Below are positions 1 to 41,725 of a stretch of 41,725 bases of DNA, one piece after another. Source of the DNA: a virus (lineage: Duplodnaviria > Caudoviricetes); IMG/VR virus record IMGVR_UViG_3300031965_000069, positions 1-41,725 of that record; one strand, written 5' to 3'. Every line of letters starts with the position of its first letter. Within the stretch, counting starts at the first letter, position 1. Below the pieces are notes generated by a model. The model worked only from the letters and a program-made list of their open reading frames with translations. It had not been told where the DNA came from and did no database searches. Made by a program: the position numbers and the translations under genes.

Positions 1-121
1 CCAATGTTAAAAAAGCTTTTTTTGCTCCTTGAGACAAAATCTTTGGGTTGAGAGATTTGGGCTGTTCTGAGATGAGGATTTTTTCAAAAGCATATCCGTT
101 TGTTTCTCTCTCAATGGCCAT
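1..121 (-). CDS. 5' part of a virion-operon gene, truncated by the window edge (MAIERETNGYAFEKILISEQ...)
   Basis: ATG at 121 preceded by AAGGA; open to position 1; same strand as the structural operon. Confidence 0.55.
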   Translation of the reverse strand, partial: MAIERETNGYAFEKILISEQPKSLNPKILSQGAKKAFLTL

Positions 122-149
122 TTACTTGTTCCTTAATTTGGTGTATAAT
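121..149 (+). promoter_or_regulatory. putative sigma70-type promoter TTTACT-N17-TATAAT
   Basis: perfect -10 at 144-149, 17-nt spacer, 8 nt upstream of a small ORF. Confidence 0.45.
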
Positions 150-157
150 AATAGGTT

Positions 158-223
158 ATGGATACACTTATAGCACTTACTCTCATATCAATCTTTGCTG
201 GCGTAATCATATTTTGTTTCTAA
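158..223 (+). CDS. 21-aa hydrophobic peptide MDTLIALTLISIFAGVIIFCF (moron-like)
   Basis: manual translation; fills the intergenic gap, antisense to neighbours, has its own promoter-like sequence. Confidence 0.45.
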   Translation: MDTLIALTLISIFAGVIIFCF

Positions 224-225
224 TT

Positions 226-1644
226 TCATTGCTTTTGTCCCACCGCATCTAATATCTTACTACCAGCAAACCCAGCCACAGCACCACCCACACCAACTAT
301 CGCAAGCCACTTTGATACATTCAAAAACTTAGCGGCAGCCCTGAAACCACCCATCTCCTGAATAATCTGCTTTGGGAGCAAGCTGGATACAGTTTGTCGT
401 AACTCTGCGTCACCAAATCCTTTAGTCATATTATCTATAAGCTGGCCTTCCTTAAACCTTCCCTTAATCAAATTGTACTTTTTAATACCCTCAGAATACG
501 CTTGATTTGCTGATGCCAACTCAGGAAATGCTGAAAGCTGTTTACCCTTCACGTCATCTACAAAATCAATCAGATCAATATCAGTCTCAGCAAAGTTACG
601 CATTAAAGGGGGCTTCTTGAGATTGGATTTAATCGAGGAAACCTCATTAACTATCCTTTTGATGTCTCTGGATTGAGATAAACTGACCTTGGATGCCGAC
701 TCAGGATTTTTAAGAAACCCATCAATGATAGACTTCTTATCTTCTCTGAGTAACCCGACTCTCTTGGCGGCAAGGCGTAAATCGTTAATTATCCTACTGT
801 TACCTTTTGCCGAGTTTTTTAAAGCAATAAACTCATCTTCAAGATTGATAATGGTATTAGGGTTCTGCGTCTCAATAGCATCAAGAGCTTTTTCAAAAGA
901 TTTACCCAAGTTCCTTTTAGACTCAAACAAGGATCTTCTGACCTTATGGGCAAACTGAACAGCTTTAGGGCCGACCCTTGCCAAGTTTTGGATACCCCTC
1001 GCAATAGGTACACCAACAACCCCTAAAGCAGATGCTCCAAGGGCTTGTTTGGTTCTTTGTTCCAAGTCAAGAAAGTCATCAGGAGCTTCGGTAAATCCAA
1101 CAAACCCTGCTGATATAGCACCTTGAGCCATACCTTTCGCTACGCCCCTTCCAGATAGTCCTATGCGATTAGCTAAACTCAGTCCAATCTTTCCGGGTAC
1201 TAAGAAACCTGCTATTTTGCCTGCTGTGGTAGCAGCACGGTTTGTGGATTCTGGAACCTTAATACCTGCTTTTTCGGTGGCCATTTCAATAAACTTTCTT
1301 GGAATACCAAATGAGGCCGTATCTAAAGCACCTAAAGCAAATTCGGTAGATGCTAAAGCCAGAGGGTCATCGTCAAATAATTTTCCTTGGACGGCGTCAA
1401 ATCCAATATCAACTCCAGTTTTTTGTAATAACGCTTTACCACCTATGTTCTTAGCTGTTTTCACTAAACCATCAAACTTAGCTTGTCGTTCACTCTCGTC
1501 CGGAAGTTGTATTGGTTTGGGTTGGTTGGTCTGTTCAGCGGTAATACCAAGCTTATCTGCTACTTGTTGGATTTCTCCTTTAGACGGCGTGTAATCATCG
1601 TCACCAATTTTGATGATCTGATCTCCGATCTTAACCTTAGCCAT
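226..1644 (-). CDS. putative internal virion / DNA ejection protein
   Basis: 472 aa, Gly/Ala-rich amphipathic segments, hydrophobic C-terminus, third of three such genes after the tail genes. Confidence 0.6.
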   Translation of the reverse strand: MAKVKIGDQIIKIGDDDYTPSKGEIQQVADKLGITAEQTNQPKPIQLPDESERQAKFDGLVKTAKNIGGKALLQKTGVDIGFDAVQGKLFDDDPLALASTEFALGALDTASFGIPRKFIEMATEKAGIKVPESTNRAATTAGKIAGFLVPGKIGLSLANRIGLSGRGVAKGMAQGAISAGFVGFTEAPDDFLDLEQRTKQALGASALGVVGVPIARGIQNLARVGPKAVQFAHKVRRSLFESKRNLGKSFEKALDAIETQNPNTIINLEDEFIALKNSAKGNSRIINDLRLAAKRVGLLREDKKSIIDGFLKNPESASKVSLSQSRDIKRIVNEVSSIKSNLKKPPLMRNFAETDIDLIDFVDDVKGKQLSAFPELASANQAYSEGIKKYNLIKGRFKEGQLIDNMTKGFGDAELRQTVSSLLPKQIIQEMGGFRAAAKFLNVSKWLAIVGVGGAVAGFAGSKILDAVGQKQ

Positions 1645-2813
1645 TATTGGATGACCTCGAAATCAACGCCTGTGTCAAGTTTGCCTTTCATCTTTCCTGA
1701 AAGTTTATCGAAATCTTCACCCTTGGGGCCTGTAAATGCGTCAGTTTTTGAGAATTTGTTAATTAACTTTTTCAAGTCTGTTTCCATATCCTGATCGTCT
1801 CTCTGAACAATGGATGAAGCTTCCTTAAGAAATGCCCTCTTGATCTTAGCAGTACCTTCAGCATCAAAGAATGAAGGAACTATCTGTTCAGCAGCTTCCT
1901 GTTCAACTCTTGAGATATTACCAACATCACCTGCGGCACGAACAAGCATAACCCTAAGTCTTTTAACCGCACCTTCATGCGCAGCTGCAGAAAATCCTTT
2001 TAAGGTACTTTGATCGAGACTTGCAAACTTGGTTGATAAACCGGCTTTCATTCTTCCAATGAATCCAACACCTCTCTCAATCTCGTCATCAATAACAAAG
2101 AAATTACCCAACTCTTTGCTTAACTGTTTTCTTTTAAGATTTATATCAGCTAACTTTCTTTCACTTGTTTTGAGTGAATCCATAACAAGGTCATTCTTGG
2201 CTTTTTGTTGCTCCCCTTGAGTGGTTAGTTTTCCTGTAAACGGGTCAATCTCAGGAGCTTCCAAATCATCAATGCTGAACTTTTCAGGTTTTGAAACACT
2301 TTGAGTGATTGATTTTTCAATATCATTTTTAGGTTGATCTGTCGGTACAGAAGTAGCAGATATACGACTAGGCAAAGACTGTTCTTCTGGCGTACTTTCT
2401 CCAATCATGCCAGCCAAACTCTTACCGACAGCTTGAAAAACCTTTCCGGCTTCTGGACTTCCTGCCTTTTTCGCATCTGCCTGTAAAGAAATTAATTCTT
2501 GTATATCTTTAAATTTATCATCACCCTTTATAGATTGAGTCACAACAAGACTTGACATCTTATTTAAAGTCTCAGTTGGTATTTTGGAAACATCCAAATC
2601 CCCAAGCTTTTCTCCAAGTTCAGGATTAGATTTACTGATTGCTGTTATGATTGATTCATAACCTGTCTGGGCCTCGGCTTTTGCCGTTTCCTTCTCCGCC
2701 TTCTCCTGTTGCTTCTTAATCCTCTCTTGAAGCTGGGTCTGGGCGGCGGATGCCCCTATCTGGAGCCCTTGACCGAACGTGCTTGCGAATCCTCTCTTGA
2801 AGTCGTCAGCCAT
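1644..2813 (-). CDS. putative internal virion / DNA ejection protein (start likely MADDFKR at 2813)
   Basis: GGAGGAGG upstream of ATG 2813; helical and coiled-coil character; position in the operon. Confidence 0.6.
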   Translation of the reverse strand: MADDFKRGFASTFGQGLQIGASAAQTQLQERIKKQQEKAEKETAKAEAQTGYESIITAISKSNPELGEKLGDLDVSKIPTETLNKMSSLVVTQSIKGDDKFKDIQELISLQADAKKAGSPEAGKVFQAVGKSLAGMIGESTPEEQSLPSRISATSVPTDQPKNDIEKSITQSVSKPEKFSIDDLEAPEIDPFTGKLTTQGEQQKAKNDLVMDSLKTSERKLADINLKRKQLSKELGNFFVIDDEIERGVGFIGRMKAGLSTKFASLDQSTLKGFSAAAHEGAVKRLRVMLVRAAGDVGNISRVEQEAAEQIVPSFFDAEGTAKIKRAFLKEASSIVQRDDQDMETDLKKLINKFSKTDAFTGPKGEDFDKLSGKMKGKLDTGVDFEVIQ

Positions 2814-2815
2814 GA

Positions 2816-3538
2816 TTATCCTCCTCCTCCCAACCATGTGGGTAACCCTTTGGCAATACCACCACCAATACCAGTGCCAAACCCACCTGCGGCCGCACCG
2901 GCAACCCCTCCGGCAATCTGCCCCAATACACTAGGCGGCGCGTTCTGGTAGTTGGAGGACTGCTGACCAAATATCTGCGCGTTGAACGCATCAATCTGCC
3001 CCTGACGGCTGAAGATGGACTCAGGCGACACGTTCTGGACAAGCTGACCCGTGCCGGTTGTGGTCGGGATGCCCGATACCGGCTGACGGCCTGCCGTGGA
3101 GAGCGCAATATTGAGTCCCCGGTTCTTAAGGTTCTGTCTCAACTGCTGAATCCGGGCGGATTCCTCGATGGATCCAAGAGGTGATATGTCACCTAATCCC
3201 CTTTGCGACTGGGCGGCCCTCACGTCTCTTACAAGCTCAGGGCGAAGCTCCTGAAACTCTGCCTCATCATCCTGGTCGAGGAACTCCCTAAGTCTATTGG
3301 ATGCGGACGCGATCTCAGGAGATATAATCTTCTGGATGTCCATGCCGACTTCGGCGAACTCTGGGCCAAACTCACGTAAGGAATCAATCTGTTCTTGGCT
3401 AAATTGTGGCCCAAACTCCCTCTGCGCTTCGAGTATCTTCGGCAAAGACTCAATCTGCGCCGAGATCGTCTCCCTTGTGCTCTCCGTGGGTGTCGATGCC
3501 GGAGGCGGAGGCGCTGGGGCCGGTTGTGAACTAGACAT
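2816..3538 (-). CDS. putative DNA transfer/ejection protein (start likely MSSSQPAP at 3538)
   Basis: AAGGAG RBS; Gln-rich body and Gly/Ala-rich hydrophobic C-terminus typical of P22 gp7-like pilot proteins. Confidence 0.6.
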   Translation of the reverse strand: MSSSQPAPAPPPPASTPTESTRETISAQIESLPKILEAQREFGPQFSQEQIDSLREFGPEFAEVGMDIQKIISPEIASASNRLREFLDQDDEAEFQELRPELVRDVRAAQSQRGLGDISPLGSIEESARIQQLRQNLKNRGLNIALSTAGRQPVSGIPTTTGTGQLVQNVSPESIFSRQGQIDAFNAQIFGQQSSNYQNAPPSVLGQIAGGVAGAAAGGFGTGIGGGIAKGLPTWLGGGG

Positions 3539-3827
3539 TTTTCTCTCCTTTAAGTAAAGACTCGATGTATTTACGGGTGAATCTCCGTGACATCCTGTCA
3601 CCGTGCTTCTCGCGCGTGAAGTAGGCCCACTTGGCGCCTGGTGTCTGTTCCAGAATATCAGTAGCTAGTAGCTTAATCATCTTGCGCCCAGATTCCTTGG
3701 GGTGAACCCATAGTGATGTAAGCCAAACGTAATCTCCGTCCTCGACCGGGTATCCTGATGGCCCGACTCTTTGCCACTCCATGTAAGCGATAACTTTGCT
3801 GTCATTGTCTTTGACCGTACATATCAC
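3531..3827 (-). CDS. GNAT-fold-like small protein
   Basis: YVWLTSLWVHPKESGR resembles the GNAT motif; GNAT-like genes often precede ejection genes in podoviruses. Confidence 0.5.
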   Translation of the reverse strand: MICTVKDNDSKVIAYMEWQRVGPSGYPVEDGDYVWLTSLWVHPKESGRKMIKLLATDILEQTPGAKWAYFTREKHGDRMSRRFTRKYIESLLKGEKNV

Positions 3828-4837
3828 GATGCCTTAATTTCTGTAATTGTTATAGAAGAAGCAAGTACCCCGCCATACAACCTTGACCCACCGGAACCGT
3901 TGAATGTAAACGTGCCTGAAGTATCCCCTCCGGCGCGAACCTTAAATGTAGTTTCACTAGTTGTGCCTGCGGTCATAAAATGAGTAAACACAATTGCGTT
4001 TGGTCTAGTACTAGAACCTAACCCATGAGTACCGCAAGCTAAGGCTCCCTCAGTTGAATCCTGAAACAACGCCGCTGTTTTTGAAGCCCCGGAACCGACA
4101 CTGAAGTCATGGTAGACAACAACTTCAATTTTCAACTTGTTGGTCGTACTTTTTGGCGTAATTGCCAAAGTCATATACTCATCACCCTCGTCATTCTGAG
4201 GGATAGAATCATCATCTGGCATAACGGTTGTACCGGTAGCAACTGCGCCATCTTGAGTATTTACAATGTTGACAACTGCACCATCTTCAATTCCGCCAGC
4301 AATCGGTTCTCCACTCGCCGTTTGATACCAAGCACACTTCCAGTTACCTGAACCAAGAGAGACGAAGCAAGCCGTGTCCCCGGCGGCGGTCGTAATATTA
4401 GCCGCTCCCGGAAGGATAAGCGAAGTCCCGTTGTGGGTAAGGGTGAGCGCGTCATCAAACTGCACGATACGCCGAGTACCGGCTTGCACCGTACCGAATC
4501 CTGTAATGGTGGTAGTCCCCGTCACATCCACGTAGTTGCCATCAGCGGCCCCAATGTCAGTGGTAGTAGCAGACGCAATATCCTCTGACTTATTTTCATT
4601 TAAGGCCTCAGAAAGTGTCATTACCCCTGAATGAGTCATCGTGCCCGAATGTGTAATATTCTGCGTGATGGTGGCGAGGTTCAGCTTGGAGTTGGCGATA
4701 GCGGCCCCGGCCTTGATGTTCACATTCTCAATGTTGCCGTTAAACTCATTGGCCAGAGGATTTACTTTGTTGTCTAGATTAGCCGCGTTTACTGTTGCCG
4801 GATCAGAACCGTAATCATCTAGGGTAATCAGTCCGAT
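3824..4837 (-). CDS. tail fibre/tail-associated protein; frame open upstream of the track's GTG (4723) to an ATC at 4837
   Basis: Thr/Gly-rich beta-type domains; AAGGAGG 6 nt before ATC-GGA-CTG; in-frame TAA just upstream. Confidence 0.65.
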   Translation of the reverse strand: MGLITLDDYGSDPATVNAANLDNKVNPLANEFNGNIENVNIKAGAAIANSKLNLATITQNITHSGTMTHSGVMTLSEALNENKSEDIASATTTDIGAADGNYVDVTGTTTITGFGTVQAGTRRIVQFDDALTLTHNGTSLILPGAANITTAAGDTACFVSLGSGNWKCAWYQTASGEPIAGGIEDGAVVNIVNTQDGAVATGTTVMPDDDSIPQNDEGDEYMTLAITPKSTTNKLKIEVVVYHDFSVGSGASKTAALFQDSTEGALACGTHGLGSSTRPNAIVFTHFMTAGTTSETTFKVRAGGDTSGTFTFNGSGGSRLYGGVLASSITITEIKAS

Positions 4838-5331
4838 GACGCACCTCCTTTAAAATTAAGTTTGGCAAACTCACCAAATAATTCAACTGCTCTTTTATCA
4901 TAAGCATTAGCAGCTTCAACTTTAGATAAAAACCTACCAATTCTTGAATTCTTTTTATTTATCTGTATTTGAGCTTGCCATCTTTTACGATCTGGAAGCC
5001 AAGAAACTCCTTTATACCCAGATGTATTATCAGAACGTTTCTTCATGTTAAATTTATTCTGTTGATCTGTACACGGCCTCAAGTTTGAACGTCTATTATC
5101 AAGACCGTTTCCATTTATATGATCTACCTGAAACTTTTTATTTCCAATTAAACCGAGTATAAATCTATGCATCATTATATTAATAATTTTCCCATTTATT
5201 TTCTGACGTCTAACAGCATAGACAAGATTATAAGGACATACTACAACGTGCCATTTCATTTTTGATAAAACTAAATAGTCACAATCATCAACAATTGCTT
5301 CATAACCTTTTGATAATGCAATTGATTTCAT
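4828..5331 (-). mobile_element. free-standing HNH-AP2 homing endonuclease
   Basis: VDHINGNGLDNRRSNLR HNH motif; SGYKGVSW...WQAQI...IGRF...EAANAYD...FGEFAKLNF AP2 domain; AT-rich relative to flanks. Confidence 0.92.
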
Positions 5332-5525
5332 TATCTTAAATCTCCATTTATGTCTGAAAGTGTCTTTTCCAAATCACTCTTTCTCGATTCCAAAGCATCT
5401 ATGCGGGACTGCAACTTATCCTTCTGTTTTAAAAGCGGTGTAAGCTCACGGTCAATGTTGGCTTTCTCAGCCACGATAATCCTGACTCGTGATGAAAGAG
5501 TTTTTCTTGACGATTCCATAATCAT
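5331..5525 (-). CDS. small coiled-coil protein
   Basis: 64 aa heptad pattern; overlaps both neighbours at start and stop codons. Confidence 0.6.
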   Translation of the reverse strand: MIMESSRKTLSSRVRIIVAEKANIDRELTPLLKQKDKLQSRIDALESRKSDLEKTLSDINGDLR

Positions 5526-7687
5526 GTAACCCTCACAGATCTAGGTTGCGCAAACAAGGTATACTCAACGAATGTCGGGCGTTTATTGTAAATATTATTT
5601 TGAATCTTGACTCTGGCGGTCTTGCCTCTGCCCGCATGCTTGGTTCTAAATGTCAGAATCTTGCGGGAATCCGTGCCTGTAGTAGCTGGGGTGGTGAATG
5701 GCGTGACAAGCGCGCCGGAAAGTGTCCCGGTAGACCCAACACTTACAAACCCTCCACGGTCAACCTCAATCTGAACGGTATAATCGGCATCCGAACCTGT
5801 CTGGCAGACTATCTGAAGGGGGTCAAATATCTTATCGGTAGCACGGTCGCCAAAGTCATGGTCAATACCAATGAGCTTCTGGGTAATGGCGGCCCCATCA
5901 TCATTGCTACCGGAAAGAAGTTTGTAGCAAAGTGAATGTGAGCGTCCGTCTCCACCAACCACGGTCTTGACATTATCCCCGAAGCTGAATGAAGAAAGAC
6001 ATGAGAAATTCCAAGCATCCTTTTTGATAACTGTCCATGCGGAGTTGGGGTCTTGATTTCTCTGGGCGGCCACCGAATCCCATATGAGGAACTGATTCGG
6101 GTTGATATTCGTGCCGGTCGGAACCCCTGCGATATAGAGGCCGTTCTCGAACCATCCGACAGAGTTGGCGATCGCATCCTGATTGATGCTGTCGATGATG
6201 TCCTGTATGGATTCGGAGATCACGCCTACGCGGAGTTTGTCGAAAGTGGTGCGGGATAACAGACGAAACCCGTCAGTACCGAGGAAGATATGGTCGTTGC
6301 CGATGTCTTGTATGGTGCGCCCTGCCGGGCACCCTATGGCAATCGAGAGGGGTTTCACCTCCCAGTCACTCAAGGGGGTTGTGCCATTCATATTCAGCAC
6401 AAAGATGGAGTCATTCTTGTAGATGATAAGCTCGAACTCTTTGAATAGTTTAAGCCAGGTAACCTTGCCACCATCGCCTGAGCGCACACGGAAACGGTTG
6501 GTGGCTCTATCAAAAGTTTGAGCATCCAAAGCATCCGAAAACCACACAATGTCCTGATCGGCAATCGTGAGGGAGCCGGATACAAAGAGTCGGTTGTTGG
6601 TCGCCCACTCTGCGCATGTTCCGCGTGGAACGTCTGTATTCGTGTTACCCTCATCGGTAATCGACTCAGAACTATCCATTGAGTGAACGTTGTCGGTACC
6701 GTTGAAAATGAAGAGCTTGTCCTGGGCCTGCACAAAGTTTGTGGCCTTGTCGGCTGTGAAGCCGGTGTCAATATTCGTCCAACCTTTGAAGTCATCATCA
6801 AGGCGCTGGAGATCAGTATTCTTGATGCGGTAGAGCCGATCTATAGTGGAACCAACCGTGAACCGAGTAATTCCCATAATCTGGTCAAGCTCGATATCGT
6901 CTACAGTAAAATCATCATCGTAAATACGAAGGTCATCAAGTTCACCGTCAAAGGTGCGGGTACCGGCTGAGTTGTTGCCAAGAGTAAGGTCAACTGCCGA
7001 GTCATCATTGATACTGCCAGATCCCGTGGTGTCAGTAGAATACGAAGAAATGGCCCCGTCAATGTAGATGTCAAGTGTGTCATCAGAATTCAAGATCGCA
7101 TCCACCTTGTGCCATTCATCCAAAGTCATGGTGGTTGAAGTTACAACTAGGGCATTGGTGGTGCTGAATCCTACTTCAAAGGTCAGCTTAACTGTGCTTG
7201 AGGACTCACCATTGACAAATACGCGATAGCCGACATCAGACCCGCTCCACTTATCGAATATGCGGCCCTCATCATTCTGGCCGTCGGAATTGACATATAC
7301 CCATGCGGAGAGCCGAAACGGCCCCATGTCGGTTACATCTATGGTGGTGTCGGGTGAAACGGTGATTTCAGATGTGGTGCCGTTGAATGACGCGGCCTTG
7401 CCAAACTTACCATCGACAAAAGTGACCGATGAAGCCGTGCCGTCATTATCACCCTTGTCATCCACTACGGAAGAATCATCGAATGTCCAGCGGGAGATCA
7501 GCGAGTCAGGATTATCCCCGATCCTTGATATCCCCTTCCTCTGCTCGGCCTCTCCGAGATTGGTGATGATTGTATCCTGCACAACAGTCCCATGACCCTG
7601 ACGCGCTATGGTCGGCTCAGACCCGGAATCCTGCCCGTGATTGAATGTCCTGACCCTCTGTGGGATTCGCCTATCTGTCACTCTCAT
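5522..7687 (-). CDS. tail tubular protein B / head-closure (P22 gp10-like) with inserted LamG/concanavalin-A-like domain
   Basis: 721 aa beta-propeller-like (LFIFNG, LIIYK, IGCPAGRTI, HIFLG.DG); LamG motifs WTFDD, GKFGKAASFNG, SAWVY, WHKV, FDGELDDLRIY. Confidence 0.7.
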   Translation of the reverse strand: MRVTDRRIPQRVRTFNHGQDSGSEPTIARQGHGTVVQDTIITNLGEAEQRKGISRIGDNPDSLISRWTFDDSSVVDDKGDNDGTASSVTFVDGKFGKAASFNGTTSEITVSPDTTIDVTDMGPFRLSAWVYVNSDGQNDEGRIFDKWSGSDVGYRVFVNGESSSTVKLTFEVGFSTTNALVVTSTTMTLDEWHKVDAILNSDDTLDIYIDGAISSYSTDTTGSGSINDDSAVDLTLGNNSAGTRTFDGELDDLRIYDDDFTVDDIELDQIMGITRFTVGSTIDRLYRIKNTDLQRLDDDFKGWTNIDTGFTADKATNFVQAQDKLFIFNGTDNVHSMDSSESITDEGNTNTDVPRGTCAEWATNNRLFVSGSLTIADQDIVWFSDALDAQTFDRATNRFRVRSGDGGKVTWLKLFKEFELIIYKNDSIFVLNMNGTTPLSDWEVKPLSIAIGCPAGRTIQDIGNDHIFLGTDGFRLLSRTTFDKLRVGVISESIQDIIDSINQDAIANSVGWFENGLYIAGVPTGTNINPNQFLIWDSVAAQRNQDPNSAWTVIKKDAWNFSCLSSFSFGDNVKTVVGGDGRSHSLCYKLLSGSNDDGAAITQKLIGIDHDFGDRATDKIFDPLQIVCQTGSDADYTVQIEVDRGGFVSVGSTGTLSGALVTPFTTPATTGTDSRKILTFRTKHAGRGKTARVKIQNNIYNKRPTFVEYTLFAQPRSVRVT

Positions 7688-8688
7688 TATGTGAAGAATA
7701 ACCTCCCAGACTCACCAATATCAGATTCGGAGTTAGCCGGTACAAACTGCTTAATCACGTTCCTTCCTTTCCTTGAGTTAAATAGTTCCCTCACGGAATT
7801 GTTGAACTTCTGCTCCTGAAATTGCCATGCTTGCTCCTGACCATCCTCAGCCAGGGCATCAGCCACTATGCCCTCAACAAGTTCATCCGCACACGGAATG
7901 ATGGGCACATCGGCATCATTTTCTAAGGGAAGCCATTTCTTCTTGTACCAAACTTCGGCGGTAAGGGCGGCGGCAGGGGTATTGACAAGCCGTATCCACT
8001 CATAATACGGGGCCTTCTCATTCGGGGCGATCTGAGCCAGAGTGTCTGCGGATGTCTTCTCCCTTAAAGTCACCACCCCGGCAAGCTCAATATCGGTTCC
8101 AGTCAGTGACCCAACACCAATGATGAATTCGGTACCTTCATCGTACGTATTGGAGGAATCCACCGCGGTTGTGCCGTTAAGTGTCAAGGACTCCGATACC
8201 GGAACACCTGATACTTCGCCAGTGATTCTGATGATCTTCGGAGAGTCATCGTCTGTGGATGTAGAGAGAACCTGAACTTTGTCGTCAGTTGATAGGAGAC
8301 TAGATACCGACTTAGAGCCAACTCGAATATATTTCTTTGGCTGTCCTGTCTGCACATTCCCGGCTACTTCCTCGACCGGGGCGGTGAACCTGATATGCGA
8401 TTCGAGTGTATCTTCCGTGATTTCTCTGCCATTGGTTTTGTCCCATATCTTGATGATTTGCTCGAGATCACGCCTTAAGGCATAGTCCCGGGTACTTGCC
8501 GTGACGGACAAGTCATACTCCCTGATTAACTCTACCCACGGGAATGAACGCAGGATGCGGTTGTAGCGGGTTCTGGCCCAGTCTTTTACCTTGGGTAGGA
8601 TGTCATTGGCGTTTGACGTGGAGGTTGAGACATTTTGAACCTGACTCTGCGCCCTCACCTGTATGCGTTTGAAATTATCGTTTATCAA
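7687..8688 (-). CDS. head-tail adaptor / tail tubular protein A-like
   Basis: TTG start with AAGGAG; FPW..L, Y.L..D, G.P..Y and D.P.IP motifs; directly upstream of tubular B. Confidence 0.65.
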   Translation of the reverse strand: MINDNFKRIQVRAQSQVQNVSTSTSNANDILPKVKDWARTRYNRILRSFPWVELIREYDLSVTASTRDYALRRDLEQIIKIWDKTNGREITEDTLESHIRFTAPVEEVAGNVQTGQPKKYIRVGSKSVSSLLSTDDKVQVLSTSTDDDSPKIIRITGEVSGVPVSESLTLNGTTAVDSSNTYDEGTEFIIGVGSLTGTDIELAGVVTLREKTSADTLAQIAPNEKAPYYEWIRLVNTPAAALTAEVWYKKKWLPLENDADVPIIPCADELVEGIVADALAEDGQEQAWQFQEQKFNNSVRELFNSRKGRNVIKQFVPANSESDIGESGRLFFT

Positions 8689-8698
8689 AACTCACTCC

Positions 8699-9160
8699 TT
8701 ATGCGGCCTGACCCACAGTTAGTCCCTCACCTGTCGCCGGAATAACCATGACGTTCCCAAACTGATCTTCCAGAGTCATGGTGATCGTACCTGCTGAACC
8801 AAAGTCAGCGTCACTAGGATTCATCTTTGCGACTCTCCAATGTTGCATGCGGCCTGAGACCGGACACTCGATGTCAAGCTCACCACGGAGTCCGTAGAAG
8901 TCCGAACCCTGACCGGCATCGGTTAAAGTGGCTATGGTGTTGCGCTGACCGCTCGCACTGACTCGCTGGCGGAAGTTGAGGACATAACCGTCAGTAGTGG
9001 TGACTGATTCCCCGGCGGCTACCGTGTAAGAGACATCAGCGGCCCCATCGTCGTTAACTGTGAGTGCGAATGTCTGGGCGTTTGTTACGGTGTGGGGCAC
9101 TCCGAAGGAATCGATATAAATAAATTCGCCGGTATCACACGTGGTTGTAGATGAAGCCAT
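8699..9160 (-). CDS. probable virion protein, Ser/Thr-rich
   Basis: strong AGGAGG RBS; beta-rich composition; position in the structural operon. Confidence 0.5.
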   Translation of the reverse strand: MASSTTTCDTGEFIYIDSFGVPHTVTNAQTFALTVNDDGAADVSYTVAAGESVTTTDGYVLNFRQRVSASGQRNTIATLTDAGQGSDFYGLRGELDIECPVSGRMQHWRVAKMNPSDADFGSAGTITMTLEDQFGNVMVIPATGEGLTVGQAA

Positions 9161-9176
9161 TTTTTAGTCCTCCTGA

Positions 9177-9956
9177 TTAATAAAACTTTTTCTGAGCGAT
9201 AAGATGCTGAGCATCCCAACTTGTAAATCTATGTTCAAAATTCTTTCTATGGAGAATAATCTCGAATCCCATTTCTTCGAGTACGGCCTTTAACTTTCGC
9301 CCGCTCCACAGGATGTGGTTGGTTTCGGGATTCCAATGACTAAAATCCCTTGGGCTATTATGATATATAAAGTCCGTGTCAGGAGTTGCTAAGAATAATA
9401 TACCATTCTCAGGCATCAAATTATATGCTTTTTCCAGAGCCATCAGTGGATCGGAGAAGTTCTCTAAAACATTCGACATCCATATCAAATCAAACTTCAG
9501 GTCATCGGGAAACTTGAATGTCTCGTAATCGGCCTTAATGAGGCGAGGGGTTTCCTCGGCCACAGGTGAGTTGTCAATACCGTAGGCCACCCACCCACGC
9601 TTGGCGAACGACATCATGGAATAAGGCGAGGCATACCCCACATCCAGCATCTTGCGGCCATAAGTCATTTCTTCAAGTAAGGGGCCATACACCCTTGAAG
9701 GGTACGCCATCGAATCGGCATACTTCCTCTTGTCCTTAAGCAAGATATCCAGATACTCTTTACCGAACTGCTTACAAACATCCACTGGTATCTTGTTTTG
9801 CCAAACTACCCCACATACACAGTGCCACCAAAGAGAAGTTTGCTTGGTGTCCACATTCTCCATCTTATGAAGCATATAGGTCACGGCCTGACCCCTGCAC
9901 ACCGGACAGATCGGGGTATCAGACTGTGACTGTTTCTCGGCTTCTAGCGTTTTCAT
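9177..9956 (-). CDS. class I SAM-dependent methyltransferase (Methyltransf_23-like) with N-terminal zinc ribbon
   Basis: CPVC...CVCG; MLDVGY; YGIDNS; FDLIWM.NVLEN..DP; G.L.LATP. Confidence 0.8.
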   Translation of the reverse strand: MKTLEAEKQSQSDTPICPVCRGQAVTYMLHKMENVDTKQTSLWWHCVCGVVWQNKIPVDVCKQFGKEYLDILLKDKRKYADSMAYPSRVYGPLLEEMTYGRKMLDVGYASPYSMMSFAKRGWVAYGIDNSPVAEETPRLIKADYETFKFPDDLKFDLIWMSNVLENFSDPLMALEKAYNLMPENGILFLATPDTDFIYHNSPRDFSHWNPETNHILWSGRKLKAVLEEMGFEIILHRKNFEHRFTSWDAQHLIAQKKFY

Positions 9957-10944
9957 AAACCTTCTGTACCTTTTCGAGCACAAGCTCAGGTGATATCCCC
10001 TTCGACATACACCATGCGCCACCGGACTTGGTGTCAACCGGGCATTGGTTCTTGATGTTGTAGATAAGCCGGAAGCACGGGGCGCACTCAGCTAATAACG
10101 AATCAGCTTCCATGCTTAAGTCATTAGTAAAATGTTTGGTGATATTATTCTTGGTGGTGTGACCCAAGAGTCCAATCTTCGGTGTATCGTAACAACCTGA
10201 TGCATGCAGGATTCCGGTATCAGGCGATATCACAAGATCAACAAGACCGGTAAGGGCCATTGAAGTACGGATGCTCACGTCCCCTGATAGGTTCGTCACT
10301 CTCGGATGGTCAAACTCCAAAAGTTTACATTTCAAGTCACCCGTGGTGATAATGTGAATGTCCTTGACTTTGAGCAAATCCCCCATGACCGCTTCCATCC
10401 ACGTATATGCCTTGTGAGTACCGGAACCTGAGTAGCACACCAAGATATTGAAGTGGTTGGGACGTAATAAATGTTTTGAAGCTTCCTCAAGCTCCTTGTC
10501 ATGAAAATAAAGTTCAGGGCGCAAGTCATCCGAGGTTTCCCACGAGAGCCCGGCCCACTTCATCGTATATTCATAATAGTTGAAGTCACACAAGGCGCGT
10601 CTTTCATCCTTTGTATAATTGTATTTAGGTGAGCGAGGATGGACGGCCAAAGCAACTTCAATAGATTCGGAAAAGTTGATTATGCGGTCGGCTTTTATTC
10701 CCTTCGCCTGATTATCCCAGTGTTTCTGGAGGGCCTTCACAGGCACAGAATCCTTCTTGTAGTAAATAAGCTTGTCGATATGAGGGTTATACTTAAATAC
10801 CTCACGGCCTCGATCGCTGGTCTCAAGGAAGATTTGATGACCTTGAGCTTTAAGTTTACGTAGGACTGGAGTGATTATTAAACAATCACTCTAACCGAAC
10901 GCACCAAGCCGTACTATGTAGTACCTAAGCTTGTTTGCGCTCAT
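9919..10944 (-). CDS. glycosyltransferase family 9 (heptosyltransferase-like), interrupted by an in-frame TAG at codon 18 (recoded or pseudogene)
   Basis: GGAGG RBS, ATG 10944: MSANKLRYYIVRLGAFG*SDCLIITPVLRKLK...NPHID; ISPDTGILHAS...TPKIGL; C-terminal CAPC..C..C. Confidence 0.8.
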
Positions 10945-11731
10945 GGGGCATCACCTCCTCTCGGGGCTCTAACCAACTTTGCCCATCTTGCCCACCCATC
11001 TTCCCATTAGGGTCTATCATCACCTCAATCTGCTTGTGGCCCAAACGCTTAAACGCCATGTAGCGTTTATAACCATCTAGTCTCTGGCCATCTGGACCAA
11101 CAAGAATGGGCAGAATCTTCTCGCCCTTCTCGATTAAAGCCATCACTTTCTCAATGCCTTCCTCATGGTCACGAGTAGCATCATCTTTCACCGGATCCAG
11201 ACACATCCCACCGGGCTTGTGGCCAGCGTCATAGGGCTGGACATCATCGATATCAACTGGCATCACTTTGGCCTCTTTGAACGGCCCGTACTTCTTGGCG
11301 AATGGCAAATACTCAGACCTTAACCTCTTGGCCTCAGTAAACGCCCGCTCAAAGTCCTCAAACTCATCCTGAGATAAATGGATGCGCAAATCCCGATAGT
11401 GGACATGGTAGGTATCATCCTTGTTCCACTCGACACTTAAACGATTAGGATAGTAAGCGGAACTATGGCTGAAGCTTTCCTGAAACATCAGTTGCTTCAG
11501 GATATTGGGATCACCCTCTTTAAAGTCAGACTGCTCGATGGTATGCTCGGCGGCCTTGTAGAGGTTGTGCATCCCGGCCATAAACTTGGAGAACTCCTCA
11601 ATACTCATATCGAGTCGCAGATTACGAAAATGAATATGGATATTCTCACACAGGTCTACCCAGAGTCCATTAGGCGTAACGCTTCTCGGCTCCAACACTT
11701 CCTCAGCCAACACCTTCTTAATTGCTCCCAC
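10925..11731 (-). CDS. protein with a duplicated N-terminal His-containing domain and a C-terminal ParB/Srx-like domain
   Basis: two copies of PN.L.V....H.H.R.LR...S..EF..F; PILV..DGQRLDGYKRY.A...LG...IEV. Confidence 0.6.
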   Translation of the reverse strand: MGAIKKVLAEEVLEPRSVTPNGLWVDLCENIHIHFRNLRLDMSIEEFSKFMAGMHNLYKAAEHTIEQSDFKEGDPNILKQLMFQESFSHSSAYYPNRLSVEWNKDDTYHVHYRDLRIHLSQDEFEDFERAFTEAKRLRSEYLPFAKKYGPFKEAKVMPVDIDDVQPYDAGHKPGGMCLDPVKDDATRDHEEGIEKVMALIEKGEKILPILVGPDGQRLDGYKRYMAFKRLGHKQIEVMIDPNGKMGGQDGQSWLEPREEVMPHERKQA

Positions 11732-12365
11732 GTTTCCTCCCTATCATTGTCAGGATGTTCCTGTCGCCGCCGCTTTTTCTTATCTTCGACTCATCATAGT
11801 TGGTCTCAAGCACCTCGTAGGCGTTCATATCGAAGAACGTCTTAAGACTCGCCTCGTTAAAATAATGCACATGCTCATGGGGCCGGTAGTGCCGCCATTG
11901 GCCTAAATCTTTACCCTTAAAATCATCGGTAGATGGAGTTGATACAAAAAGAAATGCAGGATTAAAAATCTGGATAACATTCTGCGGATAATCCAAATGC
12001 TCGATACAGTCCCACATGGTCAAAATATAAGGATTAACTATGTCCTTTTTAGGGAATCCATAGTAAGGGTTAACATCATATCCGTGCCCGATGATCCCAC
12101 CATTAAGAGACTGGTGAAATTCACCCGTAGCGCAACCGTAGTCAAGAAGCGTACCCTTCCTAATATGCCTGTATATCTGGCTGGTTCTTAACTCAAGAAG
12201 TTTTCGGCCAATCTCCGCATCCTTGTACTCAACGTACCTATCTTTATAAAACTCATCATAAATGGAGTTGTCTGCCTTATACTTGGACGATATCAGCCGA
12301 CACTCACATATATACAGGTCGCGATAGAGAGGCCGCTGGTCTCTCGCGCAAGCAACACACTTCAT
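11718..12365 (-). CDS. class I SAM-dependent methyltransferase (Methyltransf_23-like)
   Basis: MKCVAC...CEC zinc ribbon; LLDYGCATG; GYDVNP; TMWDCIEHL..P; STP; EHVHYF. Confidence 0.85.
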   Translation of the reverse strand: MKCVACARDQRPLYRDLYICECRLISSKYKADNSIYDEFYKDRYVEYKDAEIGRKLLELRTSQIYRHIRKGTLLDYGCATGEFHQSLNGGIIGHGYDVNPYYGFPKKDIVNPYILTMWDCIEHLDYPQNVIQIFNPAFLFVSTPSTDDFKGKDLGQWRHYRPHEHVHYFNEASLKTFFDMNAYEVLETNYDESKIRKSGGDRNILTMIGRKRGSN

Positions 12366-13416
12366 ACATCTTCTCCATTTGGTGAAGCACTCGTTCTTTA
12401 TCAAAGAACACGCAGATAGGCAATTTTTTCTCGGTGCCCATCTCCTTGATGGATGAACTCACGTTTCCGTTAAGCTCGACAGTATCGCAGATGTCCATGT
12501 TGTAGATGGCGCGGTGACAGGGTGAACACCACGCCTCCGACTGGATCGAGAAATCATTCTTGTCGTTACCGACAATATTCTTGACGGATGCAGCAGTCAT
12601 AAGCATCATCTTGGGTGTTCCGTAGGTTCCGGCCCCAATGCCGATACCGGTCTCTGGGGTAACCAGCATATCAATGTACTTCGTGGCTAGGAGAGCTTGG
12701 CGGAACGGCCATTTGCCGACCACGTTGATAGCATTTGCCTCCTGCCAGCCATCCTGATATATAGGAATACCCCATGCGTGTTTGGCGTATTCCTCGCCAG
12801 CAGTCACGATGACCACCACATCTGGGTGCCTACGCTGAAATTCATCACACACTTCCTTCGACCACGGATAGATCGCCTTCTGCCACATGGTGCCCGCAAT
12901 CGACCACATAAGGATGCGCTTACCCCTGTCCCATATAGGGGTGAATAGCTCGATCATCCGCTCATGCTCTTTCTTGCGGAAGTAAATTTCCCCAACTCTT
13001 CCATAATATTTGTCTGATAGCCCGGCCCACTTTACAGTCTGGTCATAGAAGCAAATATCCCCAAACTTCTCATTCCTCCACTTCTTCGGCATGAAATACT
13101 TGTGGCTTTTCTCGTCAGAAATAAGCGCGCCTTCCAGTGAGGCGTTCAGATCAATAAACTTGTCGTACTCACGCTTAATCTGAATCTGTTTCTTGTAAGT
13201 CTTAAGATTCGTCTCAGAGTCATTAGAGAGTTCTTTTTTAGTGGGCTCCGCAAACACATGATGCTTAATATAGGGGTTGTAGCTCAGTATCTGCGCCCCC
13301 TTCCAGTTGTACTCGAAAGTAACCTCGTAACCTTCCTCATAAAGAATACGGGGTAGATGAGAAGCATGCACGGTGTCGCCAAAAGCACCTTTACGAACCA
13401 CATATGCACGTTTCAC
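12304..13416 (-). CDS. glycosyltransferase family 9 (heptosyltransferase-like)
   Basis: VVRKGAFGD N-terminus; YNPYI; LVTPETG....A....TP; CSPCH...C...C. Confidence 0.8.
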   Translation of the reverse strand: MKRAYVVRKGAFGDTVHASHLPRILYEEGYEVTFEYNWKGAQILSYNPYIKHHVFAEPTKKELSNDSETNLKTYKKQIQIKREYDKFIDLNASLEGALISDEKSHKYFMPKKWRNEKFGDICFYDQTVKWAGLSDKYYGRVGEIYFRKKEHERMIELFTPIWDRGKRILMWSIAGTMWQKAIYPWSKEVCDEFQRRHPDVVVIVTAGEEYAKHAWGIPIYQDGWQEANAINVVGKWPFRQALLATKYIDMLVTPETGIGIGAGTYGTPKMMLMTAASVKNIVGNDKNDFSIQSEAWCSPCHRAIYNMDICDTVELNGNVSSSIKEMGTEKKLPICVFFDKERVLHQMEKMYEVCCLRERPAASLSRPVYM

Positions 13417-13436
13417 ATCTACCCCGCTTCTACTCT

Positions 13437-13874
13437 TTAGGTGAACCGCTCAACAAACGTCACCTGCGCACCGGCTTGGAAAACACCAGCTGCAAGTCCC
13501 GTTCCCGCCGCGTACTGCACAACGAGGTCATCGCCCTCGTCGAAGTCAGTAGCGGTAAGCGATCCATCTTTAACCGTGTTATTGGCCTGAGTCCCAATGG
13601 ACGCAGAACCAATGGGCGTTACAGCACCCGTACCAGCTACAGACTTGGCGATCTCGATGAAGTTCGAGGCCGCCGCCGCTCCAGTCTGCGTACCACCAAC
13701 CACAAACGACACGTTCCAATCGGTAACCCTCACTGCGTTCATGAAGGTGTACCGCTTGATAACCGTGTCACTCGCGACCACGCTTGTCTGCGTAGACCCC
13801 TTATCGGGTATGGTGATTTGTTGCACCACTCCGTACCGAGGGTCGGAGTAGCTATTCTGTAATGAATTAGCCAT
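13437..13874 (-). CDS. probable capsid decoration / minor head protein
   Basis: immediately downstream of the major capsid gene; strong RBS; Ala/Thr/Gly-rich beta protein. Confidence 0.55.
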   Translation of the reverse strand: MANSLQNSYSDPRYGVVQQITIPDKGSTQTSVVASDTVIKRYTFMNAVRVTDWNVSFVVGGTQTGAAAASNFIEIAKSVAGTGAVTPIGSASIGTQANNTVKDGSLTATDFDEGDDLVVQYAAGTGLAAGVFQAGAQVTFVERFT

Positions 13875-13889
13875 TGTTATATCCTCCCT

Positions 13890-14822
13890 TTATACCGAGT
13901 GAGCTGTTCTGATGATTCGGGATTCGCCATCGTCGCCGAAATCCCACACCCTCTGGAAACCCAGAAGGCCATACCACGCGATGCTTTGATCTCTACCGAA
14001 GTCCTTCGGAATATCAATCCGGATTTCTTCAGGGATCGCCACACCTTCGCGCACCGCGTCAGCACCGAAGAAGATCGCTTCTCCATGGAGTGAGTTGGTT
14101 CCGGTTGCGTTGGAGAGGAAGTTGGTTTCCTCCACCACTCTGCACCCGTAATACTGTCCGATCTCCCCACGGAACAAAGGCTCCATCGTTGTATTCTGCG
14201 CCTTTGCTTCGAAGAAGTCATACAGTCCGCGAACCGACTTCGTTGATGCGATACAGACATAATTTTGCCCATCGTACCGGGGAAAATTCCTCGTCTTCAT
14301 CTCATCAACGATATCACGGAAGTTTTTATCCGACATGTCGGCCCCTTGAGCATCGGGGGCACTTGAGGCCGAATTAAACGACGTGGTAGCGGTATTTACG
14401 ATTGAGGCGATGTAGTCCCCGGACTGAAACTGCACTGCCGCGGCAGAGTCCAGAACCTTCGCCATGTCATTACGAAGAACCGTGCGGATTGCCTCCGACA
14501 CGCTCACTTCACTAAGCACACGGGCTTTTAACGTATAAGGTATGGCATTTCCCCATTCCTCCATCGTTAAAGTACCCTGCGTGATCGTGAAGTTATTCCT
14601 CGGCATTGTGTTAGTTTCAACAAGACTTCCACCAGCCACGCTGATGTTACTGATCTTGTCGAAGAATACATTACTGCCCTTGCCGGTTCCGGCGGCGGGT
14701 TCCATATCGGTGAATTGGCGAAAACGCTGTACGGTTTGAGCCGCATGGCGTATTTGACGCGACAGTTCATCGTTATTAAGGAATCCACCAAGGGAATTGA
14801 CAGAGAATAACTGCTGTCCCAT
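13890..14822 (-). CDS. major capsid protein (HK97 fold, N4-gp56-like)
   Basis: 310 aa after the scaffold; FRQF, EWGNAI, LFRGEIGQYYGCRVVEE, DFGR...IAWY motifs. Confidence 0.88.
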   Translation of the reverse strand: MGQQLFSVNSLGGFLNNDELSRQIRHAAQTVQRFRQFTDMEPAAGTGKGSNVFFDKISNISVAGGSLVETNTMPRNNFTITQGTLTMEEWGNAIPYTLKARVLSEVSVSEAIRTVLRNDMAKVLDSAAAVQFQSGDYIASIVNTATTSFNSASSAPDAQGADMSDKNFRDIVDEMKTRNFPRYDGQNYVCIASTKSVRGLYDFFEAKAQNTTMEPLFRGEIGQYYGCRVVEETNFLSNATGTNSLHGEAIFFGADAVREGVAIPEEIRIDIPKDFGRDQSIAWYGLLGFQRVWDFGDDGESRIIRTAHSV

Positions 14823-14836
14823 TTTAGTGTCCTTTA

Positions 14837-15916
14837 TTAAGCCGGAACCTTCATCCTCTGAGCATTAAACTTGCGTCTTGCCAACATCTCCTGCTTGACC
14901 TTATCAGCGTCAGTCAGGAGAGTGGAATCCACAGGTTTGCGATCTTCGGTTTCGGCTCCGGGGGAACCAAGCTGTGCCTTCTGGCGTTTCTTTACGGGTT
15001 CCCGATTAGTTTTGAGTTCTGGCTTAGAATCTTTAATAACTCCCATTTGGACGAGTTCCCTGTAAGCATCGGAAACAGCCCTCCTGAACCCGTTGATCTT
15101 GTCTGGATCAGAGTAGAACTCCTTCTGGAGTTCCTTGTCGGTGTATAAGGCCATAGCGGTCTTAAACAACTTCGAGTCCTGATTCGCTAAATTCAAAGGG
15201 TGGTTCATGTCAAGTTTTCCAGACTTATCAACAATTGAGAAATCATTGACAAGTTCCTGGTATCGCTTGACCTTCGTTACTCGTTCTGTTTCGACAGCGT
15301 TTTGTTTTTCCTCTATCTTCTTGATGGCATCGTCTCTCAAGCGTTCCACAAGGTAGACATTGGCCTGCACTTCCTCGGCCACATTACCTTCTTCCCTCAT
15401 CTTGATGATGTAAGCTTTGATCTGGTCGACCGAAGGCGGCGGAGTCTCTTTCTCACCGTCCTCTTTTGTGGGGGAATCCTTAGCTTCCTTAAGGCGGGCC
15501 ACCTCGGCCTCAGCTTCCTTAAGTCTCTCCTCCACAGACTTCCGCTTACCGACTTCCTTCCCGATGCGCTTCTGCATCTTGGATTTAAGCCGTTCTACCT
15601 CATCTTCTTCGCCACCTTCATCTTCGGGCTTTTTTTCAGACTTCTCTTCAGTCTCTTCTTTCTCACCGGCTTCGGCTTCACCTTCTTCTTTGGGCTCATC
15701 ACCAGTTTCCTCAAGAGACTTGAGAATATCCGAATTAACATCCGTTTCACCCTCCGACTTCTTGATCTCGGAATACAAACGCTCTCTCTCAGACAAGTGG
15801 GGTTCAGGAGTTGTTTCCTTTTCTTCCAGCTTCTCGTCACCAGCAGGTTCGGAAATCTCCTTCGGTACTTCGGAAGTTTCCTGAGGACTGCGGACCTCTT
15901 TATCTTCATTCGGCAT
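14837..15916 (-). CDS. capsid scaffolding protein
   Basis: very acidic N-terminus, coiled coil (QKRIGKEV), directly upstream of the capsid gene. Confidence 0.7.
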   Translation of the reverse strand: MPNEDKEVRSPQETSEVPKEISEPAGDEKLEEKETTPEPHLSERERLYSEIKKSEGETDVNSDILKSLEETGDEPKEEGEAEAGEKEETEEKSEKKPEDEGGEEDEVERLKSKMQKRIGKEVGKRKSVEERLKEAEAEVARLKEAKDSPTKEDGEKETPPPSVDQIKAYIIKMREEGNVAEEVQANVYLVERLRDDAIKKIEEKQNAVETERVTKVKRYQELVNDFSIVDKSGKLDMNHPLNLANQDSKLFKTAMALYTDKELQKEFYSDPDKINGFRRAVSDAYRELVQMGVIKDSKPELKTNREPVKKRQKAQLGSPGAETEDRKPVDSTLLTDADKVKQEMLARRKFNAQRMKVPA

Positions 15917-15931
15917 AAGCCATCTCCAGTT

Positions 15932-16120
15932 TTAGGGCTTGGGAGCCACGGTTGCATCCACCTTCGTATTTTCAGAACGGGCGGATTTATTTAACGGCCT
16001 GACTGATTGGTTCAGGTTCCAACTACGAACTTTTCCATTGACAAAATTAATCTGGATATTGCCGAATCTAGCTTCCCCAGACCATAACCTGATTTCATCA
16101 GCCAACTCTTTAGGTATCAT
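15932..16120 (-). CDS. small hypothetical protein (FG.I.I.F.NG motif)
   Basis: tightly packed in the operon. Confidence 0.5.
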   Translation of the reverse strand: MIPKELADEIRLWSGEARFGNIQINFVNGKVRSWNLNQSVRPLNKSARSENTKVDATVAPKP

Positions 16121-16305
16121 CTTTCGGCTTGACTCTTAAACTTACGTTTACGCACACTCATGGTTTCGGTCATGAGTTCAGAGGACGCTTTTTGCCCATG
16201 AGTTTTCCCGACTTCCCTGACCATGTGGGCCATGCGGTTGACATTATACTTGGACGGATTCTTGGCCTCACGCTTCATAATCTTACGGGCTTCCTCGAAA
16301 TCCAT
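16117..16305 (-). CDS. small hypothetical protein
   Basis: start and stop overlap with neighbours. Confidence 0.5.
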   Translation of the reverse strand: MDFEEARKIMKREAKNPSKYNVNRMAHMVREVGKTHGQKASSELMTETMSVRKRKFKSQAER

Positions 16306-16452
16306 TACAGTTTCTTCACCCTTTTAATCGGCTCAGTGTGAACCGAAAGCCCGGCTTCCTTCAAAATATCCACTTCCTTCATTTTACGCATACCGGCGAA
16401 GTTGGACTGCTTGGCCTGTTCCTCCATTGGACTCGGTGACTTACTCTTATTC

Positions 16453-16830
16453 TTAGACACTTGATATCTCCTTCTTTTTCTTTCTCGCCTCACGGGCTTT
16501 AGCTAAATTGGCCTGACGTTTCTTTTTCAAATCATCGGCTTTGGTATCAACATCCTGGGGCCCGCTAAAATCAACATGAATACCATTACCTGACGGTGGC
16601 AACGAATCTGTCTTGGTAACAGAAACGGTAAACTCCGGCTTCACCACATGAATCTCATCGAACCCCAACCTATTTCCAACCAGAAAATTCCGTGTGAAAA
16701 AACGATCCCGGTTACTCACAATGCGAATCTTCTCAACTCGGCGAATGAGATCAAAATCCCTCTTTGTGCCGGGTTTGGCCAAATTCTCATTTTCCTCATT
16801 CACAATATCATCCAGCTTAATGTCCCTCAT
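16453..16830 (-). CDS. hypothetical protein with basic C-terminus
   Basis: GGAGG RBS; in the head operon. Confidence 0.55.
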   Translation of the reverse strand: MRDIKLDDIVNEENENLAKPGTKRDFDLIRRVEKIRIVSNRDRFFTRNFLVGNRLGFDEIHVVKPEFTVSVTKTDSLPPSGNGIHVDFSGPQDVDTKADDLKKKRQANLAKAREARKKKKEISSV

Positions 16831-17170
16831 TCATTACCTCCATATCCTCCATCATGGGAGTTATATCCTTCTGGGCAACTTCCTTCTCGGTTTCCGCTTT
16901 CCTTATATACTGCTTCCACTTTATGGATAGCTCAAGCAGGCCAGCCTGATAGCCAGACAGATACCGAAGCTCATCATCCGTCCGCTTAAGCACACACACG
17001 CTTCCCGGAGTCCAAAACTCACCAATTTTGTAACTCCCGATACTCCCGATCATATCGTCCATATCAGGCCCGATAATCTCCTTATAAACATCGGACTCCA
17101 TAAACTCTGAAATCAACTGGCCATTCCTCAAGTGTCTTTGTTTAACCTGATCGGCTATCTTCTCAGCCAC
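16817..17170 (-). CDS. small protein downstream of portal
   Basis: AAGGAGG RBS plus GTG; typical post-portal gene position. Confidence 0.6.
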   Translation of the reverse strand: MAEKIADQVKQRHLRNGQLISEFMESDVYKEIIGPDMDDMIGSIGSYKIGEFWTPGSVCVLKRTDDELRYLSGYQAGLLELSIKWKQYIRKAETEKEVAQKDITPMMEDMEVMNEGH

Positions 17171-17181
17171 TTACGCCTCCT

Positions 17182-19392
17182 TTACGGTTTGTTACCGTTT
17201 GTGAATGTCTGCAACACCCTCTTGCGTCTCGGATCATCGGTATTGCCGCCCTGCTTCATGCCCTTTTCGGCCTCAAGATGAATATTGATATGTTGCTCGA
17301 TACTCTGGGCAAACTGAGGGTTCGCCTGCATGGCCCCGGCCCCCGCCGGAGAATTCACATACGCCTCAATCACCTGAATATGAACGTTATGATTATCGGT
17401 CGGCTTCACCACGGGGTTGAACCCGGCCTGCATCATTACAATCTCCTGCATCTGGTCTTCGGCTTGGTCAACCTGAATCTCTTGGGGACGCGTGATAAAC
17501 ATGTCGGGGTCAATGACATCGGGGTCTTGCTCCAACCAGTCTCTAAGGGCGAAGTAGAGGTTTTCCTGCGTCATGATGCCGATAGGCAGTGCTAGTTTCG
17601 AGAGTATGTCCATACGCTGAAGTGCCTTGGCCTGTTGAAGCTGATGGTTGGAGGCCTCGACCGACCCATTCCATGACACGTCAACCTGCACCATGAAGTC
17701 ATCGGGCGTGAGTATCGTGCCGCCAATGACTCGCGGCCCCGTAACCGACTGCTTCAGTATCAAATACATTTGCTGGGCCACGTCTGACAGGGATTCCAAA
17801 AACATCATGACTTCGGTGTTTAACTGTTGTTGGTTGGCTCCCTGCACGGCGGCGATCTCAGTGGCTGTCCTCGACCCACCACCCTCCGATATGGCTGACC
17901 GCACGGTGAAGTCAAGTACGGACTGGTATTCCTCAATGTATGCCTTGGCCTGCTGTTCGATGCGCTCAGAAGATATGTCGGTCGTAATGGCCTTATTAAT
18001 CTGCTCGATCTCACCTTGCTCGGCCTCGATCACCTGCCCCGGCTTAAACTGAATCTCTTGCCCAGAAAACCCAAGTTGCCTTGACACCCTAAACATGGGA
18101 TTGTTGTTATACTCATCCCTGATGACCCGCGCGTTAAACATCTTCTCCATAATGTGGTGCATACCCCTGATCTGCTCTGGGATACCTCGCGAGGCATACC
18201 ACCTAGGAGACTTCACCTCGTTATCAAACTTCACATACGTCCACATGCCGTGGTCGTAAGGATGGGGCATTTCCTGCAGAACCTTGATGGATCGTGGGCT
18301 TGAGTTGTCCCCCGAATCCGGCTTGTCGGAGTTCCCAACCTGCTCAATCCAAGTAAACACCCACTTCTCAAGCTCGCCCTTATTCTCATACCAAGTCTGA
18401 CACTCTCTGACGTTGAATAGCTCGGAATTCCCCTTGGCCTCATCCTTGGAGACACCTTCAGCAAGCGACCACGCACTTGAGGTAAGCGAATCATCTTGAG
18501 TGCCCTGATCGGGCTTAAGCGCGTCCACAACTGACTTAGCGTATACCCCGGCATCGGCCTTAGCTCTAAGCTCGGTGTAGGTCATCCACATGTCGTGCGT
18601 CACACGCGGTGTCCGCTGAATATCGGTAGTCCCGGCAGGCACAATAATCCTAAGGCCCCGTTCGGGGATAACCTCTGGCTCAGAGAACACATCCCTCTTG
18701 GTAAACTCGAGAATCTCTTCGCCATCCTTAAACTGACCCACCGCTCTGTCGATCTCAAGCTTATCATCCGCATCATCTAAATCCATACCTTCGCGGTCAG
18801 CTAAAACTTGCGCAAGTTCAGCCTTCGTCATCTCTGACAACCTATCTTTCACCTCATCCGGGAACTCCCTAATATCGAGCTTCCGGTTTATGACCAAACT
18901 CTTAAACTTCTCAATGACCTTCATGACCCCGTGGCCATTCTCAAGGACATAATCAGCCAAAAGTGATATCTTCCTTAGCCACCCAAAGTCTCTTTTCCTC
19001 ACGAGCCCATTTAAGGCCTTCTCAATTTTGTTGGCGCGTTCCCTCGCCCCTTCTGGCTGACGGACTCCGGGTATGAGCCCTACCACAATTTGCTTTTTGG
19101 CAGCTGTCGCCACCGCTACAAGAGACGCCTTCTTCTTCTTGATAATCTTGTCGGTAACCGGTATCGGTACCTCGGCGTACCCCTGATACTGGTTTGGCCG
19201 GGATGACCGCTTCCTCACCCCTAGCCGCATGTTGCTAGCCACAATCTGCTTATTCTTCCAAATCTCCCGCGCGTCATCGTCCCACCTTACCTTCTGGGCA
19301 AGCTCCACGATGAACTGGTGGCGGGGTGATTCTTCCTTCGACAACCTCTCCGTCTTCTCTCTTGGCTCTATAAAATTAGGACTCATGACCAT
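17182..19392 (-). CDS. portal protein (P22-like)
   Basis: 736 aa directly after the large terminase; G.GV.KV, RTATEI and DNH.VHI..H motifs. Confidence 0.85.
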   Translation of the reverse strand: MVMSPNFIEPREKTERLSKEESPRHQFIVELAQKVRWDDDAREIWKNKQIVASNMRLGVRKRSSRPNQYQGYAEVPIPVTDKIIKKKKASLVAVATAAKKQIVVGLIPGVRQPEGARERANKIEKALNGLVRKRDFGWLRKISLLADYVLENGHGVMKVIEKFKSLVINRKLDIREFPDEVKDRLSEMTKAELAQVLADREGMDLDDADDKLEIDRAVGQFKDGEEILEFTKRDVFSEPEVIPERGLRIIVPAGTTDIQRTPRVTHDMWMTYTELRAKADAGVYAKSVVDALKPDQGTQDDSLTSSAWSLAEGVSKDEAKGNSELFNVRECQTWYENKGELEKWVFTWIEQVGNSDKPDSGDNSSPRSIKVLQEMPHPYDHGMWTYVKFDNEVKSPRWYASRGIPEQIRGMHHIMEKMFNARVIRDEYNNNPMFRVSRQLGFSGQEIQFKPGQVIEAEQGEIEQINKAITTDISSERIEQQAKAYIEEYQSVLDFTVRSAISEGGGSRTATEIAAVQGANQQQLNTEVMMFLESLSDVAQQMYLILKQSVTGPRVIGGTILTPDDFMVQVDVSWNGSVEASNHQLQQAKALQRMDILSKLALPIGIMTQENLYFALRDWLEQDPDVIDPDMFITRPQEIQVDQAEDQMQEIVMMQAGFNPVVKPTDNHNVHIQVIEAYVNSPAGAGAMQANPQFAQSIEQHINIHLEAEKGMKQGGNTDDPRRKRVLQTFTNGNKP

Positions 19393-21068
19393 ACTCCATT
19401 CGTATCACCCCAATCTCCGTAACTCGAATATGCAGGTGCTTCCTCGAAACTAAACCGCTTCCTAAACTTCTGATTATACTCAACCTCTCGGCGCGAATGG
19501 GTAAGTTTCATGGCTTGCGGTATCAGCGCCCATGCGTCAGCCCTATCAGGACTCGACCCACACACGGGCTTAATTTCCTCTTTCGGAATGAGGATAATCC
19601 GCCCATTCTTCTTCTTATACTTGGTGGCCGATAACTGCTTCATGAGCACATAATCATCATCTACCTGGAGATTGCCCGACCTCATCTGCTCGGACGCCTC
19701 GACATACGCTTCAGCCCGGCGGTTGAAGAATCTGGACGTATTTTCCGCCTTCTCACTGGACTTGAAAGCCACCACCTTGATACGGCTCGGGTTCAAGCCC
19801 AGCAAGGTATTCACGATCCCCAAAATATCATTCCCAATAGCATCCCCCATGATGACCTGCACCTTGTGCTTGTAGGCAAGTTGCACGATCTCAGCGGCCA
19901 AAGCTGTGGAGTTTGTTTTAGCCAACACCTTTTTCTCAGCTATACACCCGGCGTTCGCCACATAAACCACCGCCTCATCATCGCCTTCGGTTGCCGGGTC
20001 AAACACCAACACCTTACGGTCAAGTGATAGGGGAATATCCAAATTCTTCGCCACTTCCATTTTATCCCACTCAAAAAGAAGCCCTTCCTGCGACCCCTCG
20101 TAGGAGATGTCAAGCTCTTGGGCGATCTCAACCATGTCGTTGTTTCTCCGGGCAATTTCGTTTTCATACCACGGGGATGTAACGTTTTTGGTCTTCCTCC
20201 ACTGTTCGAACGCTTCTTTTGGGCCCAGCGGCATACCTTTATAATTAGCTCCCCTCGCCTTATCTGGGTGAAGCGTCCAGTGAAGGGTCTCGACCTTGAT
20301 CGACCCGGACTTCCTGATCCGCGCGAAGTGGTTACTAAGCCCATATGGAGTCGATACGGCAATCCTACAGTTGGTGGTGTCGGCTGACGACCGCCATGCA
20401 GAATTGTCAACTTCCCAAAAAGCAAACTCATCGAAAAGTATAGCCCTCTGCCGCCCACCTCGTGAAAACTGCGAGTTGGTAGCCTCCCCTGTGATGGACG
20501 ACTTGGTATCGGGATTGATGATCTTCATATAGGAGGTATGCTCATTTTGGTTGAAACCTTTGGGCAACATCCACTTTGGGGTGTTCTTCAGGATGAAGCG
20601 AATCTTCTCCATGAGGGTGGCCATGTCGCCGATTTTGTCCACATACTGCTCCTTTCTCGACCCGCATAGGAAGTCCATACCTTCCCCTTTGAAGAGCCAA
20701 AACCACGTGAATACGGCGAGCATACACCATGACGCGCCCATGTCACGGGACTTCTCAACCAAGATGTCTTCCTGATTTTGGATGGCGTCTTTAACATGCG
20801 TGATGAATTCGTCCTGGAAGCCGTAAGTGATAAAGGGGACTGAGACATTCTCGGCACGGGGGTTATACGTCCACGCGAAGGAGTTGACCCAGAACAAAAT
20901 CTCGTCTTTACAGATCGAATAAACCATACGTTTGACATCATCGGACTGGATACACTTTTGCATAAGTTTCAAGCGGTAATTGGCGTTGGAATCCAGCGTC
21001 TTTGGGTAGACGAGTGGGTTATCTGGTGAAGTGCATATGGGTTTTTCAGCTACGGTGGTCATCTCCAA
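19383..21068 (-). CDS. terL: terminase large subunit
   Basis: Walker A LVEKSRDMGASW, Walker B ILFDEFAF, motif III VSTPYG, nuclease FDPATEGDD and SPDRADA. Confidence 0.93.
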   Translation of the reverse strand: MEMTTVAEKPICTSPDNPLVYPKTLDSNANYRLKLMQKCIQSDDVKRMVYSICKDEILFWVNSFAWTYNPRAENVSVPFITYGFQDEFITHVKDAIQNQEDILVEKSRDMGASWCMLAVFTWFWLFKGEGMDFLCGSRKEQYVDKIGDMATLMEKIRFILKNTPKWMLPKGFNQNEHTSYMKIINPDTKSSITGEATNSQFSRGGRQRAILFDEFAFWEVDNSAWRSSADTTNCRIAVSTPYGLSNHFARIRKSGSIKVETLHWTLHPDKARGANYKGMPLGPKEAFEQWRKTKNVTSPWYENEIARRNNDMVEIAQELDISYEGSQEGLLFEWDKMEVAKNLDIPLSLDRKVLVFDPATEGDDEAVVYVANAGCIAEKKVLAKTNSTALAAEIVQLAYKHKVQVIMGDAIGNDILGIVNTLLGLNPSRIKVVAFKSSEKAENTSRFFNRRAEAYVEASEQMRSGNLQVDDDYVLMKQLSATKYKKKNGRIILIPKEEIKPVCGSSPDRADAWALIPQAMKLTHSRREVEYNQKFRKRFSFEEAPAYSSYGDWGDTNGVWS

Positions 21069-21322
21069 CCCTCAACCATCTGAAGGCAAATACGGCAAAG
21101 AAGATGGATACCGTTTCGGTTTAAAATCGCCCACTGGTTCCCCCGGCAATTTCCGCAGGTGACCTCTTTCATTTCCGAACCCTTAAAAGATTTGGTGAAA
21201 ATTTGCGGTGCGATGTCGCGCACATCCTTGCCGTTCATACGCATACGCATACGCTTTGAGGCCGGTTTAACTTTTCCGGTTTCAAAAAATGTGGCGCAAA
21301 TTTTTCGGGATTTCGTTTTCAC
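21059..21322 (-). CDS. small protein with CxxC...CxxC zinc ribbon
   Basis: CGNC...CRIC; overlaps the terL start. Confidence 0.45.
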   Translation of the reverse strand: MKTKSRKICATFFETGKVKPASKRMRMRMNGKDVRDIAPQIFTKSFKGSEMKEVTCGNCRGNQWAILNRNGIHLLCRICLQMVEGWR

Positions 21323-21677
21323 TTTTTCAGATTCACTGTTAAGTTAGGTGACTTAAAATGTTGATATTGGGAGACGGTGGATATATGTTGGCGGGCACTA
21401 CTGAGCATGCCCCCATCCCTCGCCACGCTCGGCCCTCCCCACGGCCGATGGGACCCGTTGCCCTGATCACGATAGCACTGTGTCACGGTGTCAATGTCCT
21501 ATAATCTATCTTATGTCGGGTACGGTAGATATGTAACATGTTTAAACTCAATGAGTTATGACAGTTAATAGAATGTTAGTGCTAACGAAACTAGCAATGC
21601 TTAACTATCCTAACAATCTGAATGTTGTGAAACTGAAAAATAAAGCTTGACATATCTTGAATCTTGTGAACGTGATC

Positions 21678-22127
21678 TTAACCTAACAGGTTGCGGAGCT
21701 GGCCCAGTTTTGCTGGTGTCGGTGTGCCAATGTCGACGTTAAAATTTAGGTTGACATTTCGTGATTCGTGTGAACGTGAGCCGGAGCCGAGGCGGCCTTT
21801 CAGCTCGTGTACCATGCGAATAGCCTTCAACGCCGTTGGATCATCACCCTCCCTTAATATCCGCTCATGCCGAGAATTCGCGTTGATATCAGTCAACCCT
21901 TGAGACTCCATCAAACGCAAAAATGCATCTTGAACCTCTGGTCTGTCCATCAAACGTGATGCGAGTTCTTTTGATCCACCATTAGCATCGGGATATACGG
22001 CTTTGTAAGATCGCGTCTGATTAAGGTAGGTCGGGGAATTAGGATCGGCTAATCGCTGGACAAACTCTTTATGGCGCATTTCAACAATTTGAGATTTTGT
22101 CTCTGGTGTTGAAATTTTATTAACCAT
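21678..22127 (-). CDS. terS: terminase small subunit (putative)
   Basis: F...L......NQTRSYKAVY......ASRLM.RPEV HTH pattern; first gene of the packaging operon. Confidence 0.7.
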   Translation of the reverse strand: MVNKISTPETKSQIVEMRHKEFVQRLADPNSPTYLNQTRSYKAVYPDANGGSKELASRLMDRPEVQDAFLRLMESQGLTDINANSRHERILREGDDPTALKAIRMVHELKGRLGSGSRSHESRNVNLNFNVDIGTPTPAKLGQLRNLLG

Positions 22128-22133
22128 GCTAAA

Positions 22134-22163
22134 AATCTACCACAAGATGTGGTGGTCTGTCAA
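22134..22163 (-). promoter_or_regulatory. promoter TTGACA-N18-TAGATT with TG extension, 6 nt before the terS ATG
   Basis: perfect -35; no Shine-Dalgarno before the ATG, suggesting a leaderless mRNA. Confidence 0.6.
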
Positions 22164-22216
22164 GAGGCAGATACTATGGGTTGATTTTGAGCTGGAAATT
22201 ATTTTTTGGAATGGGC

Positions 22217-22245
22217 TTGACATTGGGACTGCATTAGTGCATAAT
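22217..22245 (+). promoter_or_regulatory. promoter TTGACA-N17-CATAAT, divergent from terS
   Basis: near-consensus sigma70 elements upstream of the plus-strand cluster. Confidence 0.7.
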
Positions 22246-22290
22246 GTGTGTAGTTGCATGAGTGATGACATTAATAAGGAGGGAGCGACG

Positions 22291-22464
22291 ATGCAAACGA
22301 AGCAAGCAACAAACACAAAAAAACCAGTGAGGCCAACAAATTGCGATTACTGCGGAGAAAGTTTTGCGGATCAAACGAACGTGCTCAATGAAAGCATCGG
22401 ATACGTACCACAATATAGAGCTTGGGTACATGAAGATTGCTACGAAGACCATCACGGGAGATAA
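22291..22464 (+). CDS. small zinc-finger-like protein (CDYC...HEDC)
   Basis: AAGGAGG RBS before ATG 22291. Confidence 0.6.
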   Translation: MQTKQATNTKKPVRPTNCDYCGESFADQTNVLNESIGYVPQYRAWVHEDCYEDHHGR

Positions 22465-22550
22465 TCAAATGACTTGGATTGAATTTATGAAGTATCAGCA
22501 GTCCTGGACGGATGAACAGTGGAGCGAGTATCAAGAGAAAGGGTGAAACG

Positions 22551-22991
22551 ATGAGGTATCAATCGGGCGCGTTTGGGGTGATCTGGTGGGTAGTGATATT
22601 GGCCGTCCTGCTCGTTATATGTGGGTGTGATGGGCAATGGGGGGACGATCTGGGGAGTAAAACGTCTCTGGCGGCCGCTCAGGTGGGTAAAACGGTACGT
22701 CTGCCAACTCTCTTAAACGCCATCAGGAGGGCCGAAGGCAACCCTAACTACGGGCTACTCTCTCAGGCCTCGTGTGTAGATGAGCCTGGAATGTGCCGGT
22801 ACCTAGCCGGTGAGGTGGTGAGGATACACCTAACTAGGTGTCGGGATGGTGAGGACGCTGTAGGGTGTATAGCGAGGCAATGGGCGCCTATCGGGGTCAG
22901 TAACGACCCGGACGGGCTTAACGTCAATTGGGAGAGAAATGTGCGGTATTTCCTAGCGAGGGGGGAAAATAAAAATGGAAAATCCGGCTGA
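22551..22991 (+). CDS. membrane-anchored / lipoprotein lysozyme-like cell-wall hydrolase
   Basis: hydrophobic N-terminus ending ICGC; AIRRAEG catalytic-Glu-like motif; C-terminal WAPIG..NDP.GLN.NW..NV. Confidence 0.6.
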   Translation: MRYQSGAFGVIWWVVILAVLLVICGCDGQWGDDLGSKTSLAAAQVGKTVRLPTLLNAIRRAEGNPNYGLLSQASCVDEPGMCRYLAGEVVRIHLTRCRDGEDAVGCIARQWAPIGVSNDPDGLNVNWERNVRYFLARGENKNGKSG

Positions 22992-23268
22992 TAATGCATG
23001 GAGAAATTATGAAGAACATCTGGACGAGTGGCTACACGGCGAGCCAAACATGTATGAGGAGTTTTATGCTTGGTTGCAGGAGTGCCCGGCGAGCGTCCAG
23101 GATTTGGCGGATAAGGTGAGTAAAGGTCAGCCGCTCTTTGAGGGGCTGATAGAGCAGTGGTTCCGGGAAGAGCCGTCGAAGGAGTCGGCCTTCTGGGTAT
23201 ACGCTCAAGGTGTGGAAGAGGCCAAACTTACGGAGGGGCCAGAGTATGAGCCAGATGACGAGATATAA
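22975..23268 (+). CDS. acidic hypothetical protein
   Basis: G-rich RBS; operon packing. Confidence 0.55.
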   Translation: MENPADNAWRNYEEHLDEWLHGEPNMYEEFYAWLQECPASVQDLADKVSKGQPLFEGLIEQWFREEPSKESAFWVYAQGVEEAKLTEGPEYEPDDEI

Positions 23269-23429
23269 ATGCGCGGGATGTGAGGTGGACGCGCATTGTG
23301 ATGGTTTGTTTTTGCCATGCACGTGCGAGTGTTGTCCGCACAACCACGATAAAAATAATCTGCTCGTATACGATGCAATCCACGAGGCAATTAAAGCTGA
23401 GGAAAGATTAATAAAGAAAAGGAAATATC

Positions 23430-23615
23430 ATGAAAAATAAACGGGTACGTAAACAGGTATTGGTATCAGAGGCAATATGGCAACGGCTTATCTTAGCAAC
23501 GCATCGATTCGATAACGGCGAGGGTGTGCAGAGACTGACAGGTAATATACTGCGCGACTGGGTTGTAAAAAACGCCCACGATGTTGCGTTGCCGGTAATA
23601 GATATTAACGAGTAA
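23430..23615 (+). CDS. small putative DNA-binding protein (ribbon-helix-helix-like)
   Basis: RKQVLVSEAIWQRL strand-helix pattern. Confidence 0.35.
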   Translation: MKNKRVRKQVLVSEAIWQRLILATHRFDNGEGVQRLTGNILRDWVVKNAHDVALPVIDINE

Positions 23616-23648
23616 TATCAACGTGATCGACCAACTGGGGAGGCAGCC

Positions 23649-23846
23649 ATGAGTATGTACTATAAGCCGAGGAATAAGACGGAGTTGATTGAGCAGATCG
23701 CGCGGAGTGGGTACAGAGAGCGGAGGAAACTCCGCAACCTGCCCGTACGGATACTCTGGGGTGTGAGGAAAGATATGCTCGCCTGGTTTGAGAGCCGCCA
23801 TGGGCAATATAGCGAGGTTATCCGAGAGGTGGGACGGCTCGCTTGA
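23649..23846 (+). CDS. small basic hypothetical protein
   Basis: GGAGG RBS; last gene of the cluster. Confidence 0.5.
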   Translation: MSMYYKPRNKTELIEQIARSGYRERRKLRNLPVRILWGVRKDMLAWFESRHGQYSEVIREVGRLA

Positions 23847-24399
23847 CCCAAGATAAATAAATCTGAAAAACCTTACGGAGAGCTCGAACATCATCCAGCG
23901 CATCATGCGTCTGTTTCCCCAGTCCTAACTTCTCCATAATCGTCGCGAGTTTCATGTTTGGGACATCCAATACCCCGGCCAGTTTCATAACAGTCGTAAT
24001 CGCTATCAAATCAATTTTGTGGTAGTGGATGTACGATCCAAAATAATGATCGTTATGTTTTACAAAAAAGAACTTCAGAAAATCATAATCAAACTGCGCG
24101 TTCTGAGCAACCAAATAAAATTTATCCTTTTTATTGTACTTATCAATATACTTATCAAAAATCCGCTTAAGACTCACCAGCGATTCACTCCCTGAAGGAT
24201 ACCCCCTCAAATCCTCCATCGTAACCCCATTTACAGCTAGAGCGTCCGCATTGATAAAATCCCCCTTAAGCGGGCGGCAATTTATATAAAACTCCTCGAC
24301 TACCTCGCCGTCGATCTCCACGATCCCAGCAACTTGAATCATAGCGTTTGTTGCCGGATCAAGTCCCGTTGTCTCACAATCCAAAAAAATCAATTTCAT
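23818..24399 (-). CDS. DEDDh 3'-5' exonuclease (DnaQ-like)
   Basis: IFLDCETTG, AQNAQFD, HDALDDV. Confidence 0.92.
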   Translation of the reverse strand: MKLIFLDCETTGLDPATNAMIQVAGIVEIDGEVVEEFYINCRPLKGDFINADALAVNGVTMEDLRGYPSGSESLVSLKRIFDKYIDKYNKKDKFYLVAQNAQFDYDFLKFFFVKHNDHYFGSYIHYHKIDLIAITTVMKLAGVLDVPNMKLATIMEKLGLGKQTHDALDDVRALRKVFQIYLSWVKRAVPPLG

Positions 24400-24582
24400 A
24401 TCCTTTTTGAAATCCTTTCTTTAAGTTCCTTAATATCCTCCGTACTACACGAAAACCGCACCCTATACCGCTCAATCAGCCCCCCAAGCTCCAACCTCAT
24501 AATAAAGTATTTGTTCTTATTAACAACGCAGTCAATCCGCCTAGAACGCTCTAAAATCCAGCAAAACGCCGCTTTTTTCTCA

Positions 24583-24901
24583 TTTGTCATATTTGTCATG
24601 CTTTGTCATGCGATTTGTCATGCCTTAATCATATACAACACAAACACTTATAAGAATAAATGACAAATATGACAAAACTCTCCTTTGTAGTAATTAGAAA
24701 AAAAATGGTTGCTTGTGTGGACACCTTATATAAGGAAGAGAGAGAAAAGGGAGTGATATCCACAGGTTATCAACAGATAAATATAATATTATCCTAAAGG
24801 TTGGAGAAAAAAGTGTCATTTTTGGAATTTTACGTAACCCCTTTACTTTTGTACACTTAAGCTATGACAATTAAAATTTCAATCGTCATGCGATTTGTCA
24901 T
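24583..24901. repeat. putative replication origin: TTTGTCAT iterons, 17-bp inverted repeat, two DnaA-box-like 9-mers
   Basis: TTTGTCAT at 24583, 24592, 24602, 24614, 24894; inverted copy at 24660-24676; ATATCCACA 24756 and TTATCAACA 24767. Confidence 0.55.
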
Positions 24902-26189
24902 AAATGTTAATAGATATTCCACTCAGCCCCCGTGAAGCCATAGTTCTGTCTCTATTAACAATTGGGAAGTTTTCACAAATCTCCTTCAAAAGAAGCCGCT
25001 TTTTGAGTGGCTTAACCCCGTTACTCTTACAGTATCTGGTATATGCCTCGTAAATCTCATTACTCTCAACAAACGCCCCACCACCCAATTCACACTCCTC
25101 AGTCACAAAATCCAGCACATTGTTATTTTCCCTTTTGTAAACATCCAACAGTTCATCCACTTGGCCACTCCTGGAAAACCCGCTCGTTTTTAGCCGTATT
25201 AGCCCCTCCAACATCCAGTTAAGCACCCCCGGCCCTTCCTCACCCCCTATTTGCTCTCCAAGTTTAAATATGCGCTTACCCTCATCCACCGTATGGTTAA
25301 ATGGTATGGCGATTATCCGCCTAAAATAGGCGGACGTTTTATCGGACACTTGGGGCAGGTTATTGATTGAGTATATTTGTTTGCAAAGCGGTCGGAAACT
25401 AAACGGGTGTTGATATTTACGATCCACTGTAACAGCTTCGCCTGAAGCGATCCTTTTAATCATGGATTCGCAAACTTCAGCTTTAGCGTTCGACTCAACT
25501 GAAATATTTACGAGCTTCCCGAATAACATAGCCAGGTAACTGGGTTTTTTAAAATCATCCAGCGACACCACAGAGTACGAGTCCTCCCCAAACACCGTCT
25601 TAACGACATCAGTGACGACCGATTTGCCGTTTGCTCCGTTGCCGACCATAAAAAGCACCTTCTCGTTATTAGTCCTATAGTCGAGGCAATACCCGAGGTA
25701 CTCTTGTAGTATTTGGATTTTTTGCGTGTCATCACCGAGCATTTCGTGCAAAAAATTAATCCATTTAGCGCACTTAGCCGTTTTATCGTATTTAACATCT
25801 AATTGAATCGTCGAAAAAATAGTAGGAGTGTGTTTTATTAGCTCGAGGTTGTGATTTAGAATTCCATTTTTAACGTTTAAAACGGCATCTATATTGATTT
25901 CGCTTTCTTCTTTAAAACAATCGCATATGAGGGATTCTTTAATTTCACGGTACTTATTCAGCCTAAAATCATCACGTAGAATTTCTTTAACAATAACTTT
26001 CAGATCAGTTTCAGACATCTCTTTGTACCGGCCTTTTTTATAAACAAAAAATGTTTCTTGCGTGTAGATGATGTCGTAAATGCCGCGGATGTCACGGGCC
26101 ACGACATTTGGGTTTGTGGCCTTTTTTTTATCTTCAGCGCTTTTGGCGCTCATTTTATGTAATGTTTCTTCTAAGGCGCTGTCTTGCAT
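24879..26189 (-). CDS. D5/P4-family SF3 helicase (phage/plasmid primase C-terminal part)
   Basis: LNVKNG, LQEYLGYCL, Walker A GNGANGKS, LFGKLVN...E, NNLP...D...AYFRRI. Confidence 0.9.
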   Translation of the reverse strand: MQDSALEETLHKMSAKSAEDKKKATNPNVVARDIRGIYDIIYTQETFFVYKKGRYKEMSETDLKVIVKEILRDDFRLNKYREIKESLICDCFKEESEINIDAVLNVKNGILNHNLELIKHTPTIFSTIQLDVKYDKTAKCAKWINFLHEMLGDDTQKIQILQEYLGYCLDYRTNNEKVLFMVGNGANGKSVVTDVVKTVFGEDSYSVVSLDDFKKPSYLAMLFGKLVNISVESNAKAEVCESMIKRIASGEAVTVDRKYQHPFSFRPLCKQIYSINNLPQVSDKTSAYFRRIIAIPFNHTVDEGKRIFKLGEQIGGEEGPGVLNWMLEGLIRLKTSGFSRSGQVDELLDVYKRENNNVLDFVTEECELGGGAFVESNEIYEAYTRYCKSNGVKPLKKRLLLKEICENFPIVNRDRTMASRGLSGISINIYDKSHDD

Positions 26190-26679
26190 TAGTAAGTTCC
26201 TTTAATTTTTCTTCCAACTCTTCTATTTTGTTGTTTAGATTTTCGATTTGTGAGAACCATTCGGCATCGTGCTCCATTGGTAGAGTGAGTGAAACCCTAC
26301 GCCCGTAACACCGTAACATCGAATACGTGTCCTCCAAATCGTCTAACAAGTATTGGCGCATTACCTCGTAGTTTTCATTTAACGCCTCAAGGTAGTAGTT
26401 GCGTTTAGGTTTGCCTTCTTTGTAGGGGATTCCAAGGATTTGCGAGGCCCTAGCCACGGCGTCCCTAAAGCCGAGTCCCTCCATTTTTCGTATAAAGGTG
26501 ACGGCGTCCCCGCCAGCGCCGCAACCGAAGCACTTAAAAATAAACCCCTTCCACGAAAAGGAAGCTGTTCTCTCTTCATGGAAGGGGCACACGGATTTTC
26601 GGTGTCTATGCGGGATTCCGTAGTGATCCAGAAAGACACCCATACCCCGAGATTTGATTTCCTCGAGGATTTTTTGCAT
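26155..26679 (-). CDS. CHC2 zinc-finger (DnaG N-terminal-like) protein
   Basis: CPFHEERTASF...FKCFGCGAGGD..F....EG..F..A. Confidence 0.85.
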   Translation of the reverse strand: MQKILEEIKSRGMGVFLDHYGIPHRHRKSVCPFHEERTASFSWKGFIFKCFGCGAGGDAVTFIRKMEGLGFRDAVARASQILGIPYKEGKPKRNYYLEALNENYEVMRQYLLDDLEDTYSMLRCYGRRVSLTLPMEHDAEWFSQIENLNNKIEELEEKLKELTNARQRLRRNIT

Positions 26680-26680
26680 T

Positions 26681-27400
26681 TTAGAACGTTGTCTCTGTGG
26701 TTTCTTCTTCCTCCTCATGGACCTGGATATCCTTGCCGCGAAAGTCGGTGTAGTATTTCTCGGCTAGAGCGTATTCAGCATCCGTAGGTTTACCTTGCAT
26801 AGCGACATTCAGAACATAGAAGTCGCCTGAGTCGTTCTGGCGGGACTTTGTCGTGAGCTTGTACTTCCTGCTAAACATATCACCACCCGAGAAGCGCGCG
26901 AGCGACAGAAGCGTTTTACCTGACTTGTAGCTTGTGTTACAGAACGACACGATGATCGGTATCGTAACCCCTTCAAAAAGACTGAAGAAGTTGAGGAACG
27001 CCGTAGCCAAAGGCGGCGTGTCCCCATTCCACACACCGTCGTTTTTAAGCCGATCGTCTGTCGGGTCACTCGTCCGGTAGATGATCGCGCCCTTCTCGTA
27101 GTTCGGATCGTATCCGGGGTGTTCTTTTTTTCTGGGGTTAAAGCGTATCCAGTTCTTAAAGAAAAACACCGGGATGAAGTTCTCCGGGAGTTCTTCCTTG
27201 GTGATGGAGTTTATAATTTTCCCAGGCTGGGTGCCGTCTTTTACTTCCGGGGAGAGGGCCTCGATCTTCTTGGCCCTCGGGATTAAGATGTCAGACCGAT
27301 CTATCGGCTCCTCGAAACCCCGTGCCACTGCCTTGTCCGCCGTCACCTTTGCCACTTCGCCCGTCTCGTTCTTCGCTACTTCGTTTTTATCACTGGTCAT
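26681..27400 (-). CDS. putative ssDNA-binding / recombination protein
   Basis: D..IPR......SP motif, acidic C-terminal tail EEEETTETTF, replication-module context. Confidence 0.5.
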   Translation of the reverse strand: MTSDKNEVAKNETGEVAKVTADKAVARGFEEPIDRSDILIPRAKKIEALSPEVKDGTQPGKIINSITKEELPENFIPVFFFKNWIRFNPRKKEHPGYDPNYEKGAIIYRTSDPTDDRLKNDGVWNGDTPPLATAFLNFFSLFEGVTIPIIVSFCNTSYKSGKTLLSLARFSGGDMFSRKYKLTTKSRQNDSGDFYVLNVAMQGKPTDAEYALAEKYYTDFRGKDIQVHEEEEETTETTF

Positions 27401-27786
27401 GATGTTATCCTCGTTGTTCTTTTAAATGCTACATTGATAAATTCGGGAAGCGCCTCACCGCTCTCCGTCATTTCACTCACCCAGCTCGACAAGGTACTCG
27501 GATGCACACCCGGCTTGATGAGATCGTCTCTACCAATTTTGCGCAGAAAAGAAAACAGGGTTTCCTGATTCTCTTTTAACACACTGGCGAAAAGACGAGG
27601 TTTTTCAAGACTGACGCGTCCAACGTCATATTTGGCGGTGGAAGATGCGTCACGGGCTTCTAAGTCCTCGACGAGCTTTGACTGGATTTCATCGAACCGT
27701 CTCTGGCACTCTTTTTTAGCGTCTTCTGCTTTTCTAAGAGCGTCACGAGCTGCCTTGTATTCAATCACAAGCTCTCTTTCGTTCAT
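27397..27786 (-). CDS. phage hypothetical protein (coiled coil plus VHPSTLSSWV)
   Basis: AGGAGG RBS; usual neighbour of SSB-like genes. Confidence 0.55.
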   Translation of the reverse strand: MNERELVIEYKAARDALRKAEDAKKECQRRFDEIQSKLVEDLEARDASSTAKYDVGRVSLEKPRLFASVLKENQETLFSFLRKIGRDDLIKPGVHPSTLSSWVSEMTESGEALPEFINVAFKRTTRITS

Positions 27787-27789
27787 AAA

Positions 27790-28074
27790 TCACCTCCTAT
27801 CTATGATTTTTTTAACCTGTTCGACGCTTCTTACCACGAACGCCAAGGCCCCGGCGTCGTTTAAGGCCTGTAGCGTGTAAAGCTGTAGGTGTGTGGCCTT
27901 GCCTGATTCGGTTTTCACTTCAAAGAAATATGTGCGGCTTGTGGACCGTCCTCGCTTGTGGATGAACATGAGATCGGGGAGGCCACTAACCCAACGATCC
28001 GAAAGCTTTACCGTGAACCCTTTTTTTGTTTTCAGATACCTAAGAATTCTTGCTTGGATTTGTGATTCTCTCAT
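27790..28074 (-). CDS. VRR-NUC (PD-(D/E)XK) nuclease
   Basis: RESQIQ, SGLPDL, FFEVKT..GK....Q, VVRSVE. Confidence 0.88.
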   Translation of the reverse strand: MRESQIQARILRYLKTKKGFTVKLSDRWVSGLPDLMFIHKRGRSTSRTYFFEVKTESGKATHLQLYTLQALNDAGALAFVVRSVEQVKKIIDRR

Positions 28075-29380
28075 AGAGGTCTTGGAGACTTTCTTTTTTT
28101 TGAAGTACGTTTAGGATATCCTCATCGATGGTGCCGACACAGACAAGATCAATATAATTACAAGGCATCGTTGTAGTAGCTCTATGGATACGATTAATTG
28201 CTTGTTCACGCATCTCAAAACTGTAGTCGTTGGAATAAAATATAACGGTGTCACAGTTGGTGAATGATAATCCATGAGCCATTGATCTAACATGGCCTAT
28301 CAGGTATTGATATCGCCCTTTTTTAAAACCGCTGATCGAGTCGTCTCGGTCTTTAGTGCCTGAATATAAAGTCGCGTAATTTTTTATTTTATTCTGAATT
28401 TCCTCTATTTCTTTGTGAAATTGGCAGAATATCATTATCTGCTTATCGCCCAGTTCTTCTAAAACTTCCATTAATACGTTTAATTTTGCGTTATCCGCAA
28501 GCTCAGTGGCTTCTCCATTTTCATCTATAAGAAATCCGGAAGTCAGCTGGCGAAGTTTTAGATATTTCACTAAAGCCAGATGAACCGCTATAACTTTGTC
28601 TTTTATCTCGGCAATCATGTGACGCTTCATGTTTTTGTAAACTTTCATTTGCGCATGACTTAAATATACATCCCTAGTTGTAAAAATTTTAGGTGGAAGA
28701 TCCAAGCAATATTCTTTCTTGGCCCAAAATGAAACTTTGTTTATTTTGTTGAAAAAATCTTCTGACTTTGATTTTTTAATTTTGTACTTGAATCCTTTTT
28801 TAAACATGTCCGCCAATTGCAGTCCAGAGACATACGGAATAGTCTGATCGCCCCTAACAAGTTCAAAATATATGTTTCTAAAAGCATAAAATGATTCATT
28901 TAATTTAGATTTATCGACAAAGGTTATTTGAGGCCAAAATTCAAGCTCATTATTTGGTGCGGGTGTGGCACTCATTGCTATTTTGTATTTATAGTTGTGT
29001 GATTCCGCTAATAGCGTTTTAGTTATTTGGCTTTTAAAGTTTTTACATTTGCTCGATTCATCAATAACTATCATATCTGTTTTAATTTTATGCTTTGAAA
29101 ATGACTCATAGTTTATTAGATATATTTGTGCTTCGGTTTTTTTGCCTCTCAGATTGCAGTAGGTAAAGTTGGTGAACTTATTTATATCTTCAATCCACGC
29201 GGCATTTATTAATGATAAAGGACATACTACAAGCATTGTTTTTGCGCCAAGTAATTCAAACGCTTTAAGTGCTGTAAGTGTTTTACCTAAACCGCAATCC
29301 ATCCAAAGGCAGGCATTGCCATTGTTGTTTAAAATAAAATTAACAGCGTTTTCTTGGTGTTTATATAATTTAAATGACAT
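28040..29380 (-). CDS. SNF2-like SF2 helicase
   Basis: LYKHQ, MDCGLGKT, LVVCP, IVIDES, MSATP, HGLSF, QAINRIHR. Confidence 0.9.
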   Translation of the reverse strand: MSFKLYKHQENAVNFILNNNGNACLWMDCGLGKTLTALKAFELLGAKTMLVVCPLSLINAAWIEDINKFTNFTYCNLRGKKTEAQIYLINYESFSKHKIKTDMIVIDESSKCKNFKSQITKTLLAESHNYKYKIAMSATPAPNNELEFWPQITFVDKSKLNESFYAFRNIYFELVRGDQTIPYVSGLQLADMFKKGFKYKIKKSKSEDFFNKINKVSFWAKKEYCLDLPPKIFTTRDVYLSHAQMKVYKNMKRHMIAEIKDKVIAVHLALVKYLKLRQLTSGFLIDENGEATELADNAKLNVLMEVLEELGDKQIMIFCQFHKEIEEIQNKIKNYATLYSGTKDRDDSISGFKKGRYQYLIGHVRSMAHGLSFTNCDTVIFYSNDYSFEMREQAINRIHRATTTMPCNYIDLVCVGTIDEDILNVLQKKESLQDLYERITNPSKNS

Positions 29381-29463
29381 TCAGCACTGCGTATTTACCA
29401 AATTTTGAAAGTGTTAGTTTAATCATCGTTTCTTCAATAATATTTTGGACACCGCTCCCTTTA

Positions 29464-29652
29464 TTACCGAGTATGTGTCCGACGGCTTTTTTTTGATGCT
29501 CGTATAATTGCGTCAAATGTTCTCCAATGTATCAGGTACATATCTCCGACATATTTAACTCCGAGCTTCTTTTCCCTGATTCTTTTGTAAATTGCTTCTT
29601 CGGTGAGTTTTAATTTTTCGGCAATTTCTTTGATTGTGTAGTAGTTTTTCAT
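29464..29652 (-). CDS. helix-turn-helix DNA-binding protein (excisionase-like HTH)
   Basis: YYTIKEIAEKLKLTEEAIYKRIREKKL. Confidence 0.85.
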   Translation of the reverse strand: MKNYYTIKEIAEKLKLTEEAIYKRIREKKLGVKYVGDMYLIHWRTFDAIIRASKKSRRTHTR

Positions 29653-29659
29653 TTTTTAA

Positions 29660-29750
29660 ATACTATCAAATAAGTTGGATTGAGTCAATTTATAAAGTTG
29701 GATTGAGTGTACTTTTAAAGTTGACTTGAGTGTACTTTTTTTGGTAGTAT
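29660..29750. promoter_or_regulatory. divergent promoter pair with three operator-like direct repeats
   Basis: minus TTGACT-N17-TAGTAT (29688-29660); plus TTGACT-N18-TAGTAT (29721-29750); AAGTTG(GA/AC)TTGAGT at 29672, 29695, 29718. Confidence 0.7.
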
Positions 29751-29898
29751 TTCTTTTGCAGACTTACATCAATTAGGCAAATCGCTAAAAAAAAACAACG
29801 ATGGATGGAGTTGGCAATAATATGAGGGGGAAATGGCCGATCATGTTTGTGTGGCGGAGGAAGATAGTGAGATTAACCAAGACGCTGGGGGAGATTAG

Positions 29899-29994
29899 AT
29901 GTATAAATTTTTCTATGGCCCAACATCATGGGGCGGTGTATTGGGGATGGGTTTTTGGCTGGTTGTGGTTGTGATTTATTTAATTGTTAAATAA
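29899..29994 (+). CDS. 31-aa membrane peptide MYKFFYGPTSWGGVLGMGFWLVVVVIYLIVK
   Basis: GGGGGAG RBS; single hydrophobic helix. Confidence 0.5.
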   Translation: MYKFFYGPTSWGGVLGMGFWLVVVVIYLIVK

Positions 29995-30015
29995 GCCTGA
30001 TAAAGGAGCAAAACC

Positions 30016-30402
30016 ATGAACAAAGAAGCGGCGTATGAAGTGATTAAGAATAGTCTTTGGTGTACTGGGGACAAGGCGGCTTTAAAGAAACTGGTAGATG
30101 CTCTCGCATCCGAACCAGAGCCAACGCCACCCAAACCCGATCCCGGCGTCGAAGTTGGAGCGTTTGTTACGTTTAAAAGTGTTGGATTAGAGGGCGTTGG
30201 CGAGGTTTGCTATGTCGATGAATATTCAAACATAAGAGTCGGCTTCCCTTCCAAAATTAAAAACATAGGAGTGGAATATAACCATTATTCGTCAGTGGAT
30301 GGGAGCGATTACGCCAAGTCCAGAGGATATAAATACGGCTGGTACGTCAACAAATGCAACTACACCGTCATATCACGTGGGCCGGGATGGGAGCCAAAAT
30401 GA
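30016..30402 (+). CDS. hypothetical protein
   Basis: AAGGAG RBS; Pro-rich linker then an SH3/KOW-like beta domain. Confidence 0.6.
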   Translation: MNKEAAYEVIKNSLWCTGDKAALKKLVDALASEPEPTPPKPDPGVEVGAFVTFKSVGLEGVGEVCYVDEYSNIRVGFPSKIKNIGVEYNHYSSVDGSDYAKSRGYKYGWYVNKCNYTVISRGPGWEPK

Positions 30403-30762
30403 AATGCCAAATGACATATTGCGGTCGAGAGTTCGATCCTAACGTAGAGCCGGGAGGGCTGTTTATCACACCGCCAGAGACGCCGGATAGTGAGGATGTG
30501 AAGAAGATTCATTTTTGCAAGCAGTGTGCCGATGAATTTGTATCCAATGAAATTATCCCGATTCCGAGAAGAAGAGAGAGGTTTAAAAAATGCACATGCT
30601 CCTAGATATACTCGCAGTGTTATTTATTATTTGGCTCACCGTCCCGCTGATGGAGTTAAAACTCGATGAAAAATCTTGGGCACTCCATTGGTTTGGGGTC
30701 ATTTGGTTTGGGGTCATTTTTACGATCTGGAGAATAGTTTATTAACAGAAAAGGAGATGAAG

Positions 30763-31428
30763 ATGAATCAGGTACCCTTTATAAGGTCAGGAGTTGGAGT
30801 AAACCCTAATGATGGTGGATGTATTATGCAAATTATCGATTGGATTAGCACAAGCGGGTGGACAGACCAACCGGAATGTGTTCATCCGGTCATCCGGGAA
30901 TTGGCTATCTATATAAATGACAAATCAAATGATCAAGAGCGGCAACGTCTCTTGGATTTGACATCCAGAATGATGGGGACGAATACAGGAGATCACCGAC
31001 TCGCGAGACAACTGCTCGGATATTTAGCAAAAGAAGTTTATCCGATCTATGCCAAATGGAAAGATGAGTCCGGCTATAACGACAATGGGGCTGTCTTGGC
31101 TTGTAATAATAGTGCGTTGGATGGCAAGGCCGCAAATTTCGCATTGGCCGCAGATGCCATAAGGGCCTCACGAGTCGCATTGGCCGTAGGTGCCGTAGGT
31201 GCCGCATTGACCGCAGATGCCGTAAAGGCCTCACGAGTCGCACAGTCCGCATTGACCGCAGATGCCGCAGATAGGAAATCAGCAAGACAGCTCGGCATCC
31301 CCACCCCTTACGATCTACTCGTAGGGGTCATTGACGAATACGACCGTCTCACCGGGAGAATCTCAAAGCCAGTAGTGGGAGTAGATTATTCTGCGGTGTG
31401 TGCGGTGATGGGTCAAAAACCGCAGTAA
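30763..31428 (+). CDS. phage hypothetical protein with GCIM...WTD.P.CV.PVI domain and Ala-rich repeats
   Basis: AAGGAG 6 nt before ATG 30763; internal direct repeats at ~31141-31272. Confidence 0.65.
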   Translation: MNQVPFIRSGVGVNPNDGGCIMQIIDWISTSGWTDQPECVHPVIRELAIYINDKSNDQERQRLLDLTSRMMGTNTGDHRLARQLLGYLAKEVYPIYAKWKDESGYNDNGAVLACNNSALDGKAANFALAADAIRASRVALAVGAVGAALTADAVKASRVAQSALTADAADRKSARQLGIPTPYDLLVGVIDEYDRLTGRISKPVVGVDYSAVCAVMGQKPQ

Positions 31429-31443
31429 AAACAGGAGGGCAGT

Positions 31444-32091
31444 ATGAATAAGGCAATACTAGCAGTCGCAATAATGTTAATGTCGGTATCGGTTTACGCC
31501 GGAGATACCATCAACAGTCCACTATCAAGCAATGTGGATAATAGCACGACAAATCAGGGTGGAGCAGGCGGTTTTGTTAGCGATGTAAGTGCTGATGGGG
31601 GGAGTGTATTTGGTAGCGGAAACAGTGCTAACTTCCTAGATCAGAACGCCAGCAACCAAGGCGTTAATGTGGATGCCTCGCAGGAAAACGATACACTCGT
31701 ACTCGCACCGCCGTCTATGTCTGTATCCGGTCAAAGAGGGCAGTCTGGAGCAGGAGTATCCACTCCGTTTGGTGGATTTAATTGGGTGGATGACGCGGAG
31801 CACACGCAGATGAGGGAGAGGTTTGAGGTTATTAAATCGGCTCATGAGTCTGGGTTGATTAGTGATTCAGAAGCGAATGTTATGGCACGTGAGACGTTCC
31901 TGCGTTTCATGGACGCAACCGAACCACGCAGATGGCTTGGAGTTGGGCCAGTAGCCAGAGGATTTAATCTGCTCGCGTGGAACTCACGCGACAGAGTAGC
32001 AGAACTGGAGAAAAAGTCTCCAGTCGCGGTTAAACCAAAAACACCAGCTAGATCTAGTAATCCAACAGTGAACTTTGTACCTAACAACTAG
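31444..32091 (+). CDS. secreted hypothetical protein
   Basis: signal peptide MNKAILAVAIMLMSVSVYA; Asn/Ser/Gly-rich region. Confidence 0.7.
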   Translation: MNKAILAVAIMLMSVSVYAGDTINSPLSSNVDNSTTNQGGAGGFVSDVSADGGSVFGSGNSANFLDQNASNQGVNVDASQENDTLVLAPPSMSVSGQRGQSGAGVSTPFGGFNWVDDAEHTQMRERFEVIKSAHESGLISDSEANVMARETFLRFMDATEPRRWLGVGPVARGFNLLAWNSRDRVAELEKKSPVAVKPKTPARSSNPTVNFVPNN

Positions 32092-32099
32092 GAGACACA

Positions 32100-32927
32100 A
32101 TGAAAACGCTAGTACTCACGAAAAGCCACTTCAAAAAATCAGACGACTATTGCTCCGATTACATCGGCAGTGAAGATGTCGCAAATTTCGATGGCCACAT
32201 CGAAGTTGAAGCGGATTTGGGTTGGGTACGTTTCGTCTGTATGAAGGTCAGTTGTAGCGGGTCTCTATATGTGAAGGCCGGTTCGGGCATCAAGGCCGGT
32301 TGGGGCATCGAGGCCGGTGAGGGCATCAAGGCCGGTTGGGGCATCGAGGCCGGTGAGGGCATCGAGGCCGGTTGGGGCATCAAGGCCGGTGAGGGCATCA
32401 AGGCCGGTTCGGGCATCAAGGCCGGTTGGGGCATCGAGGCCGGTGAGGGCATCGAGGCCGGTGAGGGCATCGAGGCCGGTTGGGGCATCAAGGCCGGTTG
32501 GGGCATCGAGGCCGGTTCGGGCATCAAGGCCGGTTCGGGCATCGAGGCCGGTTCGGGCATCAAGGCCGGTTGGGGCATCAAGGCCGGTTCGGGCATCGAG
32601 GCCGGTGAGGGCATCAAGGCCGGTTGGGGCATCGAGGCCGGTTGGGGCATCAAGGCCGGTTGGGGCATCAAGGCCGGTTCGGGCATCGAGGCCGGTGAGG
32701 GCATCGAGGCCGGTGAGGGCATCAAGGCCGGTTCGGGCATCAAGGCCGGTTGGGGCATCAAGGCCGGTTTATCAATCCGTTGCAAGGTACTCAAAGCTCA
32801 GCTACAGATATTCGCCGGTATTTGCATTTGGCGCAAAGACAACGCAGAGGACAGAAAAATAGTGTGCGAACGTCTTGACGCTGATCCCAAGCAAATCCGG
32901 TATGGTGATCTGGAAGTTGGCAAGTAG
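32100..32927 (+). CDS. hexapeptide-repeat (GI[K/E]AG[W/E/S]) protein, probable beta-solenoid
   Basis: GGAG RBS; unique N- and C-termini flank the repeat tract. Confidence 0.8.
   Translation: MKTLVLTKSHFKKSDDYCSDYIGSEDVANFDGHIEVEADLGWVRFVCMKVSCSGSLYVKAGSGIKAGWGIEAGEGIKAGWGIEAGEGIEAGWGIKAGEGIKAGSGIKAGWGIEAGEGIEAGEGIEAGWGIKAGWGIEAGSGIKAGSGIEAGSGIKAGWGIKAGSGIEAGEGIKAGWGIEAGWGIKAGWGIKAGSGIEAGEGIEAGEGIKAGSGIKAGWGIKAGLSIRCKVLKAQLQIFAGICIWRKDNAEDRKIVCERLDADPKQIRYGDLEVGK
32286..32771 (+). repeat. 27 x 18-bp coding tandem repeat GGCATC[A/G]AGGCCGGT[TGG/GAG/TCG]
   Basis: counted directly from the sequence (last unit ends TTA). Confidence 0.95.
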
Positions 32928-32950
32928 AAAAATACAACAAGGAGGAACAC

Positions 32951-33529
32951 ATGAAAAAGTTAATACTAGCATTAGCATTACTCGCACTATCAGTACCGGG
33001 ATTTGCGGCAACATCACACGTTGTTAGTGTGAGCGTGGACGCACCAGAGGTATTTGAACTTAAACTTGATCTCCAGAATAACGATGGGGATGGGAACTTC
33101 ACAGGCCCGGCAACCGATGTGTCGATCGGTCTTGTGCAAAATGGCAGTAACGCACAGTTCGGCGACAACGTGGTCTATGCGTTTCTTACAGCGCTTAATA
33201 ACACGGGTGATGGGTATACCATATCCAGTAACATGGTCGATTTATCCAACGGCACAACCAATTTACCTGACTCAATGTTGCTCCAGGTAAATCAGGCGAC
33301 AGATGGCAATGGGAATGATATCTCAGGTGATGCTCCGGCAGTCGGGGGGCTTAACGCAGTGGGAACACGTGAGCTATACGTCTCAAATGTCGACGGCCAA
33401 ACAGCGGTTATTGAGACCTTGCTTGCGATTACACCTAACTCCACGTTTACTGGCTGGCAGGGAGTGCCACCCGATCAGGAGATGGGTACGTATACGTCTC
33501 AAATTACGTTCACTATGACAATCGCGTAG
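32951..33529 (+). CDS. secreted beta-sandwich protein, fimbrial-subunit/WxL-like
   Basis: signal peptide; N-terminal alternating strand VVSVSVDAP; C-terminal GTYTSQITFTMT. Confidence 0.55.
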   Translation: MKKLILALALLALSVPGFAATSHVVSVSVDAPEVFELKLDLQNNDGDGNFTGPATDVSIGLVQNGSNAQFGDNVVYAFLTALNNTGDGYTISSNMVDLSNGTTNLPDSMLLQVNQATDGNGNDISGDAPAVGGLNAVGTRELYVSNVDGQTAVIETLLAITPNSTFTGWQGVPPDQEMGTYTSQITFTMTIA

Positions 33530-33546
33530 AATCGCGTAGAATAAAT

Positions 33547-33634
33547 TGAAACCGTCCCTTTTGAGAGGCGCTCAGATGGCTCAAACATCCCTTGGTTGGG
33601 TCGCTTACGGTGGTGTAAATCCACGGCGGTTTCA
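33547..33634 (+). ncRNA. tRNA-like structured intergenic RNA
   Basis: TGAAACCGTC/GGCGGTTTCA closing stem stacked on a GTGG-TGTAAAT-CCAC T-arm-like hairpin; internal hairpins. Confidence 0.4.
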
Positions 33635-33672
33635 CTACAAATTCAAAAAAGAAGTCGAGAGAGTATAAAATA

Positions 33673-35343
33673 ATGAAAAGAATCGACAAATTAACAGAAA
33701 AACAGAAGGCTATGCTACCTGTATGGGCTGATAAGTGGATCAAGATAGGCTTAAAAACGGGTGAGACTGATTGGGCAACATTCGATAAGTATATGCCTAT
33801 TTGTTACCTTAAGGCCGGGATTCAATACCCAAAAAGAGTCATAAGGGTCAAGTCTCCAATGGTCGGAGCGTTTGCCGCAGCTATTGCCGGAGCCATTTTG
33901 AAACAAAAGCGCGGTAATAATGGCGCAGTCCGTGGCGCAGTCAGTGACGCAGTCCGTGGCGCAGTCGGTGGCGCAGTCGGTGGCGCAGTCAGTGGCGCAG
34001 TCAGTGGCGCAGTCGATGGCGCAGTCGGTGGCGCAGTCCGTGGCGCAGTCAGTGACGCAGTCAGTGACGCAGTCCGTGGCGCAGTCAGTGACGCAGTCGG
34101 TGGCGCAGTCTATGACGCAGTCGGTGGCGCAGTCGATGGCGCAGTCGATGACGCAGTCGGTGGCGCAGTCGGTGGCGCAGTCGGTGAAGCAGTCGATGGC
34201 GCAGTCCGTGGCGCAGTCGGTGAAGCAGTCGGTGAAGCAGTCGATGGCGCAGTCGGTGGCGCAGTCGATGGCGCAGTCGATGGCGCAGTCCGTGGCGCAG
34301 TCAGTGACGCAGTCAGTGACGCAGTCTATGGCGCAGTTGATTACGCAGTCCGTGGCGCAGTCGGTGACGCAGTCCGTGGCGCAGTCGATGACGCAGTCAG
34401 TGGCGCAGTCGATGGCGCAGTCGGTGACGCAGTCGATGGCGCAGTCGATGACGCAGTCAGTGACGCAGTCGGTGGCGCAGTCGGTGGCGCAGTTGATTAC
34501 GCAGTCCGTGGCGCAGTCGGTGACGCAGTCCGTGGCGCAGTTGATTACGCAGTTGATTACGCAGTCCGTGGCGCAGTCGATGGCGCAGTCGGTGGCGCAG
34601 TCGATGGCGCAGTCGGTGAAGCAGTCGGTGAAGCAGTCTATGGCGCAGTCGATGAATCCAAAAAAATAATTGCTAAACACAAACTTAAAATTGATTGGCA
34701 TTATTGGCTCGGAGGGCAATTCTGGGTTGGGTATGGTTACGGATGGCGCGGAATAGCGTATTGTGATTTTATGTTTAACGCGTGTGGACTTAAACTATCA
34801 GATGACATTATGGAACGGGCTGAGGCCAATCGCATGGTGGTAGAGTCCGTCAACTACATCTGGCCGAATAGTGATTTTGTTATGGTCTGCGCGAGGCCGA
34901 CAAATATCCACATAAACGACAGAGGACAGCTCCACAACGAGAATGGGCTTGCGATCCGGTATCCGGATGGTTGGGGCATCTACATGATTGATGGGATTAA
35001 CGTCCCCGAACATGTGGTTATGCAACCTGAGACGATTACGATTCAAGAAATTCAGAGTGAGAAAAATCAAGAAAAACAGAGAATCCTAGTCAGGCGGTTC
35101 GGGGTTGATCGGTACTTAGCTCAGATTGGGGCTACGTTAGTGGATGTGGACATGCGTGGTATCGATGGTGGTGGGGCGAGGGCATTGATGCGAGAGCCGA
35201 ATGGGAACTCGTGGCTCGTAGCAACAGATGGGTCGACCGAGCGTGTGTATCATATGGCAGTAGACCCAAAATCAAAGACGTGCCAGGAAGCTCATATGTC
35301 TCTAAGCGGTTTTGATGAGCGCAGAATTCGTTATGAAGGCTGA
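33673..35343 (+). CDS. DUF6745-like protein with a long AVxx tetrapeptide repeat
   Basis: IDKLT..Q......W..KW N-terminus; C.RP..IH....GQLH...G.AIRYPDGWG.Y...G..VP; I..E.N.E..R. Confidence 0.75.
   Translation: MKRIDKLTEKQKAMLPVWADKWIKIGLKTGETDWATFDKYMPICYLKAGIQYPKRVIRVKSPMVGAFAAAIAGAILKQKRGNNGAVRGAVSDAVRGAVGGAVGGAVSGAVSGAVDGAVGGAVRGAVSDAVSDAVRGAVSDAVGGAVYDAVGGAVDGAVDDAVGGAVGGAVGEAVDGAVRGAVGEAVGEAVDGAVGGAVDGAVDGAVRGAVSDAVSDAVYGAVDYAVRGAVGDAVRGAVDDAVSGAVDGAVGDAVDGAVDDAVSDAVGGAVGGAVDYAVRGAVGDAVRGAVDYAVDYAVRGAVDGAVGGAVDGAVGEAVGEAVYGAVDESKKIIAKHKLKIDWHYWLGGQFWVGYGYGWRGIAYCDFMFNACGLKLSDDIMERAEANRMVVESVNYIWPNSDFVMVCARPTNIHINDRGQLHNENGLAIRYPDGWGIYMIDGINVPEHVVMQPETITIQEIQSEKNQEKQRILVRRFGVDRYLAQIGATLVDVDMRGIDGGGARALMREPNGNSWLVATDGSTERVYHMAVDPKSKTCQEAHMSLSGFDERRIRYEG
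33925..34656 (+). repeat. 61 x 12-bp coding tandem repeat GCAGT[C/T]-NNT-NNN (AV[R/S/G/D/Y][G/D/E/Y])
   Basis: 732 bp at an uninterrupted 12-bp period. Confidence 0.93.
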
Positions 35344-35362
35344 AAATATGAAAGGAGAATGT

Positions 35363-35800
35363 ATGAACGCACAAGAAGTGATCAGTCAGATCCAGAAAGT
35401 CGCTAAAAAAAATCAGAATCGGGACGAGGCGCATAAGACCCGTGATGTCAAAGATCTCAAGGTAGGCGAGTGTTATCGGCAGGGTGATTTGTACGTATTC
35501 AGAGTTTCGGACAATCATCCGGTTGGGAACGAGTTGAAGCGTCACCAGTTGGCCGATGGGGTGTCTATTGGTCAGAGGCATTGCCTTGTTGGGGATTTCA
35601 AAATTTACGAGGGAAAAAAAGCCCCGGAAGGTATTGCATCTCTACAAGTCCGCGCCGGACTGGGATATGCGTTTGATGTAGTCACTCCAGGTGCTATCAA
35701 CACTCACCCGGAACACGATAATTTCCGACTCATGGAGTGCGGACGTTATCAGGTTATGCACCAAGTCGACTTAAGAACTCTGAGGCGCGTGGCTGACTGA
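35363..35800 (+). CDS. small partner protein of DUF6745 genes (RQGD...HPEH...G.Y.V..Q...RRVAD)
   Basis: AAGGAG RBS; His-containing motifs. Confidence 0.7.
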   Translation: MNAQEVISQIQKVAKKNQNRDEAHKTRDVKDLKVGECYRQGDLYVFRVSDNHPVGNELKRHQLADGVSIGQRHCLVGDFKIYEGKKAPEGIASLQVRAGLGYAFDVVTPGAINTHPEHDNFRLMECGRYQVMHQVDLRTLRRVAD

Positions 35801-35841
35801 GAAAAAATTGGGTTTTATAGGGAACCGGAGACAAAAAGGAG

Positions 35842-36045
35842 ATGAGAACAATGACGGAACCCGACTATTGTTCAAGAAAAATATTTTGCTATATTTGTCA
35901 CATAGATTGCATCTGTGAGGCCACGACACACCTTAATCTTTACCTTATGGGAAGTGAGGGAATTAGAGTTTGTTTTACTTGCCGAAAGACATTGACAGAG
36001 ATTGTTCGTGCGATAAAAAAAGGAATTGAAAGGGTAAAGTCATGA
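35842..36045 (+). CDS. small Cys-rich protein
   Basis: CYIC...CFTC; AAGGAG RBS. Confidence 0.5.
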   Translation: MRTMTEPDYCSRKIFCYICHIDCICEATTHLNLYLMGSEGIRVCFTCRKTLTEIVRAIKKGIERVKS

Positions 36046-36153
36046 CCACACCGATGGAATTGCTGAGGGGATTGAGTGTGTGCGGTGCGACATGATGAAG
36101 GTTGAGGACGTTTTTGCCCTCACATATGAACAGATTATGAAGGAGCAGAAGAA

Positions 36154-37362
36154 ATGAAAGCATTCCAAGAAGGCGGCTCAGTTATCAAGACATGGACGGA
36201 TGGCGTTGAGCTTGAAGATGAGGCGCGAAATCAGCTTATAAACATTTCCCGTATGCCGTTCATTCATAGACATGTGGCCGTCATGCCCGACGTTCATTGG
36301 GGTATGGGTGCCACGATTGGAAGCGTCATTCCACAGATGGGGGCGGTTATACCTGCGGCGGTAGGCGTGGATATTGGATGCGGGATGATGGCTGTTCGCA
36401 CCAACATCAAAGCCCATGATTTGCCCGAGAGTCTAAAGGACGTGCGCTCATCAATCGAAAACGCTGTGCCGCACGGACGCACCAATAACGGCGGCCCGGG
36501 CGATAGGGGAGCATGGTGCAACATACCGGCTACAAACAGTCAGGTGTGGGAAGAACGATTCGTTGATCGGTTCAACAGCATTATTGCCAAGCACCCAAAG
36601 GCAGAAGGGAAGAATACGGCAAATCATCTGGGTACGCTTGGCACTGGCAACCACTTCATCGAACTGTGCTTGGATGAGTCTATGAACGTCTGGGTCATGC
36701 TCCACTCAGGGAGTCGTGGTATTGGTAATAGGTTTGGCCAGTATTTCATTGAGCTTGCTAAACAGGATATGAGGAAGTGGTTGATTAACTTGCCAGACGC
36801 AAATCTTGCTTACTTCCCTGAAGGGACTGAGCATTTCGATGATTATTGGGAGGCCGTTGATTGGGCTCAAAGCTACGCCTTAGCAAATCGCAATCTGATG
36901 ATGAGTTCTGTGTTGATTACTTTGGCCAAGCATTTCCACGATATTGAAACAACCGAAGAAGCTGTCAACTGCCATCACAACTATGTAAGCAGGGAGCACC
37001 ACTTCGGCAAAAATGTACTCATCACTCGCAAGGGTGCGGTCAGAGCGCGGGAAGGTGATCTGGGTATAATTCCGGGCTCGATGGGCGCGAAGTCGTTCAT
37101 CGTGCGAGGGAAGGGCAATCCTGAATCATTCATGTCGTGTTCGCATGGAGCAGGTAGGCGCATGAGCCGTGGTCGGGCTAAGAAAACGATCACAATGGAA
37201 CAGCACATTGAAGCGACTGCAGGTGTCGAGTGTCGCAAAGATGCGGATGTGATTGATGAGTCGCCAGCGGCGTACAAGTCTATTGATGCGGTTATGGAGG
37301 CCCAGAAGGATTTGGTTGAGATTGTGCATACGCTGAAACAGATCGTATGCGTCAAAGGTTAA
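36154..37362 (+). CDS. rtcB: RNA 3'-phosphate/5'-OH ligase RtcB
   Basis: MPDVH.G.G, VGVDIGCGM, LGTLGTGNHF, LHSGSRG, HHNY, TRKGA, IPGSMG, SHGAGR, DE.P.AYK. Confidence 0.97.
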   Translation: MKAFQEGGSVIKTWTDGVELEDEARNQLINISRMPFIHRHVAVMPDVHWGMGATIGSVIPQMGAVIPAAVGVDIGCGMMAVRTNIKAHDLPESLKDVRSSIENAVPHGRTNNGGPGDRGAWCNIPATNSQVWEERFVDRFNSIIAKHPKAEGKNTANHLGTLGTGNHFIELCLDESMNVWVMLHSGSRGIGNRFGQYFIELAKQDMRKWLINLPDANLAYFPEGTEHFDDYWEAVDWAQSYALANRNLMMSSVLITLAKHFHDIETTEEAVNCHHNYVSREHHFGKNVLITRKGAVRAREGDLGIIPGSMGAKSFIVRGKGNPESFMSCSHGAGRRMSRGRAKKTITMEQHIEATAGVECRKDADVIDESPAAYKSIDAVMEAQKDLVEIVHTLKQIVCVKG

Positions 37363-37434
37363 CCGGGACAAGTGTTACTGGTTGCATACGCCGTTTGGGG
37401 CGGTGTGGAGAAGGTTCGAGTCCTTCGTCCCAGA
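37363..37434 (+). tRNA. tRNA-Pro(UGG); one acceptor mismatch (C2.A71), A at position 8, no encoded CCA
   Basis: CGCCG-TTTGGGG-CGGTG anticodon arm; GAAGG-TTCGAGT-CCTTC T arm; GTGT/GCAT D stem. Confidence 0.75.
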
Positions 37435-37440
37435 ATATTA

Positions 37441-37511
37441 TGGCCCGTAGCTTAATGGCAAAGCGGAGTCCTTATAAGGCTCTGTCGGTGGTTCGATTCC
37501 ATCCGGGCCAA
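37441..37511 (+). tRNA. tRNA-Ile(UAU), no encoded CCA
   Basis: TGGCCCG/CGGGCCA acceptor; GCTT/AAGC D stem; GAGTC-CTTATAA-GGCTC anticodon arm; GGTGG-TTCGATT-CCATC T arm. Confidence 0.88.
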
Positions 37512-37539
37512 ATAACCAAGGAGCAGAAGGAGTCGCACA

Positions 37540-37701
37540 ATGCCAAAGAAAAAGACGCTTGAGCAGAGAGCCAAAGAATATCTTTGGACTACATGGCGAA
37601 ATCCAGAAGTTTCGATAAGGTTGTCCGACGCTTGGCTTGCTGGCTACCGAGAAAGTCAAAAGGATGAGAGGCGGAAGCGGAAGGAGAATAGGAAACTATG
37701 A
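37540..37701 (+). CDS. 53-aa hypothetical protein (MPKKKTLEQRAKEYL...DAWLAGY)
   Basis: AAGGAG RBS; manual translation. Confidence 0.55.
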   Translation: MPKKKTLEQRAKEYLWTTWRNPEVSIRLSDAWLAGYRESQKDERRKRKENRKL

Positions 37702-37722
37702 ATAATCTGATAGGGAGACTAC

Positions 37723-38013
37723 ATGACATTAGCGATTAAACCGAGAAAATCCAAGCGTTCCAAAAAGACAGTCTTCGGAGTATGGGATAACGGTAAAGAG
37801 GTATCGGTATTTGAGACTGAGCGTAAGGCGAAATATTGGGTTAAGAATCAGACGCCCGATCCGGCTGAAGGCAGAGAATTGAACGAGGAAGAAACAAGGC
37901 CGGACTGGTCTAGGGAGTGTAATAACTGCGGTGAATCTCCGATAGTGCCTATAACTGGGCTTTGTGGGCCATGTACTTTCGGAGAGGCGGAAACTATCGG
38001 AGGTAATTGGTGA
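37723..38013 (+). CDS. small protein with C-terminal CxxC...CxxC
   Basis: CNNCG...LCGPC; GGGAG RBS. Confidence 0.6.
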   Translation: MTLAIKPRKSKRSKKTVFGVWDNGKEVSVFETERKAKYWVKNQTPDPAEGRELNEEETRPDWSRECNNCGESPIVPITGLCGPCTFGEAETIGGNW

Positions 38014-38804
38014 TGACCAAATCTGAAAGGAAATCTATGAGGACATTCACTAAAGAAAAAAAAACTGCACTGCTGAGAGAAATCAAAAAGCACCGTGAGG
38101 CCGATCAAATTATCAAGGGGAGTTACGGTGAAGAGAATGGCACATGGAAAGGGTGCGCTGTGGGGTGTAGCGTCCGATCCTTGAATATTCTGGAAGGCAA
38201 AAATTACAAAACCAACGACCATACGGTATATGAAAAAGAACTAGGGATACCTGTAGAACTAGCGTATTTAGAGGACGAGCTTTTTGAAGCAATGCCTCTT
38301 GAACAGGCCTTGTTTTGGCCAGAACGGTTTATCAAGGCCGTACCGACAGGAGCTGACTTGTCACACGTAATCGCCAAATTGGTAATCTGGCAGTTTGAAG
38401 ATGCCAAATACGGACTGAAAAATATTAAGGAAGTGAAAGACGATAAAGAAATATACGGTTTTTGCGAGGATGTCGTCGCTCTATATAAACGCTCCCTAAC
38501 CGAAGAAGTTCAGGACGATGAATATTATCAACTCTACTTGAAAATAGAACGGGCTGAGGCTGAGGCTAGGGCTTGGGTTAGGGCTAGGGCTTGGGCTTGG
38601 GCTTGGGCTTGGGCTAGGGGTGAGGCTGAGGCTGGGGATTGGGCTAGGGCTAGGGCTTGGGTTAGGGCTGGGACTAGGTCTTGGGCTGGGGTTGGGGCTA
38701 GGGCTTGGGCTAGGGCTTGGGCTGACTACGAAAAATACGTCCTAATAACCGCCGATAAGCTGATCGAGTTGATGGGGGATGAGATAAGATTCAAAATTGT
38801 TTGA
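38007..38804 (+). CDS. phage hypothetical protein (GCAVGC...LGIP..LA.L.D..FE) with an Ala-X dipeptide repeat
   Basis: globular-looking N-terminus; ARAWAWAW tract encoded by 6-bp repeats. Confidence 0.7.
38551..38723 (+). repeat. degenerate 6-bp G-rich tandem repeat (GGGCTT/GGGCTA/GGGTTA)
   Basis: read directly from the sequence. Confidence 0.9.
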
Positions 38805-39063
38805 TTATGTATGGCAAGCCGCTATGGCGTTTGGGGTTACAATTATATATACGGAGGTGCAGAAGTGATAACGAATAAACTGGAATCTATAAACATCCCA
38901 CCCTGTGACTACTGTAAGAAGCCACAGGAAACATTGGGCGCGGTTCTATATGGGCCGCCTTATAAGTCAGATCCTAAATCGCTTGTGGCTGGACGAATGA
39001 TCGTGCCTAAATTCCATATTTGCGTGGATTGTTATGAGAAGATAAAGCCGGAGGAGGCGAAGC

Positions 39064-39396
39064 GTGAGTCCTGAATCCGAGAAGGCGTGGTGGGAGGATG
39101 AGTTCCTAAAAGAGTTTGGCAAATTTCAAAGTGCAGGATGGTCTGATTCGGGGGACCCTAACAAGGAGAAAGCAGTAAATAAAGATAAGGTTTTTTCATT
39201 CATCCGAAAGGTTGAAGCCAGTGCAACCGAGGCCGCACTGAGAAGGGCGGCGGATATATCTGCCAACATCAGCAAGATAACAGGTTATCCACACTATCAA
39301 CATACGGCGAATGAAATAGCCCAATTCATCCTATCCGAGATACCGAAGAAGCACTCCGATGAGGATAAAGGGGAGGGGAAGCATGAAACTAATTGA
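39064..39396 (+). CDS. hypothetical protein
   Basis: GGAGG RBS plus GTG. Confidence 0.5.
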   Translation: MSPESEKAWWEDEFLKEFGKFQSAGWSDSGDPNKEKAVNKDKVFSFIRKVEASATEAALRRAADISANISKITGYPHYQHTANEIAQFILSEIPKKHSDEDKGEGKHETN

Positions 39397-39994
39397 AATC
39401 AAAATGACGCCAGGTCAGGCGGAGAAATTGAACGATGCTATTGATGGAAACGTGCCATTCGGTCTTATCTCTCAGCCGACTATGATTCCAAAGGTATTCA
39501 AAGTTCTGATTCTGAATGAGCGGCAATTTATACGTCTGTATAAATACATGAATCGATTTATTCGAGATGAGCGGCCAACCAATGCCAAATAAACACGGTC
39601 ACAACTACGTACAAGATATGATGGAAGCTGAGCGGAAAAACACCACAGACAAGCTCATGAAGCTGTTCTGGAAGATGTATGAGGACGGGAGAGCCGGGAG
39701 GATTGCTATTATGACCACGTACTTGAAGGGTGTGAGGAAGAAGATCAGGAGGATACTTAGTGGGCACTAAACAAATGAAAATCACAGACTTCACACGTAA
39801 AGTAACATTGTTGGAAGGTAAGAAGCGGGAGGTCAGCATAGCGCAAGTAGCTGAGATCTTAAGGATTGTGAATGACCTAACTAAGGGTGAGTTTTATAAG
39901 ATGGTGAGGAGATTGAAGTGATATATTCTTTTGTTTACATCACGCTTATTCTACTGTTGATACGTATTTTTCGATTTGCTGATCCGGTAGATAT

Positions 39995-40504
39995 TTAATT
40001 ACCTTTTATCTTAGAAACTTCAAGCTTAGCATCTTTATCCATCTTAGCTGAGAGTGAAGATTTAAGCTTCTCGGCCTCCCCGTTACCCGATGAGCGTAGG
40101 TAGTCCTCCACTCCAGCTACAACCTGGCCCATGCGTCTGCGCACACGCCCCGCTCCGAACTGCACAAGCCCAAAGCCGCCGGGTACGAAAATGACAAAAG
40201 CCAATAGAAGCCACAACCACCATGATGCGAAGGGATTTAGGAGCCAGCCCCAGAATGACCACCGAGTCTCAGGCGGTGTTGCGTTGACGGCATATGAGCG
40301 TTCGTAGTCGTATAGCACCTGCGCGGTAATTTCTTCGCCTGTCGGTAGTTTGAATGACACCTGACGCGGGTTAGCTCGCTCCCACTCGGTCTTTTGATAG
40401 CTGGGTTTGGGTTCATTCGCAGGTGGATTTGGCCAAGACGGAAATGAAGCACACCCGGATATCAAAACAGCCACCATGCAAGTGAGAGCGAGTAACTGTA
40501 CCAT
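39995..40504 (-). CDS. lipoprotein with a second transmembrane segment; spanin-like lysis candidate
   Basis: lipobox ISGC; Pro-rich linker; Trp-rich hydrophobic segment; next to a holin-like gene. Confidence 0.5.
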   Translation of the reverse strand: MVQLLALTCMVAVLISGCASFPSWPNPPANEPKPSYQKTEWERANPRQVSFKLPTGEEITAQVLYDYERSYAVNATPPETRWSFWGWLLNPFASWWLWLLLAFVIFVPGGFGLVQFGAGRVRRRMGQVVAGVEDYLRSSGNGEAEKLKSSLSAKMDKDAKLEVSKIKGN

Positions 40505-40611
40505 TAGTCGTTCTTATCCCATAACCGTTTAATAGCTGTAAATATCACAGGCCCAGTTACGACACCTATGATGTAAACTACTACGTAACTCCATATTCCC
40601 CAGTTTTCCAT
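40504..40611 (-). CDS. 35-aa membrane peptide MENWGIWSYVVVYIIGVVTGPVIFTAIKRLWDKND
   Basis: AGGAGG RBS; TAATG coupling to the next gene. Confidence 0.65.
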   Translation of the reverse strand: MENWGIWSYVVVYIIGVVTGPVIFTAIKRLWDKND

Positions 40612-40624
40612 TATAATCCTCCTT

Positions 40625-40864
40625 TTATGTTATGATCACTTTGACTATAACAGCCATGATTCCGGTAAATGTAAGACCGAAGAGCCAGCGGTCTGCCACG
40701 ATGTGGGCTTCCAAGCTGGTTTTGACATTTTCAAGTCGGATGGTACGCTCATTGGTGTCTTTGAGTAGCTTGTAGGCGTTCTCCATGTCGGATTGAACAC
40801 GGTCAAGCTGGGCCTTTATGACCGCTATGTTTAAATCTTGTGAATGAAGGTGTTCTTCAGTCAT
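40625..40864 (-). CDS. coiled-coil plus C-terminal TM protein, holin/hemolysin-XhlA-like
   Basis: heptad region followed by WLFGLTFTGIMAVIVKVII. Confidence 0.55.
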   Translation of the reverse strand: MTEEHLHSQDLNIAVIKAQLDRVQSDMENAYKLLKDTNERTIRLENVKTSLEAHIVADRWLFGLTFTGIMAVIVKVIIT

Positions 40865-41595
40865 TATCCTACTCCAAGCAAGGTTAATCTAGGTATGAAA
40901 CTAGTTCCCTCGGATGTTCCTACATATGGTTCCGTAGGCGGTGTGAAGTCTTCTGTCCAGCGGGCTACCCTGCTGAAACGAAATTCATCATATAACGCGT
41001 CCACGTCATTTGCACCGGTATAGTTTCCTCCAATTTTAACTCCTTGTGTCGGAGTGTATAATATGTTTAATCCGGGAGATAATGATTCATCTCCTCCGAT
41101 CTTAACTCCATCCTTAAATATCATGGCTAAATCACCGGATCTAACTACCGCCAGATGATACCAAGTGTTATCGGATATAGTGGCTATACTCCTCCCGATA
41201 ATCAGGGTTGTTGAAAAATTATTCACTTGGTGTAGCTGAAGATTTACAGAAGTAAATGAACCATCAACGATATATATACGCCATCTTCCGTTTACAGATC
41301 CCGCATTATGACCTCCAAAAATAGCAATACTTGAATTAAAATCAGATGGATTACCCGTACGCCTAAACCAGAAGTCAACGGTGAAATCGCTAGTCCCTAA
41401 TACGAAATCATCATGTTTGTCGAATAGCGCATCTCCGGTTTGTAGATGCTCCGCCAGTAAATGCCCGTCTCCGAATTTAGGTGAACCTGTAGATATAATC
41501 GGAGCGTCCACGGCGTTAGGCGTGTGATTGCCCATAGCATCCGAGAAGTCGGTATCTAGGTGAAGGAGTAGTTTGGTGTTTGAGTCTTCAGCCAT
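40864..41595 (-). CDS. LamG/concanavalin-A-like domain virion (tail) protein
   Basis: TKLLLHLD, KFGDG, DFTVDFW, WYHLAVVRSG, DEFRFS..ARW...FTPPT.PY. Confidence 0.85.
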   Translation of the reverse strand: MAEDSNTKLLLHLDTDFSDAMGNHTPNAVDAPIISTGSPKFGDGHLLAEHLQTGDALFDKHDDFVLGTSDFTVDFWFRRTGNPSDFNSSIAIFGGHNAGSVNGRWRIYIVDGSFTSVNLQLHQVNNFSTTLIIGRSIATISDNTWYHLAVVRSGDLAMIFKDGVKIGGDESLSPGLNILYTPTQGVKIGGNYTGANDVDALYDEFRFSRVARWTEDFTPPTEPYVGTSEGTSFIPRLTLLGVG

Positions 41596-41637
41596 TTTAC
41601 TTGTTATTCCGCATATTCCACCTGAACGAGTGACGGG

Positions 41638-41725
41638 TTAAACCACAGCACGATAACCAAAACTCCCGTCAACAGATATGGCATCTGATAGTTCTAAATT
41701 GAGAAGTTCTTCCTTTGCCGTAACA
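41638..41725 (-). CDS. 3' end of a virion-operon gene truncated by the window edge (...EELLNLELSDAISVDGSFGYRAVV)
   Basis: open frame from the edge to TAA at 41638. Confidence 0.45.
   Translation of the reverse strand, partial: VTAKEELLNLELSDAISVDGSFGYRAVV

What the first reader, a model, noticed from the sequence alone, without database searches (positions are those of the whole stretch)
9177..13416. Glycosyltransferase-methyltransferase cassette inside the capsid operon: candidate virion glycosylation system
Seen: five overlapping, co-oriented genes (GT9a, MTase a, ParB/Srx-domain protein, GT9b, MTase b) lie between the capsid/decoration genes and the head-tail adaptor, with only ~20-bp gaps and no obvious promoter or terminator. 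The GT9+MTase pair occurs twice, and both flanking genes (13437-13874, 8699-9160) encode Ser/Thr-rich probable virion proteins. Known: GT9 includes LPS heptosyltransferases, the related heptosyltransferases Aah/TibC glycosylate proteins, and some actinobacteriophages glycosylate their virions with phage-encoded GTs. Inference: this is a late-expressed module that builds a methylated glycan on the particle. Alternatives are host LPS remodelling or DNA modification; the latter is less likely because the cassette is far from the replication genes and the MTases lack obvious DNA-MTase motifs.
Basis: partly seen in the sequence, partly recalled or inferred. Interest (0 to 1): 0.82.

Follow-up and report, generated by a model that had tools for sequence, protein, structure and literature searches.

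The report
Two-target phage capsid sugar-coating cassette
An uncultured phage family carries, between its capsid and neck genes, two heptosyltransferase-fold enzymes plus methyltransferases whose inheritance tracks threonines in two different coat proteins, so these viruses likely sugar-coat their own particles; in this genome the second enzyme is interrupted by a stop codon.

Summary
The five genes are real and the slot is conserved: of 33 related loci spanning cement gene to adaptor, 32 hold two GT9s and all hold methyltransferases. New evidence points to two likely targets. The first transferase (GT9 or a substitute GT4) changes class once on the cement-protein tree but 25 times on the capsid tree, and GT9-linked cement proteins keep Gly-Thr loop sites (median 6 vs 2 without a cassette). 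GT9b tracks the capsid, and the only 3 of 57 conserved capsid columns lost in cassette-free phages are threonines. Sister cassettes hold sugar O-/C-methyltransferases, aminotransferase, GT2/GT4. No DNA-modification partner genes were found. Best reading: methylated O-glycan on the virion (0.7), untested; linkage can mimic co-inheritance. Virion glycosylation is published for mycobacteriophages, and this scan noted similar cassettes on other DNA before; a GT9-based, two-target version was not found in nine literature searches.

The parts
13890..14822 (-). Major capsid protein (N4-gp56-like); Thr70, Thr72, Thr84 (and Ser151) are candidate acceptor sites for GT9b-type enzymes
   Evidence: PHROG 1357 E 8e-15, TIGR04387 E 5e-12 below cut-off; site contrast 76 vs 24 phages
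13437..13874 (-). Jelly-roll cement/decoration protein; conserved Thr62, Thr82, Ser90, Thr95, Thr125, each after Gly; candidate acceptor for GT9a
   Evidence: AF2 pLDDT 82; best structural matches are the chains of BPP-1, KHP40, GP4 and Pam1 capsids, Z 8.1-9.0; alignment
13340..13439 (-). Long mRNA hairpin pairing GT9a's ribosome-binding site and start codon with its own coding sequence
   Evidence: z -6.2; same pairing with different letters in 3 of 5 relatives folded (L015, L203, L134); median z -2.3 over 25 GT9a starts
12304..13416 (-). GT9a, intact GT9-fold glycosyltransferase, 370 aa; Asp14, Thr176-x3-Lys180, four Cys
   Evidence: AF2 pLDDT 93.5; VIA Z 23.5 3TOV, 21.4 WaaF, 19.8 WaaC, 18.7 TibC, next 12.1 among named GTs; keeps 91 of 92 conserved columns
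11718..12365 (-). MTase a, class I SAM methyltransferase with N-terminal Cys knuckle, 215 aa
   Evidence: Methyltransf_23 E 8e-12; no amino- or C5-DNA-MTase motif by pattern; alignment
10925..11731 (-). Optional accessory protein: two His-x-His repeats (DUF6686-like) plus ParB/Srx-type C-terminus; role unresolved
   Evidence: present in 5 of 24 complete GT9-first slots and 0 of 13 GT4-first slots
9919..10944 (-). GT9b, second GT9, interrupted at codon 18 by TAG (10893-10891) within a 6-nt insertion before the catalytic Asp
   Evidence: Pfam GT9 E 1e-7; keeps 44 of 47 conserved columns, relatives' median 43
10858..10944 (-). Two adjacent mRNA hairpins at the GT9b start; the second holds the TAG at its base
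   Evidence: z -4.7 for 100 nt, -3.8 and -4.1 separately; lowest z among 50 intact GT9b relatives -2.4
9177..9956 (-). MTase b, class I SAM methyltransferase with Cys knuckle, 259 aa
   Evidence: Methyltransf_23 E 1e-18; alignment
8699..9160 (-). Small acidic unknown protein after the cassette in close relatives; not supported as a target
   Evidence: no Pfam hit; Gly-Thr obs/exp 1.33 in 8 homologs; lies upstream of the capsid gene in L016 and L072
7687..8688 (-). Head-tail adaptor, right border of the slot
   Evidence: Pfam SU10_adaptor E 7e-10

Best explanation
This is a conserved late-operon cassette that likely O-glycosylates the phage's own coat: GT9a likely transfers a host-made nucleotide sugar (possibly ADP-heptose) to Gly-Thr loop sites of the cement protein, GT9b-type enzymes likely modify threonines of the major capsid protein, and the methyltransferases likely cap the sugars. 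Cement gene, first transferase and tailoring genes are swapped as one block between a stable capsid gene and a stable GT9b, which would change the surface glycan without changing the shell. A hairpin over GT9a's start likely keeps enzyme levels below coat-protein levels. In this genome GT9b is most likely a recent loss-of-function allele, so only the cement protein would be modified. Shown: gene content, folds, synteny, co-inheritance, site conservation, the stop codon. Inferred: activity, donor, acceptors, purpose.
For: Position: 47 of 50 independent GT9 loci with enough upstream DNA (window included) follow a capsid/cement gene within 1.5 kb; 32 of 33 full slots hold two GT9s, 33 of 33 a methyltransferase. 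Slot content in relatives: TylF and CmcI sugar O-MTases, NDP-sugar C-MTase, FkbM, DegT aminotransferase, GT2, GT4, cytidylyltransferase-like. MTase-GT9 fusions: 11 of 21 long relatives scanned carry an N-terminal Methyltransf_11 and one a C-terminal Methyltransf_23 domain. Co-inheritance: GT9-first vs GT4-first needs 1 change on the cement tree and 25 on the capsid tree (92 rows); distance correlation cement~GT9a 0.67 (partial 0.61), cement~GT9b 0.29 (0.08), capsid~GT9b 0.63 (0.57), n=35; cement~GT4 0.74, n=26. Cement sites: Gly-Thr count median 6 (49 GT9-first), 2 (43 GT4-first), 2 (22 cassette-free); the Thr82 loop is S/T in 96% vs 0%; independent pairs GT9 vs GT4 median p 0.004; four of five sites lie in predicted loops. 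Capsid sites: of 57 columns conserved in 76 GT9-bearing phages only T70, T72, T84 drop by 0.4 or more in 24 cassette-free phages; T72 70/75 vs 3/24; chance of all three being S/T 0.002. Precedent: the GT9-fold TibC heptosylates proteins using Asp110, Thr226, Lys230 (PMC4358343, passages), matched by motif to Asp14, Thr176, Lys180 of GT9a; mycobacteriophage capsid glycosylation with an O-MTase next to the GTs (PMC11600133, PMC12363180, passages).
Against: No biochemical or proteomic data. Linkage can mimic co-inheritance: swapping unlike cassettes by homologous recombination needs crossovers in conserved flanks (capsid, GT9b), which would carry the cement gene along, although 23 of 49 GT9-first loci have over 300 nt inserted or fused between cement and GT. 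The cement tree includes the Gly-Thr columns themselves. Capsid~GT9b correlation may be plain vertical descent; no adaptor or portal control was run. Capsid threonine loss rests on only 5-6 independent pairs and is not significant (T72 median p 0.125). Cassette-free cement proteins are also Thr-rich and 4 of 22 have 4 or more Gly-Thr (6 and 8 in two). GT9a is structurally closer to LPS-type GT9s than to TibC and lacks TibC's N-terminal barrel. The window keeps capsid T70/T72/T84 although its GT9b is interrupted. No NDP-sugar synthesis gene was found among 68 ORFs scanned, so the donor is a guess.
Confidence: 0.7

Rival explanations
1. The cassette remodels the host envelope (LPS core or another surface glycan) late in infection, for example to mask the receptor so that progeny are not trapped on cell debris.
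For: Closest folds are LPS-type GT9s (3TOV, WaaF, WaaC); GT9b hits heptosyltransferase I/II/III models far below cut-off; tailoring genes resemble O-antigen loci.
Against: Gives no reason for the first transferase to follow the cement protein (1 vs 25 changes) or for threonine sites in two coat proteins to go with the cassette; no flippase, polymerase or membrane GT seen in the slots annotated; identity to LPS GT9s only 12-14%.
Confidence: 0.12
2. The cassette hypermodifies phage DNA during packaging, guided by the ParB-type protein.
For: Phage GT-B enzymes add mono- and di-heptose to 5hmC, and ParB genes occur beside such pathways (bioRxiv 10.1101/2023.12.21.572611, passages).
Against: Those pathways need 5mYOX/TET or ThyS; none, and no C5-MTase, among 68 ORFs scanned. 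The ParB-type gene is optional (5 of 24 slots). No T4 BGT among the 50 structural matches listed. MTases lack DNA-MTase motifs.
Confidence: 0.06
3. The enzymes glycosylate virion proteins other than, or in a different division from, the two proposed (for example tail, adaptor or LamG fibre proteins; or GT9b extends the sugar placed by GT9a), and the co-inheritance is linkage.
For: Mycobacteriophages also modify tail tube proteins; several Thr-rich virion genes lie downstream (S+T 0.19-0.24); linkage caveat above.
Against: Gly-Thr enrichment is specific to the cement protein (obs/exp 2.84 vs 0.9-1.3 for portal, adaptor, capsid); GT9b is kept when the first transferase is replaced by GT4 (11 of 13 slots) and barely tracks GT9a (0.36).
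Confidence: 0.12

Closest known systems
Mycobacteriophage virion glycosylation (Che8, Corndog, Myrna; Freeman et al. 2023, not readable here, seen through citing passages in PMC12363180, PMC11600133, PMC12619734)
   Same: Phage-encoded GTs with a neighbouring O-methyltransferase in or near the structural operon, modifying coat proteins (shown there, inferred here).
   Different: Here the enzymes are GT9-fold; targets appear to be a cement protein and internal capsid threonines rather than capsid and tail-tube C-termini; the phage is podovirus-like, uncultured, host unknown.
BAHT protein O-heptosyltransferases TibC/Aah (PMC4358343)
   Same: GT9 fold (Z 18.7), catalytic Asp position, Thr-x3-Lys donor motif, four C-terminal Cys; protein Ser/Thr acceptor if the model holds.
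   Different: 9% identity; no N-terminal beta-barrel; oligomer, iron and donor untested; paired with methyltransferases.
LPS core heptosyltransferases WaaC, WaaF, WaaQ and Veillonella GT9 3TOV
   Same: Best structural matches (Z 19.8-23.5); shared GD, K and D/E-T-G motifs.
   Different: 12-14% identity, scores far below NCBIfam cut-offs (23.5 vs 134.6 bits); no hit in the GTDB scan; sits in a capsid operon.
Phage DNA hypermodification GT clusters (Pyle et al., bioRxiv 2023.12.21.572611)
   Same: GT-B fold, heptose chemistry, ParB neighbours.
   Different: No 5mYOX/TET, ThyS or C5-MTase found here; T4 BGT not among listed matches.

Membership tests
GT9 glycosyltransferases | GT-B fold closest to WaaC/WaaF/3TOV | tested here: met
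   (GT9a); profile of GT9b family hits 3TOV E 5e-7 and WaaF E 2e-5
GT9 glycosyltransferases | Catalytic Asp in the N-terminal GD motif in an open frame | tested here: inconclusive
   Met for GT9a (Asp14); GT9b keeps the Asp codon but behind an in-frame TAG
GT9 glycosyltransferases | Transfers heptose from ADP-heptose | not testable with these tools
   Motif match only; GT9a lacks the His that GT9b keeps after its DTG motif
LPS core heptosyltransferases (WaaC/WaaF/WaaQ) | NCBIfam equivalog score above cut-off | tested here: not met
   GT9a no hit; GT9b 15-24 bits vs cut-offs 135-467
BAHT (TibC/Aah) | N-terminal beta-barrel substrate domain | tested here: not met
   GT9a model aligns to TibC residues 96-391 only and starts at the catalytic domain
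BAHT (TibC/Aah) | Four-Cys iron finger and dodecamer | tested here: inconclusive
   Four Cys invariant in GT9a and 98-100% in GT9b; metal and oligomer untested
Phage virion glycosylation systems (mycobacteriophage type) | GTs plus O-MTase encoded in the structural region | tested here: met
Phage virion glycosylation systems (mycobacteriophage type) | Glycans detected on virion proteins and lost on GT deletion | not testable with these tools
   No cultured phage carries either GT9
Phage DNA hypermodification clusters | 5mYOX/TET, ThyS or C5-MTase partner | tested here: not met
   none among 68 ORFs scanned with Pfam, 43 of them also with PHROGs
BPP-1/Pam1-type jelly-roll cement proteins | Jelly-roll fold, gene next to the capsid gene | tested here: met
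   Z 8.1-9.0 to four phage capsid accessory chains, only modestly above unrelated jelly rolls at 7-8.8; that these chains are cement proteins is partly recalled
ParB/Srx superfamily (middle gene) | ParB_N domain with its Gly-x-x-Arg motif | tested here: inconclusive
   PHROG E 6e-4 to 5e-3, PDB E 0.2-0.8, Atlas 0.90 to a ParB_N cluster; no model made

The most novel reading that the evidence does not exclude
A very large uncultured phage family builds a two-layer, switchable methyl-heptose coat: a core GT9 glycosylates capsid threonines while an interchangeable cement-protein-plus-transferase block acts like a virion serotype locus; and in this genome the UAG set in a hairpin in GT9b is not a lesion but a recoding switch (a 6-nt ribosomal hop or readthrough) that makes capsid glycosylation partial.
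Probability: 0.1. Interest if true: 0.9.

Novelty: new variant of a known kind. Interest (0 to 1): 0.66.

Why it matters
Virion glycosylation is shown for a few mycobacteriophages, where it lowers antibody neutralisation. This family suggests it is common in environmental phages that never meet antibodies (590 GT9b-like clusters at 50% identity with E below 1e-30; about 1,700 IMG/VR stretches with the capsid pattern), so the glycan must serve something else, such as shielding from proteases, decoys, sensing or grazers, or tuning adsorption. It names specific enzyme-acceptor pairs and residues, which makes the question testable in E. coli without culturing the phage, and would add small single-domain protein O-glycosyltransferases to GT9.

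Tried and rejected
Assembly error for the TAG: rejected. Genome-wide TAG recoding: unlikely, TAG ends 6 of 54 called genes and the two tRNAs are Pro and Ile, not suppressors. Shared stop or insertion in relatives: none in 50 GT9b relatives; one frameshifted GT9 (L029) among 106 pieces. Decay of GT9b or MTase b: not seen. Bulk Ser/Thr richness as evidence: rejected. Cultured carriers: none for GT9a or GT9b in 50,697 phage records; capsid relatives at about 40% (Vibrio phage 219E41.1, Escherichia phage HelliStehle) have no cassette in the slot. Host: GTDB scans gave no GT9a locus and two short capsid contigs in unrelated MAGs; no host call made. MTase hypervariability: the only two bubbles in about 21 kb of structural genes lie in the MTases, but listed changes are mostly synonymous (13 of 17 codons) and the early region varies more; not used as evidence. 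No RNA holder listed. Atlas gave no usable hit for the His-repeat domain. The GT9a-cement complex prediction was never queued because the queue was full; no result. Freeman et al. 2023 and its supplements could not be read and may list GT9-type genes. Literature searches returned no paper describing GT9 genes in phage capsid operons; most subscription papers are not covered.
Full report
Setting. The window is a 41.7-kb phage contig. On the minus strand run terminase (19383-21068), portal (17182-19392), a scaffold-like gene, major capsid (13890-14822), a 145-aa gene, the five-gene cassette, a 153-aa gene, adaptor (7687-8688) and a LamG-bearing neck protein. Cassette GC (0.45-0.49) is close to its flanks. 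No integrase, TET/5mYOX, ThyS, C5-MTase or NDP-sugar synthesis gene was found among 68 ORFs scanned.

Observation. GT9a folds as a GT9 (pLDDT 93.5; Z 23.5 to 3TOV, 21.4 WaaF, 19.8 WaaC, 18.7 TibC). GT9b begins at ATG 10944 behind a good ribosome-binding site but reads RLGAFG-stop-S-D: a 6-nt insertion with TAG just before the Asp that matches the catalytic base. A second assembly of a run holding this DNA covers it at depth 62 without differences, none of 50 aligned relatives has the insertion, and the rest of the gene keeps 44 of 47 conserved columns (relatives' median 43). The lesion is therefore real and recent, or bypassed.

Conservation. Scans with a GT9a alignment gave 53 viral and 69 metagenome loci, 85 groups at 95% nucleotide identity including the window's own record. 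Of 50 groups with 1.5 kb upstream, 47 follow the capsid or cement gene; of 33 spanning cement gene to adaptor, 31 have two GT9s, one a second GT9 in two pieces, one a single GT9, and all have a methyltransferase. Starting from the capsid instead showed the same slot with other fillings: GT4, GT2, DegT aminotransferase, NDP-sugar C-methyltransferase, CmcI and TylF O-methyltransferases, FkbM, radical SAM, cytidylyltransferase-like (67 selected ORFs scanned). MTase-GT9 fusions are common (12 of 21 long relatives scanned). The slot is a glycan-building locus. The surveys were enriched by query, so class counts are not prevalences.

Target 1, the cement protein. The 145-aa gene folds as a jelly roll whose best matches are accessory chains of BPP-1, KHP40, GP4 and Pam1 capsids (Z 8.1-9.0, modestly above background). 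At 33% mean identity it keeps Gly-Thr/Ser at 62, 82, 90, 95 and 125 (89-98% S/T in 57 sequences), four of them in predicted loops. A sister cassette has a GT4 first. Of 222 loci with a capsid gene, 152 had a cement gene, a class and a long enough capsid, and 96 remained after dereplication. GT9-first vs GT4-first changes 25 times on the capsid tree and once on the cement tree; L015 and L130 have near-identical capsids and close GT9b but different cement and first GT. Cement distances track the first transferase (0.67 and 0.74) more than the capsid they bind (0.39 and 0.48). Gly-Thr counts are median 6 with GT9 first, 2 with GT4 first, 2 in 22 hand-picked cement proteins from 19 of 24 cassette-free loci (five had no such gene picked); the Thr82 loop is absent from the last class. 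Against: Thr content alone hardly differs (p 0.058), two cassette-free proteins have 6 and 8 Gly-Thr, the tree includes the trait columns, and linkage can produce co-inheritance, though 23 of 49 GT9-first loci have extra DNA between cement and GT.

Target 2, the capsid. GT9b stays when the first transferase is replaced (11 of 13 complete GT4-first slots) and tracks the capsid, not the cement protein (partial 0.57 vs 0.08). Following a lead from an earlier scan note (e1-10462113), I compared 76 GT9-bearing with 24 cassette-free capsids: of 57 conserved columns only T70, T72 and T84 fall by 0.4 or more (T72 70/75 vs 3/24), P 0.002 for all three being S/T. GT4-first phages with GT9b keep them (25/25, 25/25, 26/26). 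That this stretch is the outward E-loop is recalled from the HK97 fold and not tested. Only 5-6 independent pairs exist, so the phylogenetic test is not significant.

Expression. No promoter lies in the cassette by consensus. The most structured of 211 tiles in the structural arm is a hairpin pairing GT9a's ribosome-binding site and start with codons about 17-22; three of five relatives folded show the same pairing with different letters. It likely lowers enzyme output from a capsid transcript. The second most structured tile is the GT9b start, with the TAG at the base of a stem; no intact GT9b relative (n=50) is so structured. This could be a recoding signal in the manner of T4 gene 60 or stop hopping (recalled), but the landing codon would mismatch, readthrough would leave two extra residues before the catalytic Asp, and hairpins also promote insertions. 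I favour a pseudogene.

Mechanism. Likely: late transcription with the coat genes; GT9a adds a host nucleotide sugar to cement Gly-Thr sites, GT9b-type enzymes to capsid threonines, fused or adjacent MTases methylate the sugar, optional genes vary it. TibC shows that this fold can O-heptosylate proteins with Asp110, Thr226 and Lys230 (PMC4358343, passages), matched by motif in both GT9s, so ADP-heptose is the first donor to try; that would imply a Gram-negative host, which is not established. The His-repeat/ParB protein is optional and unresolved; a nucleotide-using tailoring enzyme is my guess.

Known and new. Mycobacteriophages glycosylate capsid and tail tube with GTs next to an O-methyltransferase (passages in PMC12363180, PMC11600133, PMC12619734, PMC12582341, PMC10893344; the primary paper was not readable). 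Heptose on phage DNA is known but needs partners absent here (bioRxiv 2023.12.21.572611, passages). Nine searches found no paper on GT9 genes in capsid operons. This scan has noted capsid-linked GT cassettes on other DNA several times, none matching this sequence. Verdict: new variant of a known kind, interest 0.66; the added value is the two-target model with named residues and the interrupted GT9b.

Noticed in passing
window 10858-10944 (-): In-frame TAG within a 6-nt insertion at the base of a strong hairpin in GT9b; unique to this genome among 50 relatives; pseudogene or recoding signal.
   Followed up: partly
window 13340-13439 (-); L015:7975-8084, L203:4300-4409, L134:6600-6709: Hairpin burying GT9a's ribosome-binding site and start codon, kept with different sequences in relatives.
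   Followed up: partly
window 9576-9720 and 11826-12135: The only two assembly bubbles in about 21 kb of structural genes fall in the two methyltransferases; listed changes mostly synonymous.
   Followed up: partly
L204-L281: A large sister family with a GT4 in the first position of the same slot and its own cement-protein clade with different conserved Ser/Thr columns.
   Followed up: partly
window 36154-37511 (+): RtcB RNA ligase followed directly by tRNA-Pro(TGG) and tRNA-Ile(TAT); variants in the sample skip this block (35956-38013).
   Followed up: no
window 38007-38804 (+): Weak hit to the CBASS inhibitor Acb3 (E 0.003, below cut-off).
   Followed up: no
window 33673-35343 (+): 556-aa repetitive protein with DUF6745 in a GC-rich stretch; an antisense ORF of 322 aa overlaps it.
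   Followed up: no
window 19145-19244, 3945-4044, 13545-13644 (-): Further strongly structured tiles (z -4.6, -4.5, -3.6) in the portal start region, a tail gene and the cement gene.
   Followed up: no
P0068, P0074, P0085: Multi-domain fusions: GT9-like/MTase-like/GT9 (856 aa) and MTase-like/GT9/extra domain/FkbM (1038 aa).
   Followed up: partly
L048, L091, L098: GT9-MTase pair follows a different small gene (sometimes duplicated) and no capsid of this family was detected upstream: the cassette may have moved to another capsid lineage.
   Followed up: no
L162, L324, L336: Cassette-free relatives with tandem duplicated cement genes.
   Followed up: no
window 4828-5331 (-): HNH-AP2 homing endonuclease inserted among tail genes, AT-rich.
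   Followed up: no
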